From Solidesulfovibrio sp. DCME (GTDB lineage: Bacteria > Desulfobacterota > Desulfovibrionia > Desulfovibrionales > Desulfovibrionaceae): a stretch of DNA of 64,000 nucleotides. The notes beneath the pieces were generated by a model. It saw nothing but the letters and a program-made list of their open reading frames with translations, searched no databases and was not told the DNA's origin. The stretch's first letter is position 1. Each line of letters opens with the position of its first letter. Location of the stretch: contig NZ_CP188261.1 in the NCBI RefSeq assembly GCF_049995385.1, positions 1,311,724 through 1,375,723 of the forward strand, given 5' to 3'. Positions 1 to 64,000 of this stretch are shown here, one piece after another. Made by a program: the position numbers and the translations under genes.

Positions 1-503
1 TGCCCAAGGGCAAGGGCGGGGAGGGCGTGCGCATCCAGGGCGTGGACAACGTGCTGGTGCGCCTGGCCCAGTGCTGCAACCCCGTGCCCGGCGATCCCAT
101 CGTCGGCTACATTTCCCGGGGCCGGGGCGTGGTGGTGCACACCCACGACTGCCCCAACATCCCCAACCTCGAATCCGAGCGCCTCATTCAGGTCAACTGG
201 GAGGGCGAAAAGGAACAGCCCTATCCGGCCGGCCTTTCCATCCTGGCCAAGAACCAGAAGGGCGTGCTCGGCAAGATCTCCCACGTCCTGGCCGAGGAGG
301 GGGTCAACATCGACTCCGGCGCCATCCACTCCAACGTGGACGGCACAAGCCAGCTCCTTTTCCGCGTGGAAGTGCGCAACTCCAGCCACCTCTACCGGGC
401 CATCGACCGCTTAAGCCGCCTGGAGGCGGTCATCGCCGTCAAGCGCAAGGCCGTCACCGACGACCTGGGCACCGGCCCCGAAGCCGGCGAGCCCGGCGAA
501 TAG
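1..503 (+). CDS. RelA/SpoT-family (p)ppGpp synthetase/hydrolase, C-terminal fragment (gene begins upstream of window)
   Basis: The frame is open from the window edge (codon phase from nt 3). It carries LAQCCNPVPGDPIVGYISRGRGVVVHTHDCPN, typical of the RelA/SpoT C-terminal region, followed by an ACT-like domain. Stop at 501-503. Confidence 0.85.
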   Translation, partial: PKGKGGEGVRIQGVDNVLVRLAQCCNPVPGDPIVGYISRGRGVVVHTHDCPNIPNLESERLIQVNWEGEKEQPYPAGLSILAKNQKGVLGKISHVLAEEGVNIDSGAIHSNVDGTSQLLFRVEVRNSSHLYRAIDRLSRLEAVIAVKRKAVTDDLGTGPEAGEPGE

Positions 504-578
504 GGCCGCGCCGCCTGCCAGCCCGGCCCCTGGATTTTTTTTACCGCGGGCCGCGGAACCGTCCGGTTCCGCCACGGC

Positions 579-1235
579 TCATCCGCTGTCCGTGGCCGTG
601 GCGGCCTGTTCGGCCACCAGGTAGCCGATGAGCGCCGCGTTGAGGATGGAGCCGGTCGTGCCGCCGGCTGCGGCCGAGCCCGAGGCGGCGGCGAAGGCCG
701 AGGACGCCTTGGTGGTGATGGTCGGCATGGTCGCAGTATCGAGGCCGAGCTGCGTATAAAGGCTTGTGGCGGCGCTGTTTAAGCTGTTGGCGCCGCTGGT
801 CACGGCCGAAAGCCAGGCGCTCGACGCGTTGGACACCATGGCGCTGTTGCTGGCGATGGCCGCTGAGATCTGGGCCGCGGCATTGCTGGCCAGGGAATCG
901 AGCGTCGAGGCGGTGGCCGTGGGCATGGTGATCCCCTCGAGCGTCGAATACAGATTGGTCATGGCCGCCTGGCGCTCGGCCTGGGTGTCGGCGGCGGCCA
1001 TCTCGGTATTGTAGGCCGTCAGGGCGTCCATGTACTGGAATTGGACGCTGTCCTGGACTTCCGTGGGCACCAGGCTCTTCATGGTGGCGTTGAAGCTGGC
1101 CTTGGCCGCGGCGATATCCTCGCTGCGCGTGGCCGAGGAACTGGCCGCGCTTTCGGCGGACGAAAGCTTGGCGCAGGCCAGGCTGTACTGGTAGGCCCAA
1201 TTGACGACGCTATCCGTGCTTATACTCGTGGCCAT
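579..1235 (-). CDS. hypothetical Ala/Ser/Thr-rich protein (218 aa), no recognisable domain
   Basis: Track ORF 579..1316 trimmed to ATG 1235, which has GGAGG 5 nt upstream (cctcc at 1241-1245 on the + strand). Third-position GC is high. No signal peptide and no known motif. Confidence 0.6.
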   Translation of the reverse strand: MATSISTDSVVNWAYQYSLACAKLSSAESAASSSATRSEDIAAAKASFNATMKSLVPTEVQDSVQFQYMDALTAYNTEMAAADTQAERQAAMTNLYSTLEGITMPTATASTLDSLASNAAAQISAAIASNSAMVSNASSAWLSAVTSGANSLNSAATSLYTQLGLDTATMPTITTKASSAFAAASGSAAAGGTTGSILNAALIGYLVAEQAATATDSG

Positions 1236-1299
1236 ACGCGCCTCCGGGCGGCAAGTTCGGCCTCTTCCCGGCAGGGGAGGAGGGCTCGCCTGCAAGGAG

Positions 1300-1315
1300 A
1301 GCAAGAAGGCTGCCA
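1300..1315 (-). promoter_or_regulatory. sigma54-type -24/-12 promoter candidate
   Basis: The minus strand reads TGGCAGCCTTCTTGCT, matching TGGCAC-N5-TTGCW with GG and GC 10 nt apart. The -12 C lies 66 nt upstream of ATG 1235. Confidence 0.45.
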
Positions 1316-1455
1316 CAAGACGCTGTCCGTAACAGCTTGAAATGTCTGGCCGCTACCAAAGCCGGGCAGGCAGATTTTGCCGGGGGGCGAAACCGACGGG
1401 CCTGGGCCGCGTCCCCTGACGCACCCGCGTCGCGTCCCCCCGCACACCCCGCCGT

Positions 1456-1597
1456 GTCACCCGTTGGGCCAGGTGTTGCGGCCAACCGGGCCGCGTCTCC
1501 AGCCCCGCCCGCGCCGCGTCACCCGTCGGCCAGGCGAGCAGGCCAACCGGGCCGCCCCCGACCGGCGCTCCCCGGGCGTCGTCACCCACTCTCCACC
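1456..1597. repeat. three phased direct repeats upstream of the sigma54 candidate
   Basis: Units: gtcacccgttgggccaggtgttgcggccaaccgggccgc (1456), gtcacccgtcggccaggcgagcaggccaaccgggccgc (1518) and a truncated gtcacccac (1581). Spacing is 62-63 nt. They sit 140-280 nt upstream of the -24 element. Confidence 0.5.
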
Positions 1598-1704
1598 TTC
1601 CCGTCATCGTCGCTTCGAATCCATGAGGCAAAGGGGTAACGTTCGGTTCCCGGGAAAGCCCCGGGCCGGGTTCCCGTCAACCCTTCGCCAAGTGGAGACA
1701 CGCC

Positions 1705-2100
1705 ATGGGACAGCTTGAAGTGGATCGCTTCCACCAGGTATTGCGCGACATGCTCGAAACCCTCCTCGGCCAGACCCGCGACGCCATGGACGTCATGTCG
1801 CAGGAAGTGGCCAGTTTCGCCGATGTCACGGACCGGGCCACGGCCGAGTCCGACCGCCACCTGGGCATCATCATGCGCGAACGGGACCGCCAGCTCATCG
1901 CGGAGATCCACGAGGCCCTGGGCCGGGTCAAGGACGGCGAGTACGGCATCTGCCAGGAATGCGGCGAGGAGATCGGCCTGGCCAGGCTGCGCGCCCAGCC
2001 CACCGCCACCCTGTGCGTGCACTGCAAGTCCATGCTCGAAGACATGGGCCGGCCGCATCTGGCCGCCAGCCGCTTCGAGGTGCCGTTCCTGGAAGCCTAG
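1705..2100 (+). CDS. dksA: DksA/TraR-family C4 zinc-finger transcription factor
   Basis: 131 aa with a helical N-terminal part and a C-terminal four-Cys finger, CQECGEEIGLARLRAQPTATLCVHC. GGAGA lies 7 nt upstream of the ATG. Confidence 0.85.
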   Translation: MGQLEVDRFHQVLRDMLETLLGQTRDAMDVMSQEVASFADVTDRATAESDRHLGIIMRERDRQLIAEIHEALGRVKDGEYGICQECGEEIGLARLRAQPTATLCVHCKSMLEDMGRPHLAASRFEVPFLEA

Positions 2101-2114
2101 TGCGGTGCCCCTTT

Positions 2115-2135
2115 AAAAATACGCGAGTATTTTTT
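2115..2135. terminator. AT-rich hairpin in the convergent spacer (possible bidirectional terminator)
   Basis: aaaaatac-gcga-gtattttt forms an 8-bp stem with an A-run on the left and a T-run on the right. It lies between the dksA stop and the histidine-kinase stop. The stem is only A/T, so it is weak. Confidence 0.3.
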
Positions 2136-2199
2136 GAAGAATAATTAATCATTCTCAGGTGTTGCCCTTGAAGTGCCCCGTATCCTCTTCAAGGGCGCG

Positions 2200-3285
2200 T
2201 CACCGGCCGCCAAGGCGCACCACGGCCAGGCAGCCGCCGTCCGGGCCGGACGACAGTTCCAGGTCGCCGCCGAGTTCCTCGGCGTTTCTCCGGGCGATGG
2301 GCAGCCCCATGCCCACCCCCACCGCCTTGGTGGTGAAAAACGGATCGAAGGCAAAGGGCCGGATGTCCTCGGGCAACCCCGGCCCCTGGTCCGTCACCTC
2401 CAGGCACAGGCCCGGGTCCCGGCGGCGCCAGCGCACGGTAATGACGCCAGGCGACGGCCGGCCGGCCACGGCCTCCAGGGCGTTGGCGAGCAGTTCCGTG
2501 AGCAACTCCTCGAGCAGGGGCGCGTCCAGCCGGACAAGGCCCGTGTCCGCGTCCAGGACCAGGGGCGCGGCCAGCCCCGTGCGCGTGCGGGCCGCCGCCA
2601 TGGCCCGAATGGCCAGGTCGGCCGGGTCGGCCATGATCGGCGCGGGGGCGCGCCGGGTGGCGTAGCGCGACACGGCCCGCACCACGTCTTCCAGCCGCCT
2701 GGCGCCGTCGAGGATCATGGACAGGGCGGCCGCGTCGGGATCGCCCTCGGGATGGCGGCGCAACAGCCGGCCGGTAAAGCCGCCGATGACCATGAGCGGG
2801 TTGCGGATCTGATGGGCCACGGCCAGGGAAAAGCGCCCCAGGCCCTCGATGCGCTCGTGCTGGGCGGCCTGGATGCCGAGCAGCATGGCCCGTTCCCGGG
2901 CGTGCAGGTCGAAGATCTCCGTCATGTCGTCGATCTCGAAGAGGATGCCGAAAATTTTCTCGTTTTCCAGAAGCAGCGAGGCCGACAGGCGCAGGTGCCG
3001 GTCCCGGCCGTCGGGGTGGCGGTAGAGGCAGGTCAGGGGCTCGGGCTTGCGGCCGTGCTTGATGGGCGCGGCCAAAAACCGGGCCAGGCGCCGGGGCGCG
3101 TCGGTGCGCCCGACGATGGCCCGGGCCGTGGCCGGGGCGGCCAGGTGCTCGGGCGTTTCGCCTAGCAATGCCGCGGCGGCCGGGTTGGAGGCGTAGACCC
3201 GCCCCTTGCTGTTGGCAATGACCACGCCGGCCGAAAAGCCGGCCAGCAGGTCGTGAAAATAGGTGGAATGGGCGAAGGTCAGCAT
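2200..3285 (-). CDS. PAS-domain sensor histidine kinase
   Basis: 361 aa with an N-terminal PAS-like region and the H-box AVAHQIRNPL. ATPase motifs present: ELLANALEA (N box), DQGPGL (G1) and GVGMGL (G2). Confidence 0.85.
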   Translation of the reverse strand: MLTFAHSTYFHDLLAGFSAGVVIANSKGRVYASNPAAAALLGETPEHLAAPATARAIVGRTDAPRRLARFLAAPIKHGRKPEPLTCLYRHPDGRDRHLRLSASLLLENEKIFGILFEIDDMTEIFDLHARERAMLLGIQAAQHERIEGLGRFSLAVAHQIRNPLMVIGGFTGRLLRRHPEGDPDAAALSMILDGARRLEDVVRAVSRYATRRAPAPIMADPADLAIRAMAAARTRTGLAAPLVLDADTGLVRLDAPLLEELLTELLANALEAVAGRPSPGVITVRWRRRDPGLCLEVTDQGPGLPEDIRPFAFDPFFTTKAVGVGMGLPIARRNAEELGGDLELSSGPDGGCLAVVRLGGR

Positions 3286-3485
3286 GGCGCCTCGCGGTTT
3301 TGGAGGGGAAGACGGGTCCAGTATGGGAGGGACGGGTTACGGCCGTGTGACGCGCCGAGCGGCCTGACGGATCACGTTTTTGTCGGGCCGGGGGACAGTT
3401 TTGTAGAAACCCTGGCGAGCCTTTTCGGGATACGCCATGATGCCGGGCTGTTGGCCGTTGGCCCGATTTTTGCTAATCCCGGTCC

Positions 3486-4439
3486 ATGGATACCGTGACC
3501 ACTGCCTATGGCCCCCTGCCCGTGGCCGGCCGGCCGGACCGCCATCCGGACGGCGGCGTGCGGGCCCTGTCCCTGGCCGGCCCGGCCGCCCTGGAGACTT
3601 CCATCGGCCGCCTGGTGCCCCAGTACAGCATCGACGACAGCCGGCGCATGCACCAGCCGCCCCTGACCTTTCACGAAAACGGCCAGGTGCGCTCCCTGCC
3701 GCTGGAATCGCGCACCGTGGTGGAAACGCCCGTCGGCCCCTTGCCGGCGGAACTGGTGACCTTCCACGACAACGGGGCGGTGGCCCGGGTGTTTCCCTTA
3801 AACGGCAAGCTCTCGGGCTATTGGACCGAGGCCGACGAGGCGAACCTGGCCGAGGTGCTGCGCCTGGAGACGCCCCTCGGTCCGATTGCGGCCAAATTCG
3901 TGGCCATAGCCTTCGATGCCGGCGGTGCGCTGCGCAGCCTGACCTTGTGGCCGGGCGAGGAGGTGACGGTCAGGACGCCGGCCGGCAACGCGCCGGTGCG
4001 CCTGGGCGTAAGCTTCCATCCCGGTGGCGCCTTGCGTTCGGTGGAGCCGGCCCGCCCCCTGGAGACGCCCACGCCCCTCGGCCCCATCTGGGCCTTCGAC
4101 CCCGACGCCGTGGGTATCAGCGGCGACGAGAATTCCCTGGGCTTTTCGCCGGCCGGCGAAGTGACGCGCATCGCCACGGTGCGCACGAGCCTTGCCGCCC
4201 GGCTTGCGGACGGGACGCGCCTGGAACTGGCCCCGGCCGTGCGCGACAGCATCTGCGGCGACGGCGACCGGGAGATCACCCCCCTGGTGCTGGAGATCGG
4301 CCAGGACACCGTCATCGCCCGCCACGGCCGCCACGGCCGCCCCATGGCCGTGCTGGCCCGGGCCACGACGGCCTTTGCGGCCCGGCCTTTCGTGTCCGCC
4401 TTTGCCGTGCCGCTCACGCCTAAACAATGTTCCATGTAG
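3486..4439 (+). CDS. hypothetical repeat protein (MORN-variant/YwqK-like repeats)
   Basis: 317 aa with a recurring unit: LTFHENGQVRSL, VTFHDNGAVARV, IAFDAGGALRSL, VSFHPGGALRSV, LGFSPAGEVTRI. No RBS precedes the ATG, so the start is uncertain. Confidence 0.55.
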   Translation: MDTVTTAYGPLPVAGRPDRHPDGGVRALSLAGPAALETSIGRLVPQYSIDDSRRMHQPPLTFHENGQVRSLPLESRTVVETPVGPLPAELVTFHDNGAVARVFPLNGKLSGYWTEADEANLAEVLRLETPLGPIAAKFVAIAFDAGGALRSLTLWPGEEVTVRTPAGNAPVRLGVSFHPGGALRSVEPARPLETPTPLGPIWAFDPDAVGISGDENSLGFSPAGEVTRIATVRTSLAARLADGTRLELAPAVRDSICGDGDREITPLVLEIGQDTVIARHGRHGRPMAVLARATTAFAARPFVSAFAVPLTPKQCSM

Positions 4440-4450
4440 GCCGGTTTTCC

Positions 4451-4479
4451 TTGACGCCTCCCCCTTTCGTGCTGATAGT
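4451..4479 (+). promoter_or_regulatory. sigma70-type promoter candidate
   Basis: TTGACG (4451-4456), a 17-nt spacer, then GATAGT (4474-4479). It lies about 185 nt upstream of the GTG at 4665. Confidence 0.3.
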
Positions 4480-4664
4480 TTACAGTTACCGGAGCCTGTT
4501 GTGTGCGGAACGTTCCATGGGGAACGCTGCCGCGCGGCCAGTCCGGGCCGGCGGAACGTCCGTCTCGGCCGTGCATGGGGCCGCGCGACATTGTGGCGTA
4601 ACAAGGCTTCCGGTTTCCCCGGCCGGGCTCCCGCTCGCCGGATCGGCTCCCAAGGAGGACGCTC

Positions 4665-5582
4665 GTGCGCAAGGCCACCGGTTTACTGATGGCTGTTTTC
4701 GTACTTCTCACCTTGTCCCTGCATGACGCCTGGGCCAAGCGCCTGGGCGGCGGCGGTTCCATCGGCAACCGCCAGTCCTTTTCCACCACCACCCGCCCGG
4801 ACATGGGCGCGCCGTCGGGGTCCTTCGGGGCCGGCCAGGCGTCGCGGCCGACGAACCCCATGGGCGCGGCCAACCCCGGCGGCGGCATGTTCTCCCGGCC
4901 GGGCATCGGCGGCATGCTCGGCGGGCTGCTGGTGGGCGGGCTGGTCGGTTCGATGCTTTTCGGCGGCGGCCACGGCGGCGGCTGGGGCGGCCCGAGCCTG
5001 CTCGATATCCTGCTCATCGGCGGCGGGCTGTTCCTGCTGTTCCGTTTCTTAAGCGCCCGACGCGCGGCCACCCAGTCCGGACCGGGCACGGCCCGGACCT
5101 ACACGGCCGAGCCGGTGCGCGAGGTGCCGCCCCTGCGCGAGGCGGCGGCAAGCGGCTGGTCCAACCTGGAGGCCGCGCCCCAGGCATCGTCCGGGTCCCG
5201 GGTTCCCCCGGGCTTTGACGCCGACGAGTTCCTGGCCGGGGCCAAGACCCTCTACACCCGGCTGCAACGCTCCTGGAGCGCCCGGGACCTCAAGGACATC
5301 GAGGCCTTTTCCACCCCGGCCTTCATGACCGACGTGCGCAGGCAGGCGGCCGAGGACCCCACGCCCACGCCCACCGACGTGCTGCTCGTGGACGCCAAGC
5401 TGCTGGAAGTGCGCAAGCAAGGCGGCGTGACCATCGCCTCGGCCTACTTCGATACGCTGCTGCGCGAGGACCCCAAGGCCGGCCAGCCGGAACAGGTCCG
5501 CGAGGTCTGGCATTTCGTGCGCCGCGACGACACGCCCGGCGACAACTGGCGCCTGGACGCCATCCAGCAGTTGGACGGGTAG
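4665..5582 (+). CDS. Tim44-like domain protein with signal peptide and Gly-rich linker
   Basis: GTG start preceded by AAGGAGGA. Signal peptide MRKATGLLMAVFVLLTLSLHDAWA, then a Gly-rich stretch and a hydrophobic segment. The C-terminal ~150 aa (FDADEFLAGAK...WRLDAIQQ) fit the Tim44-like domain pattern. Confidence 0.7.
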   Translation: MRKATGLLMAVFVLLTLSLHDAWAKRLGGGGSIGNRQSFSTTTRPDMGAPSGSFGAGQASRPTNPMGAANPGGGMFSRPGIGGMLGGLLVGGLVGSMLFGGGHGGGWGGPSLLDILLIGGGLFLLFRFLSARRAATQSGPGTARTYTAEPVREVPPLREAAASGWSNLEAAPQASSGSRVPPGFDADEFLAGAKTLYTRLQRSWSARDLKDIEAFSTPAFMTDVRRQAAEDPTPTPTDVLLVDAKLLEVRKQGGVTIASAYFDTLLREDPKAGQPEQVREVWHFVRRDDTPGDNWRLDAIQQLDG

Positions 5583-5760
5583 GCAGTAAGGTCGGGAAGG
5601 AAGCCTCCGGCGGCCAGGAGGGGCCGGGGGCCCCTCCTGGACCACCCCTTTCGGGGGCCGGGCCGATCCCATGGGGCGGCCCGGCCCCTGCGTTTTCAGG
5701 GTCAGGAGGCGTTGGTGGGCCGGGCGGGCTTGCCGGGCCGTTGCCCGCGCGCCCGCGCCG

Positions 5761-7149
5761 TCAGGGCGCGACCGTGGGCAGCCCGGCCCGGCCCCAGGCG
5801 ATCATGCCGCCGGCAACCGAGCGCACGTCGGCGCAGCCCTTGGCGGCCAGGGCGCTGCCGATGATGTTGGAGCGGTAGCCCGAGCCGCAGACGACGGCCA
5901 CCGGGCCGTCCAGGCAAAAATCCACGCCCCGCTCCAGGATGTCGGCAAAGGGCCGGTGCAGGGCCTGGGCGATATGGCCGGCTTCCCATTCGGCCTCGGT
6001 GCGCACGTCCAGGGTGAGCGGCGGCCTGTCGCCGGAAAGGGCCATCGCCAGGTCGCGCACGGACATCTGGGGCAGCGAGGCCACGGGCCGGCCGCTCAAG
6101 GTCCAGGCGGCCATGCCGCCGGCCAGGTGGCCCAGGATGGCGTCGTAGCCGATGCGGAAAAGCTCCAGGCGCATGGCCGCGGCCCGTTCCCGGTCGGCGG
6201 CGACGATGAGGATCCTGGCTCCCGGGGCCACGGACATGCCCACCCAGTTGGCCAGTTGCTTGTCGAAGCCGATATTCAGGCTGCCGGGGATGTGGGCGCC
6301 ACCGTAGGCCGCGGCGTCGCGGCTGTCGATGACCACCGTGCCCGGCTCCGCCCGCAGCGCGGCGAAGCGTTCGAGGGACAGTTCGCGCTCGCTGGGGCAG
6401 GCCTCGCCCAGGGGGGCGCCGGCGCGGTTTGTTTCGATGATGTGGGAAAAGCTCTTGGGCCGGGCGGGCAGGCGGGCCAGGATGGCCTGCTTGAAGGCGG
6501 CGAAGTCGGCGTAGCCGAGCATGGGGTTGGCCCGGCGCTCGTAGCCGAGCGTGGAGGAACCCTTGGCGCTCATGCCCCGGCCGCACAGCGAGCCCTGGCC
6601 GTGGGCCGGGTAGACCTCCAGTTCCGGTGGCAGGGCGCCGAGTTTGACGTAGAGGCTGTCGTGGAGGTTTCGCACCTGCTCGTCGAGGATCTCCGCCCCG
6701 GGCAGGTCCGGCCGGCCGATGTCGCCGACGAAAAGCACGTCGCCGGTGAGCACCATCTGCGGCCCGGGCGAACGGGCCAGGTCGCTGACGAGCAGCGACA
6801 CGGAATTGGGGGTGTGCCCGGGCGTGTACAGGACCTGCAACCGGGCCGCCCCGAACTCCAGCACCTGCCCCTCGGCCAGGGGCTCGTGGGGGTAGGCCAC
6901 GCCCGCCCCGGGGTGGATGTGGATGGTGGCGCCGGTTGCCGCGCGCAGTTCCTGGCCGCCGCTTATGTGGTCGGCGTGCAGGTGGGTTTCGATGACCGCC
7001 GCGATGGCCATGCCCTCGTCGCGGGCGATCTCCAGGTAGCAGTCGATGTCGCGCTTGGGGTCGACCACGGCGCACACGCGGGCCGCCGGGCAGCCCAGGA
7101 CGTAGGAAAAGCAGCCGAGCCCCGGTGTCTGTATCTGTTTGAAGTACAT
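5761..7149 (-). CDS. MBL-fold hydrolase (glyoxalase II/ETHE1-like) fused to two rhodanese domains
   Basis: Track ORF trimmed to ATG 7149, which has an AAGGAG RBS. It carries the HLHADH metal motif. The second rhodanese domain has the active-site loop VVCGSGYRS. Confidence 0.8.
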   Translation of the reverse strand: MYFKQIQTPGLGCFSYVLGCPAARVCAVVDPKRDIDCYLEIARDEGMAIAAVIETHLHADHISGGQELRAATGATIHIHPGAGVAYPHEPLAEGQVLEFGAARLQVLYTPGHTPNSVSLLVSDLARSPGPQMVLTGDVLFVGDIGRPDLPGAEILDEQVRNLHDSLYVKLGALPPELEVYPAHGQGSLCGRGMSAKGSSTLGYERRANPMLGYADFAAFKQAILARLPARPKSFSHIIETNRAGAPLGEACPSERELSLERFAALRAEPGTVVIDSRDAAAYGGAHIPGSLNIGFDKQLANWVGMSVAPGARILIVAADRERAAAMRLELFRIGYDAILGHLAGGMAAWTLSGRPVASLPQMSVRDLAMALSGDRPPLTLDVRTEAEWEAGHIAQALHRPFADILERGVDFCLDGPVAVVCGSGYRSNIIGSALAAKGCADVRSVAGGMIAWGRAGLPTVAP

Positions 7150-7220
7150 GCCGTCTCCTTGGCTGTGCCGCAAAAGGGTTTTCCCTTCCTCCTCTCGCCC
7201 CGCGCCCGCCCTCGGTCAAG

Positions 7221-8048
7221 TCAGGGCCGGATGCGCAGGCCGCAGCCCGTTTCCGTCACCTCGCCGGGGAACCGGCGGCGCAGGAAGTCGATGGCGGCCT
7301 GGCCGGTGCAGTGGCCGGGATAGAGGCGCTGGACGCCGAACGTTTCCAGGGTGCTCACGGCCTGTTCCAGGGCTTGGGGGCTGGCCCCGCCGAGGTGCAG
7401 GCCGCCGGCCACGGCGCCGATGCGCGTGTGCCCCAGGCGGGCCTTGACCTGGGCCAGGCTGTTGGCCAGCCCGGCATGGCAGCAGCCCAGCAGCACGAAG
7501 GGGCCGTCGGTCCCCTCGAGGACCAGGAAGGCGTCGTCGGGCACGCTGTCCCCGACACGGCCGGTTGCGTCCCGAAACAGGTTTTCCGTGGCCTCGTGGT
7601 TGCCGGGCAGGCGCGGGATGGCGGCGAGCATGGTCACGCCCGGGGCGATTTCCCGGCTGCCGTCCACGGCAACAAATCCCGGGATGCCGCCGGCCAGGCG
7701 GCCGTCGCCCATGCCGATGGAGCGGAAGGTGGTGCCGTCGCGGCGGCTGTAGCGGCGCAGCAGCACGTCAGGATGCCCGTAGACCGGGCCGGCATAGCCG
7801 GCGGCGAGCAGCCCGGGCAGGCCGCCGGCATGGTCGTGGTGGCCGTGGCTGAGGGCCACCGCCCGGGCCGTGGCCGGATCGAGGCCAAGGGCGCGGGCGT
7901 TTTCCAGGAAGACCCCCGTTTGTCCCGTATCCCAGACCAGGCCGCCGTCCGGGCCGCCGTCGAGCCAGGCCGACCAGCCGTGCTCGAAGGCCAGCCGGTC
8001 GTCGAGGCTGCGGTTGTCGGACAGGATCACGATCTGGGAAACGGTCAT
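7221..8048 (-). CDS. small MBL-fold metallo-hydrolase (COG1237-like)
   Basis: 275 aa with the SHGHHDHAGG metal motif and later CCHAG and PGHCTG motifs. Confidence 0.75.
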   Translation of the reverse strand: MTVSQIVILSDNRSLDDRLAFEHGWSAWLDGGPDGGLVWDTGQTGVFLENARALGLDPATARAVALSHGHHDHAGGLPGLLAAGYAGPVYGHPDVLLRRYSRRDGTTFRSIGMGDGRLAGGIPGFVAVDGSREIAPGVTMLAAIPRLPGNHEATENLFRDATGRVGDSVPDDAFLVLEGTDGPFVLLGCCHAGLANSLAQVKARLGHTRIGAVAGGLHLGGASPQALEQAVSTLETFGVQRLYPGHCTGQAAIDFLRRRFPGEVTETGCGLRIRP

Positions 8049-8061
8049 GGCGGCTCCCGGC

Positions 8062-8421
8062 TCAGGCGATGCGGCCCAGGGCGTCCAGCAGTTCCCCGGC
8101 CTGGACCGGCCCCGGGGGAGAGGGCAGGCGCATAAGGATGCCCAGCCCTTCGCCGGCTTCGTGAAAGCCCTCGGCGGACAGTTCGGACACCACGGCCGTA
8201 TCCACCAGGGCGTTTAGGGCCATGAGCCGGGCGACCAGGCTGAAGGCGTCGGTGTCCGGCAGCCCGGCGTCGACCACACAGAGCTTGGGTGGGGCGGTGG
8301 CCACCCGGGCGGCGGCCTCTTGCCCGCTGCCCACGACCAGGACGGTGTTCCCCGCGTCGGCCAGGCCTTGGCCAAAGCCTGCCAGGGCCTCGGGTCGCGG
8401 CGTCGCGATCAGGATATCCAT
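8062..8421 (-). CDS. receiver-like (degenerate CheY fold) protein
   Basis: 119 aa. LCVVDAGLPDTDAF resembles the phospho-acceptor strand of receiver domains, but the N-terminal acidic pair is absent. It lies 13 nt upstream of the MBL gene. Confidence 0.45.
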   Translation of the reverse strand: MDILIATPRPEALAGFGQGLADAGNTVLVVGSGQEAAARVATAPPKLCVVDAGLPDTDAFSLVARLMALNALVDTAVVSELSAEGFHEAGEGLGILMRLPSPPGPVQAGELLDALGRIA

Positions 8422-8433
8422 GCTGCTCCTTCC

Positions 8434-8679
8434 TCAGGCCTTGCCACAGCACGAGCCCGGGCCGGCACAGCCGGCCTGGCCGGGGCGCGAGCCGCAGCAG
8501 CCGTGGTCCGAGGGGCCGGGCAAGCCGCTGGCCGCTTTACCGGTGAGCGAACTTGTCGGGGACAACAGTTTCACGGCCGGCGCGCCGCAGCGCGGACAGG
8601 CCGGCGCATCCTCGGCCCCGGGCCGGATGACCTCCCCCGCAAACCCGCATCCTGGGCACTCGATATCATAAATAGGCAT
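8434..8679 (-). CDS. FmdB-family zinc-ribbon protein with Cys/Gly-rich tail
   Basis: 81 aa with a CPGCG...CPRCG ribbon and the tail CCGSRPGQAGCAGPGSCCG. GGAGG-rich sequence lies just upstream of the ATG. Confidence 0.7.
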   Translation of the reverse strand: MPIYDIECPGCGFAGEVIRPGAEDAPACPRCGAPAVKLLSPTSSLTGKAASGLPGPSDHGCCGSRPGQAGCAGPGSCCGKA

Positions 8680-8686
8680 TCCTTTT

Positions 8687-8765
8687 CTCCTCCCCCTTCA
8701 AGGGGGTCCGGGGGGGATTATCCCCCCCGGCCGCCGGAGGCATCTTCTCTTCTCTTTCCCTCTCC
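8687..8765 (-). repeat. dispersed double-hairpin intergenic element, copy A
   Basis: SL1 is ccccc-ttcaa-ggggg (8692-8706). SL2 is a 10-bp stem at 8708-8730 with loop tta. Then come ccgccggaggc and atcttctcttctctttccc. The element starts about 2 nt after the stop codon at 8768. Confidence 0.8.
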
Positions 8766-8767
8766 CC

Positions 8768-9148
8768 TTATCCCAGCCCGCCGCCGCAGGTGTTGCTGCG
8801 GGAGAAACGCGGCAGGGAGCCGGACAGGAAGGCGGCCACGGCCTCGCCGACGCTGGCCGCCTCGCCGCCGTGGTAGACGGCGATGCCGACCTGCTCGAAG
8901 CCCATGAGCGGGCGCATGCCCATGCCGCCGGCCAGCAGCACGGTGACGCCGTGTTGGGACAGGTGGTTGACCGGGGCCATGCAGCCGCCCTGGACATGGG
9001 GGACGTTTTCCAGGGTGGCGACCTCGGTGATCTGCCCGTCGGCCACGTCCACGACGGTGTAGCAGTCGCAGTGGCCGAAGTGGGCGCCCACGGCGCAGTC
9101 CATGCCGCCGGGCTGGGTGGAGGGAATGGCGATGCGAACGGTTTCCAT
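8768..9148 (-). CDS. NifX/NifB-like (dinitrogenase FeMo-cofactor-binding fold, COG1433) protein
   Basis: METVRIAIPS...AHFGHCDCYTVVDV...VTVLLAGGMG fits the NifX-like fold pattern. AGGAA lies upstream of ATG 9148. An alternative start at 9163 would form an ATGA overlap with the upstream stop. Confidence 0.7.
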   Translation of the reverse strand: METVRIAIPSTQPGGMDCAVGAHFGHCDCYTVVDVADGQITEVATLENVPHVQGGCMAPVNHLSQHGVTVLLAGGMGMRPLMGFEQVGIAVYHGGEAASVGEAVAAFLSGSLPRFSRSNTCGGGLG

Positions 9149-9159
9149 GGTGGTATTCC

Positions 9160-10050
9160 TCATTTCTTGGCCTTGGCGCAACTGTCGGCCAAGGCGTTTG
9201 CGGCCTCCCACAGGCGGGCGATATCGCCGGCCAGGGGACCGCCGTATTCGGGCAGGGTCAGTTTGGCCTTCATGGCCCGGGTGACGTCCGGGGAGTAGGG
9301 CAGGCGGCCCAGGACCGGCCGGCCGGCCTGGCGGCAGGTGGCTTCCAGGCGGGTCGTTTCCTCGGGGTTGAGGTCGGCCTTGTTGACGATCACGCCGGCG
9401 GGCAGCCGGAAATGGTCGCACAGCGTGGCCACGCGTGAAAAGTCGTGGATGCCCGACGGCGTGGGCTCGACCACCAGCACGGCCAGGGTCGCCCCGGACA
9501 GGGCGCTTATGACCGGGCAGGCGATGCCGGGCGCGCCGTCGCAGAGGATGAGCTCATGGCCTTTCCGCTCGGCCAGGTCCCGGGCCTTGCGCTTCAAAAG
9601 CGCCACCAGCCGGCCGGAATTCTCCGCGCCGGGATCGAGCCTGGCGTGAATGAACGGGCCGAAACGGCTTCCCGATACGGCGAAATAGCCGCACACGCGC
9701 GGCGGGAAGGCGATGGCCCGGCGCGGGCACAGGGCCACGCAGGCCTTGCAGCCCTCGCAGCGGCGGGGCTCGATGACCGCCTTGCCGTCGTCACCCATGG
9801 CCACGGCGGCGAAGCGGCAGACGTCCCGGCAGATGCCGCAGCCGTCGCAGTCGCTGGGCTCGACCTGGGCCAGGTTGCCGGAGACGAATTCCTCGGCCGC
9901 CGTATCCCGGGGATCGAGCAGGATGTGCAGGTCCGGAGCGTCCACGTCGAGATCGCAGACGACGGCGTTTCGGGCCAGGGCGGCGAAGGCGGCGGTAACC
10001 GACGTTTTCCCGGCCCCACCCTTGCCGCTTAGAACCACGATCTCACGCAT
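9160..10050 (-). CDS. MinD/CooC-superfamily P-loop ATPase with inserted 2x[4Fe-4S] ferredoxin domain (COG1149-like)
   Basis: Starts MREIVVLSGKGGAGKTS (deviant Walker A). Carries CDGCGICRDVC and CEGCKACVALCP. Overlaps the upstream paralogue by 8 nt. Confidence 0.85.
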   Translation of the reverse strand: MREIVVLSGKGGAGKTSVTAAFAALARNAVVCDLDVDAPDLHILLDPRDTAAEEFVSGNLAQVEPSDCDGCGICRDVCRFAAVAMGDDGKAVIEPRRCEGCKACVALCPRRAIAFPPRVCGYFAVSGSRFGPFIHARLDPGAENSGRLVALLKRKARDLAERKGHELILCDGAPGIACPVISALSGATLAVLVVEPTPSGIHDFSRVATLCDHFRLPAGVIVNKADLNPEETTRLEATCRQAGRPVLGRLPYSPDVTRAMKAKLTLPEYGGPLAGDIARLWEAANALADSCAKAKK

Positions 10051-10933
10051 GGCGGGCCTCCGGGCGCAGGGCGGCCAGTTGACGGGCCAGATCGAGGCAC
10101 AGGGCCCGGCAGGCCGGGGACATCTCCGGCAGGAGCCTCCCCCGGGCATAGCCCTCGGCAATGGCCCGGTCGTCGGGAATGGCGGCCAGCACCGGCAGGT
10201 TTTCCCGCCGGCACAGCGCCTCCAGTTCCGGGCTGGCCTCGCCGGCCTTGTTGACGACCACGGTCAGGGGTTTGCCGAGCGGCGAAAACGCCTCCACGGC
10301 AAGGGCGAAATCGTGGATGCCAAACGGCGTGGGTTCGACCACGAGCACGATGACGTCGGCCGTGGCCACGGCGTTTTGGGCCGGGCAGCTCACGCCCGGG
10401 GGCGCGTCGAGGAGCACGTCGGGCCGGTTTTCTTCCGGCAAGGCGGCGAGCAGGGCGTCCACCCGGGCGGTGACGGCCCGGATCAGCACCGGGCTCATGG
10501 CCTCGCCCACCCGCAGCCGGCCGTTTATGAAGGCGATGGCCCCGGCCGCGCCTTCCTCCACCCTGCCCACCTCCCGGGCTCCCGGGGACATGGCCTCAAC
10601 CGGGCACAGGGCCAGGCAGGCGCCGCAGCCGTGGCACATCTCGTCGAAAACCAGCGGCGTGTCGCCGAGGATGGTCACGGCGCCGAACTGGCAGATTTCC
10701 CGGCAGGCGCCGCAACGGGTGCAGGCCGCGGTATCGATGACCGGGATCTCCAGGTTGGCCACGTGGGCTTCGGCGATGACCGGGCGCAGGAAGAGGTGGA
10801 GGTTGGGTTCCTCCACGTCGAGGTCCACGGCCAGGACGGGCCGGGAGACGGCCTCGGCCCAGACCGAGGCCAGGGCGGCGGACACGGTGGTCTTGCCGGT
10901 GCCGCCCTTGCCGCTGGCGATGGCGATGCGCAC
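10043..10933 (-). CDS. MinD/CooC-superfamily P-loop ATPase with inserted ferredoxin domain (COG1149-like), paralogue
   Basis: GTG start. Carries MRIAIASGKGGTGKTT, CTRCGACREIC and CHGCGACLALCP. Confidence 0.85.
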   Translation of the reverse strand: MRIAIASGKGGTGKTTVSAALASVWAEAVSRPVLAVDLDVEEPNLHLFLRPVIAEAHVANLEIPVIDTAACTRCGACREICQFGAVTILGDTPLVFDEMCHGCGACLALCPVEAMSPGAREVGRVEEGAAGAIAFINGRLRVGEAMSPVLIRAVTARVDALLAALPEENRPDVLLDAPPGVSCPAQNAVATADVIVLVVEPTPFGIHDFALAVEAFSPLGKPLTVVVNKAGEASPELEALCRRENLPVLAAIPDDRAIAEGYARGRLLPEMSPACRALCLDLARQLAALRPEARHA

Positions 10934-10937
10934 GGGC

Positions 10938-11270
10938 CTAGGCCCCCTTGCCTTGGCGGTAGGCGGCCAGGGCCTCGCCGACGGTGCGGCCCTCCATGCC
11001 CTCGACCACGGCCAGGCCCACGGATTTGAGGGCGGCGGCGGCCTTGGGGCCGACCACGCCGGTTAAAAGCACGGTCGCGCCGGCCGCGGCGATGCGCCGG
11101 GCGGTTTCGATGCCCGCGCCGTGGGCCATGGCCTGGGAGGCGCCGTTGTCGAGGTAGCGGGTCGCGCCCGCCGCATCGATCAGCACGAACCCGGCCGCCC
11201 GGCCAAACCGCGCATCCACGGCGTCGTTAAGCGTAGGCCCTTCGCTACTGACAGCAACCACTTCGCTCAT
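10938..11270 (-). CDS. NifX/NifB-like (COG1433) protein
   Basis: Track ORF trimmed to ATG 11270, with GGAGGG 4 nt upstream. ARFGRAAGFVLID...ATVLLTGVVGPKA fits the NifX-like pattern. Confidence 0.7.
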   Translation of the reverse strand: MSEVVAVSSEGPTLNDAVDARFGRAAGFVLIDAAGATRYLDNGASQAMAHGAGIETARRIAAAGATVLLTGVVGPKAAAALKSVGLAVVEGMEGRTVGEALAAYRQGKGA

Positions 11271-11292
11271 ATGTCCCTCCAATGACAATTGC

Positions 11293-11362
11293 TTTTCCCC
11301 GGTGAGGGGGTCCGGGGGGCATCATGCCCCCCGGCCGCCGGAGGCCTTCCCCCCGCGTTTCC
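11293..11362 (-). repeat. dispersed double-hairpin intergenic element, copy B
   Basis: SL1 is cccc-ggtga-gggg (11297-11309). SL2 is ccggggggcat-c-atgccccccgg (11312-11334), followed by ccgccggaggc. The distal tail diverges from copies A and C. It starts about 3 nt after the stop at 11366. Confidence 0.75.
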
Positions 11363-11365
11363 CCG

Positions 11366-11827
11366 CTACATCTTCCCCAGCGCCCCGCCGGCGATCATCC
11401 AGCGGTGCACGGCCTCGCGCACGGCGGCGGCGGCCAGGTAGGCACAGTGGCGGTGGTCGTCGGGGAAACGGCCCACGGCCGCGACGATGGCCGCCTCGTC
11501 GATGTCCACGGCCTCGTCCAGGTTTTTGCCCCGGGCCAGGGCGGCGGCCGTGGCCGCGGCGATCTGGCTGGCGGCGCAGCCGTCGGTATCGAAGTCCGTG
11601 CGGGCGATGGTTTCGCCGGCGACCTCGATGGCGATGGCGATGGTGTCGCCGCAGGAGCCCTTGACCGTGCCCACGGCGGTGGGCTCGGCCAGGCGCGGCC
11701 GGTTGGGGGCCTCGCGCCAGATGGCCAGGCCCTTTTCGCCGAACTGGGCGATAAGGTCGGCGGCCTGTTCCTGCTCGAAGACGTCGAGGATCATGTCCAG
11801 GGGATCGGCGTTGGTCTGGTCGGCCAC
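11366..11827 (-). CDS. IscU/NifU N-terminal-like Fe-S scaffold protein
   Basis: Three scaffold cysteines in GSCGDTI, TDGCAAS and HRHCAYL. GTG start 4 nt after the Mrp stop. An internal Met start is possible. Confidence 0.7.
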   Translation of the reverse strand: MADQTNADPLDMILDVFEQEQAADLIAQFGEKGLAIWREAPNRPRLAEPTAVGTVKGSCGDTIAIAIEVAGETIARTDFDTDGCAASQIAAATAAALARGKNLDEAVDIDEAAIVAAVGRFPDDHRHCAYLAAAAVREAVHRWMIAGGALGKM

Positions 11828-11830
11828 GGC

Positions 11831-12676
11831 TTACCCCTTCGCGGCCGACGGCTTGTCGAGGGCGGCCAGCACGTGGGCGATGACACCCTTGAAGGCCTGG
11901 GCCGAGGGGCTTTTGCCGGCCACGGCCAGGAACACGTCGCCGTCGTCGCCGGAGCGGGCCACTTCGGGGTCGATGGGAATGCGGCCGAGGAAGGGCACGC
12001 CGGCTTCGGCGGCCAGCTTTTCGCCGCCGCCGGTGCTGAAGATGTCGTGGACCGCGCCGCAGCTCGGGCAGGCGAAGCCGCTTAGGTTCTCGACGATGCC
12101 GCAGATGGGGGTGTCAAGCTGGCGGCAGAAGGTGATGGAGCGGCGCACGTCGTCCACGGCCACGTCCTGGGGCGAGGTGACGATGACGGCCGTGGCCTTG
12201 CCGCCGAAGATCTGCAGCACGGACAGGGGTTCGTCGCCGGTGCCCGGGGGGCAGTCCACGACCAGGACGTCGCGCTCGCCCCAGGCGACCTGCTCGGCCA
12301 GCTGCTGGATGACGCCGGCCTTGGCCGGGCCGCGCCAGATGACGGCGTCCTCGGCCCCGGGCAGCAAAAAGCCGATGGACATGACGCCCAGGTTCCAGTG
12401 CCAGTCCACGGGGACCAGCATGTTCTCCGCCATGTCCGGCCGGTTGCCCGCGAGCTTGAGTAGGCGCGGGATGCTCGGGCCGTGGACGTCCACGTCGAGC
12501 AGGCCCACACGCCGGCCCTCCATGGCCAACCCGGCGGCCAGGTTGGCCGCGACCGTGGATTTGCCCACGCCGCCCTTGCCGGACAGGACCACCACCACGG
12601 CCTTGACCTTGTCCAGGCCGGTGACGGGTTTCTTTTTGATCTCGTCGTTTAAGTCACGCAGTCCGTTCTCGTTCAT
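11831..12676 (-). CDS. apbC: Mrp/NBP35/ApbC-family Fe-S cluster carrier ATPase
   Basis: Track ORF 11831..13093 trimmed to ATG 12676 (MNENGL...). Carries the P-loop LSGKGGVGKST and the CPSCG motif. Forms an ATGA overlap with the upstream gene. Confidence 0.85.
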   Translation of the reverse strand: MNENGLRDLNDEIKKKPVTGLDKVKAVVVVLSGKGGVGKSTVAANLAAGLAMEGRRVGLLDVDVHGPSIPRLLKLAGNRPDMAENMLVPVDWHWNLGVMSIGFLLPGAEDAVIWRGPAKAGVIQQLAEQVAWGERDVLVVDCPPGTGDEPLSVLQIFGGKATAVIVTSPQDVAVDDVRRSITFCRQLDTPICGIVENLSGFACPSCGAVHDIFSTGGGEKLAAEAGVPFLGRIPIDPEVARSGDDGDVFLAVAGKSPSAQAFKGVIAHVLAALDKPSAAKG

Positions 12677-13107
12677 GATGATTCGTGCTCCGGGGGTATG
12701 GCGTAAAACCCGGCCTGCCGGCGCAGGCCGCTTGGCGGCCTGGCGCCCGGCGCCAGCAGGGTTTCCAGTCGGTTGGCCCGCAGGGCGGCCAGGACCGTCG
12801 GCACGTCGCCGGCGATCCACGGGGCCACGGCCAGGCCCCGGCGGGTGAAGTGGTTGAGGCAACAGCAGGTGGCGCCGCCGCAGACGAGCAGGGCCACGCC
12901 GCAGCGGGCGAGCAGGGCGGCCAATACGGCCAGCCCGCCTTCCGGCATGGCCCAGTCGGCCTCCTGGACGCAATCGTCCCCGCTCACGCGGAAAAGCCGC
13001 AGGCTGGTGGCCGTCTCGAGCAGGCTGGCCAGGCGTTGGCCGTGGCAGGCCAGGCAGACGCGCGGCACGGGGCGGTTGGTGTGGCGGGGGCATTTCCAGG
13101 GCGGCAT
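12673..13107 (-). CDS. Cys-rich NifX/NifB-like protein (first gene of the island)
   Basis: 144 aa. N-terminal CPRH...CLACHG, then ALLVCGGATCCCLNHF in the position of the NifX-like core. Family assignment is tentative. Confidence 0.5.
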   Translation of the reverse strand: MPPWKCPRHTNRPVPRVCLACHGQRLASLLETATSLRLFRVSGDDCVQEADWAMPEGGLAVLAALLARCGVALLVCGGATCCCLNHFTRRGLAVAPWIAGDVPTVLAALRANRLETLLAPGARPPSGLRRQAGFYAIPPEHESS

Positions 13108-13128
13108 GGCGAAACCTCGCCTGCCTCT

Positions 13129-13158
13129 AAGCAGATTGCGTGCCGAAAATAATTTTTC
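13129..13158 (-). promoter_or_regulatory. sigma54-like -24/-12 match abutting an AT-rich palindrome
   Basis: The minus strand reads CGGCACGCAATCTGCTT (13145-13129), two mismatches to TGGCACG-N4-TTGCW. The near-palindrome gaaaataatttttc lies next to it at 13145-13158. The -12 element is only 24 nt from ATG 13107, which implies a very short leader. Confidence 0.25.
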
Positions 13159-13467
13159 TTTTATGTCGGTAGGTTGGCTGTTCGGTGTTTTGTCTGGCGA
13201 AAGCTGTTGGACGTATTATTCGCCCAATCTGCCAGAGTGGACGATTTTGTCGCCGCTTTTGTCCGTTTGGCCGGGAGGATGGGCCGTCGGTAGGGACAGG
13301 GCGGCAGGAGGCATGCGGTGAGCCCGGGACGGGGTGGGCGCATTTTTCGCCCAACCCAGGCCGTCCGGGAGGCAGGCCCTGGTCATTTTCCGGTGGCCGG
13401 GCTAGGGTACGCCGCGCCGCCCGAGGGCGCATGCCCTGGTCCGCGAGGCTTCGGGGTGGGAGGAGCC

Positions 13468-13848
13468 GTGATCGAAACGTCGTTTTTTCGCCGGGTCATG
13501 CTGGCCGTCTGGATCGTGTCCGTGGCCGCCACGGTCTGGCTGTCCCTGACCCCGCGCCTGGAGTTGCCGCTGGACTTCTGGAACGCCGACAAGCTCTACC
13601 ACGGCCTGACCTACGCCTGGCTCGGGGCCTTGCCGTTGTGGGCCTTTGCCCGGGGTGACCGGGCTCGGGCGGCCGCCTACCTGATGATCATCCTGGGCGG
13701 CCTGTTGGAGTGGGGCCAGTCGTTCGTGCCGGGCCGCTCGGCCAGCATGGGCGACGCCGTGGCCAACGCCCTGGGCGTTTTCGTCGGCATCTGGCTTTCG
13801 GAAGCGATCATGGCCCGCTGCCGGGGTTGCCGGGGGCTGGACCAATAA
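13468..13848 (+). CDS. VanZ-family membrane protein
   Basis: GTG 13468 preceded by GGGAGGAG. Four hydrophobic segments and the ADKLYHGLTY and EWGQSFVPGRSASMGD motifs typical of VanZ-like proteins. Confidence 0.65.
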   Translation: MIETSFFRRVMLAVWIVSVAATVWLSLTPRLELPLDFWNADKLYHGLTYAWLGALPLWAFARGDRARAAAYLMIILGGLLEWGQSFVPGRSASMGDAVANALGVFVGIWLSEAIMARCRGCRGLDQ

Positions 13849-14287
13849 TCCGGGCCGGCCGGGCCTCGCCGCTTTTATAATGCCGGCAAGGCCGGTGTGA
13901 CCGGCCGGCGACTGGCTGGCTTGGCTTGTCCGGCCGCGCTTGCCCCGGGGCTTTGTCGCCCTTCGCACGGCGGGCCGGCCCCTGCACCGCCAGCCTCGGC
14001 GTCGTGGCCACGACCGGCCGCCCACCGCCAGACTTGGCGCCGTGACTACAGCCGGCCGCCCACCGTGGGCCTGGTCGTCGTGGCCACAACCGGCGCCTCC
14101 CTCGAGCCATGTCACTATGGCGGCGGCCGCCCGTCCGCCATGGCCTCACCGCTGGGCAACGGACGTTCCCCTTTCGAATAGTTTTCATTAGATTCACGAA
14201 TAATTCTTTTTTTTCGCTTGCCGCGTTGTCATGACGCCCCGGCTATCGTACGGTGATCCCCAAACCTTTAATTCAGGAGAGGGGACC

Positions 14288-14749
14288 ATGGGGCATGCCG
14301 GCAAACGGGGCGTTCGGATCGTCGCCGTCGTCGGCCTGGTCGCGGTAGGGCTGGGGCTTTTCCTGGCCCTGGGGCCGCCCGGGCTTCTGGCCAAATCCGA
14401 AACGCCCGATTTCTGCGCCTCCTGCCACGTCATGGAGGCCGAGTACGAGGCCTGGTTCCACCACGGCGCCCACAAGCGCATACGGTGCGTGGACTGCCAC
14501 CTGCCCAACGACAACCTGGCCGGGCATTACGTCTGGAAATCCATCGACGGCATGAAGGACGTCTTCGTCTTCCATTCCGGCCGGGTTCCCGACGACATCC
14601 GCATTTCGCAGCACGGCAAGGAGGTCGTTCAGGCCAACTGCATCCGCTGCCATGCCTCGGCCGTGGAGATGATCGATCAGGGGCGCTTCTGCTGGGACTG
14701 CCATCGCCGCGTCATGCACAAGCATGTGGGCGTGCCGCTGACCCGCTGA
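14288..14749 (+). CDS. nrfH: cytochrome c nitrite reductase small subunit NrfH (NapC/NirT tetrahaem)
   Basis: ATG 14288 after AGGAGA. N-terminal TM anchor. Four CxxCH motifs: CASCH, CVDCH, CIRCH, CWDCH. Confidence 0.9.
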   Translation: MGHAGKRGVRIVAVVGLVAVGLGLFLALGPPGLLAKSETPDFCASCHVMEAEYEAWFHHGAHKRIRCVDCHLPNDNLAGHYVWKSIDGMKDVFVFHSGRVPDDIRISQHGKEVVQANCIRCHASAVEMIDQGRFCWDCHRRVMHKHVGVPLTR

Positions 14750-14782
14750 TACGAAACCGGCATAACCGAGAGAGGAAGAGCA

Positions 14783-16249
14783 ATGCGGGGCAAAACCATA
14801 CGCCATGCGGCCCTGGCCGCCATCGTTGCCGCTTTTATCTGCGTCCCCTACGCCTGTTCGCCGCCCAAGCCCGAACCGGTCAAGACCGTGACCATCCCGG
14901 ACGGCGAGATCGACCCGGCCGTGTGGGGCAAGGCCTACCCCGAGGAATACGAGTCCTGGAAGCAGACCGAGGAACCCTCGGCGCCGGGCAAGAGCAAGTA
15001 CAAACGGGGGTTCACCACCGACCGCATCACCTACGACAAGCTGGCCGAATATCCCTACATGGCGCTGCTGTTCAACGGCTGGGGCTTCGGTGTCGAATAC
15101 AACGAGCCGCGTGGCCACGCCTACATGCTGCGCGACCAGTTGGAGGTCGACGCCTCGCGCCTCAAGGCCGGTGGCGTGTGCCTGAGTTGCAAGACGCCCT
15201 ACGCCCCCATGCTCGTCAAGGAGCTGGGGGTCGACTACTACAAGCTGCCCTTTAAGGAAGTGCTCGACAAGATTCCGGAAAAATTCCGGACCCTCGGTGT
15301 GGCCTGCATCGACTGCCACAACAACAAGGACATGGCGCTCAACGTCTCGCGCGGTTTCAGCCTGGTGCCGGCCCTGGAAGGCATGGGCATCGACTGGCAC
15401 AAGCTCACCCGCCAGCAGATGCGTTCCGTGGTCTGCGCCCAGTGCCACGTGACCTATTCCATTCCGAAAAACGCCGACATGCAGTCGGTGGGCCTGTTTT
15501 TCCCTTGGCAGGGCAGCAAGTGGGGCGACATCACCATCGAGAACATCGTCAAGAAGCTGCGCTCCGACGATTCCTTCAAGGAATGGAAGCAGACGGTCAC
15601 CGGGTTCAAGCTGGCGTTTATCCGCCATCCGGAATTCGAGTTTTTCTCCAACAACAGCGTGCACTGGAAGGCCGGCGCCGCTTGCGCCGACTGCCACATG
15701 CCCTACACCAAGGTGGGCGTGCACAAGGTCTCCGACCACCGGGTGACCAGTCCGCTCAAAAACGACATGAAGGCCTGCCTCCAGTGCCACAGCGAGAGCC
15801 CCGAATGGCTCAAGGAGCAGGTCATCACCATCCAGGACCGCACGGTTTCCCTGCAGCTTCGGGCCGGCTACGCCACGGCGGCCACGGCCAAGCTCTTCGA
15901 GGCCGCCCACAAGGCCCAAGCCGACGGCAAGGTCATCGACAAGGCCCTCTACGACAAGGCCAAGGACTTCTACGAAGAGGCCTTCTACCGCTCGCTCTAC
16001 ATCGGCGCGGAAAACTCCGTGGGCTTCCACAACCCCACCGAGGCCATGCGCGTCCTCGGCGACTCCGTCGCCTTTGCCGCCAAGGCCGAGGGGTATTTGC
16101 GCCAGGCCCTGACCAGGGCCGGGGTGGATGTGCCGCTCACCGTTGACCTGGAACTGGCCAAGTACCTGGAAGGCCGGGGCACAAAAAAATTGCCCGGTCG
16201 GCCGGAACTGGAATTCAAGGACCCCATGGGGGTGCAGGACCGCTTTTAG
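14783..16249 (+). CDS. nrfA: ammonia-forming cytochrome c nitrite reductase NrfA (pentahaem)
   Basis: Signal peptide present. The diagnostic CxxCK haem motif CLSCK, plus CIDCH, CAQCH, CADCH and CLQCH. Confidence 0.92.
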   Translation: MRGKTIRHAALAAIVAAFICVPYACSPPKPEPVKTVTIPDGEIDPAVWGKAYPEEYESWKQTEEPSAPGKSKYKRGFTTDRITYDKLAEYPYMALLFNGWGFGVEYNEPRGHAYMLRDQLEVDASRLKAGGVCLSCKTPYAPMLVKELGVDYYKLPFKEVLDKIPEKFRTLGVACIDCHNNKDMALNVSRGFSLVPALEGMGIDWHKLTRQQMRSVVCAQCHVTYSIPKNADMQSVGLFFPWQGSKWGDITIENIVKKLRSDDSFKEWKQTVTGFKLAFIRHPEFEFFSNNSVHWKAGAACADCHMPYTKVGVHKVSDHRVTSPLKNDMKACLQCHSESPEWLKEQVITIQDRTVSLQLRAGYATAATAKLFEAAHKAQADGKVIDKALYDKAKDFYEEAFYRSLYIGAENSVGFHNPTEAMRVLGDSVAFAAKAEGYLRQALTRAGVDVPLTVDLELAKYLEGRGTKKLPGRPELEFKDPMGVQDRF

Positions 16250-16271
16250 TACGGCCTGACGACAAAGCCTG

Positions 16272-16305
16272 GCCGCGCCCTTCCCCGATGCGGGAGGGGC
16301 GCGGC
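16272..16305. terminator. GC-rich hairpin between convergent nrfA and usp
   Basis: gccgcgcccttcccc-gatg-cgggaggggcgcggc forms a stem of about 14 bp. It abuts the usp stop codon. There is no clear T-run. Confidence 0.5.
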
Positions 16306-16724
16306 TAGCGCACCACCACCACCGTGCAGGGCGCGATCTGGACCAGCCTGGTGGAGACGCTGCCGAGCAGGAGCTGTTCCACGTCATCCTTGCCCCGGCT
16401 GCCGATGTAGATGGTGTCGGCGTCCTCTTGGCGGGCGATGCGGGCCACGGTCTCGGCCGGCCGGCCCGGTTCGGCCAGGGTGCGCAAGGTCGCGCCGCGC
16501 TCGGCGGCGTAGGCCTGGGCCTCGGCCAGGACGCGCTTGGGTTCGCGCAGGATGTGGCTGAAGGCCGTCTCGCAGTCCGTGGCCTGGCAGTCGAAAAAGG
16601 ACAGGGCCTCCACCACGGTCACGGCCAGGATGTCCGCCGGCTGGCAATGGGAGGCCTCGATGGCCCGGTCCAGGGCGCGCAGCGACAGCGGGGAACCGTC
16701 CAGACACACGATGAGCGTTTTCAT
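16305..16724 (-). CDS. universal stress protein (UspA family)
   Basis: Track ORF trimmed to ATG 16724 (MKTLIVCLDGS...). The C-terminal IYIGSRGKDDVEQLLLGSVSTRLV matches the Usp ATP-binding motif. Confidence 0.8.
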   Translation of the reverse strand: MKTLIVCLDGSPLSLRALDRAIEASHCQPADILAVTVVEALSFFDCQATDCETAFSHILREPKRVLAEAQAYAAERGATLRTLAEPGRPAETVARIARQEDADTIYIGSRGKDDVEQLLLGSVSTRLVQIAPCTVVVVR

Positions 16725-16729
16725 GTCCG

Positions 16730-17806
16730 TCACTCCACGTGCAGGACCACGGCGAAAGCGTTGAACATGGCCCAGACCTGGCGCCCCTCGGCCAGTTCCA
16801 GTTCCCGGGCGCTCTGGGTGGTAATCAGCGCGCACAGCCGGGTGCCGTCGGACAGCACCACGATGACCTCCGAGGTCAGTTCGCCGATGCGGGTCAGTTC
16901 CACCGTGCCCAGAAACCGGTTGGTGGTGGTGGCCTTGGGCAGCTCCTCGCAGGCTTCGAGCACGACCCAGGGCGCCTTGATCTCGGCCGTGACGAAGCTG
17001 CCTTCGGTCACGCCCAGGTTTTTTAAGCTCTCGTTGGTGATCACCGAGGACACGGCGTGGCCGCCCAGGCTCTCCACCACGACCTGCGTCTGGATGTCGC
17101 CCTTGCGCACCTGGGCCACCCGGCCGAAGAAGGCGTTTCGGGCGCTGGTGCGGCGGGTTTCCCGGGCCAGGACTTGGCGTTCGACCTTGCGGCGCTGTTC
17201 CTCGGGCAGGTGCAGGAAGGCGGCGGTCAAATCGGCCGTGGAATGGCCCAGGATGCGCTGGACCACGGGCAGGGGCACGTCGTCGCGCAGCAGTTCCACG
17301 GCCCGGGAGCGGCGGATGGTGCTCGGGTTGACGAGTTCCTTGGTGAAGCCGCATTCCTCGGCCCGTTCGTAGAACTTGCGGCGCACATGGCCCTGGTCCA
17401 GGCGAAAGAGCAGGCCGCGCAAGGAGGCGTAGGCCGGGTTGGCGAAGACCTCGGCCAGGGCCTCGCCCAGTTCGGCCGGGATCTGCACCTCGCGGCCCTC
17501 GCCCTCGCCGTGGGCGTAGGTGACGGCCAGGGTGTCGAGGTTGATGTCGCGGCGGTCGTCGAGGCCCAGGACCTCGCCCAGGCGGGCGCCGGTGTGGCGC
17601 AGCATCAGGTAGATCAGGCGCACGCGGTTGCGGGAGACGGCCACGTCGGGCCGGCCGGCCCGGTCGGTCCAGGCGGAAAAGGCTTCGGACAGGCGCGTGA
17701 GCTCCAGGGTGTCCAGGAACTTCACGTCGTCGGGAACGGAAAAAATCCGGGCGGCCCTAAACCGCCCACCACCGGCATCGGGGCCGGTGTTTTTCGCATC
17801 AGGCAT
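16730..17806 (-). CDS. TunR-family regulator: XerC/D-like (catalytically degenerate) DNA-binding domain fused to two TOBE/Mop oxyanion-binding domains
   Basis: The N-terminal part resembles the tyrosine-recombinase fold (LMLRHTGARLGEV, RILGHSTADL). The HxxR arginine and a catalytic Tyr are not evident. The C-terminal part holds two TOBE-like units (RNAFFGRV...VTAEIKA and NRFLGTV...VWAMFNA). ATG 17806 has GGGGAG 5 nt upstream. Confidence 0.7.
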   Translation of the reverse strand: MPDAKNTGPDAGGGRFRAARIFSVPDDVKFLDTLELTRLSEAFSAWTDRAGRPDVAVSRNRVRLIYLMLRHTGARLGEVLGLDDRRDINLDTLAVTYAHGEGEGREVQIPAELGEALAEVFANPAYASLRGLLFRLDQGHVRRKFYERAEECGFTKELVNPSTIRRSRAVELLRDDVPLPVVQRILGHSTADLTAAFLHLPEEQRRKVERQVLARETRRTSARNAFFGRVAQVRKGDIQTQVVVESLGGHAVSSVITNESLKNLGVTEGSFVTAEIKAPWVVLEACEELPKATTTNRFLGTVELTRIGELTSEVIVVLSDGTRLCALITTQSARELELAEGRQVWAMFNAFAVVLHVE

Positions 17807-17916
17807 GGGAACTCCCCGTGGTTTGGACATGCGGCAAGTTTCCAACCAGGGCGAGGAAAGTCAAGCCTGGCGCGTCATAATCACGCGCCGCCAGGGCGTG
17901 ACCGGCCGCGGCCGGG

Positions 17917-18297
17917 TCAGGGTTTTTTGGCCACCACTTCCAGCTCCACCAGCACGTCCCGGGGCAGCCGGGCCACCTCGACGCAGGACCGGGCCGGGTA
18001 CGGCTCGTGGAAAAATTCCGCGTACACGGCGTTAATGGTGGCAAAGGCCTCCATGTCCTTGATGAACAGCGTGGATTTGACCACGTCGTCCAGGGTCAGG
18101 CCGGCGGCGGCCAGGATGGCGGCCACGTTTTTGATGCTCTGGCGGGCCTGCTCGGCCACGCCGCCGGGAACCACGGTTCCCGTGGCCGGGTCGATGGGGG
18201 TCTGGCCGGAGACGAACAGCAGGTCCCCGGCCCACACGCCCAGGGAATACGGGCCGATGGCGGCGGAGGCGTTGGCGGCGACGACGGATTTGGCCAT
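17917..18297 (-). CDS. ridA: RidA/YjgF-family reactive-intermediate deaminase
   Basis: 126 aa. AIGPYSLGVWAGDLLFVSGQTPIDPATG and the C-terminal ARSCVEVARLPRDVLVELE match the family signature. Confidence 0.88.
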   Translation of the reverse strand: MAKSVVAANASAAIGPYSLGVWAGDLLFVSGQTPIDPATGTVVPGGVAEQARQSIKNVAAILAAAGLTLDDVVKSTLFIKDMEAFATINAVYAEFFHEPYPARSCVEVARLPRDVLVELEVVAKKP

Positions 18298-18372
18298 GGT
18301 GCGGCTCCTTGGCGTCCGGGCGGACGGTTGTGGGGTATCGGCCCGACAAGGTGCGCTTTCGCGGGTCCGGCG

Positions 18373-18867
18373 TCAATCGGCGGCCGGCACGAAAAAAGGG
18401 GGGCCGCAGCCCCCCCTGGTGCGTCGTGGTCGGCGGTACCGCGCGTAGAACGTGTAGGTCAGGCCGAAGGCGACCTTCCGGGCGTTGTTGCCGTTGTCCT
18501 CGGCTTGTCTGACCAGGCGATGGCCCCGAACGTGTTGCTGGAACTGGCCGTGGGCCCAGCCGGTCTCCATGACCGCGGCCAGGTTCTCGTGGCGCATGTG
18601 CCTGGTGTTGGGGTTGAGGCCCATGACGTACTCGTCGCTGGTCCGGTCATGGCCCATGGTCATGCAGGCGGCGTTCAAAAAGAGTTGCGAGTCGCGCAGG
18701 GCGCGGGGACTGTTGTTGCCTCGCACGTGCACGAAGGCCAGGCGGTTGGTCTGTTTCTCGACGAGCGACACGTCGGCGTGGAACTTGACCGGGTCGAGGG
18801 CGGACACTTCAAACGCGCCGCCGGCCCAGAAGGAGGGGGGGCTGGCTGTTCTTCCAGTAGCCCGCAA
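18373..18867 (-). CDS. hypothetical protein, possibly a truncated outer-membrane beta-barrel remnant
   Basis: GC3-rich coding signal but no signal peptide. ...KVAFGLTYTF resembles an OMP C-terminal strand, yet the ORF continues 24 codons through a terminator hairpin. Confidence 0.35.
   Translation of the reverse strand: MRATGRTASPPSFWAGGAFEVSALDPVKFHADVSLVEKQTNRLAFVHVRGNNSPRALRDSQLFLNAACMTMGHDRTSDEYVMGLNPNTRHMRHENLAAVMETGWAHGQFQQHVRGHRLVRQAEDNGNNARKVAFGLTYTFYARYRRPRRTRGGCGPPFFVPAAD
18392..18416 (-). terminator. rho-independent terminator (minus strand)
   Basis: The minus strand reads GGGGGGC-TGCG-GCCCCCC followed by TTTTTT. It lies inside the last codons of ORF 18373..18867. Confidence 0.7.
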
Positions 18868-18892
18868 CCATCGCCCTAACCGGCGGCCGGCC

Positions 18893-20170
18893 TCAGGCCA
18901 GGGTCTCCACGAAGGCCTCCACCCGCGTCTTGAGCTGGCCGGCGTCCTCCATGCCGTAATCCGTCTCGAGGGCCAGGTAGGGCACCCCGGCCGCCTCCAT
19001 GGCCTTGCCCACCTTGATGGCCTCGTGGGCGTAGGGCTGGCAGAAAAGCAGGCCGTAGTGGATCACGCCGTCGGCCTTAAGCTCCTTGGCCAGGGCGGCG
19101 ATGTGCTCCAGGCGCTCGGTGTTGGGGGTGAAGCAGGCGCAGTCGATCTTCATGTAGCGGGAGGCCAGGGCGTCGAGCATGGCCTCGAGGTCGGCCGGGG
19201 CCTCGTCGGTCAAGTCGCGGGTGTTGCGTTCGCCGATGCAGGATTCCTCGCCCACGATGACCGCGCCCGAGCTCTCGATGAGGTAGGGCAGCTTCCAGTT
19301 GGGCACGGCCATGGGGCAGCCGGCCAGCAGCAGCCGGGGCGTGCCCTTGGGAGCCACGCCTTCCCCCCTGGCGATGCGGGCTTCCATCTCGTCGCACAGC
19401 TCGTTGACCTTGGCCGTGAAGCGGTCCGGGTCGTCGTAGAAGCTGATCTGGTTGACGAGCAGGGCGTCGCGGCCGGAGATGGGGGCCGGGTCGGCGGCGC
19501 GAAGCCTGGCCAGGCGCTGCAAGGCCCGGCGCTTGGCATTGACGCGTTTGGTCGCCGCGGCCAGGGTGTCGGCGGTGATGGCCTGGCCGGTGAGCGCCTC
19601 CAGAGCCTCCTTGTAGCGGACGAGTTCGGACCGAAACAGCGCAACGTCGCAGGGCGCCTTGCACTGGGGCACTTCCATGACGTGCATGGGCACGTGCTCA
19701 CCGAAGGCTTCGTAGGCTTTTTTCTTGCCGTCGCAGGTGGTCTCGCCCACCACCAGGTCGCAGGACTCGGTGTAGGGGCACAGCCTGGCCAGCTTGAAGC
19801 CGATAAACGACTTGATCAGGTCGCAGGTGTTGCGGGGCACGAGCAGTTCGGCCTTGTCCGTGCCGGCCTTGGCCCCGGCGCAAAGCCCCACCTGGACGGC
19901 GCCGGCGGCCAGGGTCAGCTCCTCGGGCACGAACACGCAAAACGTGCCCACGACCTTTTTCCCGGCCGCCTTGGCCTCCTGGATTTCCTTGATGCGCAGC
20001 CCATGGACCTCGGACAGCACGAAGTCCAGGTACTCCGCGCCCTTGAGCCGTCCCTGCTGGGACAGGTAGATGTCGCCGTAGAATTTCCCCAACACCGCGA
20101 GCAAGGCGTCGTGGGCCTCGAGGTCGAGGTCGAGGCGTTCCCACATGGCCGTATGGGCCGCGTCCGTCAT
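18893..20170 (-). CDS. 2-hydroxyacyl-CoA dehydratase/BcrC-BadD-HgdB family protein (double-cubane-cluster reductase-like)
   Basis: 425 aa with many conserved-looking cysteines (FCVFVPEE, NTCDLIKS, LCPYTESCDLVVGETTCDGKKK, LAGCPMA, ESCIGE, FCQPYA). The size fits stand-alone members of this family. Confidence 0.7.
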   Translation of the reverse strand: MTDAAHTAMWERLDLDLEAHDALLAVLGKFYGDIYLSQQGRLKGAEYLDFVLSEVHGLRIKEIQEAKAAGKKVVGTFCVFVPEELTLAAGAVQVGLCAGAKAGTDKAELLVPRNTCDLIKSFIGFKLARLCPYTESCDLVVGETTCDGKKKAYEAFGEHVPMHVMEVPQCKAPCDVALFRSELVRYKEALEALTGQAITADTLAAATKRVNAKRRALQRLARLRAADPAPISGRDALLVNQISFYDDPDRFTAKVNELCDEMEARIARGEGVAPKGTPRLLLAGCPMAVPNWKLPYLIESSGAVIVGEESCIGERNTRDLTDEAPADLEAMLDALASRYMKIDCACFTPNTERLEHIAALAKELKADGVIHYGLLFCQPYAHEAIKVGKAMEAAGVPYLALETDYGMEDAGQLKTRVEAFVETLA

Positions 20171-20381
20171 GGCTTCCTCCGGGGCAAAAAGGTTGGATCA
20201 TCGTCCATACCCGGGGCGCGGCGCGGCGTGAAATCGTTTATTTCAATGATTTAAGCGTGATAATATTGTAATAAACTATCGAGCCGCACGCTAAAGGAAA
20301 TCCGGGAGCGTCCGAAAAGGGCAGCGAGTACGTTGCGGGTGGCCGGAAGCCGCCGCGCAAAGCCGCCAGGGAGGGAGGCGC

Positions 20382-20792
20382 ATGGCCCAGATAGTGCATC
20401 TCGACGAGCATCGACGCTTGCGGGAGCCTGGGCGGGGGATGGCGACAAACCTTTCGCCGCGACGCCCGCGCTTAAGCGATCGAGACTTGTGGACCAGGGA
20501 TTATGGAGAAATCGATAACATCGTCTACGCCATAATGAAAATCAAGGAGATACTCGACTATCACCTCTACTACGACGACGTGTGGCCGTACCTGCTGCTC
20601 TCCTTTCTGGAGGCGGTGCACAACACCGGGCAAGGCGACGGCAAAGGGCTGTCGGGGACCGGGGCGTCGCTCAAGGACTACGTGGTCTCGGCCGTCACGC
20701 CGACCAACAAGCGCGACCTGTCCATGGTCCTGCTGCTGACCGACCTCATCGAGAAGTCCCCCAAGTACCGGGGCAGCTCGTCCTCGCCGTGA
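20382..20792 (+). CDS. hypothetical protein (136 aa), locally lower GC
   Basis: ATG preceded by GGGAGGGAGG. Codons in 20470-20600 are visibly more AT-rich than in neighbouring genes. No recognisable motif. Confidence 0.45.
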   Translation: MAQIVHLDEHRRLREPGRGMATNLSPRRPRLSDRDLWTRDYGEIDNIVYAIMKIKEILDYHLYYDDVWPYLLLSFLEAVHNTGQGDGKGLSGTGASLKDYVVSAVTPTNKRDLSMVLLLTDLIEKSPKYRGSSSSP

Positions 20793-20805
20793 CCAAAGCC
20801 CAAGC

Positions 20806-20834
20806 GGCGGCCGGAAGGGAACCTTCCGGCCGCC
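20806..20834 (+). terminator. 13-bp perfect hairpin after ORF 20382..20792
   Basis: ggcggccggaagg-gaa-ccttccggccgcc. There is no T-run, so its function as a terminator is uncertain. Confidence 0.4.
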
Positions 20835-20977
20835 GGCCAATCCAGGGCCACGGCGGGGGCGGAATCCCGGGAGTGCGTTAGGCACTTTCTTCATCCGTCT
20901 TGCCAACGACGGTTCCGTTTTGCTACTTCCTCGCGGTAGAATCCTCGCCGTCCGGGCCACGCCCGGGAGGAGGCACC

Positions 20978-21598
20978 ATGCCGCGCCCTTCGCTGCTCGC
21001 TTCGGTCCTTGCCGCCGGGCTGTGCCTGCCCCTGCCCCTGGCCGCGCCGGCCTGGGCCCAGTCGCAACAGGCCATGGCCCTGCGCCAGGAGATGGGTTAC
21101 GTGCCCTATACGCCGCCCGCCGCCTTCCTCGACGGCTTTTTCATCGCCGACGAGGCCAAGCCCGCCTTTCTCTTCGGCCCGGTGGCCGACTTCGTGGCCA
21201 AACGGGGCTGCCCCGTCACCTGGCTGGTGGAGGAGGGCGAACGCTCGCGCCTCACGAACCGCGATGCGGCCAATCCCCTGTTCGAATACACCCTGGCCCT
21301 GGAGGAAGACTGCCCGACCGGGGTCACCCACTATGTCTTCGTGGACCAAAGCGCCATGAACCCCAAGCAATGGCTCGAGTGGCGGCGGCAGTTCCACAAA
21401 AACAAGGCCGAGCCGGAATACGCCGACGCCGTGGCGCGCCTGGGCAAGGCCGTGGCCGACGGTTTCCCGGTTTCCGGGGAACTGCGCTTCGTGCTGCGCG
21501 ACGGCAACCTCGAGGCGGCCTCGCCCCAGGCCGTCCTGCCCACGGCCCTGGCCTGCCCGCCGCGCTACGACTGCGACGCCGGCAAGGCGCTTCCCTAA
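20978..21598 (+). CDS. secreted hypothetical protein (first gene of five-gene operon)
   Basis: Track ORF trimmed to ATG 20978 after GGGAGGAGG. Signal peptide MPRPSLLASVLAAGLCLPLPLAAPAWA. Four Cys residues in the mature part. Confidence 0.65.
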   Translation: MPRPSLLASVLAAGLCLPLPLAAPAWAQSQQAMALRQEMGYVPYTPPAAFLDGFFIADEAKPAFLFGPVADFVAKRGCPVTWLVEEGERSRLTNRDAANPLFEYTLALEEDCPTGVTHYVFVDQSAMNPKQWLEWRRQFHKNKAEPEYADAVARLGKAVADGFPVSGELRFVLRDGNLEAASPQAVLPTALACPPRYDCDAGKALP

Positions 21599-21611
21599 TC
21601 CAACGGACGGT

Positions 21612-22640
21612 GTGGTCATGGCCTTGCGTCGTACGGGTCCCGGGCGCGCCGAGCAGGCGGTTGCCACGGCCGTGGTGTTGCTTTTGGCCGCCGCGGCCGT
21701 GTGGCTGGGCCTGCGCCAGTCGCAACTGTCGCCGGCCGTGCTCGTGGCCCTCAGTCCCCCGCCGCCGCCGGCTGCCGTCGGCGCCGCCTCGGGCCGGGCC
21801 TTCGCCACGGCCGCCTTCCTGGACGCACTGGCCGGGGCCACGCCCGCCGGCCCGGTGGAGAGCTACGACCCCGAGACCCTCTCGGACCGCATCGACGGCA
21901 AGGCCGAGCTGTACCTGGCGGCCAATTTCAAGGAAATGTCCGTGCGCCCCTTCAGCCTGCCGGACGGCGCCCGCCTGGACGCCTCCGTCTACGCCCAGGC
22001 CGCGCCCCGGGACGCCTACGCCGTCCTCAGCTCCCAGCGCCGCCCCGGCGCCGAGCCGAATGCCCTGTCCCCGGACGCCTACGCCACCCAAAACGCCCTC
22101 TACTTCACCAAGGGCCCGTACTACGTCGAGCTTTCCGCCGACCGGGCCGACCCGGCCACGCGCCAGGCCCTGGCCGCGGCGGGCCAGGCGCTGTACGACC
22201 GGCTCCCGGCCGGGGACAAACCGGGCGCAAACGCGCCGCCCGATCCCAGGACGCTTTTCCCGGCCGAGGGCCTGGACAGCCAGAGCCTGCGCCTGGCCGC
22301 TGCCGACGCCATGGGCATGGCCGGGTTTTCCAACGTCTACACGGCCGATTACGCCCTGGCCGCCGGCGCGGCCACGGCCTTTCTGGCCGCGCGCGACACG
22401 CCCCGGGCGGCGGCGGCCGAGGCCGGGGCGTTCGCCGATTTCCTGGTTCAAAACGGCTATGCCCGCGAGGCGGCCGACGGCCTGCCCCAGGGCGCCGTCT
22501 TCCTCGGCGCCCCCGGTTCCTTCGAAATCATCTGGACCCGGGGCGGGCTGCTGGTCGGCGTCCACGACGCCACCAGCCGCGAGGCCGCCCTGGAACTGGC
22601 CGGGACACTCGAGGCCCACCTCAAGGACGTGACGCCATGA
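21612..22640 (+). CDS. membrane-anchored hypothetical protein
   Basis: 342 aa with one N-terminal TM segment (AVATAVVLLLAAAAVWLGL) and no recognisable motif. It lies 13 nt after the preceding stop. Confidence 0.6.
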   Translation: MVMALRRTGPGRAEQAVATAVVLLLAAAAVWLGLRQSQLSPAVLVALSPPPPPAAVGAASGRAFATAAFLDALAGATPAGPVESYDPETLSDRIDGKAELYLAANFKEMSVRPFSLPDGARLDASVYAQAAPRDAYAVLSSQRRPGAEPNALSPDAYATQNALYFTKGPYYVELSADRADPATRQALAAAGQALYDRLPAGDKPGANAPPDPRTLFPAEGLDSQSLRLAAADAMGMAGFSNVYTADYALAAGAATAFLAARDTPRAAAAEAGAFADFLVQNGYAREAADGLPQGAVFLGAPGSFEIIWTRGGLLVGVHDATSREAALELAGTLEAHLKDVTP

Positions 22641-23677
22641 AAGAGCGCGCGGACAGGGCCGCCCGGACGGCCCAGGGCGCCGGGCCGCTTTCGCGCCGGG
22701 ATTTTTTGCGGCGCCTGGCCGGGGCCGGCGCGGCCGCCGTGGCCGTGACCGGCCTCGGGCTGTCGTTTCGCGACCCGGCCGGGCCGGCGGCCGTGGAACA
22801 GACCCGGATCCTTTCCACGCTGGGCGATTTCGCCGCGCCCGCGCCCCAGGCCGGCAAACCGCGCCTGGCCGCGGTCCACGGCACGGACCGGGCGGCCATG
22901 TTCGCCGCCGGTGTTGCGGCCCTCGGCGGCATGGCGGCCTTTGTCGCCAAGGGCGACACGGTGCTCGTCAAGGTCAATGCCGTCATCGCCTCGCCGGCCA
23001 TCCTCGGCGCCACGACCAACCCCGAACTGCTGGCCGCCGTGGCTGCCGCCTGCCGCCAGGCCGGGGCGGCCCGGGTGCTGGTCACGGACAACCCCATCAA
23101 CAACCCGGAGAGCTGCTTCGAGGTCACGGGCCTGGCCGACGCCGCCAAGGCGGCCGCAGCCAAAATCATCGTGCCGCGCCCAGCCCTTTTCACGCCGCTG
23201 ACCCTGCCGGGCGGGCGGCTCATTCGCGACTGGCCCGTGCTGGCCGGGGCCTTCGAGGGCGTGACCAAGGTCATTTCCCTGGCCGTGGTCAAGGACCACG
23301 CCCGGGCCGGGGCGTCCATGACGCTCAAGAACTTCTATGGGCTGCTCGGCGGGCGGCGCAACATCTTCCACCAGGATATAAACGGCATCATCGCCGAACT
23401 GGGGGGACTGCTGCGCCCGACCCTGTGCGTGCTCGACGGCACGCAGGTCATGATGACCAACGGCCCGACCGGCGGCTCGCTGTCCGACCTGCGCGCCGCC
23501 GGGGTCATGTACCTCTCGGGGGACCCGGTGGCCACGGACGTGCTCGGGGCGGTGCTGCTTGGCCGCAGCCCGGCCGACCTGCCCTACCTGGGCCTGGCCG
23601 CGGCCGCCGGCGTCGGCACGGCCGACGTGGCAAGCCTTTATCCCGTCACCGTCCACACCGAACCGGCGGCGGGGTAG
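22637..23677 (+). CDS. Tat-signal DUF362-domain protein
   Basis: ATG 22637 overlaps the previous stop (ATGA). Twin-arginine leader LSRRDFLRRLAGAGAAAVAVTG. The body (VLVKVN...NPELL..., LDGTQVMMTNGPTGG) fits the DUF362 pattern. Confidence 0.7.
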   Translation: MKERADRAARTAQGAGPLSRRDFLRRLAGAGAAAVAVTGLGLSFRDPAGPAAVEQTRILSTLGDFAAPAPQAGKPRLAAVHGTDRAAMFAAGVAALGGMAAFVAKGDTVLVKVNAVIASPAILGATTNPELLAAVAAACRQAGAARVLVTDNPINNPESCFEVTGLADAAKAAAAKIIVPRPALFTPLTLPGGRLIRDWPVLAGAFEGVTKVISLAVVKDHARAGASMTLKNFYGLLGGRRNIFHQDINGIIAELGGLLRPTLCVLDGTQVMMTNGPTGGSLSDLRAAGVMYLSGDPVATDVLGAVLLGRSPADLPYLGLAAAAGVGTADVASLYPVTVHTEPAAG

Positions 23678-23681
23678 GGGT

Positions 23682-25412
23682 ATGCGCATCGTCACAGCCA
23701 GGCGCCTGAGCCAGGCCTTCTTCCTGCTGGTTTTCCTCTGGTTTTGCGTCGTGGCCACGGTGGGCGACGCCTTGTGGCAGCTGCGCGGCTGGCCCATCAA
23801 CTGGCTCCTCTCCCTGGACCCCCTGACGGCCGTGGCGACGTTTTTATCCACGGGCACGCTCTACGCGGCGCTTGGCTGGGGCCTGGCCGTACTCGTCCTG
23901 ACCTTTTTCATCGGCCGGTTTTTCTGCGGCTTCGTCTGCCCGTTGGGAACGCTCAACCAGTTGACGGGGTATCTCTCCCGGCGCCGGGTCACGACCGAAG
24001 CCCGGGTGGCGGGCAACGCCCCCAGCCGCTTCCAGGGGATCAAATACGTGCTGCTGGCCTTTTTCCTGGCCGCCGCCGCCCTGGGCAGCCTGCAAACCGG
24101 GCTGCTCGACCCGCTGCCGCTGGTATTTCGCAGCGTCAACCTGGCCGTGCTGCCCCTGGTCGACCCGGGCCGCTTCGGCATCCACGGCGAAGGCCGCTTT
24201 TATGACGGCGCCTGGGTGCTGGGGCTTATTTTCCTGGCCATCCTGGCCGGCAACCTCTGGCGGCCCCGGTTTTTCTGCCGTTTCCTGTGCCCGGCCGGGG
24301 CGCTGATGGGCCTGTCGAGCCGGCTGGTGCCCTGGCGCATCGGCAAGGCCGACGCGAAAGCCTGCGGCACCTGCCGGCGCTGCGAGGCCTACTGCGAGGG
24401 CGGCTGCCGGCCGTCCGGGGAACTGACGGTTGGCGAGTGCGTGCTGTGCCTCAACTGCCTGGACGTCTGCCCCACGGGCCGCATCGGCTTCGCCACCCGG
24501 CCTTCGGCCTGTGGCGAGCGGGCCTTGCCGGACTTTTCCCGGCGCGGGGCCGTCTTTGCCCTGGCCGCCGGGGCGGTGGCCGCGCCGCTGTGGCGGGTGA
24601 GCGGGGCCAGCGCCCTGGGGCGCGACCCGGCGCTCATCCGGCCGCCGGGCTCGCTGGACGAGGCGCGGTTTCTTTCCCGCTGCATCCGTTGCGGCCAGTG
24701 CATGCGGGTGTGCCCGTCGGCGGTCATCCAGCCGGCCGTGACCGTCGCCGGCGCGGCCGGGCTGTGGACGCCGACCCTCAATTACCGCCTGGGCCGGGCC
24801 GGCTGCCTGCAAAACTGCATCGCCTGCGGCCAGGTCTGCCCCACGGCGGCCATCCGGCCCTTTTCCCTGGAGGAAAAGCTCGGGCGCGGCGATTTCGCCG
24901 CCGTCGGCCCCCTGCGCCTGGGCACGGCCTTCGTCGATCGCACCCGCTGCCTGCCCTGGGCCATGGGCCGGCCCTGCATCGTCTGCCAGGAGGTCTGCCC
25001 GGTCAGCCCCAAGGCCATCGGCGTGGGCACGGTCTTCGAGCCGGTGGCCGGCGGCGCCGTATCCGTCACCGATGCCCGGGGGGCGGCGTTGACCCTGGCC
25101 GGTGCACCGGCAACCGGCCGCAACCTGGGCAGCGGCGACTATTTCCTGCGTCCGCTCGGGCTGCCCGACACGGCCGCCGTGCGGATCGTCTCCCTGGCCG
25201 GGGCGGTGCTTACCCTGGAAAAGCCCTTGCCGGACCTGGGCCAGGGGCGAAAGGCCGAGGTCGTGGTGCGCCTGCAACAGCCCCACATCGATCCGGCGCG
25301 CTGCGTCGGCTGCGGCATGTGCGAGCACGAATGCCCGGTGTCCGGGCTGCGGGCCATCCGCGTGACCAGCGAGAACGAGTCGCGTTCGGGCCCGGGCCGG
25401 ATGCTGGCCTGA
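23682..25412 (+). CDS. NapH/MauN-like membrane polyferredoxin (multi-[4Fe-4S])
   Basis: Track ORF trimmed to ATG 23682, 4 nt after the previous stop. The N-terminal multi-TM domain carries CGFVCPLGT and CRFLCPAGA. Further motifs: CGTCRRCEAYC, CVLCLNCLDVCP, CIRCGQCMRVCP, CIACGQVCP, CIVCQEVCP, CVGCGMCEHECP. Confidence 0.8.
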   Translation: MRIVTARRLSQAFFLLVFLWFCVVATVGDALWQLRGWPINWLLSLDPLTAVATFLSTGTLYAALGWGLAVLVLTFFIGRFFCGFVCPLGTLNQLTGYLSRRRVTTEARVAGNAPSRFQGIKYVLLAFFLAAAALGSLQTGLLDPLPLVFRSVNLAVLPLVDPGRFGIHGEGRFYDGAWVLGLIFLAILAGNLWRPRFFCRFLCPAGALMGLSSRLVPWRIGKADAKACGTCRRCEAYCEGGCRPSGELTVGECVLCLNCLDVCPTGRIGFATRPSACGERALPDFSRRGAVFALAAGAVAAPLWRVSGASALGRDPALIRPPGSLDEARFLSRCIRCGQCMRVCPSAVIQPAVTVAGAAGLWTPTLNYRLGRAGCLQNCIACGQVCPTAAIRPFSLEEKLGRGDFAAVGPLRLGTAFVDRTRCLPWAMGRPCIVCQEVCPVSPKAIGVGTVFEPVAGGAVSVTDARGAALTLAGAPATGRNLGSGDYFLRPLGLPDTAAVRIVSLAGAVLTLEKPLPDLGQGRKAEVVVRLQQPHIDPARCVGCGMCEHECPVSGLRAIRVTSENESRSGPGRMLA

Positions 25413-25528
25413 GGTATTTTCCCCGCGACGCCGCAGGCCTGGCGGGGGTGGAAGCGGGATGTGTTGTCCGCGGCGCAAAGGCGGAGGCTTCGACCGCGCC
25501 GGAACCCCGGCGCCCAAGGAGGACGGCG

Positions 25529-26752
25529 ATGACGGCGGAAAAAAAGGCCGGGCTCACCCGGCGTGACCTCATAAGGACCGTGGGCCTGGGCGGGCTGGCC
25601 GTGGCCGGGCTGGGCCTTGGCGCCGGCCAGGCCCGGGCCGCCGGCGAACCGGAAAAGGCCGCCCCCGGGCCCATGCCCAAACGCAAACTCGGCACCACCG
25701 GGCTCGAGGTCTCCATCCTCAACCTCGGCGGCATGTTCGACACCATCAACAACCAGCTCCTGCTCAAGCAGGCCCTGGCCTGGGGCGTGAATTTCTGGGA
25801 CACGGCCGAGGCCTACGGCAACGGCATGTCCGAGGAGGGCTACGGCCGGTTTTTCGCCCGCAACCCCGAGGCCCGCAAGCAGGTCATCCTCACCACCAAG
25901 CTCGTGCCCAAGGGCGGCAAGTTCGATGAGCGCCTGGACGCGGCCCTTTCCAGGCTCAAGACCGATACGGTGGATATCTTCTATGTCCACGGCATCTCGG
26001 GCATCGCCGAAATGGACGGCCAGATGCGCGACTGGGCGGCGGCCAAGAAAAAAGCCGGCAAGATCAAGTTTTTCGGCTTCAGCACCCACTCCAACATGGA
26101 GGACTGCCTGCTCGGCGCGGCCGGGCTCGACTGGATCGACGCGGTGATGCTCTCCTACAACTTCCGGCTCATGCACGAGGAGAAGATGCGCCGGGCCATG
26201 GCCGCCTGCGCCAAGGCCGGCATCGGGGTCGTGGCCATGAAGACCCAGGGCGGCGGCCCGGTCAAGACCGACAGCCAGGCCGAACTGGACATGGCCGGCC
26301 GGTTCCTGGACAAGGGCCTGACCGACAAGCAGGCCAAGCTCATGGCCGTGTGGCAAAACCCGGACATCGCCTCGGCCTGCTCCCAGATGCCCAACCTGAC
26401 GATCCTTTCGGCCAACGTGGCCGCCGCCCGCGAGGCCACGGCCCTGGCCCGGGCCGATTTCGAGGCCCTGGCCACCTTTGCCCAGGCCACCCACGGCGAC
26501 TACTGCGCCGGTTGCGCCGAGGTGTGCGCCACGGCCCTGGGCGGCGGCGCGCCCGTGGCCGAGGTCATGCGGGCCATGATGTACGCCCGCGACTACGGCG
26601 AGATCGCCCTGGCCCGCGAACTCTACGCCAGCCTGCCCGAAGCCCTGCGCCGCGACCCGGGCTCCCTCGATTTCGCCCGGGCCGAGGCCGCCTGCCCGCG
26701 CGGCTTGTCCATCGCCGCCATCGTCGGCGAGGCCGCCAGGCTGCTGGCCTGA
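25529..26752 (+). CDS. Tat-signal aldo/keto reductase with C-terminal Fe-S motif (COG1453-like)
   Basis: ATG 25529 after AAGGAGGA. Leader LTRRDLIRTVGLGGLAVAGLGLGAGQARA. AKR core motifs (WDTAEAYGNG, VDIFYVHG). The tail carries YCAGCAEVC...ACPRG. Confidence 0.8.
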   Translation: MTAEKKAGLTRRDLIRTVGLGGLAVAGLGLGAGQARAAGEPEKAAPGPMPKRKLGTTGLEVSILNLGGMFDTINNQLLLKQALAWGVNFWDTAEAYGNGMSEEGYGRFFARNPEARKQVILTTKLVPKGGKFDERLDAALSRLKTDTVDIFYVHGISGIAEMDGQMRDWAAAKKKAGKIKFFGFSTHSNMEDCLLGAAGLDWIDAVMLSYNFRLMHEEKMRRAMAACAKAGIGVVAMKTQGGGPVKTDSQAELDMAGRFLDKGLTDKQAKLMAVWQNPDIASACSQMPNLTILSANVAAAREATALARADFEALATFAQATHGDYCAGCAEVCATALGGGAPVAEVMRAMMYARDYGEIALARELYASLPEALRRDPGSLDFARAEAACPRGLSIAAIVGEAARLLA

Positions 26753-26759
26753 CCACCGG

Positions 26760-26799
26760 CCGTGGGGCGCGGCCAGGCCACGCCCCACGGCGGAATTTT
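26760..26799 (+). terminator. rho-independent terminator of the five-gene operon
   Basis: ccgtggggcg-N11-cgccccacgg forms a 10-bp stem, followed by cggaatttt. Confidence 0.6.
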
Positions 26800-26874
26800 C
26801 CCCCCGCATCGCGGCAGTGGCGCACAGCCGGCCCGGGGCGGCCGCGGGGGCCTTGTGTGGCCGCCGTCCGCTTC

Positions 26875-26926
26875 GGCCTTGGGCTGCGGCCTTGGGCTGC
26901 GGCCTTGGGCTGCGGCCTTGTGTTGC
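26875..26926. repeat. 13-nt tandem repeat x4
   Basis: ggccttgggctgc occurs three times, followed by the degenerate unit ggccttgtgttgc. A related ggccttgtgtggc lies at 26848. Confidence 0.85.
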
Positions 26927-27328
26927 GGCCGCCCGGATACTGTAGGCATCTTGGTTGCCGCTGGCGGTGACGCCCTGCCTGTCGTTTGCCCGCCCCGGTC
27001 TTGCCCGTCTGGCATTTGCCTGGTCTTTCCCGTGCGCACGGTAGCGGACAGCCTGCCGGAAGCGGGCAGGCCTGCCCGAGCGCCTTTCCCGCCTGTCCAC
27101 GAGGGCCGGCCAGCGGCGGGGCGCGGTGCATTTTCCGCCTGTGGCCGGGCTGCGCCTGGCCGGGTGCGGCGGGAATCGTGCGGGCCGTTTACACAGTATC
27201 CATTAAGTTATCGCCCGTCCGGCCGAAAAGGCTTCGCAGGCCGCCGTCACCGGGAATTTCGGAGGCCGTTATCCTGTTGTCGTTGGTGCCAAAGGTGTTG
27301 TTGTGGCCCGAGGGGCCGCGAAGGAGGC

Positions 27329-30300
27329 ATGATGCGAAGTGCTGGCATCCTTGCACGAGTTGTCCTGATCCTGTGCCTGGCCATCCTTGGCGGCGGCGTT
27401 TCCATGGCTGTCGGCGCGACCGGTCCGGAGGGCGCCGACGCGCTTGCGGCGCGGGTCGCCCTGGCCCGGCTGCCCCTGTATTTCACCGAAAACGCCGGCC
27501 AGTGGGACGCCCGGGTCCGGTTCAAGGCCCGCACCGCCAGCGGCGAACTGTTTGTCGCCGACGACCATGTCGCGCTGACCGTGCCCGAGGACCGCGCCAG
27601 TGCCCGGGCCCTTTTCCTGCGCCCCCTGGGGGCGCGGCCGCAGGCCAAGCCCCGGGCGGGCGCGGCCACCGGGGCGAAAATGCACTTCTACCAGGGCAAT
27701 GACCCGGCCAAATGGCGCACCGACGTGGCCGCCTATGACGCCGTGGTCTACGACGCCGTCTATCCGGGGATCGACCTGCGCTACCACGGCGACAACCGGC
27801 TGCTGGAATACGACTTCGTGGTCGCGCCCGGGGCCGACCCGGCGCGCATCCGCATGGGCCTTGCCGGCGCGGCGGCCGTGCGCCTCGACCCGGACGGGGC
27901 CATGATCGTGACCCTGCCCGGCGGCCGGGAACTGCGCCAGGCCGCGCCCGTGCTCTACCAGGAACGCGACGGTGTCCGGGAGCCGGTTGCCGGGGCGTTC
28001 GTCCTGGAGCAGGCCGGCGAGGAACAGGCCTTCGGCTTCCGCGTGGCCGCCTATGACCGGACGCGGCCGCTGGTCATCGACCCGACCCTAACCTATTCCA
28101 CCCTGCTTGGCGGAAGCCTCAACGACTACGCCTACGGCGTCACCACCACCGGTACGGGGGCGGCCGCCCTGGCCGTGGTGGTCGGCACGACCTACTCCAG
28201 CGACTTTCCCCAGACCCCGACCAAAACCACCACCAAGGGCGACATCTTCATCAGCGGCCTGTCCCTGGCCGCCGACAGCCTCGCCTTTTCCAATACCCTC
28301 GGCGGCAAGGACATCGACGAGGCCCGGGCCGTGGCGGTCAACGCCAGCGGCGTGTATGTGACCGGCTATACCAAATCCACGGATTTCCCCACGAGCACCG
28401 CCCTGTGGCCGGCGCTTTCGGGCACCAAGGAAGATGCCTTCGTCCTGGCCGTGGACACGGCCACGGGCAAGACCCTGCAGTTTTCCACCTATTTCGGCGG
28501 AACAGGCTCGGATTTCGGCAACGCCATCGCGCTCGATTCCTCGGGCAATGTCTATGTGGCCGGCACCTCCGCCTCCACGGACCTGCCCGTCAAAAACGCC
28601 CTGTACGCGTCCAACAGCGGCGGCAAGGACGGCTTTGTCCTCAAGCTCAACGCCGCCGGCAGCGTGGTGGCCTACGCCACCTACTTCGGTGGGGAAAAAG
28701 ACGACGAAATAAACGCCCTGGCCATTTCCAGCGCAGGCGACGCCATCGTCGGCGGATTGACCCTGTCCACCAAGCTGCCCGTGAAACACGCCATCCAGAG
28801 CACCATCGGTTCGACCACGGGCGACGGATTTTTCGCCCGCATCAACCCGACCTGTACGGAACTGGTGTACTGCTCCTACCTTGGCGGCAACGGCGTGGAC
28901 GAGGTCAACGCCATCGCCCTCGACGCCTCGGGCAATCCGGTGCTGGCCGGGTCGACCAAGTCGACCAATTTCCCCGTGAAAAACGCCATCACCTCCAGCC
29001 TGGCCGGCGGCACGGACGCGTTTTTGGCCCTGGTCGACGTTTCCGGCCGGTACCTGCGTTTCGCGACCTATTTCGGCGGCGCCGGCGAGGATGTGGCCAC
29101 GGCCGTGGCCGTGGACAAGGGCAGCGATGGCGGGCTGTCCTACCTCTATGTCGGCGGCTCGACCACCTCGGCCAACCTGCCGGCCTACAACGCCTGGTCC
29201 GCCGCGACGGCCGCTTCCGTAACCCAGAACGGCTACGGCTACCGTGGCGCCGGCGACGGCTTCGTGGCCAAGTTCGAGCCCCATGGCGCCCGGGTCGTCA
29301 ATGCGAGCTACCTCGGCGGACCGGGGCTGGACGCGGTCAATGCCCTGGCCACGCCGGCCAGCGGCACCCGCCTCGTCTTCGTTGCCGGCCAAAGCACGCC
29401 GGCCAGCACCTCCGGCGATCCCGCAACCACCCGCTTCCCCACCACGGCCGGCGTGCTGGCCACCGATCCCGCGGGGCAGGCCGACGCGTTCGTGGCCAAG
29501 ATGACCGAATCCAGCCTGTATCCCACCGACGTGCCGACCCTGAGCCTGAGCTTTCCCAGCGCCGTGCCGCTGGCCGGAACGACCGTCAACGTGAATATGA
29601 CCTATGCGGATGCGGGCACGGCCTCCAACATCAGCGCCTTCTCCACGACCATCGGCTACGATCCGGCGGTGCTGGAAGTCGCGGCGGCGGAAAAGAGTTC
29701 GGCCGCGGCCTACAGTGCCTACTCCCGGACCTGGCAGGACGACGGCAACGGCAAGTTGCGCTTCCTCATGTATGTCGACGATGCCTCGCCGACGGCCCTG
29801 ACGGCCGGCGTCGTGGCCACGGTGACCTTCCGCGTGAAATATACGGACGGCTCGACGGTGAGCCGGGTGACGAACACGCCCTCGGCCACCAATACCTCGG
29901 GCCTGGACACGCCCATAAGCGGCTTCCCGGGCGTGGTGCAGCTCACCCAGCGCTGCGGACAGCTCGGGGATTGCGATTGCAGCGGCACTGTGCAGCTGTG
30001 GGAGGTCCAGCAGTCCATTATCGCTGTCCTGGCCGGTTCGAGCAACATGTGCTTCGCCTCGAACTACACCAGCATTACCGCCGCCGACTTGCAACTGATC
30101 GCCAACAACCACCTGTTCCGCACGGCGGGGCGTGGCGTTGCGGCGGCCGGGTTGTGTCCCGCCGCCGGAGAGGCCTCGGCCAGGCTGCGGCCCGGTACGG
30201 CGCAGGTCGTCGACAACGCCTTGAAGATCCCCCTCGTGCTGGCCGGCAGCGGGGGAACCATCTCCACCATGATCGCCGACGTGGCCTACGACGCCAGCCG

Positions 30301-30610
30301 GTTCACCGGAGCCACGGTCGCGGCCGGACCGTCGGCGGCGGCGGCCGGGAAATCCGTGTCCGGCTCCGTGGTCGCGCCCGGAACACTGCGCCTGGTCGTG
30401 TTCAGCCTGGAGGACCGGCGGACCATGGCCGACGGCGAGGTCGCCCGTATCGCCCTGGTTCCGGCCTCGGGGGCAAACGGCCCGCGCGGCAGCCTCGGCA
30501 TATCGGCCTCGGCCGCCACGCCAGACGCCCAGGATATCGCCGTGGCCTCGGGCAGCTATCCCCTGCAAAACGGCCTGGGGCCGGCGCTGCAACTGTTGAT
30601 GGACCCGTAA
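27329..30610 (+). CDS. giant secreted SBBP beta-propeller-repeat protein with cohesin-like and dockerin-like C-terminal modules
   Basis: Track ORF trimmed to ATG 27329 after AAGGAGG. Signal peptide present. The N-terminal domain (LPLYFTENAGQW...) is typical of SBBP proteins. There are 7-8 repeats ending in S(T/S)DFP, STDLPVKNA and STNFPVKNA. C-terminal modules are detailed in the findings. Confidence 0.75.
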   Translation: MMRSAGILARVVLILCLAILGGGVSMAVGATGPEGADALAARVALARLPLYFTENAGQWDARVRFKARTASGELFVADDHVALTVPEDRASARALFLRPLGARPQAKPRAGAATGAKMHFYQGNDPAKWRTDVAAYDAVVYDAVYPGIDLRYHGDNRLLEYDFVVAPGADPARIRMGLAGAAAVRLDPDGAMIVTLPGGRELRQAAPVLYQERDGVREPVAGAFVLEQAGEEQAFGFRVAAYDRTRPLVIDPTLTYSTLLGGSLNDYAYGVTTTGTGAAALAVVVGTTYSSDFPQTPTKTTTKGDIFISGLSLAADSLAFSNTLGGKDIDEARAVAVNASGVYVTGYTKSTDFPTSTALWPALSGTKEDAFVLAVDTATGKTLQFSTYFGGTGSDFGNAIALDSSGNVYVAGTSASTDLPVKNALYASNSGGKDGFVLKLNAAGSVVAYATYFGGEKDDEINALAISSAGDAIVGGLTLSTKLPVKHAIQSTIGSTTGDGFFARINPTCTELVYCSYLGGNGVDEVNAIALDASGNPVLAGSTKSTNFPVKNAITSSLAGGTDAFLALVDVSGRYLRFATYFGGAGEDVATAVAVDKGSDGGLSYLYVGGSTTSANLPAYNAWSAATAASVTQNGYGYRGAGDGFVAKFEPHGARVVNASYLGGPGLDAVNALATPASGTRLVFVAGQSTPASTSGDPATTRFPTTAGVLATDPAGQADAFVAKMTESSLYPTDVPTLSLSFPSAVPLAGTTVNVNMTYADAGTASNISAFSTTIGYDPAVLEVAAAEKSSAAAYSAYSRTWQDDGNGKLRFLMYVDDASPTALTAGVVATVTFRVKYTDGSTVSRVTNTPSATNTSGLDTPISGFPGVVQLTQRCGQLGDCDCSGTVQLWEVQQSIIAVLAGSSNMCFASNYTSITAADLQLIANNHLFRTAGRGVAAAGLCPAAGEASARLRPGTAQVVDNALKIPLVLAGSGGTISTMIADVAYDASRFTGATVAAGPSAAAAGKSVSGSVVAPGTLRLVVFSLEDRRTMADGEVARIALVPASGANGPRGSLGISASAATPDAQDIAVASGSYPLQNGLGPALQLLMDP

Positions 30611-30635
30611 GGCAACCCTGCGGTCAATGGATTCA

Positions 30636-30673
30636 CCGCCGCCCCGGCCGGGTTGCCCCGGCCGGGGCGGCGG
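30636..30673. terminator. 17-bp perfect hairpin between convergent genes
   Basis: ccgccgccccggccggg-ttgc-cccggccggggcggcgg, followed by cattt on the + strand. Confidence 0.65.
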
Positions 30674-30689
30674 CATTTGGGGCGGTTGA

Positions 30690-32249
30690 TCAGCGGGCGA
30701 GGAGCGTGGAAACGATGTGGATCATGGCCTGGTTGGCCGCTGTGGCCGTGGAAACGGTGGTTGCGGCCTGGTAGCGCCGGCCGGCCGGATTGGCCTCCGT
30801 CCCGCCGGACAGCATGGGCCAGGTGGCTGTGGCGAAAAAGGATGGCGTGGCTGTGAGGTAGAGGCTGGCCGGCGCGTCGGATTCCGGGATGGTGACCACG
30901 GCGCTGGCCGCATCGGTCACGACGTTGCCGGAAAGGACCGTATCCGTGATGCCCTCGGCCATGGAAAGAGGGCCGCCGGCCAGCAGCAGGTTGCCGAGGG
31001 CCGCCTGGCCATTGGAGCCGTCCATGATTTCCAGGCCTTCCTTGGCCACCACGTTGCGCAAAAACACATTGCCCGGGCCGGCCGGCCCCCAATAGTCGGT
31101 GTCGTCCACCTCTTCGACCATGTTGCCCTCGAAGAGGTTGCGGAAGGGATAGTGGCCGTGGACCGAGAGGTCGCAGGGCGTCCAGGCCGTGGACTCGCAT
31201 TTGCGGATGGTCGAGAAGTTGTAGCCGAAGACGTTGCCGTTGGCCCCCTGGCTGACGACCATGGCGTGGCGCAGGGTGGAAAAGACGTTGTTTTGCACCA
31301 GGCAGTCCGAGGTGTGGCGGCCGAGGGTCACGCCGTAGCCTCGGCCGCCGTCGCCGTAGTCATGGGAATACTGGAAGGAACTGTCCGTCACCTCGATGGC
31401 GGCCGACGACTCGATGGAGACGTGGGCGGCCACGGTGTAGCGGCTTTCCACCCGGCGGACCCAGCAGTTGGCCGCGTACTTGAAATGGATGGTCTCGCCG
31501 CCGTCGGTGCCGGGGTCCTCGCGGGAGATGGCCAGGTCCTCGATGCCGACATGCTGGCCCAGGCGGTAGACCCGGGCCCGGGCCGACCGGGCCGTGGCGA
31601 AGCCGATGCGCAGGGGCCGGTCGAGGCTGACGGCATCGCCCGAAACGGCCGTGACCCTGACGAACTGGCCGACCACGCTCTGCGCCCAGTCCTGGTTCCA
31701 CTCGGGGTCGGTGTACATGACGGCCGCGTCGTTTTGCTGCTCGACCTCGATCCAGTCGCCCACGGCCATGGAGGCGGCGTCGGCGAGGGTTATGGCCGTG
31801 TCGCCCGTGGCGGCGTCCCTGGACAGCGCCACCCAGCTGCGGGAATTGTAGGTGGTGAAATCGAGGCAGGGATCGGATGCTCCGGCCAGGTTGAAGACGA
31901 GCTTGCTGGAGGCGGCCCCGGCGCCGCGAAGCACCAGGCCGCTTTTGAGGGAAAGGGAGCGCGTGATCCGGTAGGTTCCGGCCGGCACGGACAGGACGCC
32001 CGGGCTGGCCAGGGCGGCCATGGCGCTTTCGAAGGCGGCGGTGTCGTCGGTTGTGCCGTCGCCGGTAGCGCCGAAATCGCGCACGGACAGGGTCTGGACG
32101 GGATCGGGCGGCGTGGTGCGCAGCCCGGCCCGGTCCCAGGCGGCGGCCGTATCGGCAAAGGCCGCGGCGGTGGCGGGAAGCCGCAAGGCGCCCAGGCACA
32201 GGCCGGCCAGCAGGAATAGCACGAGGGGGAATCGGGAAGTGCCACGCAT
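30690..32249 (-). CDS. secreted right-handed beta-helix protein (pectate-lyase-superfamily / glycoside-hydrolase-like)
   Basis: Signal peptide MRGTSRFPLVLFLLAGLCLGALRLPATAAA. The VRDFGATGDGTTDDTAAF motif is typical of the pectate_lyase_3 N-terminus. Repetitive beta-helix-like segments follow. Confidence 0.7.
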   Translation of the reverse strand: MRGTSRFPLVLFLLAGLCLGALRLPATAAAFADTAAAWDRAGLRTTPPDPVQTLSVRDFGATGDGTTDDTAAFESAMAALASPGVLSVPAGTYRITRSLSLKSGLVLRGAGAASSKLVFNLAGASDPCLDFTTYNSRSWVALSRDAATGDTAITLADAASMAVGDWIEVEQQNDAAVMYTDPEWNQDWAQSVVGQFVRVTAVSGDAVSLDRPLRIGFATARSARARVYRLGQHVGIEDLAISREDPGTDGGETIHFKYAANCWVRRVESRYTVAAHVSIESSAAIEVTDSSFQYSHDYGDGGRGYGVTLGRHTSDCLVQNNVFSTLRHAMVVSQGANGNVFGYNFSTIRKCESTAWTPCDLSVHGHYPFRNLFEGNMVEEVDDTDYWGPAGPGNVFLRNVVAKEGLEIMDGSNGQAALGNLLLAGGPLSMAEGITDTVLSGNVVTDAASAVVTIPESDAPASLYLTATPSFFATATWPMLSGGTEANPAGRRYQAATTVSTATAANQAMIHIVSTLLAR

Positions 32250-32402
32250 GATTGCCCGCGACCTTGCACGGGCGATGCCGCGGGCAACGAGTGGCTGCAG
32301 CCAATGAAATTGTTATTATTCTAGCATGTTACAGAAGTTCTCCCCCAGCTCTTCTCCTTCCCCGTCCACAATTTCTGGAACACTCCAAGAAAAATAGTTT
32401 CC

Positions 32403-32476
32403 TTCCTCCCCCGTCGAGGGGGTCCGGGGGGCATCATGCCCCCCGGCCGCCGGAGGCATCTTCTCTTCTCTTCCCA
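32403..32476 (-). repeat. dispersed double-hairpin intergenic element, copy C
   Basis: SL1 is ccccc-gtcga-ggggg (32408-32422). SL2 is a 10-bp stem at 32424-32446. Then come ccgccggaggc and atcttctcttctcttccc. It starts about 5 nt after the stop at 32482. Confidence 0.8.
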
Positions 32477-32481
32477 CCGCC

Positions 32482-33747
32482 TCATTCCCCACCTCCCCTG
32501 AGCGCCTCGATAGGGTCCATGGCGGCGGCCTTGCGGGCGGGCTTGAGGCCGAAGACCAGGGCGATGGCCAGGGCGGCGGCCAGGGACAGGACGAAGATCT
32601 TGGGCGACAGGCGCAGTTCGAGCAGCCCCAGGCGCGACAGGGATTCGCTCAGGGCCACCCCCAGCCCCACACCGCACAACGCGCCGGCCATGGTCAGGTA
32701 GAGGGCCTCGGAGAGGAACTGGGCGGTGATGGCCGCGCCGCTGGCGCCCACGGCCTTGCGCAGGCCGATTTCCACCTTGCGCTCGCTGACGCTTAAAAAC
32801 ATCAGGTTGGCCAACACGAAGCCGCCGACCGTGATGGCCACGGCCGCTGTCAGGCCCAGAAAGGCCACCAGGCCGCCGGTGAAGGCCGTGAGGAACTTCA
32901 GGATTTCGCTGGCCGAGATGATGGTGAAGTCGTCGTTTTCCGTGGGGCCGAGCTTGTGCAGGTGGCGCAGCAGGGAGCGCAGGTTGTCGCGATGGACGTC
33001 GATGAGTTCGGGGTCGTGGAATTTGATGCGAAGGCCGCGGAAGTAGTTCCGGTTCAGGTTGAAGCGCTGGGTCAGGGTCGTAATGGGCATGATGATGCGG
33101 TCGTCGATGGTGACGTCGGAGCCGCCGCCGGAAAAGCCCCGGTAGGCCAGGCGGCCGACGATCTGCACGGGCAGGTTTTTCACCAGGATGGTCTGGCCGA
33201 GCGGCGAGGCGTCGCCAAAAAGCTGCCTGGCCGGCTCGTCGCCGATAAGGGCCACCTTGGCCCCCCGGGCCACGTCCTCGGCCGACAGGTCGCGTCCCTC
33301 GGCCAGGGGCCAGTTCCAGGTCTTGGCGTAGTTTTCCGTGGCCCCGACCACCACCGGCGCTTCGTGGTTGCGGTTGCCGTATTTAAGCGTGATCTGGCGC
33401 ACGGAGCGCATGGGCAGCACGGCGTAGGCCCCGGGAAGCGATCTCGCCACGGCCCGGGCGTCGGCCCAGGTCAGGGTGTTGAAGCGCTGGCCCACGGGCC
33501 GGTTCTCGATGTCGCCGCCGATGACCATGACCGCGTCCGGCCCGAAGAAATCCACGATCTCCAGGGCCTTGCGCCGGGCGCCGTCCACCGAGGCGACAAT
33601 GACGGTCAGGGCCGCGATGCCCATGGCCACGGCGGCGATGACGAAACAGCTGCGGGCCTTGTGGGCCCACAGGGCCAGGGCGGCCATGCGCTGGATGCGC
33701 CACAGGACGCGGGCGGCGCGCCTACTCGTTGTCCACGCGGCCGTCAT
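32482..33747 (-). CDS. MacB/FtsX-type ABC transporter permease
   Basis: TM1, then a large periplasmic domain, then three C-terminal TM segments (FtsX pattern). The start is either 33747 (26-nt overlap with the ATPase gene) or ATG 33687. Confidence 0.8.
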   Translation of the reverse strand: MTAAWTTSRRAARVLWRIQRMAALALWAHKARSCFVIAAVAMGIAALTVIVASVDGARRKALEIVDFFGPDAVMVIGGDIENRPVGQRFNTLTWADARAVARSLPGAYAVLPMRSVRQITLKYGNRNHEAPVVVGATENYAKTWNWPLAEGRDLSAEDVARGAKVALIGDEPARQLFGDASPLGQTILVKNLPVQIVGRLAYRGFSGGGSDVTIDDRIIMPITTLTQRFNLNRNYFRGLRIKFHDPELIDVHRDNLRSLLRHLHKLGPTENDDFTIISASEILKFLTAFTGGLVAFLGLTAAVAITVGGFVLANLMFLSVSERKVEIGLRKAVGASGAAITAQFLSEALYLTMAGALCGVGLGVALSESLSRLGLLELRLSPKIFVLSLAAALAIALVFGLKPARKAAAMDPIEALRGGGE

Positions 33748-34429
33748 GGACGTGGATTTGCCGGCGCGCGTAGGCGGCCGTGGCCGTGTCGTGGGTGACG
33801 ACGATGACGGTCTTGCCGGCCTCGCGGTTGACGGAGGCGAGCAGTTCCATGATTTCGGCGCTGGTGGCCGAATCGAGCTGGCCGGTGGGTTCGTCGGCCA
33901 GGATCAGGTCCGGGTCGTTGATGAGCGCCCGGGCCACGGCCACGCGTTGCTGCTGGCCGCCGGAGAGCTGGGAGGGCTTGTGGCCGGCCTGGGGGGTGAG
34001 CCCGACCTTGGCCAGGAGCTCCTCGCCCCGGCGGCGCAGCCGGCCGCCCGGGGTGTCGCTGTAGAGCCCCGGCAGGAGCACGTTGTCGAGCGCCGTGGCG
34101 TAGGGGATGAGGTAGAAGCTCTGGAAGACGAAGCCGATGGCCTGGTTGCGCAGCCGCGACAGGTCGTCGTCGGACAGCGCCCCGGTGTCGCGCCCGCCCA
34201 GGCGGTAGCTGCCGGCGCTGGGGCGGTCGAGCAGGCCAAGGATGTGGAGCAGGGTGGATTTGCCCGAGCCCGACGGGCCCATGACGGCCACGAACTCACC
34301 GGCGCCGATGGCCAGACTGACCCCGTCCAGCACGGTGTGCCGGGCCTCGCCCATGACATAGGTCCGTGTGACGTCGGCCAGTTCGATCAGCGGCCCGTCG
34401 GCGGAGCGGCTCTGGCGGGGCAGCGTCAT
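33722..34429 (-). CDS. ABC transporter ATP-binding protein (MacB-type)
   Basis: Track ORF trimmed to ATG 34429, which forms an ATGA overlap with the adaptor gene. Walker [10 protein letters not shown], signature LSGGQQQRV, Walker B ILADEPTG. Confidence 0.9.
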
Positions 34430-35691
34430 CGCGTGCTCGGCCGGTTGGGCTTGGGGGCGTTGACCACCGGCGCGGCCAGCCCCGGCAGGACGATCTGGGT
34501 GGCCACCTTCTCGCCAGGCGTCAGCCCGGACGTCACCTCGGTTTCGTTGAGGCCTTCGAGGCCAAGGCCGGGCTGGACCTCGCGCACGGCGTCGCCCTCG
34601 CCCACCGCGAACACCACCTGGCGGTTGCCGATCCATTTGAGGGCGGCGTTGGGGATGACCAGCACGCCCTTTTTCTCCTGGACCACGATCTGGCACTGGG
34701 TGGTCATCTCCGGGCGCAGGCGCGCCGATTCCTTGGGGTCCAGGCGCACCAGGGCCTGGTAGTAGACGATGTTGTCGCGGATTTCGGGCTGGGGATAGAT
34801 CTGGTCCACGCTGCCGGAAAAGGTCGTGCCGGGGTGGGCGTCGACGCGAAATTCCACGGGCAGGCCGGGGTGGACCTGGCCCACGTCGGTCTCGTCCACG
34901 TAGATCCACATTTCCAGGCGGGTCGGATCGAGCACGGTAATCAGGTTGGCCACTTGCAGGCCGGCCACCACGGTTTCGCCGGCCTGGGAGGTGACCAGGG
35001 CGACCACGCCGTCGATGGGGCTGACGATGCGGGTGTAGGAAATCTTGGTCTTGACGGATTCGATGACGGCTTCGGCTTCTTCCTTGGCTTTCTGGGCCTT
35101 GAAACGCTCTTTTTCGAATTCCGTTTCCAGGCGCACCTGGGAGGCTTGGCGGGCCAGGACCTCGTTTTGGCCGACGAGCGCGTCGCGGCGGGCGGCGTCG
35201 AGGACGTCGCGGGCAATGAGCGACTTGCCGTAGAGTTCCTCCTGGCGTTTGAGGTTGGCGGCGGCGTATTCGCTTTTGGCCTGGGACAGGCGTTCCTCGG
35301 CCTGGGCTTCGGCGATGCGTTTGGGGTAGACGGCCTCGACCTGGGCCAGTTCGGCCGTGGCCCGGGCGAGCTTCGCCTGCGCCTCGTCGAGTTGGGCGCG
35401 CAGTTCGCGGTCGTCGATGACGGCGATGAGCTGGCCGGTGTGGACCTCGTCGCCGACCTTGACGTTCATTTCCTTGATGGTGCCTGTGGCCCGGGCGCCG
35501 ATTTTGACGATGGCGCCGACTTGCGCCTTGATGATGCCGGTTGCTTCCAGGACCTTGCGCACGTCGCCGATTTGCGCTTCGGCCGTGGCCAGGACCCGGG
35601 GCGGTTCGACTTTCTTGTGGAACTGCGTCCAGGCGAAAAGTCCGCCACCGGCGAGAAGGACAAGGAAAAAGAGCCATTTGACAATGCGCAT
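34426..35691 (-). CDS. periplasmic adaptor subunit (HlyD/MacA family)
   Basis: N-terminal TM anchor, a long coiled-coil region, then barrel domains (YTRIVSPIDGVV..., VLVIPNAAL). Confidence 0.85.
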   Translation of the reverse strand: MRIVKWLFFLVLLAGGGLFAWTQFHKKVEPPRVLATAEAQIGDVRKVLEATGIIKAQVGAIVKIGARATGTIKEMNVKVGDEVHTGQLIAVIDDRELRAQLDEAQAKLARATAELAQVEAVYPKRIAEAQAEERLSQAKSEYAAANLKRQEELYGKSLIARDVLDAARRDALVGQNEVLARQASQVRLETEFEKERFKAQKAKEEAEAVIESVKTKISYTRIVSPIDGVVALVTSQAGETVVAGLQVANLITVLDPTRLEMWIYVDETDVGQVHPGLPVEFRVDAHPGTTFSGSVDQIYPQPEIRDNIVYYQALVRLDPKESARLRPEMTTQCQIVVQEKKGVLVIPNAALKWIGNRQVVFAVGEGDAVREVQPGLGLEGLNETEVTSGLTPGEKVATQIVLPGLAAPVVNAPKPNRPSTR

Positions 35692-35813
35692 GCGGTGTAT
35701 CCGGGAGAGCGGTTTTTCCGTCGTATATCCCGGAACGGCCGGGGGGGCAAATCGGGGGCTGGCGCCGCGCGCGAGGCGCGTTTTTTCACAGGGAGCGTCT
35801 TACGGCGAAGTCC

Positions 35814-37025
35814 TCATTGGAGCAGGAGCCACGTCGGCGTCGTGATGGGCACCAGGGGCCAGGGATCGCTCAAACCCTGGACGGGCAGCAGGCGCTGGGC
35901 AAAGGTGCCGTCGCCGATCTGGCCGCTGGCATTTTCGCCCCAGGCCCAGACATGCCCGTGGGACTTGAGGGCCTGGGTATGGCCGTTTCCGCCAACGACC
36001 TGGATCACGCCGGACAGGTTGTCGACGAGCCCCGGGGTGAGGCGATTGCTCGTCGTGCCGCTCCCGAGTTGACCGTAATGTCCCCAGCCCCAGGTGTAGA
36101 CCGAGCCTGCCTGCGTCACGGCAAGGGAGTGGTAATCGCCCGCGTCGATGCCGGCCACTCCGGTGAGGTTGACGGCCATGACGGGCTGGTTGCGGTTGCC
36201 CGTCACGCCGATGCCCAACTGGCCGACATCATTGAAACCGCATCCCCAGACCGTGCCGTTGTCGGCCAGGACCAAGGTGTGTTGCCAGCCGGCGGCGATG
36301 GCTTTGGCGGTGGTCAGGCCGGTGTTTTGCGACATCGTCACCGGTGTGAGGCGGTTGGAGGTGGAGCCGTCGCCGAGTTGGCCGGCGCCGTTGCCTCCCC
36401 AGCCCCAGACGGTGCCGTCGCTGGCCAGGGCCAGGGAGTGGATGCAGCCGGCGGCGATGGCTTTGATGGAGGCAAGCCCTTGGACCTGGACGGGGGTGAG
36501 GCTGGCCTCGGTGGTGTTGTTGCCGAGCTGTCCTTCGGTGTTGCGTCCCCATGCCCAGACCGTGCCATCGCTGGCCAGGGCCAGGGAGTGGTAGCAGCCG
36601 CCGGCGACGGCGATGGGATCGGACAGGCCCGGTGGCTGGCTGGTCGCGACGGGGACATTGACGCTTTGCGTGCTGTCGTTGCCGAGTTGCCCCTGGCCGT
36701 TATTGCCCCAGGCGAACATCGCGCCATCATTTCGGATCGCCAAGGCATGCTCCATGCCGGCGGCAATGGTCTTGACGTTGGTCAGATTTTTCACGGCCAC
36801 GGGATTCGAGCTGTCGGACTGCCCGCCGTCCCCGAGTTGCCCGGCCCCGTTATTGCCCCAGGCGTGGACGGTTCCGTCGGCGTACAGGCACAGGGCATAA
36901 TTCGCCCCGCCAGCCAGGCTCGGCGTCAGGGCGGCGTGAAGGGGATGGCTGCAACACCAGAACATTGCGGCAGCAATGAAGCCGAAACCAATGCGAATGC
37001 CGGATACGTGAAGGGATGGAAACAT
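35814..37025 (-). CDS. secreted RCC1-repeat seven-bladed beta-propeller protein
   Basis: Track ORF trimmed to ATG 37025. Seven WG-x-N-x-x-GQLG units: AWGNNGAGQLGDG, AWGNNGQGQLGND, AWGRNTEGQLGNN, GWGGNGAGQLGDG, GCGFNDVGQLGIG, TWGWGHYGQLGSG, AWGENASGQIGDG. Confidence 0.85.
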   Translation of the reverse strand: MFPSLHVSGIRIGFGFIAAAMFWCCSHPLHAALTPSLAGGANYALCLYADGTVHAWGNNGAGQLGDGGQSDSSNPVAVKNLTNVKTIAAGMEHALAIRNDGAMFAWGNNGQGQLGNDSTQSVNVPVATSQPPGLSDPIAVAGGCYHSLALASDGTVWAWGRNTEGQLGNNTTEASLTPVQVQGLASIKAIAAGCIHSLALASDGTVWGWGGNGAGQLGDGSTSNRLTPVTMSQNTGLTTAKAIAAGWQHTLVLADNGTVWGCGFNDVGQLGIGVTGNRNQPVMAVNLTGVAGIDAGDYHSLAVTQAGSVYTWGWGHYGQLGSGTTSNRLTPGLVDNLSGVIQVVGGNGHTQALKSHGHVWAWGENASGQIGDGTFAQRLLPVQGLSDPWPLVPITTPTWLLLQ

Positions 37026-37139
37026 GGCTGGGCCCTCGTGTTGGGGGGATTGCTTGGCTGAGTAACTCGGCGTGATACAACACAATCCTGAAAGGCCTGG
37101 AACCGACGAATCCAACAGCAAAGGAAGATGGGTTCAAGG

Positions 37140-37166
37140 ATTATACAGTGCGGCAATCCCTGTCAA
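37140..37166 (-). promoter_or_regulatory. sigma70-type promoter candidate with consensus hexamers
   Basis: On the minus strand, TTGACA (37166-37161), a 15-nt spacer, then TATAAT (37145-37140). It lies about 110 nt upstream of ATG 37025. The spacer is shorter than optimal. Confidence 0.4.
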
Positions 37167-37269
37167 CAGGCCTGCTGAAAACCGCCAGGCCGCGCGGGAC
37201 ACCGGATGCCCCGCATCCGGCAGAGGGCGAGCATGCCCCCTGATATTGTTCCGATTGCGGGCATTGCGC

Positions 37270-37755
37270 CTAAAACGGCGACAGCTTTTTCCAGAAGTCC
37301 CGTGCCTCCTTGGGCGGGGGGCCGGGCTTGGCCCGGTTTTTCTCGACCTTGCACTCGACCATGGCGAAGGTCTCGGTCTTGCCGTCGGCACAGCCCACGA
37401 ACACCTTCACGTGGTAGCTGTTTTCATTGAAGAGCAGGAAATACTCGAGCTGCGTCTTGCCGCCCGGCGCCGGCGAGGTGGCGTCGGGCGGGCCGTACTT
37501 GGCCGTGAATTCCGCCGTGGCCCGGGCGGCGTCGCACTGCTTGGCCACTTCCTTGGAGGGGCTCAACGAGAAGCTGTCCTTGAAGATGCAGCTGTTGTCC
37601 AGGATGTTGCGGCCGCCGGCATTGTTGGACTGGGCGATGTAGGGCAGCTTGGCCAGCATTTCGCCGAGCGCCGGGTTGGGGTGGTAGGTCTGGGCCAGGG
37701 CCGGACGGCAACAACAAACCACAAGCAGCAACAATACGAGCGACCCCATCCGCAT
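37270..37755 (-). CDS. small secreted hypothetical protein
   Basis: Track ORF trimmed to ATG 37755. Signal peptide MRMGSLVLLLLVVCCCRPALA. 161 aa with no known motif. Confidence 0.6.
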   Translation of the reverse strand: MRMGSLVLLLLVVCCCRPALAQTYHPNPALGEMLAKLPYIAQSNNAGGRNILDNSCIFKDSFSLSPSKEVAKQCDAARATAEFTAKYGPPDATSPAPGGKTQLEYFLLFNENSYHVKVFVGCADGKTETFAMVECKVEKNRAKPGPPPKEARDFWKKLSPF

Positions 37756-37768
37756 AAACAAACCTCCA

Positions 37769-37841
37769 TGCCGCGCCCGGCCATGCCGCGACAAGGCCGG
37801 ATGAAACTGTGCCGCGCCCGGCCATGCCGCGGCAAGGCCGG
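37769..37841. repeat. 32-nt direct repeat x2
   Basis: tgccgcgcccggccatgccgcg(a/g)caaggccgg occurs at 37769-37800 and 37810-37841 with one mismatch. Confidence 0.85.
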
Positions 37842-37850
37842 GCCAAAGCG

Positions 37851-39218
37851 TCAGCCGGCCAATGCCGCGATCCATTCGGCCACGGGTTCCTCGATGATGC
37901 GGCGGATTTCCGCCAGCCGCTCGGGCGTTTCGGCCTCGAAACGCAGCACCAGCACGGGCTGGGTGTTGGAGGCGCGCAGCAGTCCCCAGCCGTCGGGGAA
38001 GGTCAGCCGCACCCCGTCCACGTCGATGACGTCGAAGCGTTCCCGAAAAAAGGTCTGGGCTCGCGCCACCACCTCGAACTTGATGGCGTCGGGGCAGTCC
38101 AGGCGGATTTCCGGCGTGTTGACCGTGGCCGGCCAGTCGGCCAGCATGGCGCCCAGCGGCACGGTCGTGCCGGCCACGATCTCGGCCAGCCGGGCGGCGG
38201 CGTACAGGCCGTCGTCGAAGCCGTAGTAGCGGTCGGCGAAAAACATGTGGCCGCTCATCTCGCCGGCCAGCACCGCACCGGTTTCCCGCATGCGCGACTT
38301 GATCAGCGAATGGCCGGTGGCGGCCATGATCGGGTTGCCGCCGTGGGCGGCGATGTCCTTGTACAGCAAATGGCTGCACTTGACCTCGCCGATGACCGTG
38401 GCCCCGGGATGCACGGCCAGCACCGACCGGGCGTAGATGGCCAGCACCTGGTCGCCGTAGAGCAGCCGGCCCGTGGCGTCCACCACGCCGATGCGGTCGG
38501 CGTCGCCGTCAAGGCCCACGCCGAAATCGGCCCCGGCCTCCACCACCCGGGCCGCCAGGTCGGCCACGTTTTCCAGCACCACCGGGTCGGGATGGTGGTT
38601 GGGGAAGCGGCCGTCGGGCTCGCAGAAAAGCGGCACCACCTCGGCGCCGCACTGGCGCAGCACCTCGGCGCACAGAAGCCCCCCCGCCCCGTTGCCGCCG
38701 TCCACCACGACCCTGACCGGGCGGGCCAGGGTCATCTGCTCGGCCACATGCTCCACGTAGGACGGCTTGATGTCGTGCTCGCAAACCACGCCCGCGCCGG
38801 CGGCGAAATCGCCCGCGGCCATGATGTCGTAGAGTTCGCGCAGGGCCGCGGTGTGGATGGTGGTCTCGCCGGCCCAGATTTTGAAACCGTTGAATTCCGG
38901 CGGGTTGTGGCTGGCCGTCACCATGATGCCGGCTTTGCGGCCAAGGGCCTTGACCCCGTAGTAGAACGCCGGGGTGGGCACCATGTGCAGGCAGGTGACG
39001 TCGATGCCGCACGAGGCCAGTCCGGCGGCCAGGCTGGCCTGGTAGGCCGGCGAGGTCAGCCGGCAGTCGTGGCCGACCACGGCCTGGGAATAGCCCCGGC
39101 GCAAAAAGAAGGTCCCGGCCGCCCGGCCGAGCAGCTCCACCCAGTCCGGATCGAAATCGACGTCGACCAGCCCCCGGATATCATAGGCCCGGAAAACCCC
39201 GGGCGACACTGGCTTCAT
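37851..39218 (-). CDS. phosphomannomutase/phosphoglucomutase
   Basis: TASHNP phosphoserine loop, GLDGDADR metal loop and GEMSGH sugar-binding loop. 455 aa. Confidence 0.9.
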   Translation of the reverse strand: MKPVSPGVFRAYDIRGLVDVDFDPDWVELLGRAAGTFFLRRGYSQAVVGHDCRLTSPAYQASLAAGLASCGIDVTCLHMVPTPAFYYGVKALGRKAGIMVTASHNPPEFNGFKIWAGETTIHTAALRELYDIMAAGDFAAGAGVVCEHDIKPSYVEHVAEQMTLARPVRVVVDGGNGAGGLLCAEVLRQCGAEVVPLFCEPDGRFPNHHPDPVVLENVADLAARVVEAGADFGVGLDGDADRIGVVDATGRLLYGDQVLAIYARSVLAVHPGATVIGEVKCSHLLYKDIAAHGGNPIMAATGHSLIKSRMRETGAVLAGEMSGHMFFADRYYGFDDGLYAAARLAEIVAGTTVPLGAMLADWPATVNTPEIRLDCPDAIKFEVVARAQTFFRERFDVIDVDGVRLTFPDGWGLLRASNTQPVLVLRFEAETPERLAEIRRIIEEPVAEWIAALAG

Positions 39219-39301
39219 GCATCCTCCTCGCGAAATACGGCGGCAAGCCCCCAGGCCGGCTTCCCTTGACCTTCCCCGGCAAGTCCCCTATGCCGCCTGA
39301 A

Positions 39302-40429
39302 ATGAACTGGGATTGGGAAAAGCTCTCGGAGCAAAAACGCCGCCAGGGATCGCCGCTGCCCGATCCCGGCCGTTTCGGCGAGGATCTGGGGAAAAAACTG
39401 TCCACCTTCAAGCCACGGCTGCCGGGTGGGCCGAAAATCGCGGTGCTCGTGGTGCTCCTTTTATGGGCGGCCAGCGGCATCTACATCGTGGAGCCCGACG
39501 AGGCCGGCGTGGTCCAGCGCTTCGGCGCCTACGTCCTGATCACCGGACCAGGACCGCATTACCACTTACCGTTTCCCATCGAGACCGTAAAGACCCCGAA
39601 GGTTTCCCAGGTGCGCCGGGTGGAGATCGGTTTCCGCTCGGTCTACGGCCGCTCGGGCGAGTCCCTGCAAAACCGTTCGGTGCCTGAGGAATCCCTCATG
39701 CTGACCGGCGACGAGAACATTGTGGACGTGCAGTTCAGCGTCCAGTACCAGATCGCCAACGCCGTGGACTATCTGTTCCGGATCGACCACCCCGAAGAGA
39801 CCGTCAAAAGCGCGGCCGAGGCGGCCATGCGCGAGGTGATGGGCGACGCCCAGATCGATTCCGTGCTCACCTCGGGCAAGCTCAAGGTCCAAAACGACAC
39901 CAAGGTCCTCCTGCAGACCATGCTCGAACGCTACGGCAGCGGCATCGACATCCTGGCCGTGCAGCTCCAGGACGTGCATCCGCCCAAGGAAGTGGTGGAG
40001 GCCTTCAAGGACGTGGCCAGCGCCCGGGAAGACAAGAGCCGCTTCATCAACGAGGCCGACGCCTACTTCAACGACATCCTGCCCAAGGCCCGGGGCCGGG
40101 CCGCCGCCATCTTAAACGAGGCCACCGCCTATCGCGAACAGACGATCCGCCGGGCCAAGGGCGGCGCGGACCGGTTTTCGGCCCTGCGCACTGAATACGA
40201 CAAGGCCCGGGACGTCACCCGCGAGCGGCTCTACATCGAAGGCATGGAATCCCTGCTGTCCACTCCGGAGCTGGAAAAAATCATCTTGAGCGACGAGGCG
40301 GCGCGGCAGGCCGTGCCCTATCTGCCGCTGGGCCAGCTGCCCCCGGCCGCCGCGCCCGGTGACGGCGCCGGCCGCACCGAGGCGCCCAAGGCCGACCCGG
40401 CCAAGGCGGCCAAGGGAGGCCGGCCGTGA
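39302..40429 (+). CDS. hflK: FtsH protease modulator HflK (SPFH/band 7)
   Basis: TM anchor followed by an SPFH domain (IVEPDEAGVVQRFG...). Start chosen at MNWDWEKL. Upstream in-frame ATGs at 39266 and 39290 are also possible. Confidence 0.85.
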   Translation: MNWDWEKLSEQKRRQGSPLPDPGRFGEDLGKKLSTFKPRLPGGPKIAVLVVLLLWAASGIYIVEPDEAGVVQRFGAYVLITGPGPHYHLPFPIETVKTPKVSQVRRVEIGFRSVYGRSGESLQNRSVPEESLMLTGDENIVDVQFSVQYQIANAVDYLFRIDHPEETVKSAAEAAMREVMGDAQIDSVLTSGKLKVQNDTKVLLQTMLERYGSGIDILAVQLQDVHPPKEVVEAFKDVASAREDKSRFINEADAYFNDILPKARGRAAAILNEATAYREQTIRRAKGGADRFSALRTEYDKARDVTRERLYIEGMESLLSTPELEKIILSDEAARQAVPYLPLGQLPPAAAPGDGAGRTEAPKADPAKAAKGGRP

Positions 40430-41274
40430 AAACCTCCCTGATCCTCGGCGCCGCCCTGGCCTTCCTGGGCCTAATCGCCGCTTTCCAGACCGTCTATGTC
40501 GTGGACCAGACCGAAACGGCCATCGTGCTCCAGCTCGGCAAGCCCACGGGCCATGCCAAGGGGCCGGGGCTGCACGCCAAGATCCCGTTTATCCAGAACG
40601 TGGTCTTTTTCGACGCCAGGCTGCTGGAATATGACGCCAAGGCGGCCGAGGTCCTCACCCTCGACAAGAAAAACCTGGTGGTGGACAATTACGCCCGCTG
40701 GCGCATCGTCGACCCCTTGCTGTTCTACCGCACCCTGCGCACCGTGGGCCGGGCCCACGCGCGCCTCGACGACATCATCTACGCGGAGCTGCGGGTGGCC
40801 CTGGGCCGCTATACGCTCCTCGACGTGGTCTCGCAGAAACGCGCCTCGATCATGGGCGAGGTGACGCAGAAATCCACGGAATTGCTGGCGCCTTACGGCA
40901 TCCAGGTGGTGGACGTGCGCATCAAGCGCACCGACCTGCCGGCGGAAAACGCCCAGGCCATCTACGGCCGCATGCGGGCCGAGCGCGAACGCCAAGCCAA
41001 GCTCTACCGGTCCGAGGGCTGGGAGGAGATGGAAAAGATCAAGTCCGGGGCGGACAAGGACCGGGCGGTGCTTCTGGCCGAGGCCGAACGCCAGGCCGAG
41101 GTGCTCCGGGGCGCCGGCGACGCCGAGGCGGCCGCCGTCTGGGCCGAGGCCGTGTCCAAGGCGCCGGAATTTTTTTCCTTCACCCGAAGCCTCGAGGCCT
41201 ACCAGAAGGCGTTTGCCCACAAGTCGCGCCTGGTGCTGACGCCGCAAAGCCCTTTCCTCAGATACTTCCGATAA
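40426..41274 (+). CDS. hflC: FtsH protease modulator HflC (SPFH/band 7)
   Basis: GTG start overlapping the hflK stop. TM anchor followed by an SPFH domain (VVDQTETAIVLQLGKP...). Confidence 0.88.
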   Translation: MKTSLILGAALAFLGLIAAFQTVYVVDQTETAIVLQLGKPTGHAKGPGLHAKIPFIQNVVFFDARLLEYDAKAAEVLTLDKKNLVVDNYARWRIVDPLLFYRTLRTVGRAHARLDDIIYAELRVALGRYTLLDVVSQKRASIMGEVTQKSTELLAPYGIQVVDVRIKRTDLPAENAQAIYGRMRAERERQAKLYRSEGWEEMEKIKSGADKDRAVLLAEAERQAEVLRGAGDAEAAAVWAEAVSKAPEFFSFTRSLEAYQKAFAHKSRLVLTPQSPFLRYFR

Positions 41275-41561
41275 ATGACGCCGCCCGGCCGGCCTGGCCG
41301 ACCGGGCGGACCCGATGACGCCCGCCCGGCAACGGCCGCAGCCGGATGGGTTTGCGCGTGCGCAGCCGCGCCGGCAAACGGCCTGGCCAGGGTTGGCAGC
41401 GGCCGCGGGCGATTGCCCGGCGTGGTTTCCCGCCCGCCGCAAGGCCGGGCTTGACAAGGCCGGCGCCTTTGACGGAAGGTTCAACCCCATTTCCGTATGG
41501 CGGGAAAACCGTAGCGGCAGTGCCCGCCTGCCATTTTCGCAGCAACCCAGAGGGGGAAACG

Positions 41562-42659
41562 ATGGTCCTCGAGCTGATCCGGCCCGGCACCAACATCAAT
41601 TTTCTCAAGTACCGCAAGCTGGCCTACCTGGTCTCCGCGGCCATCATCGTGGCCGGGTTCGTCTCCCTGGCCGTCAAGGGCGGACCCCGCTTCGGCGTGG
41701 ACTTCGCCGGCGGCCTGTCCATTCAGGTCCGTTTCGCCAAGGCCGTCGATATCGAGGCCATCACCAAGGCCGTGGACGGGGTCGGGCTGCAAAACGTGGT
41801 CGTGCAGCGCTTCGGCCAGGACGAGGCCAACGAGTTCCTCATCCGGGCCTCGGATAACGAGGTCAACCAGGAGACCGTTCGGGCTTCGGTGGAAGCGGCC
41901 CTGGCCAAGAACCTGCCGGATTCGGGCTATTCGGTCCAACGTCTGGAGATGGTCGGGCCCAAGGTCGGCGCGGACCTGCGCGGCAAGGCCCTGGAAGCCA
42001 TTTTCTATTCGGTGCTGCTCATTGCCATCTACATCTCCGGCCGCTTCGAGCAGCGCTGGATGGCGGCGGGCATGATGGCGGCCGGACTGGCCGGCGGCAT
42101 CTACCTGCTCAAGCTCGCCGGCGCCTCCACGGTCTGGCTCATCGTCGCCGCCATGCTCATCACGCTGGCCCTGTGCTTCGTCATGCGCCTCAAATACGCC
42201 CTGGGCGCGGTGGTGGCCGACCTGCACGACGTGCTCATCACCGTCGGCATCTTTTCGCTGCTGGACAAGGAATTCGACCTGACCATCGTGGCCGCGCTTC
42301 TCACCATCCTCGGCTATTCCCTCAACGACACCATCATCGTCTACGACCGCATCCGGGAAAAAAACCGCACGGTGGGCAAGAGTGTGCCCTTCGAGGAAGT
42401 CATCAACAAGAGCATCAACGAGACGCTCTCGCGCACCATCCTGACCGCCGGCACGACGCTGATCACCGTCACCTGCCTGTACTTCCTGGGCGGCGCGGTC
42501 ATCCACGACTTCGCCCTGGCCATGCTCATCGGCATCCTGGCCGGCACCTATTCCTCGGTCTTCGTGGCCAGCCCCATCCTGCTCGACCTGGGCCAAGGGC
42601 TGACCCCCCGCAAGGGCGCCGAAGCGCCGACCGGCGGCCCGGCTCCGGCCAAGGCCTAG
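41562..42659 (+). CDS. secF: protein translocase subunit SecF (with ~46-aa hydrophobic insertion)
   Basis: Track ORF trimmed to ATG 41562 after AGAGGGGGA. SecF motifs present: GVDFAGG, LHDVLITVGIFS, GYSLNDTIIVYDRIRE. No secD is adjacent. Confidence 0.85.
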   Translation: MVLELIRPGTNINFLKYRKLAYLVSAAIIVAGFVSLAVKGGPRFGVDFAGGLSIQVRFAKAVDIEAITKAVDGVGLQNVVVQRFGQDEANEFLIRASDNEVNQETVRASVEAALAKNLPDSGYSVQRLEMVGPKVGADLRGKALEAIFYSVLLIAIYISGRFEQRWMAAGMMAAGLAGGIYLLKLAGASTVWLIVAAMLITLALCFVMRLKYALGAVVADLHDVLITVGIFSLLDKEFDLTIVAALLTILGYSLNDTIIVYDRIREKNRTVGKSVPFEEVINKSINETLSRTILTAGTTLITVTCLYFLGGAVIHDFALAMLIGILAGTYSSVFVASPILLDLGQGLTPRKGAEAPTGGPAPAKA

Positions 42660-42682
42660 AAGGCCGGCCCCTTTCAGGCACG

Positions 42683-42715
42683 AAAAAGGCCGCTTCCGCA
42701 AGGAGGCGGCCTTTC
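42683..42715. terminator. bidirectional rho-independent terminator
   Basis: aaaaa-ggccgcttcc-gcaa-ggaggcggcc-tttctcc forms a 10-bp stem with a GCAA loop. An A-run and a T-rich run flank it. It lies between convergent secF and the CBM2 gene. Confidence 0.7.
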
Positions 42716-42809
42716 TCCTATTCCGGGGCCGGACGTGTCGCCGGGGCCACGGCCGTCCGGGGCGAGGTCAAATGCGGCGGCCGTTTGCCTTGCCCTGGGG
42801 CCGGACTGG

Positions 42810-44801
42810 TCATTGCCCGCCCAGAAGCAGCGGCAAAAACGGCAGGGTCGGGCCGCCCGAGGCCGGGGCCGGGTGGGCCAGGTAGTATTCCTGGACCGAC
42901 TGGATCCAGTACCAGCTGTCGGTGGGCGGCTGGCCGGTGCCGTGGGTGCTGTCGCCGACGCCGGCGCCGAAAAGGGCCGCGATAACGCCGTACGCCGGCA
43001 GGGCGCTTATGTGCTCGCCCCAGGTCACGGTCAGGCCGCTAGCCGAGAGGGCCGTGTCGCCGGCCTTGTTCTGGGCGAAGTAATCGGCCCGCAGGCTTGT
43101 CGCTTCGCGTACGGTGTCGCCCAGGAAATAGGTGGCGCAACTGTCCTCGTAGTGCTGGGAGGTGTTGGCCAGGTCCGGAAAGGGCTCGCCCGTGCGCACG
43201 CTGACCCGGGAGGTGGCGTTTACGCGGCCCAGGGGCAGCTGCCACAGCACCATGGGCTTGCCCGTGGCCTGGCCCAGGGTCTGGACGAACAGCAGATAAT
43301 TGTTCCAGTGGTCGCTGTTCCAAAACCAGGTCGAATTGGCCGGATCGTCGGGCGATTGTATGCCGGCGTCGAGGCCGTACTTGTCGATGGACACGAAGTC
43401 CGCGCCGCTGGTCAGGATGCCGGCGGACAGGGCATAGGCGGCGATCGCCTGGGCCACGCTCACGATGGTCTGCCGGCCGACCGTCCAGCCCTGGTCGTTG
43501 TCGTCGGTGCGGCGGATGACACCGCGCGCCCCCGTGCCCGTGGGCGAGGCCCAGAGGTTGAGCTGCCAGCCGAAGACCACGTTGCCGCCGTCGGCCCGGA
43601 CCTGGGCGTTGATGCGCTTGACCGTGTCGACGAGTGTGCCGTCGGCGGTGGTGATGGCCGACGGGGCCAGGCCGGAATTTTGCTGCATGTAGCCGAGGAA
43701 GTCCGGTTCGAGGATCACGCCGTAGAGCTCGCCCTGCATGACGGCCGTGACCTGGGACAGGAACAGGGCCAGATTGGCGTAATAGGCCGTCATGTAGTCG
43801 GCGTCCTGGACGTGGGCCAGGTCCGTGTAATAGCTCTCGCCGCCGTCGGGGATGTTGTAGAACACGAAAAAGGGAACGAGCCCCAAAACGAGGCTTTCCT
43901 TGGCATAGGAGGTGGCCCGGTCCGGGTCCCAGGAGGACCAGCCGCTGATGGGGCCGCCGTTGATGTAGATGTAGCGGATGTCGGCCCGGGTGCCGGCCTT
44001 GCCCGGTTCGTGGCCGCGCCAGAAGGACAGGTCGGCGTCGGTGTCCTCGGACACCGAACCGATGGCCACCGGCCCCGGCAGGCCCGGCAGGGCGCCGGCG
44101 GCCGTGTCGATGCGAAGCCCGACGTACAGGACCGAGGCGTCGGCGAAGGTCAGGCGCAGGCCCGTGCGGCCGGCGGCGCGCCCCGTCACCGCCAGCGCCC
44201 CGTCGGCCAGGCTCAGCCGGGCCACGTCGGGATTGCGGGCCGTGACGGCCGTGACGGCCTTGTCGAAGGTGAAAGTGCGCGTCTGGCCGACCCGGGCGTG
44301 GACCTGCAACGGGGTGTTGCCGCCGCTGGTGAAGGTCGTCCCGTCCCGGTCGGCCGTGATGCGGGAGTCGGCTGTGGTGGTCGTGGTGGTCGTCGTCGTG
44401 GTGCAGTCCGTGCACCAGGAGCCGGTCACCTCCAGGGCGGCGGGGGCGGCGATGCCGCCGGGCGTCACGGACAGGCCCACGGTCACCGAGGCGCCCGGGG
44501 CGATGGTGGCATTCCAGGTCGCCGGGCCGAAGACGAGCTTGCCGTCCTGGTCGTCCAGGCGGGTCGCCTCCCAGCTGCTGGTCACGGTGCCGGCCAGGCT
44601 GAAGGAAAGCCGCCAGTCGGTGAGGCTGCGCGAGGAGTCGGTGTTGGTGATGGTCACGCCGGCCGTGCAGCCCGTGCCCCAGTCCTGGGTCAGGGCGAAG
44701 CTGGCGGTGACGCCGTCCAGGGCCAGGGCGGCGGCGGGGGGCAGGCCGCCGGCAAGAAGCAGGAGCACAAGGGCCGGCCAGCAGGCGGGGCGGATACGCA
44801 T
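42810..44801 (-). CDS. secreted CBM2-like carbohydrate-binding module, poly-Thr linker, then an uncharacterised (glycoside-hydrolase-like?) domain
   Basis: Track ORF trimmed to ATG 44801 (GGGAG upstream). Signal peptide present. A CBM2-like pattern follows (FALTQDWGTGCTAGVTITNT...WRLSF...WNATIAPGASVTVG...GSWCTDC). Then a T10 linker and about 480 aa with ILEPDFLGY, WQLNLW and LWQLPLG. Confidence 0.65.
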   Translation of the reverse strand: MRIRPACWPALVLLLLAGGLPPAAALALDGVTASFALTQDWGTGCTAGVTITNTDSSRSLTDWRLSFSLAGTVTSSWEATRLDDQDGKLVFGPATWNATIAPGASVTVGLSVTPGGIAAPAALEVTGSWCTDCTTTTTTTTTTADSRITADRDGTTFTSGGNTPLQVHARVGQTRTFTFDKAVTAVTARNPDVARLSLADGALAVTGRAAGRTGLRLTFADASVLYVGLRIDTAAGALPGLPGPVAIGSVSEDTDADLSFWRGHEPGKAGTRADIRYIYINGGPISGWSSWDPDRATSYAKESLVLGLVPFFVFYNIPDGGESYYTDLAHVQDADYMTAYYANLALFLSQVTAVMQGELYGVILEPDFLGYMQQNSGLAPSAITTADGTLVDTVKRINAQVRADGGNVVFGWQLNLWASPTGTGARGVIRRTDDNDQGWTVGRQTIVSVAQAIAAYALSAGILTSGADFVSIDKYGLDAGIQSPDDPANSTWFWNSDHWNNYLLFVQTLGQATGKPMVLWQLPLGRVNATSRVSVRTGEPFPDLANTSQHYEDSCATYFLGDTVREATSLRADYFAQNKAGDTALSASGLTVTWGEHISALPAYGVIAALFGAGVGDSTHGTGQPPTDSWYWIQSVQEYYLAHPAPASGGPTLPFLPLLLGGQ

Positions 44802-44865
44802 GGGCAACTCCCAGAGGTTGGATGGAGGCGCGGGGCCGCCTCGAACAAAGCCTGGAAATTTGTCA

Positions 44866-44881
44866 TGCAAATATCCAGCCA
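44866..44881 (-). promoter_or_regulatory. sigma54-type -24/-12 promoter candidate
   Basis: The minus strand reads TGGCTGGATATTTGCA, matching TGGCAC-N5-TTGCW. The -12 C lies 66 nt upstream of ATG 44801. Confidence 0.5.
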
Positions 44882-44912
44882 AAAAGGAAACGGCCCGGCC
44901 GGCCCCGGGCCG
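44881..44912 (-). terminator. rho-independent terminator (minus strand)
   Basis: An 8-bp GC stem (44891-44912) is followed on the minus strand by TTTCCTTTTT. It sits immediately upstream of the sigma54 candidate. Confidence 0.55.
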
Positions 44913-45001
44913 GCCGCCGCACTCCACCGGGACTGGATCGTGGGCCGGTCGGGCCACCGGGAGCGGGCCTCGCGGGGAGGGCGGCCTCGGCCAGCCAGGG
45001 G

Positions 45002-45158
45002 CCGTCGGCCAGGCGTGGAGGGGCGCAACGGCGTCGGCATTCGCCACCAACATCGGCGGTACTCGTCGGCCAGGCGGGAAGGGGCGCAACGGACCGACGC
45101 GCTGCGGTCCAACTCTCGCCGGCCCGTCGGCCGCGCCCCCACTCACGCAACGGGCGTA
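45002..45158. repeat. three phased direct repeats (61-nt period)
   Basis: Units: cgtcggccaggcgtggaggggcgcaacgg (45002), cgtcggccaggcgggaaggggcgcaacgg (45063) and the degenerate cgtcggccgcgcccccactcacgcaacgg (45124). Confidence 0.6.
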
Positions 45159-45344
45159 TTGCATCGCAGCGGAAGCGGTACGCGGCCACGGACGCACCGT
45201 GGGCAGGCTCCTCGATCGTGCCGGGCTCGCCCGCCGGCCATGCGCCCAAGGACGCGACCGGCGACATCGGCCGGGCAGGGCCGCCCTGTCTCGCGCGCCC
45301 AGCGGCGCTGACGGGCGTCTGGGCGAGCGCCGGGCGAAGCGGGA

Positions 45345-45668
45345 TCAGGGGGTGGTGACGGGGAGCAGCTTGCCCGGGTGGCCGGCCTTGTACTGGGCCA
45401 GTTCCTGGTCGTAGCGCTTGTAGTCGGAAAGCGCGTGTTCCTTGGCCTGGTGGTAGCGCTCCTGGGCTTCGAGGTTGCCTTCGCGTCGGGCGTCCTCTTC
45501 GGCCTGGGCGTAGCTCAAATAGGCGTTCTGGCTGGATTTGACCTTTTCGGCCAGCATGAAGCCGGGATCATGGGTGATCTTGGCGCTACAGCCCCAAAGC
45601 AAGGCGCAAACGAGCAGGCCGCCCACGCAGGCGGCCCCGAGACGATGGAGAAAAACGGATTTTGCCAT
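45345..45668 (-). CDS. lipoprotein, hypothetical
   Basis: 107 aa with a signal peptide ending in the lipobox LLWGC. The mature part is a charged helical segment. Confidence 0.65.
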   Translation of the reverse strand: MAKSVFLHRLGAACVGGLLVCALLWGCSAKITHDPGFMLAEKVKSSQNAYLSYAQAEEDARREGNLEAQERYHQAKEHALSDYKRYDQELAQYKAGHPGKLLPVTTP

Positions 45669-45717
45669 GGCAGTTCACGTGTCGGTCGGCGCAAGCCGGC
45701 GGAAAGACTTGTCGGCG

Positions 45718-45984
45718 TTACAGCCGGATGTTGACGATGCCTCCCAGTGGGACTTCCACCACGCCGGCGGCGACGGGTTGGGTGTTGCCGGCCGGGGTGG
45801 TGTCCACATGGCCGCCTGGAGGCACTTCCACCGATCCCGTCGGCGGCGTCGTCTGCACGGCACCGGCCGGTGACGGGGTCACGAAACCGGGGGGCAGGGC
45901 CTCGAAACGGCCAGGGGGCAGGGCCTCGATGTGGCCGGAGGGGTTCGCTTCCACATGTCCGGCGGGGGTGACGGCGTCGGGCAT
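45718..45984 (-). CDS. small Pro/Gly-rich protein built of ~8-residue repeats
   Basis: ATG 45984 with GAGGAGGA 6 nt upstream. 88 aa with about ten P-x-G-x-(V/I)-(E/D/Q)-x-x units. No signal peptide. Confidence 0.5.
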   Translation of the reverse strand: MPDAVTPAGHVEANPSGHIEALPPGRFEALPPGFVTPSPAGAVQTTPPTGSVEVPPGGHVDTTPAGNTQPVAAGVVEVPLGGIVNIRL

Positions 45985-46071
45985 GGCGCATCCTCCTCGG
46001 ACGTGAGCCGTCCTTGTGCGGGACTATGCCCCATTTCCCCGGGCGAGGCAATGTCGGCCCGGGGGGGCGGA

Positions 46072-47241
46072 TCAGGCGGCGCGGGCGACCTTTTTCGGGC
46101 GCACCAGGGTCTCGGCGGCCAGGCCGGCCAGGTAGAGCACGCCGCGCAGCAGCAAGGGATAGCGGGCAGGCGGCGCTTGGCCGGCCGCTTCCTCCATGGG
46201 CACGATATCGTCGGGGCGGCGTCCGGCGGCCAGGCGGCGCTGGAGGGCCCGGGCTTCTTCATTACGATTGTTTAAGGCCAGGCTCTTGCCGGCGGCCCGC
46301 CGGGCCAGGTCCGGGCGGCGCAGGAAATGGTAGGCCCTTGACAGGCCCAGGTAGATGTCGGCGTTTTTCGGGGCCAGTTCCAGGGCGTGGCGATAGAGCA
46401 TCACGGCGGCGGTGTAGTGGCGCTCGCGCACCAGTTCGTTGCCCAGGGCCAGGAAGGGGTTGTAGCCGGCCTCGTCCTCGCCAAGGAGGGTGAGGAACTG
46501 GTCGCGCAGTTCCACGAACCGGCTGGCCCGGGCGCAGGCCGAGGCCGCTTCCTTCATGTAATGGCGGTACTGCCGGGTGCTGCCCTTGGCCTTCCAGGCC
46601 CGGGCCAGGCCGAGGTAGGCTTCGACAAACAGCGTGTTGACGGCCAGAGCCTTGTGGAAGGCCAGGATGGCGCGTTCCATGTCCCGGGCGGCCAGGGCGG
46701 CCATGCCTTCCTCGAAATAGCGCGGGGCGTCGTCGGGCAGTCGGGTCACGGCCTCGTAGGCGTCCCTGGCGGCCTCGGGGTCGCCGGCGGCCTCCTTGGC
46801 GGCGGCCCGGGCCAGGGCGGCCTTCTCGGCGGCGGCGAAGCGGGCCATGTGGGCGGCCATGGTCAGGTGCTTGCGGAAGGTGTCCTCGGAGTAGGGGCGC
46901 AGGCAGATGCCGGCCGCGCCGAGCTTGACCGCGGACAGGACGTCGGCCCGACGGGCGTCGACCATGGTCAGGATGACCGGGATGTGGGCCAGGGCCGGAT
47001 CGGCCTTGACCGCCGCGACGAAGGACCGGGCGTCCATGTCGGCCAGGCTCGCGTCGCACACGATGAGGTCGACCTCGCCCTTGCGGGCCATTTCCAGGGC
47101 CCTGGCGCCCGAGTCGGCGTGGTGCGTGCCGAAGATGCGGGCGCGCTTGAAGAATTCCCGGTCGATGCGGGCGTGGCCGTCGCTGGCGGTGACGATCAGG
47201 GGCGATCGGAAAAGCGTCGGGGGCGTATGGGGCGCGGTCAT
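46072..47241 (-). CDS. response-regulator receiver domain fused to TPR repeats
   Basis: Receiver motifs DLIVCDASLADMD and PVILTMV. The C-terminal half has TPR-like helical repeats (AYLGLARAWKAKG, IYLGLSRAYHFLRRPDLA). Confidence 0.75.
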   Translation of the reverse strand: MTAPHTPPTLFRSPLIVTASDGHARIDREFFKRARIFGTHHADSGARALEMARKGEVDLIVCDASLADMDARSFVAAVKADPALAHIPVILTMVDARRADVLSAVKLGAAGICLRPYSEDTFRKHLTMAAHMARFAAAEKAALARAAAKEAAGDPEAARDAYEAVTRLPDDAPRYFEEGMAALAARDMERAILAFHKALAVNTLFVEAYLGLARAWKAKGSTRQYRHYMKEAASACARASRFVELRDQFLTLLGEDEAGYNPFLALGNELVRERHYTAAVMLYRHALELAPKNADIYLGLSRAYHFLRRPDLARRAAGKSLALNNRNEEARALQRRLAAGRRPDDIVPMEEAAGQAPPARYPLLLRGVLYLAGLAAETLVRPKKVARAA

Positions 47242-47347
47242 GGCCGAATCCTCGCTGCGTCGTTTCCGGGGACGTTTCCCCCGGCACTGAGCGTATCGGC
47301 CATCGGCCCGGATGCTTTAGAGGCGAAATGATCCCTGGCCGAACGGC

Positions 47348-47386
47348 CAAAACAAGTCGCCCGCGGCCAGGGCCGGCCGCGGGCGA
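47348..47386 (-). terminator. rho-independent terminator of gap
   Basis: A 13-bp perfect stem, gtcgcccgcggcc/ggccgcgggcgac (47355-47386), is followed on the minus strand by TTGTTTT. Confidence 0.75.
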
Positions 47387-47417
47387 CGAAGGGTCGGAAA
47401 GGGCAAGGCGGAGCCGG

Positions 47418-48401
<984 letters not shown>

Positions 48402-48628
48402 ATGCGTGTCCTCCTGGGATGGTTCGTGTCGATGCCGCCGTACGCGGACGCTGTGCCCGCAAGCGTCCAAAATTATAGGCCGGTCAAGGTGTTGTGTCAA
48501 TATAACGACGCGGCGAACCCGGTTGCCCGCCGCTTTCGGGCCGCCTGGCCGCAGGGGGCCGCCGGCTGGCCGCCCGTGTGGCGCCCCCTTCAAAATACAG
48601 CGGTAGCCTTCGAGAAAATTGGGCCTTC

Positions 48629-49123
48629 TCAGGTGTTGTCCTCGAACAGCATGCGCCCCCTTCGCGGCCGCGGCACAAGGCCGGGCAGCCGCGCCGCCAG
48701 GGCGGCCAGGGCCAGCCCCAGATCCCAGGCGGCCAGGCTCGACAGGGGCCTCGCGGCGTAGAAATTGCGCACCGATTCGGCCGTGGTGGCGGCGTAGGTG
48801 GGAAAGGGCCCGAGAAACGGCCACAGCAGGGCCTCGGGCTTGACCAGGTCGCACAGCCCGTGCAGCCCCCAGAAAAAAGCGGCCACGTACGGCCAGCTCC
48901 CCGGCAGGGAAAAGCGGCGGCAGGCCCAGGCGAAGGCCGCCAGGAAGGCCAGGCCGCCAAGCAGGCTGTGGGCGATGCCGTGGCCGGGCAGATCGAAAAG
49001 GAGCTTGAGGGGCTTGTCGATCCAGTCCGGGCCGAAGGCGGCGATCAGGCAAAAGGGCAGGCCCGCCCGGCGAAACAGGCACTGTGCGCCAAGCGAGCCC
49101 GCCCCGAGATGGCCAAGGACCAC
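48629..49123 (-). CDS. membrane-bound metal-dependent hydrolase (YdjM/DUF457-like)
   Basis: 164 aa, polytopic, with the His-containing motifs GHLG and PGHGIAHS. Family assignment is tentative. Confidence 0.5.
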   Translation of the reverse strand: MVLGHLGAGSLGAQCLFRRAGLPFCLIAAFGPDWIDKPLKLLFDLPGHGIAHSLLGGLAFLAAFAWACRRFSLPGSWPYVAAFFWGLHGLCDLVKPEALLWPFLGPFPTYAATTAESVRNFYAARPLSSLAAWDLGLALAALAARLPGLVPRPRRGRMLFEDNT

Positions 49124-49132
49124 GGCCGGCCC

Positions 49133-49765
49133 CTACTTGGGCAACAGCCAGGAATCGTCGATTTCAAAAAGCGGAAAGGCCGGCTGGGGCTCGGGCGTGC
49201 CGCGGACCAGCCCGTCGTAGCAGGCGCGTTCCTGGGCGATGGCCCCGTTGTCGGTGATGCGGATGATGTTGCCGGCGGTTTCCTCGTCGTTTGCTGTTTC
49301 GAAGTGCTCGAGCAGGATGTCGGTGCCCGTGGGCTTGTTGGTGCCGAAAAGCCAGCGCAGTCCTTTGTACTTGCTGTCTTTCTTGCCGGTCACCGGCAGG
49401 GGCACGCCGTAGCGGGCGGTCAGTTCCTTGGCCAGCTTGTTGAAAAGGGCCAGGGAGCCGTCCTTGTATTTGAGCCGTACCCGTTCCACCCGGTTGGTGG
49501 TGGCGCAGCCGCCGAGGATCACGTAACCGGCGGCAAAGCCCTTGGTGGGCTTGAGGTTGGCCCGGATAAGCCAGGGCCGGTCCCACAGCGGGGCCAGCCG
49601 GGACAGGTCCAGGCGGTCGCGCAGGCTTTCGGCGTCGGCGCCGATGGTGAGGCCGGCGATCTCGGTGGGCGCCTTGGCCGCGGCCACGGCCGGGGCGGGG
49701 CGGACGGTCAAGGCGGCCAGGGCCAGGACGGCGGTCAGGGCGAGGGGGGCCAGGCGGCGGTGCAT
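49133..49765 (-). CDS. secreted hypothetical protein
   Basis: Track ORF trimmed to ATG 49765 (AAGGAG upstream). Signal peptide MHRRLAPLALTAVLALAALTVRPAPAVAA. Confidence 0.6.
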   Translation of the reverse strand: MHRRLAPLALTAVLALAALTVRPAPAVAAAKAPTEIAGLTIGADAESLRDRLDLSRLAPLWDRPWLIRANLKPTKGFAAGYVILGGCATTNRVERVRLKYKDGSLALFNKLAKELTARYGVPLPVTGKKDSKYKGLRWLFGTNKPTGTDILLEHFETANDEETAGNIIRITDNGAIAQERACYDGLVRGTPEPQPAFPLFEIDDSWLLPK

Positions 49766-49929
49766 GGGCGGCTCCTTGGGGGTCGTATGGGCTCGGCCTC
49801 CCACAAAGCCCGGCACCGGCCCGATTGTCAAGGTCCCGGGGTTGCCGGCCGGCCCGCCATGGCGTAGAACGCGCCCATATTTCCCGGGCGGTTGCGCCCG
49901 TCCGTTTCCATCCCAAGGAGAGCCCCATC

Positions 49930-50394
49930 ATGTCCAAAAAGGCTTTGCTGCTTGCCGTTGTGTTTGCCCTCGTCCTCCTGCGCGTTCCGGCCCAGGCCGC
50001 CTCGCCTTCCTCGGGTGGCGGCGCGGCCACCTTCGCCCACGCCTGGACCAGCTATTCGGAGAAGGAAAAGAAATCCTTCCTGTTCGGCTTGGCCACGGCC
50101 GCCCGGGCCATCTGTTCGGACCTGAGCACCTTCCAGAAGGATGCCAAACCCCAGGACATCGAGACCCATTTCCGCGACTGCTTCAACACCTACGCCGGCA
50201 TGGAGCCCGACCGGATCATCGCGGCCATGAACGCCTTGTACGCGGATTCCAAAAACGCCATGATCCCCATCGACGGCGCCTACCGCATCGCCATGATGCA
50301 GGTGCGCGGCGACAAGGTGGACGAGATCATCCTCCAGTCCCGCAAGTACGGCGAAGGCCTCAAAAAGCAGCTCGACCAGCAAAAGGGCCAATAG
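49930..50394 (+). CDS. secreted hypothetical protein
   Basis: Track ORF trimmed to ATG 49930 (AAGGAGAG upstream). Signal peptide MSKKALLLAVVFALVLLRVPAQA. Confidence 0.6.
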   Translation: MSKKALLLAVVFALVLLRVPAQAASPSSGGGAATFAHAWTSYSEKEKKSFLFGLATAARAICSDLSTFQKDAKPQDIETHFRDCFNTYAGMEPDRIIAAMNALYADSKNAMIPIDGAYRIAMMQVRGDKVDEIILQSRKYGEGLKKQLDQQKGQ

Positions 50395-50404
50395 CGCCTT
50401 TTCC

Positions 50405-50591
50405 GTCCGCGCCCCGCCCGCTGCCGGCCCGGGGCGCGGACACCCCCGCCCGCTGCCGGCCCGGGGCGCGGACACCCCCGCCCGCTGCCGGCCCGGGGCG
50501 CGGACACCCCCGCCCGCGCCAGGGATTCCCACTGGATGCCGGCGAACCTGCGCGTCAACGACCGACACCCCCGCCCGCGCCAGGGATTCCC
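50405..50591. repeat. tandem 32-nt repeat x3 plus a 28-nt direct repeat pair
   Basis: gctgccggcccggggcgcggacacccccgccc occurs at 50420, 50452 and 50484. gacacccccgcccgcgccagggattccc occurs at 50503 and 50564. An 11-bp hairpin, gtccgcgcccc/ggggcgcggac, spans 50405-50441. Confidence 0.85.
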
Positions 50592-50818
50592 TTGCCCGAG
50601 GCGGCCCCGCGCCCGGCGGCCATCCGTCCGGCACGTGCCCAGCCGGTGGTCGCGCGCCCAGGAAACACCCACACGGGGATTGCCCGTTCGCTCCCCCGTG
50701 CGCGACAAATTTCCGTCCGGGAACCATCCGTCGGTCAACCCGCGTCCGGTAACCGCCCGCCCGGCAGCCCCGACCCGACCATCCCGCGCCCGGGCAACGC
50801 CCGAGCCCCGGGGCCGGG

Positions 50819-53800
50819 CTAGTAGTCCCACTTCCAGTTGACGCCCACGCCCTGCTTGTTGTTGGCGCCCACTCGGCTGTCGATGGTGATGTTGGGGGTG
50901 ACCTGCACCTCCACGGACACGGCCCCGGTCTGGGCGCCCATGCCCTGCTCCACGCCCACGGTCACGCCCTTGACGATCTCCTTGCCGGCCTTGAGCACGG
51001 TGGAGGAGATGCCGCCCTTGCCCGAGACCAGGGTCAGCTGGTCGAGGCCCAGGATGCGGCGGGTGCGGGCCAGCAGGCTCGTCGGCGTGCCGCCGGCGTA
51101 GAGGGAGGCGGCGGCCTGGGCCAGCTGGGCCGCCTGTAGGGGCGAGAGGTTGGCCGCGCTTTGGCCGAAAAGGATGCGGGCGAGGATGTCGTCGTGGGAC
51201 AGGGTCGGCTGGGAGACCAGGTTGATGGAGGGGTTGGTGGCGTCGCCGGTGATGGCCACCCCGGCCATGACGTCGTTGGTCGTGTTTTCGGCCAGGATGT
51301 CGATGACCGGCGCGGGCGGGTTTTCGCCGTGGAAAACGATCTCGCCCTTGGCGATGTCGAGGTTGCTGCCGAACAGTTCCACCCGGCCCTTTTCCACGGA
51401 GAACTTGCCCACCACCTTGGGCGCGGCGGCCGTGCCCGTAACCGCGACCTGGCCGCCCCAGCGCGATTCCAGCCCCAGGCCGCGCACGTACACGGCCTGG
51501 CCCAGGGCCACGGTCACATCGAGGTCGATATGGCGCGCCGCGGCCGGCGGGGCGGCCTTGCCCTTTTTTTTCGGGGCATTGGGGTCATTGACGTAGGTGA
51601 CCGGGATGACCGTCACCTCGGGCGGCATGGAGGTGGGCAGGTTGATGTCCGCCGGCCCCAGGGTGATCGTGCCGCCGGCCCGCAGGCGCGACAGGGTGCC
51701 GGTCACCGTCACCTTGCCGTCGGCCGTGACCGTGGCCAGGTCCAGGCCGGCCACCCGCAGCCGGGTCAGGGTCAGGGCCAGGTCCACCGGCCCGTTGCTC
51801 AAATCCGCCACGCCGACCGTGCCCGAAAGGGAGAAGCTCCCGCCGCGCCCGTCCTGGCCGCCGGCCTGGCTGACGGTCAGCACGCCACCGGCCGCCTCGG
51901 CGCGCATGGTGACGTTGCGCAGGACCAGCCCGGCGTCGGCGTTTTCGAGACTTTTGGCGGCCAGGGCCAGGTTGCCCGAAACCGACGGCGCGGCCAGGGT
52001 GCCACCCAGGCGCATGTCCGCCGACAGCCGGCCGTCGATGCGGGTGTTGGCCTGGGCCAGAAGCACGGCCATTTGGCTCAAGTCGCTGTCGGCGGTGATG
52101 CGGCCCGACAGGGCGCCACTGGCCGGCATGTCCCAGGCAAAGGGCGACAGGGCGAAACGGACCGGCAGGGCCGCCTCCAGGGTCACGGCCTCCTTCTTGC
52201 CCGTGGGCGCGATTGTAGCGGTCACCGAGGCCTTGCCGCCGCCGATGGCCGCCTTGGCCCGCACGGCCAGGGACGGCAGGTCCTTGCTTTTTTCCGCCGC
52301 CAGCACCAGCCCGTCCACCCGGGCCTCCACGGCCACCTCCGGGCGCTGGGGCGGGCCGGAAACGGTCGCCGTGGCCGTGGCCGTGCCGCCCACCCCGGCC
52401 AGGCCGAAGCTGGCCAGCAGGGGCAGCGGCAGCCCGGACACCGTGGCCTTGGCCGCGACGGCGCGCCCCGAAAGGTTGCCCGAGGCCTCGATTTTGGCCT
52501 TGTCGAAGGACAGGGCCAGGGAGCCGAGGCTCACGTTGTCGCCTTCGAGCCCGACCACGGCCGGGGCGGCCAGGGCGAAACGGCGCTTGTCGAGGCTGCC
52601 GGAAAGCGCCGTCACGGTGATTTTTTGGGCCTTGCCGGCCGTGGCCAGGGACAGCTTGGCCGCGACCTCCAGGGCCTTTTCCCCGGGAATGGTGCCCTTG
52701 GCCTCGAGGCTGGCCGCCAGGGCCTTGCCGTCGCCCGAGGCGGTCAGGTTCAGGCCGGCCAGGTTCAGGCCGCCGACGGCCAGGCCCGAGCCCGACACCG
52801 TGGCCTTGCCCCGGGGGGTGGCCGTGGCATTCGCCAGGTCGGCGGCCACGGTCAGCCGGGTGGCGCTGACCCCCGGCACGGCCAGGTTGGCGGCGGTCAG
52901 GTCGCAGGTCAGGCGCTGGCCGTCCCGGGCGGCCTCGGCGGTCAGGGCCAGCTTGAGGCTGCCGGCCAGGTGTTGCCCCGTGAACCGGCCAAGGCCGGCC
53001 AGGTTGGCGGCGTTGCCGGAAAGCTTGCCGCTCACCCGGCCGCTGTCCAGGGCGATGGTCGCCTCGCCGGTAAAGGCGGCCTCCGGGGCGGCCAGGCGCA
53101 GGTCCTTGATGGCCAGCCGGTTGCCGGCCAGGGCGATGGCCGTGTCCAGCCGGGCCGTTTCGCCCTCGCGCCGGGCGGCCAGGGCCAGCTTGCCGGAGGC
53201 GTTGCCGGCCAGGTCGTCGACCGTGCCTTCGATGGTCGCCCCGGCCAGGGCCAGGTCGTCGAAGACGAGCTTGTCGGCGGTGGCCTTGACCACGACCCTG
53301 GGCGAGGCGGCCTTGCCCGAGGCTTCGATGTCGCAGGAAAAGGTGCCGCCGGCCTTGGCCTCCAGGGCCGGGCCGAGCACGGCCAGGTCCGGGGCCGCCA
53401 GAGCCAGCTTGGCGGCCAGGGTTTCGCCGGGGGCGTCGAAGCGGGCCGAGCCGGCCAGGGACAGGGCCTTGCCGGTCAGTTTGAGGTCGTCCACCGTGGC
53501 GCCCTTGGGGGAAAAGGCGGCGTCCAGGGACAGGGTCGGCGCCGGGCCGAGCAGGGCGGCCAGCACCTGGCCGAGGGGGTCGCGCGGCCCGCCCGTCGGG
53601 CTCGCAAGTCCGGTCAGACCCAGCCGGGCTCGGGCTTTTCCCTGTCCGGCGGCGTCGGCCGTGACCGCGGCGGCCAGGGTCAGCCCGCCCGTCAGGCGCA
53701 GGCCGGCCAGGGAGGCCGCGCCGGCCACGTCGGCCAGGGTCAGGTCCAGGTCGCCCGAAAGGCTTTCCCCGGCGTAGCGCAGGTTGGCCAGGCGAATGGC

Positions 53801-55276
53801 CCCGCCCGGGCCGACGATGCGGCCGGAGCCGGAAGTGACGGCGCCGCTGCCGTCCACGGCCGCCTCCAGGGACAGGTCCAGGCGCTGGCCGAGCAGGCTT
53901 GTGCCCTCGGGGCCGGCCAGGCCTTCGATGGCGCCGGAAAGGCGCAGCCCCGCCCCGGGGAAGGCCCCGTCCAGGGAACCGGCCGGTTCGGCCGTGGCGG
54001 CAAGCGTGGCCGTGGCCAGGCGGACCGGGCCGGCGGCAAAGCCCTTGGCGGACAGTTCCGTCACCAGTTTCGGCTTGTCCATTGCGCCCGAGGCCGTCCC
54101 CGTCACGGCCAGGCTTCCGGCCAGGGACGGGTCGAGCACGGCGGCATCCGGCACGGCGACCCGGACCTGGCCGGCCAGGGTTTTGCCGTCGGCCGGCAGG
54201 TGGGCCGTGGCGGCCAGGGTTCCGGCGGCGGCGGTCAGTTCCGCCCGGTCCAGGTCGAATTCCCCGGATACGATGCCGAAGCGGCCGGCCAGGCGGCAGG
54301 TGGGCGCCTGGCCCACGAGCCGGGCGAGGGCGTCCGGCAAGAGCCCCGCCGGTGGCGTCAGGCCGGCCTCCAGGGAAAAGGCGGCCGTGGCATTTTTTTC
54401 AAGGGGCACGGCCAGGCCCAGGTCGGCCCGCAGCACGGGCGCGTCGGCCAGTTTGGCGGCAAGCGTCCCCTTCCAGGAGGCAAGGGAACCGTCGCCGGTC
54501 AGGGCCACGTCGAGGGCCCCGGCCTGCGGTCCGGCCAGGGCCGCGGCGAGAAGGCCCCCGGGCGCGTCCTGGAGGCCGGCTTTGACCGCCAGTTTCCAGT
54601 CGGCGTAATTGAGCGCCCCCCCCAGGCGCAGGGTCAGGGGCTTGTCGCCGTCCAGGCGCCTGGCGTCCAGCGCAAGGCCCACGGCGCCGGACCCGGATTC
54701 GGCCAGTCGGCCCGCAAGGGAAAGGACGGCGTCCTGGCCGGCGACAGGCGCGTCGAGGATGATCCGGCCCACGGCCAGCCGGTCCACGAGGATGGCCGGC
54801 AGGCGCGGAAAGCGCGGCGGCCATTCCAGGCTGGCCGGGCTCTCCTTGGCCGGCGGCAGGTCCGGCGGGCGGCGCAGGCGCACGATGTCGGCCGAGAGGT
54901 CGTTTATGACCACCCGCCCGCGCAGCAGGGCCAGGGGCGACCAGGCGAAGTGGGCGTCGCTCACGATAAGCCAGGCCCCCTTGCCGTCGGCCAGGGCGAA
55001 GCGGCCCACGCGCAGGGAAAAGGGCAGGGTGCCCGAGACGTCGCGGATGGTGGCGGTGAGGCCCGTTGCGGCCTGGATGGCTTTTTCGGCGACAAAGGCC
55101 GCGCCGCCAAGGCCAACCGGCGTGAGCAGCGCCAGCCAGACGAGTACGAGCAGGCCGGCGCAGCCGCCACAACAGAGGGCGAGCAGGCGGCCGTATCGCC
55201 GGCGCCTCCCCGGGGCCGGGCGGCCGGGCGGGGTCCGGCTAGAAGGATTGTCCGATGCTGAAGTAGAATTGGGCAA
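50819..55276 (-). CDS. tamB: translocation and assembly module protein TamB (AsmA-like, DUF490 C-terminus)
   Basis: 1485 aa with an N-terminal TM anchor, a long Ala/Gly/Leu-rich beta-rich body, and a C-terminus ending in VGANNKQGVGVNWKWDY. The only in-frame start near the 5' end is TTG 55276, which overlaps tamA by 38 nt. Confidence 0.8.
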   Translation of the reverse strand: MPNSTSASDNPSSRTPPGRPAPGRRRRYGRLLALCCGGCAGLLVLVWLALLTPVGLGGAAFVAEKAIQAATGLTATIRDVSGTLPFSLRVGRFALADGKGAWLIVSDAHFAWSPLALLRGRVVINDLSADIVRLRRPPDLPPAKESPASLEWPPRFPRLPAILVDRLAVGRIILDAPVAGQDAVLSLAGRLAESGSGAVGLALDARRLDGDKPLTLRLGGALNYADWKLAVKAGLQDAPGGLLAAALAGPQAGALDVALTGDGSLASWKGTLAAKLADAPVLRADLGLAVPLEKNATAAFSLEAGLTPPAGLLPDALARLVGQAPTCRLAGRFGIVSGEFDLDRAELTAAAGTLAATAHLPADGKTLAGQVRVAVPDAAVLDPSLAGSLAVTGTASGAMDKPKLVTELSAKGFAAGPVRLATATLAATAEPAGSLDGAFPGAGLRLSGAIEGLAGPEGTSLLGQRLDLSLEAAVDGSGAVTSGSGRIVGPGGAIRLANLRYAGESLSGDLDLTLADVAGAASLAGLRLTGGLTLAAAVTADAAGQGKARARLGLTGLASPTGGPRDPLGQVLAALLGPAPTLSLDAAFSPKGATVDDLKLTGKALSLAGSARFDAPGETLAAKLALAAPDLAVLGPALEAKAGGTFSCDIEASGKAASPRVVVKATADKLVFDDLALAGATIEGTVDDLAGNASGKLALAARREGETARLDTAIALAGNRLAIKDLRLAAPEAAFTGEATIALDSGRVSGKLSGNAANLAGLGRFTGQHLAGSLKLALTAEAARDGQRLTCDLTAANLAVPGVSATRLTVAADLANATATPRGKATVSGSGLAVGGLNLAGLNLTASGDGKALAASLEAKGTIPGEKALEVAAKLSLATAGKAQKITVTALSGSLDKRRFALAAPAVVGLEGDNVSLGSLALSFDKAKIEASGNLSGRAVAAKATVSGLPLPLLASFGLAGVGGTATATATVSGPPQRPEVAVEARVDGLVLAAEKSKDLPSLAVRAKAAIGGGKASVTATIAPTGKKEAVTLEAALPVRFALSPFAWDMPASGALSGRITADSDLSQMAVLLAQANTRIDGRLSADMRLGGTLAAPSVSGNLALAAKSLENADAGLVLRNVTMRAEAAGGVLTVSQAGGQDGRGGSFSLSGTVGVADLSNGPVDLALTLTRLRVAGLDLATVTADGKVTVTGTLSRLRAGGTITLGPADINLPTSMPPEVTVIPVTYVNDPNAPKKKGKAAPPAAARHIDLDVTVALGQAVYVRGLGLESRWGGQVAVTGTAAAPKVVGKFSVEKGRVELFGSNLDIAKGEIVFHGENPPAPVIDILAENTTNDVMAGVAITGDATNPSINLVSQPTLSHDDILARILFGQSAANLSPLQAAQLAQAAASLYAGGTPTSLLARTRRILGLDQLTLVSGKGGISSTVLKAGKEIVKGVTVGVEQGMGAQTGAVSVEVQVTPNITIDSRVGANNKQGVGVNWKWDY

Positions 55277-57047
55277 TGTCGTCGATGTCCTTGCGCGGCG
55301 TCACGGGCGTGGCCACGTCCAGGCGCACGGGGCCGACGGGGGTGTAGACGCGCACGCCCAGGCCCGCGCCGAGCAGGATGGGCTGGTTGTAGGGCGGCAG
55401 GGCGGTTTCGAAGGCCGTGCCGCCGTCGAGGAAGGGGACGATGCCGATGAGTTCCGTAACCCGCAAGCGCAGTTCCGTGGAGAAGGTGAGCACCGAGCCG
55501 CCGCCCACGGGGGTGTTGCCCCGAAGCGGCCCCACGGTCTGGTAGGGGTAGCCGCGGATGGAGCCCGAACCGCCGGCATAGTAGCGCAGGTCCGGCGAGA
55601 CGTTGTCGCGGTCGGTGCCGATGTTGGCCCCGCCGATGACCCGGGTGGCCAGGACCAGGCCGGGCTTGTCGGCCAGCTTGAAATAGTTGGCCAGGGAGAA
55701 TTCCGGCCGCACGAAGTTGGGGCCGCCGGCCAGGGTGCCCCAGTAGGGGGCGAGGGAGCCGGTTGCCTGGAGCCCCTTTTGCGGGTCGAGCACGTCGTTT
55801 CGGGTATCGTAGCCCGCTTCCACGGGCACGAACACGAAGCCGTAGCGCTTGTCGTCCTCCCAGGGCCGCGACTGGTCCTTTTCGATGCGCGAGGCCCGGT
55901 AGCCCAGGCCGGCGGCGGCCGAGAAGGACTCGGTGAACTGGCGGCGGATGGTCCCGGTGGCCTGGGCGTTTTGGCCTTGGTAGGCCTTCTTGTTCTCGTC
56001 GGCGACCCGGACCTTGGCCTTGAACAGCTCCTTGGGCGTGATGCAATCCGGCTTCTCGAAGGAGGCCTCGCCGAACTGCTCGATGGCCGAGGCGCTGGCG
56101 GCCACGGAGAGCTTCTCGCCGCCGCCGAAGAGGTTGCGGTGCTCCCAGCTGAGGTTGGCCCCGGGGCCTTCGTCGGTCTTGTAGTCCACGCCGCCCTTGA
56201 TGGTGCGGTGCTTGCGTTCGGCCACGGTGACGAGGATGGGCACCCGGCCGTCGGGCTCGGGCTCGGGGGCCGGTTCGGCCGTCACCAGGGTGAAAAGGTC
56301 GAGGGAGACGAGTTTTTTGCGCAGGCGGGTCACCAGGTCGACGTCGTAGGGCTGCCCTTCGGCCCAGGGCACCAGCCCGGCCAGGTAGGTTTCCTTGACC
56401 GAGGTCAGCCCGGAAAAGCGGGCCGGGCCGAAGGTCGCCCGGGGGCCGGCGTCGATCACCCAGGCCACGGCCACGTCGTGGTCGGCGAAATCCGCCGTGA
56501 CCCGCCGCTCGGCCACCTTGGCGTAGGGATGGCCCTGGCGGTGCAGGATCTCGGTGATCTTCGCCTCGGCTTCCACCACGGCCTTGGCCGCAAAGGGCGA
56601 CGGCACGGTCAGGCCGAGGGCGGCCGGGCCGGGCAGGTCGGCGCCCGGCGGGTCGAGGGTCACCCGGCGCAGGGTAAAGCGCGGGCCGGGGACTATGGCG
56701 TAGGTCAGCACGGCCGGGGTGGCGGCCTGGTCGATGCTGGCGGCGATGGTGGCGGCGAAATAGCCGTCGGACTGGAAGACCTTGGCGAAGTTGGCCTTGT
56801 CTTCCTCGGCCCGGCGCTCCAGGAGCAGCAGGGAATCGGGCGGGCTTTGGATGAGGCTTTCGGCCTTGGAGACCTGCTTGAGGAGGTCGAGGGTTTCCGA
56901 TGCAAGCTCGCCGTCGTAGCGCACCACGTAGGCCAGACCCGCCGGCGTCCGCGACGGGGCGGTCTTGGTTGCCGCCAGGGACATTCCCGGTCCGCAAAGG
57001 GTCAGGACCAGGGCGACGGCACAGGCGAGGCGGATGAAGGTGCCCAT
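55239..57047 (-). CDS. tamA: Omp85-family outer-membrane protein TamA (POTRA domains plus beta-barrel)
   Basis: Track ORF trimmed to ATG 57047. Signal peptide present. Carries RYYAGGSGSIRGY and the terminal FYFSIGQSF aromatic signature. Confidence 0.8.
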   Translation of the reverse strand: MGTFIRLACAVALVLTLCGPGMSLAATKTAPSRTPAGLAYVVRYDGELASETLDLLKQVSKAESLIQSPPDSLLLLERRAEEDKANFAKVFQSDGYFAATIAASIDQAATPAVLTYAIVPGPRFTLRRVTLDPPGADLPGPAALGLTVPSPFAAKAVVEAEAKITEILHRQGHPYAKVAERRVTADFADHDVAVAWVIDAGPRATFGPARFSGLTSVKETYLAGLVPWAEGQPYDVDLVTRLRKKLVSLDLFTLVTAEPAPEPEPDGRVPILVTVAERKHRTIKGGVDYKTDEGPGANLSWEHRNLFGGGEKLSVAASASAIEQFGEASFEKPDCITPKELFKAKVRVADENKKAYQGQNAQATGTIRRQFTESFSAAAGLGYRASRIEKDQSRPWEDDKRYGFVFVPVEAGYDTRNDVLDPQKGLQATGSLAPYWGTLAGGPNFVRPEFSLANYFKLADKPGLVLATRVIGGANIGTDRDNVSPDLRYYAGGSGSIRGYPYQTVGPLRGNTPVGGGSVLTFSTELRLRVTELIGIVPFLDGGTAFETALPPYNQPILLGAGLGVRVYTPVGPVRLDVATPVTPRKDIDDIAQFYFSIGQSF

Positions 57048-57140
57048 GGAAAACGAATGCGGCGCTTCCCTGCGAAAGCGGCTCCCCCTGAAAACGACAG
57101 TATCACGAGGCATGGCGGCCAAGCAACCGGGAGGGCTGGG

Positions 57141-59801
57141 TCAGTTGCGCCGGCCGAGCATCTTTTCGGCCTCCATGACGATAAAGCCCGCCACCGCCAC
57201 CCCGGCCACCCGCAGCCAGGCCATGGCGCCAAGGGGCGCCGCCTCGAACACGCCGGCCAGGGGCGGGACGTAGGTGAAGGCCAGTTGCAGGGCCAGGGCC
57301 GCCCCGATGCCCCACAACACATACGGGTTGCCCGAAAGGGGCAGCGACAGGGCCGGCCGGGAAAGCGTGCGGCAGCTTATGAGGTAGGTCGCGCCCATGG
57401 CCACGAAGACGTTGACCGCCACGGTGCGGGCTTGCACTTCGCTGCCGCCGCCGGCCAGTTCCCATTCGTAGAGGCCGAAGGAGGCGCCGAGCAGCAGCAG
57501 GCCCATCAGCGCCACCCGGCGGGCCAGCCTCGGCCCCAGGATGGGCCGGCGCGGATCGCGGGGAGGCCGGTCCATGACGCCGAGCTCCCAGGGCTCGAAA
57601 GCGAGCATGAGGCCGAGGCTGCCGGCCGTGGTCATGTTGATCCACAGGATCTGGATGGGCGCAATGGGCAGGGGCAGGCCGCCCAGGACGGCCGCGAGCA
57701 CCACCAGCCCCTCGCCCAGGTTGGTCGGCAGGGTCCAGACCAGGAACTTGACCAGGTTGTCGAAGACCCCCCGGCCTTCCTCCACGGCGGCGGCGATGGT
57801 GGCGAAATTGTCGTCGGCCAGGACCATGTCGGCGGCTTCCTTGGCCGCCTCGGTGCCGGCGCGGCCCATGGCCAGGCCGATGTCGGCCTGCTTGAGGGCC
57901 GGGGCGTCGTTGACGCCGTCGCCGGTCATGGCCGTGACGTGTCCCTTTGACTGGAAGGCCTTGACTAGGCGCAGCTTCTGCTGGGGCGAGACCCGGGCGA
58001 AGACCTGGGTGCCCTCGGCCCGGGCGGGCAGGGCGTCGTCGCCCGTGGCCTCGATGTCGGCCCCGGACATGGCCACGACCGGCCCCGTGCCGGCCAGGCC
58101 GAGCGCTTCGGCGATGGCCGCCGCCGTGGCCACGTGGTCGCCGGTGATCATCTTGACCATGACCCCGGCCCGGCGGCAGGCGGCCACGGCGGCCATCGCC
58201 TCGGGGCGCGGCGGGTCGATCATGGCCACGAGCCCCAGAAAGGTGAAGCCGGCGTCGAGGCCGCCCTCGGGGATGTGCTGCGTTTGCGGCGCCAGGGCCT
58301 TGGCAGCCACGGCCAGGACGCGCAGCCCCCGCCGGCCCATGGCATCGGCGACACGGCGCACGGCCGCGACCCCGTCGGGGCCGGGCAGGGCGCAGCGGGC
58401 CAGCACGGCCTCGGCCGAGCCCTTGAGGTGCAGTGTCGGCGGCGCCTCGGCCTGGGGGCCGCTGTTGAGGGTGGCCATGAACATGGTGGCCGAATCGAAG
58501 GGCGCCTCGGCCAGGCGGGGCCGCTTCGCCCGGCTGGCGGCCACGTCCAGGCCGGCGGTCTGGGCGGCGGCCAGCAGGGCCGTTTCGGTCGGGTCGCCGA
58601 CGAACCCCTGGCCGTCGCTGGCCGGGGCGGCATCGTTGCACAGGGTCGCGCCGCGCAGCAGGTCCGCCAGGGCCTGCCCGGCCTGGCTGTCCGCCGCGTC
58701 GGGGCTTTCGGGGACGAATGCCCCGACGTCCAGGCGCCAGTGCCGGCCGGTTGCGAACAGTTCCACCACGGTCATGCGGTTTTGGGTCAGGGTGCCGGTC
58801 TTGTCCGAGCACACCACCGTGGTCGAGCCCAGGGTCTCCACGGCCGGCAGGTGGCGGATGATGGCCTTGCGGGCGGCCATGCGCGACACGCCCATGGCCA
58901 GGATGACGGTGACGGCGGCGGGCAGGCCCTCGGGGATGGCGCCCACGGCCAGGGCCACGGCGGCCATGAACATGGCCGCCGGCGCCTCGCCCCGGGCGAC
59001 GCCCACGGCGAAGCACAGGCCGGCCAGCAGCAGGATGGCCACCAGCAGCCGGCTGGAAAAGCGGGCGATGGCCCGGGTGAGCGGCGTGGCCAGGGCGTCG
59101 GCCTCGGCGGTCAGCGTGGCGATGCGCCCGATTTCGGCCGCGGCGCCGGTGGCCGTGACAAGGCCCAGCCCCACCCCGGCCGTGGCCACGGTGGCGGCGT
59201 AGGCCATGCACGTCCGGTCGGCCAGCAGCGCCGCTTCCTCCACGGGCTCGGGGGACTTGTCCACGGGCGCGGATTCGCCGGTCAAGGCCGATTCGTCGAT
59301 GCGCAGGGACGTGGCCGACACCAGGCGCGCATCGGCCGGCACGCGGTCGCCGGCCCGCAGCCGTACCACGTCGCCGGGCACCAGTTCCTCGGCCGCGATG
59401 GTGCCGAAGGCGCCGTCCCGCAGGACCTCGGCCGTGGCCACCATGGAGCGGGACAGGGCGGCCAGGGCGGAGACGGCCTTGGCCTCCTGGATGTAGCCCA
59501 GCACGGCGTTGACCACGACCACGGCGAAGATGACCCCGGCGTCGAGGAGATGGCCGAGGAAGGCCGACGCCGTGGCCGCCGCCAGCAGGATCAGCACCAG
59601 GGGCTGGAGGAACTGGTCAGCCAGCCGCCGCAGCGGCCCCGGCCCGGACGGCAGGGCCAGGGCGTTTTTGCCGTGGGCGGCCCGCCTGGCCGCGACGGCG
59701 GCAGCGTCCAGGCCTTGGTCGGGCGCGACCTCGAAGTGTGCCGCCACGGCGGCGGCGTCCAGGGCATGGAAGGGGGGTGGCGGCGGAGGGTCGCGGTGCA
59801 T
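57141..59801 (-). CDS. cation-transporting P-type ATPase (type II, Ca/Mg-like)
   Basis: CSDKTGTLTQNRM phosphorylation site, MITGDH, and the GDGVNDAPALKQADIG hinge. About ten TM segments. Confidence 0.88.
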   Translation of the reverse strand: MHRDPPPPPPFHALDAAAVAAHFEVAPDQGLDAAAVAARRAAHGKNALALPSGPGPLRRLADQFLQPLVLILLAAATASAFLGHLLDAGVIFAVVVVNAVLGYIQEAKAVSALAALSRSMVATAEVLRDGAFGTIAAEELVPGDVVRLRAGDRVPADARLVSATSLRIDESALTGESAPVDKSPEPVEEAALLADRTCMAYAATVATAGVGLGLVTATGAAAEIGRIATLTAEADALATPLTRAIARFSSRLLVAILLLAGLCFAVGVARGEAPAAMFMAAVALAVGAIPEGLPAAVTVILAMGVSRMAARKAIIRHLPAVETLGSTTVVCSDKTGTLTQNRMTVVELFATGRHWRLDVGAFVPESPDAADSQAGQALADLLRGATLCNDAAPASDGQGFVGDPTETALLAAAQTAGLDVAASRAKRPRLAEAPFDSATMFMATLNSGPQAEAPPTLHLKGSAEAVLARCALPGPDGVAAVRRVADAMGRRGLRVLAVAAKALAPQTQHIPEGGLDAGFTFLGLVAMIDPPRPEAMAAVAACRRAGVMVKMITGDHVATAAAIAEALGLAGTGPVVAMSGADIEATGDDALPARAEGTQVFARVSPQQKLRLVKAFQSKGHVTAMTGDGVNDAPALKQADIGLAMGRAGTEAAKEAADMVLADDNFATIAAAVEEGRGVFDNLVKFLVWTLPTNLGEGLVVLAAVLGGLPLPIAPIQILWINMTTAGSLGLMLAFEPWELGVMDRPPRDPRRPILGPRLARRVALMGLLLLGASFGLYEWELAGGGSEVQARTVAVNVFVAMGATYLISCRTLSRPALSLPLSGNPYVLWGIGAALALQLAFTYVPPLAGVFEAAPLGAMAWLRVAGVAVAGFIVMEAEKMLGRRN

Positions 59802-59963
59802 GGTGTTCCTTGGCGGTTGCGGGCCTGGGGCCGCCCGTGGGCAGGGGGGGCGTTACGGCCCGGACGACTTGACCCCCGGGGAACCCATGCCCTACTATGC
59901 CGGGTATTGCAGGCCGCAAGGCCCCACGTCAAACAAAACAACCGTTGCCAAGGCTGGTGGAAG

Positions 59964-61063
<1,100 letters not shown>

Positions 61064-61067
<4 letters not shown>

Positions 61068-62197
61068 ACGCGGCCCCCAAACAGCCGTCGGTACTCATCG
61101 TCGACGACGTGCCGGCCAACATCCGGGTGTTGGTCGACTACCTGCGCGACGGCCACGAGCTGCATGTGGCCACAAGCGCCACCGCCGCCCTGGAGCTGGC
61201 GGCCCGCCTTGCCCCGGACATCATCCTCCTCGATGTGGTCATGCCCGACATGGACGGCTACGCGGTCTGCCGCCGGCTCAAGGCCGACCCGGCCACCCGG
61301 GGGATTCCCGTCATCTTCGTCACAGCCCGCCACGCCCCCGAGGACGAGGCCCTGGGCCTGTCGCTGGGGGCGGTGGACTACATCGTCAAGCCGACCAGCC
61401 GGGCCGTGGTCCGGGCCCGGGTCAAAAACCACCTGGAACTGCGCGCGGCCCGGGAATCGCTGGCCCGCCAGAACGAGGCCCTCAAGGAGGCGGCCCAGTT
61501 GCGCGAGGACGTGGACCGCATCATGCGCCACGACCTCAAGGCGCCGCTGACCGGTATCATCGGCCTGCCGCCCATCATTGCCGACGAGGGGGGCTTAAGC
61601 GACGGCCAGGTGACGCTGCTTAAGCTCATCGAGGAAAACGGCTTCAAGATGCTGTCCATGATCAACCTGTCGCTGGACCTGTTCAAGATGGAGCGGGGGA
61701 CGTATACGCTACGCCCCGAACCCGTGGACGCGGCGGCGGTGGTGCGGCGGCTGTTCGTGGAGCTGGCCAGCCTGGCCGGATACAAGAAAAACACCTTCGC
61801 CTTGCGCCTGGACGGCCGGCCCGACGACGGCACGGCGTCGGTGACGGTCTGGGCCGAACGGCTGCTTTTTTATACCATGCTGGCCAATTGCCTCAAAAAC
61901 GCCCTGGAGGCCTCGCCGGACGAAAAAGCCGTCACCGTCGACCTGCGCCCGGGGGACCCGGCTCTGGTCGTGATCGCCAACGAGGGCGTGGTGCCGGCCG
62001 AGATCCGCTCCCGGTTCTTCACCAAGTACGCCACGGCGGGCAAGGCGGGCGGCACCGGCCTTGGCGCCTATTCAACCCGCCTGATCGCCGAGGCCCATGG
62101 CGGCTTCGCCCGCATGGAGACCTCCGACGAAACGGGTACGACGACCATCACCCTGGCCCTGCCCCAGTCCGAGGCGGGCCGGGCCGCCACCGGCTAG
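61064..62197 (+). CDS. hybrid receiver-histidine kinase
   Basis: ATG overlaps the previous stop (ATGA). Receiver motif LLDVVMPDMDG, H-box RIMRHDLKAPL, and G2 motif GGTGLGAY. Confidence 0.85.
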
Positions 62198-62258
62198 GGC
62201 GCTTGCCCGGCCCCAGCCGGCCACACACGACGGGCGCCGCCAACCAGTGAGGTTTGCC

Positions 62259-63257
62259 ATGGAAGCTCCGCTCGATCCCGGCTCCCTGCTCGCCCTTTCC
62301 AGCGCCTATTGGAAGGCCTGCGCCCTGCACGCCGGGGCCATGCTCGACGTGTTCACGCCCCTTGGCCGCGCTCCTTCCGATGCCGCCGGCCTGGCCACGA
62401 TCCTCGGCTGCGACGCCCGGGCCCTGGCCATGCTCTTAAACGCCCTGGCCGCCATGGGGCTGCTCGTCAAGTCCGGGGACCAGTACGACTTGACCCCGGC
62501 GTCGCGGGAACTGCTCTCCCGCGATTCGCCGCGCAGCGTGGCCCATGTGGTGCGCCACAACCACCGCATCATGGCCACCTGGGCCAGGCTCCCCGAGGCC
62601 GTGCGCACGGGCGGCCCCTTGGGCGACCACATGACCGACCACGGCGACCCGGCCGCCCGGGAGGATTTCCTGCTGGCCATGTACGGCATCGCCTCGGCCA
62701 TCGCCCCGCGCCTGGCCGCCATGATCGACATGGCCGGCCGGCAGCGGCTCCTGGACGTGGGCGGCGGGCCGGGAACCTATGCCGCCCATTTCTGCCTGGC
62801 CAACCCGGGCATGACGGCCACGGTCTACGACCTGCCCGGCAGCCGGGAATTCGCCGCCGGCGTGACCGCCCGCCTGGGCGTGGCCGACCGGGTGGATTTC
62901 GCCCCCGGCAACTACCTGCGCGACCCGCTGCCCGGCGGCTACGACGTGGCCTGGCTGTCCCAGATCCTCCATGCCGAGGACCCGGACGGCTGCCGGACGA
63001 TCATCGCCAAGGCCATGGCCGCGCTCAATTCCGGCGGCCGTATCTACGTCCACGAGTTCATGCTCGACGACAGCCTGGACGGGCCGGAATTCGCGGCGCT
63101 TTTTTCGCTCAACATGCTCCTTGGCACGCCGCGCGGCCAGGCCTACGCCGAGGGGGCGATCCGGGAGATGCTGGCCCAGGCCGGGGCGCGCCAGGTCGCC
63201 CGCCTCGATTTCACCGGCCCGAGCGGCTCGCGGGTGGTCTGGGGCGAGAAGCCATAG
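62259..63257 (+). CDS. class I SAM-dependent O-methyltransferase (family 2, with dimerisation/winged-helix N-domain)
   Basis: Track ORF trimmed to ATG 62259. SAM motif I LLDVGGGPGTYA. The overall layout resembles hydroxyneurosporene/caffeate-type O-methyltransferases. Confidence 0.75.
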   Translation: MEAPLDPGSLLALSSAYWKACALHAGAMLDVFTPLGRAPSDAAGLATILGCDARALAMLLNALAAMGLLVKSGDQYDLTPASRELLSRDSPRSVAHVVRHNHRIMATWARLPEAVRTGGPLGDHMTDHGDPAAREDFLLAMYGIASAIAPRLAAMIDMAGRQRLLDVGGGPGTYAAHFCLANPGMTATVYDLPGSREFAAGVTARLGVADRVDFAPGNYLRDPLPGGYDVAWLSQILHAEDPDGCRTIIAKAMAALNSGGRIYVHEFMLDDSLDGPEFAALFSLNMLLGTPRGQAYAEGAIREMLAQAGARQVARLDFTGPSGSRVVWGEKP

Positions 63258-63414
63258 GCAGCCCAGGCCAGGCGGCCAGGCCCACGCCCTGTCGGCCCGG
63301 GCGACCGCTGGTGGAAGGCGTGAATATTGCCGGCCTGCCGGCGATGGAAGGCCCACGCCCCATCGGTCCGAGCGGCTGCCGGTGGTCGAGGGCGGGAAAG
63401 CCGGGCGGCCCGGG

Positions 63415-64000
63415 CTAGACGGCCAGGTCCAGCACCGAGCCCTTGGCCAGGGCCGGCGTCTGGCCGGTCAGGGTGGTGAGCCCCAGGTTGGCGGCCTCGC
63501 CGTACTGGTCGGCCAGGTAGGCGTCGGCGGCGGCAAGGGCCGTGCCGAGCCCCTGGCGGGTCGGGCCTGTTTCTTCCAGGCTTTGGGTCATGAGGTCCGA
63601 AACGGCTTGGCTCGTTTGCTCGCCGAAACGCTTGGCCACGGCGTCGAGGGCCTCGGACAGCACGCCCTGCACCTGCCCCGCGCCGCTGGTGGTGCTTGTT
63701 GCGGCGTAGAAAACCTCGCTTTTGCCGTTTTGGAAATAGCCGTTGACGGCGTCGTTGAGGGCGCCGTTGAAGGTGGCGATGGCCGCGTCGCCCGAGGCGA
63801 TGCCGAAATTGCGGTCGATGAATTTGAGCGCCGAAACCAGGGAGTCGCCCAGGGCATCCTCGCCGCCGGAGCCGTCGCCCACGCCCTTTTCCACGATGCC
63901 CATGACGGCCGTGGCCGCCGCGTTGCCGTGTTTTTCCCGCACGTAGTCGATGACGTCGGCCAGGGAGCCTTGCAGGTCGCCGGCCGCGCCGCTGCCGACG
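63415..64000 (-). CDS. hypothetical acidic Ala/Gly-rich protein, 5' end outside the window
   Basis: The frame stays open beyond the track start (GTG 63942) to the window edge. No recognisable motif. Confidence 0.5.
   Translation of the reverse strand, partial: VGSGAAGDLQGSLADVIDYVREKHGNAAATAVMGIVEKGVGDGSGGEDALGDSLVSALKFIDRNFGIASGDAAIATFNGALNDAVNGYFQNGKSEVFYAATSTTSGAGQVQGVLSEALDAVAKRFGEQTSQAVSDLMTQSLEETGPTRQGLGTALAAADAYLADQYGEAANLGLTTLTGQTPALAKGSVLDLAV

Follow-up and report, generated by a model that had tools for sequence, protein, structure and literature searches.

In the periplasmic nitrate reductase systems of E. coli and Wolinella succinogenes, NapGH modules link the quinol pool to the periplasmic enzyme by electron transfer. 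These pair a NapH-type four-helix Fe-S membrane protein with a Tat-exported, tetra-cluster NapG-type ferredoxin, the two being separate proteins that serve a molybdoenzyme. The polyferredoxin (PFD) Q1NSB0 of the delta proteobacterium MLMS-1, a NapH-NapG fusion, needs both Sec and Tat for its insertion, its fifth transmembrane domain (TMD5) being Tat-dependent (Tooke et al., eLife 2017, PMC5449189); that work dealt with biogenesis only and gave no function, partner or gene context. NphT (PDB 9YEB) is a hydride transferase of the aldo/keto reductase (AKR) superfamily that depends on the nickel-pincer mononucleotide (NPMN). It is a 290-aa cytoplasmic monomer encoded beside larBCE and catalyzes a redox-neutral disproportionation; His144 is its nickel ligand, Ile199 lies packed against the pyridine ring, and NPMN is tethered covalently to Lys200 through a thioamide (Semersky et al., Nat Chem 2026, PMC13524815). 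The NphT paper makes no mention of Fe-S, Tat or the periplasm.

We analyzed a 64-kb window, the whole stretch of Solidesulfovibrio sp. DCME DNA to which all coordinates refer, with a cassette at 20978-26752. Its five co-directional ORFs were all found on the plus strand, at the coordinates and spacings given in an earlier note on this DNA: g1 (20978-21598), g2 (21612-22640; a public gene caller prefers an ATG at 21618), g3 (22637-23677), g4 (23682-25412) and g5 (25529-26752). The genes g1 and g2 are separated by 13 nt (or 19 nt if g2 starts at 21618), g2 and g3 overlap in an ATGA (22637-22640), and the two following gaps measure 4 nt (g3-g4) and 116 nt (g4-g5). The GC3 values of 0.86-0.91 in these frames mark them as coding.

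Just behind the stop codon of a 136-aa ORF that precedes the cassette lies a perfect plus-strand hairpin (20805-20835; 14-nt arms 20805-20818 and 20822-20835, 100% complementary, with a 3-nt loop), which had been noted as a 13-bp hairpin at 20806-20834. It is the 5' boundary of the predicted operon and probably the terminator of the gene preceding g1. At the other end, a GC-rich plus-strand hairpin (26759-26791; 16-nt arms 26759-26774 and 26776-26791, 94% complementary) starts 7 nt past the g5 stop. The hairpin part of the terminator claimed at 26760-26799 was thus recovered, but the call of an intrinsic terminator was not: the T run is weak (TTTT only) and the terminator scan did not score 26759-26791 as such, so that this hairpin is terminator-like but unproven. 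The genes g1-g5 are predicted to form one operon; as the 116-nt gap holds a weak hairpin with a T run near the end of g4, separate transcription of g5 may also occur.

The g4 product matches Fer4_5 twice and has NapH-like (63-66 bits vs the equivalog cut-off of 234) and NapG-like (68 vs 269) matches. Its layout comprises four Sec-type transmembrane helices, two CX3CP motifs (CGFVCPLGT, CRFLCPAGA) and six ferredoxin-type Cys motifs, read as two cytoplasmic and four periplasmic [4Fe-4S] motifs. The earlier note had described a NapH-like protein with CxxCP motifs and at least six ferredoxin clusters; all motifs are present, but the protein is a NapH-NapG fusion and not only NapH-like, so that it contains its own Tat-exported Fe-S partner. 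An internal twin-arginine motif of g4 (aa 287-288) had been missed. Conservation and alignment place S-R287-R288-G, TM5 (aa 289-304) and Arg305 at 24531-24599 on the plus strand; the RR pair occurs in 58 of 59 orthologues and is followed by a weakly hydrophobic helix (Kyte-Doolittle maximum 1.42 vs 1.6-2.3 for TM1-4) and then the Arg. TM5 is a predicted Tat-dependent helix that would put the NapG-like half in the periplasm. This half (24600-25409, plus strand) begins with LIRPPGSLDE and contains four Cys motifs (CxxCxxCxxxCP, CxxxCxxCxxxCP, Cx9CxxCxxxCP and CxxCxxCxxxCP).

Aligned with the MLMS-1 PFD, g4 is 34% identical (E 5e-35) and colinear over the tested region, with the RR motifs aligned. 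Both have five helices with two CX3CP motifs, ferredoxin motifs on the cytoplasmic side and four cluster motifs in a NapG-like domain; in both, TMD5 is weakly hydrophobic, with an RR pair directly ahead of it and a positive charge behind it. Unlike the MLMS-1 PFD, g4 has an insert of ~90 aa between periplasmic cluster motifs 3 and 4, and it sits in a five-gene cassette, whereas no context was given for the former. On these resemblances, we assign g4 to the polyferredoxin family described by Tooke et al. (2017), whose insertion needs both Sec and Tat. With NapGH it shares both modules, here fused; however, the cassette has no napA, napB or napC, and the putative clients are DUF362 and AKR proteins instead of a molybdoenzyme.

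The five-gene order is identical in 42 of the 51 genome loci with full flanks, which span Desulfovibrionales, Desulfobaccales, Syntrophobacterales and others, and its recurrence puts the arrangement beyond chance. The orthologues are therefore strongly syntenic, and the putative operon appears to be conserved among sulfate-reducing bacteria. The AKR gene follows the PFD gene in 47 of these 51 loci; beyond the five genes, no conserved neighbours were found in the genome loci of the cassette. The 206-aa g1 product, conserved in 58 orthologues, carries a Sec-type signal peptide (AWA/Q) and is predicted to be Sec-secreted. It has no match among Pfam or NCBIfam families, its family accounts for just 73 of 1.84 billion representative clusters, and it is absent from all 31 metagenomic PFD loci; g1 is a small orphan family restricted to the Desulfobacterota form of the cassette. 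The earlier statement that neither g1 nor g2 has a recognizable domain holds for g1 but not for g2, which matches DUF6599 (PF20244) with 144 bits. The N-terminus of g2, a positive charge followed by a transmembrane helix, is conserved among orthologues, suggesting a membrane anchor with a periplasmic body.

At the metagenomic PFD loci, DUF362 was found in 29 of 31 cases and the AKR in four, while DUF6599 adjoins PFD in 18 of these distant loci. DUF362 also adjoins PFD in Desulfurivibrio alkaliphilus and Nitrospiraceae, and in Dissulfurispiraceae it lies upstream of PFD at a distance of 3.3 kb. The gene order is DUF362-PFD-DUF6599-AKR at the distant locus L115; at L109 the cassette families are reshuffled, with the AKR on the opposite strand. 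RR leaders are also present on the distant DUF362 and AKR partners of PFD. The widespread core pair is PFD and Tat-exported DUF362, not the AKR; to this core, DUF6599, the AKR and g1 were added successively in particular lineages.

Both soluble redox proteins of the cassette carry the Tat leaders that had been proposed for them. The leader of g3 (SRRDFLRRLAGAGAAAVAVTGLGLSF; 22691-22771, plus strand) contains SRRDFLRRLAG, with the RR pair invariant in homologues, and scores 21.3 bits against TIGR01409 (curated cut-off 16.7). That of g5 (LTRRDLIRTVGLGGLAVAGLGLGAGQARA; 25553-25642, plus strand) contains TRRDLIRTVG and scores 19.7 bits against the same cut-off of 16.7, with RR in all 47 orthologues whose N-terminus is covered. 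Profile searches also returned the expected domains, DUF362 in g3 (128 bits) and Aldo_ket_red in g5 (98 bits), besides the Fer4_5 and NapH/NapG-like matches of g4.

In Pfam, DUF362 is grouped in clan CL0471 together with the LarA N-terminal domain (DUF2088, nickel-pincer nucleotide enzymes). The invariant g3 motif K219-D-H221 ... K231-N ... H245-Q contains an H-x9-K-x13-H pattern that resembles H174/K184/H200 of LarA. Comparison of DUF362 with LarA gave neither a fold match (the DUF362 model is poor, pLDDT 60) nor a sequence-profile match, and clear equivalents of LarA R75 and H108 were not seen. DUF362 proteins are, moreover, exported and paired with Fe-S proteins, whereas LarA enzymes are cytoplasmic racemases/epimerases without a redox partner. 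We regard binding of a nickel-pincer cofactor by DUF362 as conceivable but somewhat doubtful.

The predicted structure of g5 is an AKR barrel (pLDDT 75), and the core ends, as previously described, in a CxxCxxxC...CP motif (YCAGCAEVC...ACPRG). This conserved motif, C326-x2-C329-x3-C333 ... C389-P (26504-26698, plus strand), has each of its four Cys in 58 of 58 orthologues. The AKRs of L115 and L109 carry two full Fe-S motifs, and the four-Cys motif of g5 is what remains of a ferredoxin domain that, in such distant relatives, is of the 2x[4Fe-4S] type. The catalytic tetrad D91/Y96/K124/H154 is intact and invariant in the 58 orthologues except for His154 (56/58). The canonical nicotinamide contacts of AKR1B1 are not kept: N160 is replaced by T186, Q183 by a hydrophobic residue and Y209 by M237; S210 corresponds to K238. 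The earlier note had proposed a periplasm-facing redox module in which the AKR and/or DUF362 protein is fed through Fe-S clusters and not by nicotinamide. The Tat leaders, the synteny and the lost contacts let the module part stand; feeding of the AKR by Fe-S clusters only is improbable, given its NphT-type His/Lys motif.

The best PDB relative of g5 is NphT (9yeb_A, E 8e-23). In hhalign, g5 matches NphT with a probability of 99.1 (E 4.6e-19, 257 columns) vs 95.7 (E 1e-8) for AKR1B1. His187 (codon 26087-26089, plus strand) aligns with the nickel ligand His144, and Met237 and Lys238 (26237-26242, plus strand) align with Ile199 and Lys200; H187, M237 and K238 are invariant in all 58 orthologues. 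The His/Lys motif of the NPMN type is also found in the L109 and L115 AKRs, whereas W218 and Y219 of NphT are not strictly kept in g5 (R258 and F259 in the hhalign alignment). The two proteins thus share the barrel, the tetrad, the Ni-ligand His, the tethering Lys and the preceding hydrophobic residue. Unlike NphT, g5 carries a Tat leader, is extended at the C-terminus by a [4Fe-4S] domain of ~100 aa, is encoded with a membrane polyferredoxin as partner and lacks lar genes in its neighbourhood. NPMN binding has been demonstrated for NphT only, and in g5 the motif is predictive, not proof; we consider it reasonably probable that g5 binds a nickel-pincer cofactor. The hydride carrier of g5 is more likely to be a Ni cofactor that derives from nicotinic acid and is loaded before export, in the cytoplasm, with the [4Fe-4S] cluster connecting it to the chain.

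A search for lar genes found none in the 64-kb window, nor, across 80 genomes, at a distance of up to 8 kb from the cassette. In five metagenomic loci from peat, however, larE-larC-larB immediately precede PFD-DUF6599-DUF362-DUF362 on the same strand; neither LarA nor an AKR was found in these five loci. All three genes pass the NCBIfam equivalog cut-offs (larE 315 vs 150, larC 200 vs 90, larB 294 vs 175 bits), and the Lar proteins of these loci score 416-670 bits vs 524-978 for self. The PFD and DUF362 proteins encoded there share only ~37% identity with g4 and g3. The loci probably represent one lineage, so that the adjacency may reflect one evolutionary event.

We consider a PFD-centred periplasmic complex highly probable. 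The best reading overall, which we hold with moderate confidence, is a Tat-exported nickel-pincer periplasmic oxidoreductase coupled to the membrane by Fe-S clusters. LarB, LarE and LarC would make NPMN in the cytoplasm, where it would be tethered by Lys238 and ligated by His187 of g5, and Tat would then carry the folded holo-protein across the membrane; a preloaded cofactor would explain how an AKR works without NAD(P)H in the periplasm. A periplasmic alcohol, aldehyde or carbonyl substrate would swap hydride with the bound cofactor via D91/Y96/K124/H154. The cofactor would be recycled in one-electron steps via the [4Fe-4S] cluster of g5 and the NapG-like clusters of g4, and the electrons would pass onward through the NapH-like membrane part of g4 to the menaquinone pool and/or cytoplasmic carriers. 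The LarA-clan protein g3 would, in this scheme, probably bind the same cofactor as g5 or a related one. A redox-neutral hydride shuttle would thereby become a net oxidoreductase, oxidative or reductive. Given a bound cofactor, such Fe-S-coupled recycling seems fairly likely, although there is no known precedent for Fe-S clusters that recycle a nickel-pincer cofactor in one-electron steps.

It is unlikely that the AKR and/or DUF362 proteins work without an organic hydride carrier, with polyferredoxin electrons reaching the substrate directly via the g5 cluster and the tetrad serving as acid/base only. The TIM-barrel-plus-cluster enzyme IspG offers a precedent, and such a mechanism would fit the location of the four invariant Cys in a separate C-terminal domain, the replaced nicotinamide contacts, the lack of lar genes nearby and the AKR-like partner at L115, which has lost the Asp and Tyr of the tetrad and retained both Fe-S motifs. 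However, the invariance of His187 and Lys238, counterparts of the NphT Ni ligand and tethering Lys, would have no explanation if the g5 pocket were empty; the nearest solved relative is an NPMN enzyme, not a cluster-dependent barrel; and lar genes are joined to a homologous system in one lineage.

The replacement of three of the four nicotinamide-ring contacts, the lack of basic equivalents of AKR1B1 Lys262 and Arg268 in CSQMPNLTILSAN of g5 (manual alignment) and the fact that NphT is a far closer relative of the g5 family than NAD(P)H-dependent AKRs are make it quite unlikely that g5 is a conventional AKR, exported by Tat with tightly bound, non-exchanging NAD(P)(H), that follows redox-neutral/ping-pong chemistry and has a structural or regulatory cluster. 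This would agree with the intact tetrad, with the annotation of g5 homologues as NADP-dependent oxidoreductases by Pfam and NCBI, and with the Tat export of NADP-loaded glucose-fructose oxidoreductase (GFOR) of Zymomonas (Halbig et al. 1999, as cited in PMC7317946). Finally, the gap and hairpin after g4 and the absence of the AKR from most metagenomic PFD loci could indicate a PFD-DUF362 unit beside an independently transcribed periplasmic AKR, or the Tat leaders could be non-functional and the soluble proteins cytoplasmic, but this is very unlikely given the position of the AKR after PFD in nearly all fully flanked genome loci, its recurrence with PFD, DUF362 and DUF6599, reshuffled in distant lineages and always with an RR leader and Fe-S motifs, RR pairs that are invariant and score above the curated Tat cut-off, and the need of a soluble periplasmic Fe-S AKR for an electron partner, for which PFD is the sole candidate encoded nearby.

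Read as a Tat-exported, Fe-S-coupled nickel-pincer oxidoreductase, the cassette resembles MsrPQ (YedYZ), which likewise combines an electron donor in the membrane with a periplasmic catalytic subunit that Tat exports with its cofactor loaded, and the proposed g5 resembles GFOR as an enzyme with a nicotinamide-type cofactor exported ready-loaded by Tat. The likeness is in logic only, as MsrPQ uses Mo/heme and GFOR holds NADP in a Rossmann fold. The view that no characterized system has such a composition holds in the literature searched. Relative to the work on the MLMS-1 PFD, a Tat-exported DUF362 partner is new as a feature of the whole PFD family. If the proposed reading is true, exported Ni-cofactor enzymes wired to a membrane Fe-S protein would be a combination new in the literature searched.

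The cassette consists of five co-directional genes on the forward strand of the window, whose G+C content is about 70%: an orphan gene for a secreted protein (gene 1, 20978-21598), a DUF6599 gene (gene 2, 21612-22640), a DUF362 gene (gene 3, 22637-23677), a gene for a polytopic polyferredoxin (PFD; gene 4, 23682-25412) and an aldo-keto reductase (AKR) gene (gene 5, 25529-26752). Genes 1 and 2 are 13 nt apart, genes 2 and 3 overlap by ATGA, and gaps of 4 nt and 116 nt follow. This layout, proposed in the earlier note from the sequence, was recovered to the exact coordinate, and the public gene calls on identical contigs agree with it except for gene 2, where an ATG start 6 bases downstream is used. 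The domain calls made in the same place were reproduced as well: gene 3 matches DUF362 (PF04015) at 128 bits (gathering cut-off 24) over 199 of 200 profile positions, gene 5 matches Aldo_ket_red at 98 bits, and gene 4 has two Fer4_5 domains together with NapH- and NapG-like matches. Only gene 2, which had been described as domain-less, turned out otherwise, matching DUF6599 at 144 bits. The public annotations of all five genes are generic. The literature searched contained no paper on DUF6599, on the function of DUF362 or a link of this family to nickel, on periplasmic Fe-S AKRs or on PFD partners, and nothing useful on COG1453/COG2006 or on lar genes in Desulfovibrio.

The two hairpins reported to flank the operon are both present; the downstream one, previously read as a terminator, has a weak T run and was left unscored by an intrinsic-terminator scan. 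No promoter was found upstream of gene 1 by a sigma-70 scan or a sigma-54 pattern. The stop codon of gene 4 is overlapped by a further 8-bp hairpin (25393-25421) with AGGTATTTTC after it, a possible partial terminator or attenuator that would set the expression ratio of gene 4 to gene 5 in the 116-nt gap.

The products of genes 3 and 5 are predicted Tat substrates, as had been supposed. Their N-terminal leaders score 21.3 and 19.7 bits, respectively, against TIGR01409 (curated cut-off 16.7), in keeping with the Tat-substrate pattern (N-terminal S/T-R-R-x-F/L-L-K, an h-region of moderate hydrophobicity, an AxA site), and the RR pair is invariant among the homologues of both proteins. In the AlphaFold model of the gene 5 product, an AKR barrel (Foldseek E 7e-15 to AKRs) precedes a helical domain that bears Cys residues. 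The catalytic tetrad is retained, D91, Y96 and K124 each in 58 of 58 orthologues and H154 in 56, and the four C-terminal Cys are essentially invariant. For comparison with human AKR1B1 we used a query sequence whose landmark residues fall at the expected numbers. In the profile alignment the tetrads coincide and S159 is kept as S185, while, judged from sequence alone, the usual nicotinamide contacts are largely replaced (N160 by T186, Q183 by L/F/M and Y209 by M237; also S210 by K238). A manual alignment places no basic residue at the equivalents of K262 and R268, the remaining two of the nicotinamide-ring and 2'-phosphate contacts compared.

The best solved relative of gene 5 is NphT, an AKR that depends on nickel-pincer mononucleotide (NPMN); it was identified by a profile search (9yeb_A, E 8e-23, residues 49-319 of gene 5), and hhalign of the two proteins, spanning 257 columns, gave a probability of 99.1 with E 4.6e-19. 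In two independent alignments, H187, M237 and K238 of gene 5 fall on H144, I199 and K200 of NphT. These three residues are invariant in the 58 orthologues and recur in the AKRs of L109 and L115, two loci with other gene arrangements. In NphT, K200 is the covalent tether of the cofactor, H144 is a nickel ligand and I199 packs on the pyridine ring, the acid/base chemistry being carried out by the AKR tetrad (PMC13524815). The same paper states that the His/Lys motif is diagnostic and absent from NAD(P)H-dependent AKRs, and mentions neither Fe-S domains nor export. Further traits of NphT-like AKRs are a cofactor cavity too short to admit AMP and NPMN bound covalently (+450 Da).

Among other readings of gene 5, a GFOR-like AKR exported with bound NADP has a precedent for such export, but we rank it low, as the residues of the nicotinamide pocket are replaced. 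The cofactor-free, purely Fe-S-driven AKR suggested in the earlier note is at odds with the invariant His/Lys motif. We favor a tethered nickel-pincer cofactor in gene 5. Such a cofactor, made and attached in the cytoplasm, would account both for the Tat leader and for AKR operation in the absence of free NAD(P)H; if true, export of the loaded enzyme by Tat would resolve the puzzle, raised in the earlier note, of how an AKR works where NAD(P)H is lacking.

The N-terminal half of the gene 4 product contains PF12801 (Fer4_5) twice, with CGFVCP and CRFLCP each after a helix. Its hydropathy peaks (residues ~12-30, 55-82, 120-140 and 175-195) and positive-inside charge distribution correspond to four TM helices. 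An internal S-R-R-G at residues 286-289, whose RR pair is kept in 58 of 59 orthologues, precedes a short weakly hydrophobic stretch (Kyte-Doolittle maximum 1.42) and R305. The fifth helix is followed by LIRPPGSLDE and then by four NapG-type cluster motifs, NapG/MauM matches spanning residues 303-448. BLASTP against the MLMS-1 PFD (Q1NSB0; sequence from the supplement of Tooke et al., PMC5449189) yielded a colinear alignment of residues 28-308 (34% identity, E 5e-35) in which the RR motifs and TMD5 are superposed. Tooke et al. (eLife 2017) described PFD as a NapH-NapG fusion, demonstrated by reporter fusions that the fifth helix needs Tat, and reported nothing on PFD function or gene neighbours. 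By its sequence features, gene 4 is a member of the dual Sec/Tat PFD architecture described by them, with a predicted layout of two CX3CP and two [4Fe-4S] motifs on the cytoplasmic side and four [4Fe-4S] motifs on the periplasmic side. The previous description as NapH-like holds for the first half and was incomplete, since a NapG-like half and an internal RR are also present.

The predicted mode of working of gene 4 is like that of NapGH, yet it is not NapGH: its scores lie far below the equivalog cut-offs (NapH 63.5 vs 234 bits; NapG 68 vs 269 bits), on which grounds a NapGH orthologue was rejected. No nap genes (napA/napB) were found in the cassette or its flanks. Apparent natural splits of gene 4 into NapH and NapG, considered as a proof of topology, were rejected, the split matches being frameshifts in long-read MAGs.

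The distribution of the cassette was analyzed by scanning one genome per species with the gene 3 homologue alignment, which detected at least 522 relatives; the best 80 loci were kept, and the gene order was typed by tblastn and custom HMMs in the 51 loci with enough flanking DNA. The order gene 1-DUF6599-DUF362-PFD-AKR was found in 42 of these 51 loci, and five more differ only in that gene 1 is not detectable. Co-occurrence of the five genes, raised earlier as a question, hence holds across several orders: they occur together in Desulfovibrionales, Desulfobaccales, Syntrophobacterales, Syntrophales, other Thermodesulfobacteriota and two MAGs with an Acidobacteriota label. The identity of 55-70% among the proteins of genes 3, 4 and 5 across these orders shows strong constraint. 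Clustering of all ORFs revealed no further neighbour family conserved in more than 11 of the 80 loci, so the cassette is self-contained. Gene 3 is 92% identical to a protein of a Solidesulfovibrio MAG. The orphan family of gene 1 is tiny, accounting for 73 clusters in 1.84 billion representatives. In a Desulfobaccales-type MAG (L029:10947-13594), the PFD gene is followed by two tandem AKR copies, the second broken by a frame change.

Among relatives of the MLMS-1 PFD, a previously undescribed DUF362 gene lies directly upstream of PFD in Desulfurivibrio alkaliphilus (L084:6055-8680) and a Nitrospiraceae MAG (L086:6108-8545), encoding in both a protein of ~300 aa with an N-terminal RR leader; beyond DUF362, PFD sits amid housekeeping genes in these genomes. 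In a Dissulfurispiraceae MAG, an RR-bearing DUF362 gene is located 3.3 kb upstream of PFD, with toxin-antitoxin and other genes between. A metagenome scan with the PFD alignment added 80 loci; of these, 31 have 2.5 kb or more on either side, and in this set DUF362 was present in 29, DUF6599 in 18, AKR in four and gene 1 in none. In L115 the order is DUF362-PFD-DUF6599-AKR; L109 has all four main families, with the AKR gene on the opposite strand. At both loci RR leaders are carried by DUF362 and AKR alike, the latter also with Fe-S motifs. These gene sets, kept despite rearrangement, are good evidence of a functional unit, and mere co-location of unrelated genes is at odds with them. The ancient core is PFD with Tat-DUF362, and the cassette of the window is a Desulfobacterota-specific elaboration.

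In the AKR-like partner of L115 (5803-7032), His and Lys of the NphT type are retained, as are two complete ferredoxin motifs, and the tetrad Asp and Tyr are lost (FWHKAERW in place of FWDTAEAY); this subunit may be without catalytic function or have a different one.

Several features were observed around the cassette in the window. A 136-aa ORF (20382-20792, +) without a family match terminates at a perfect 14-bp hairpin immediately before the operon; its GC3 of 0.82 is of coding type, with lower G+C at codon positions 1 and 2. Divergently upstream is a gene for a 425-aa HGD-D family protein (18893-20170, -), resembling the D-component of 2-hydroxyglutaryl-CoA dehydratase, then genes for a 144-aa unknown protein and a RidA-type protein (17917-18297), an arrangement that is not conserved beside the cassette elsewhere. 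They are accompanied by a 358-aa protein of unusual architecture (16730-17845, -, per public gene call), combining Phage_integrase and TOBE (molybdate/oligosaccharide-binding) domains, and, about 5 kb upstream of the cassette, by an NrfH-NrfA pair (Cytochrom_NNT, Cytochrom_C552; 14231-16249, +), that is, cytochrome c nitrite reductase. The region 9160-13093 (-), at a distance of 8-12 kb from the cassette, may serve Fe-S delivery: it encodes two CbiA/MinD-type ATPases that have 4Fe-4S ferredoxin motifs embedded in them, as well as a NifU-like scaffold and an Mrp/NUBPL-type ATPase. Directly downstream of the cassette, a secreted protein of ~1090 aa is encoded (27329-30610, +) in which DUF7948 is combined with SBBP beta-propeller repeats and a cohesin domain; genes nearby specify a pectate-lyase-like protein (30690-32249, -) and a protein with RCC1 repeats (35814-37121, -). 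MacB-type ABC efflux parts, HlyD/RND membrane-fusion proteins and a BaeS/CpxA-like sensor kinase are encoded in the window (32482-35691, -) and in 10-11 of the 80 genome loci. Their recurrence no more than 8 kb from the cassette, in several lineages that are unrelated, might point to a role in envelope stress or detoxification or be due to chance.

All fetched loci were also scanned for signatures of Lar proteins, including LarE, LarC and LarB of nickel-pincer cofactor biosynthesis. In five peat/bog metagenome loci (L132, L146, L147, L159 and L160), larE-larC-larB are located directly upstream of PFD-DUF6599-DUF362-DUF362 on the same strand, which independently supports a link of the system to the nickel-pincer pathway. 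In L146 (2746-10218; larE-larC-larB, PFD, DUF6599 and two DUF362 paralogues) the NCBIfam equivalog cut-offs are all exceeded: LarE 315 bits (cut-off 150), LarC1 200 (90), LarC2 142 (50) and LarB 294 (175); the lar genes of the other four loci were confirmed by phmmer. The five loci contain no AKR, no LarA and no LarA-sized unassigned ORF, and therefore DUF362 is likely the cofactor user there, making larECB-PFD-DUF6599-DUF362-DUF362 a candidate operon of a new nickel-pincer user family. Their PFD and DUF362 proteins are 60-64% identical to those of the AKR carrier L115 and ~37% to genes 4 and 3; a single lineage probably accounts for all five loci. Searches for lar genes found none in the 64-kb window (Pfam on nearly all remaining ORFs; phmmer with LarE, LarC and LarB of L146) and none at up to 8 kb from the cassette in the 80 genomes.

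DUF362 and the N-terminal domain of LarA belong to the same Pfam clan (CL0471), and all DUF362 variants examined have a K-[D/H]-H-x9-K-N ... H pattern reminiscent of LarA H174, K184 and H200. This motif resemblance is a lead only. No DUF2088/LarA match for DUF362 was obtained by HMM (relaxed Pfam scan), PDB profile or fold search, and a PDB profile search with DUF6599 retrieved nothing. An AlphaFold2 model of DUF362 from 13 close homologues was poor (pLDDT 60), and its Foldseek matches, generic Rossmann folds (E > 1e-3), were discarded.

The mechanism we propose starts from the topology features, Tat leaders, cluster motifs, conserved gene sets and NphT-type motif observed here. The gene 5 protein would be loaded in the cytoplasm and exported as a nickel-pincer holo-enzyme, and the gene 3 protein would probably be exported likewise. 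A periplasmic alcohol, aldehyde or carbonyl substrate would swap hydride with the bound cofactor, which would be recycled in one-electron steps through the cluster of gene 5 to the NapG-like clusters of gene 4; from there electrons could pass through its NapH-like part to menaquinone and/or cytoplasmic carriers. DUF6599 and gene 1 may serve for anchoring, as a scaffold or in substrate binding. The most speculative step is the recycling of a nickel-pincer cofactor by Fe-S clusters, which is without precedent. Our tentative proposal, to which we give rather less than even credence, is that the cassette and the wider PFD-DUF362 module are the first nickel-pincer enzymes to work outside the cytoplasm and also the first with a coupling to electron transfer, a respiratory oxidoreductase in which this cofactor replaces NAD(P)H outside the cell.

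In summary, the parts are of known kinds (NapGH-like modules, NphT-like AKRs, the LarA clan), and what is new is the combination of Tat export, Fe-S coupling and a membrane polyferredoxin; there is a substantial chance of new chemistry in the cassette. If true, a hydride-carrying Ni cofactor coupled to Fe-S clusters and the quinone pool would be such chemistry. Hundreds of prokaryotes make the nickel-pincer cofactor yet have no LarA (PMC13524815); if our reading is right, the DUF362 family, the larECB-PFD-DUF6599-DUF362 operon and specific residues constitute a concrete lead on its users, and DUF362 would explain part of the many larBCE-bearing genomes without LarA. By extension, the large DUF362 family, often ferredoxin-fused, would be a new class of Fe-S-coupled nickel-pincer enzymes. 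PFD, previously only a model for membrane-protein biogenesis, would gain a physiological partner (Tat-DUF362) and a context. The module, which occurs widely among sulfate reducers, syntrophs, Nitrospirota and peat bacteria, would then be a periplasmic respiratory unit of a new type.
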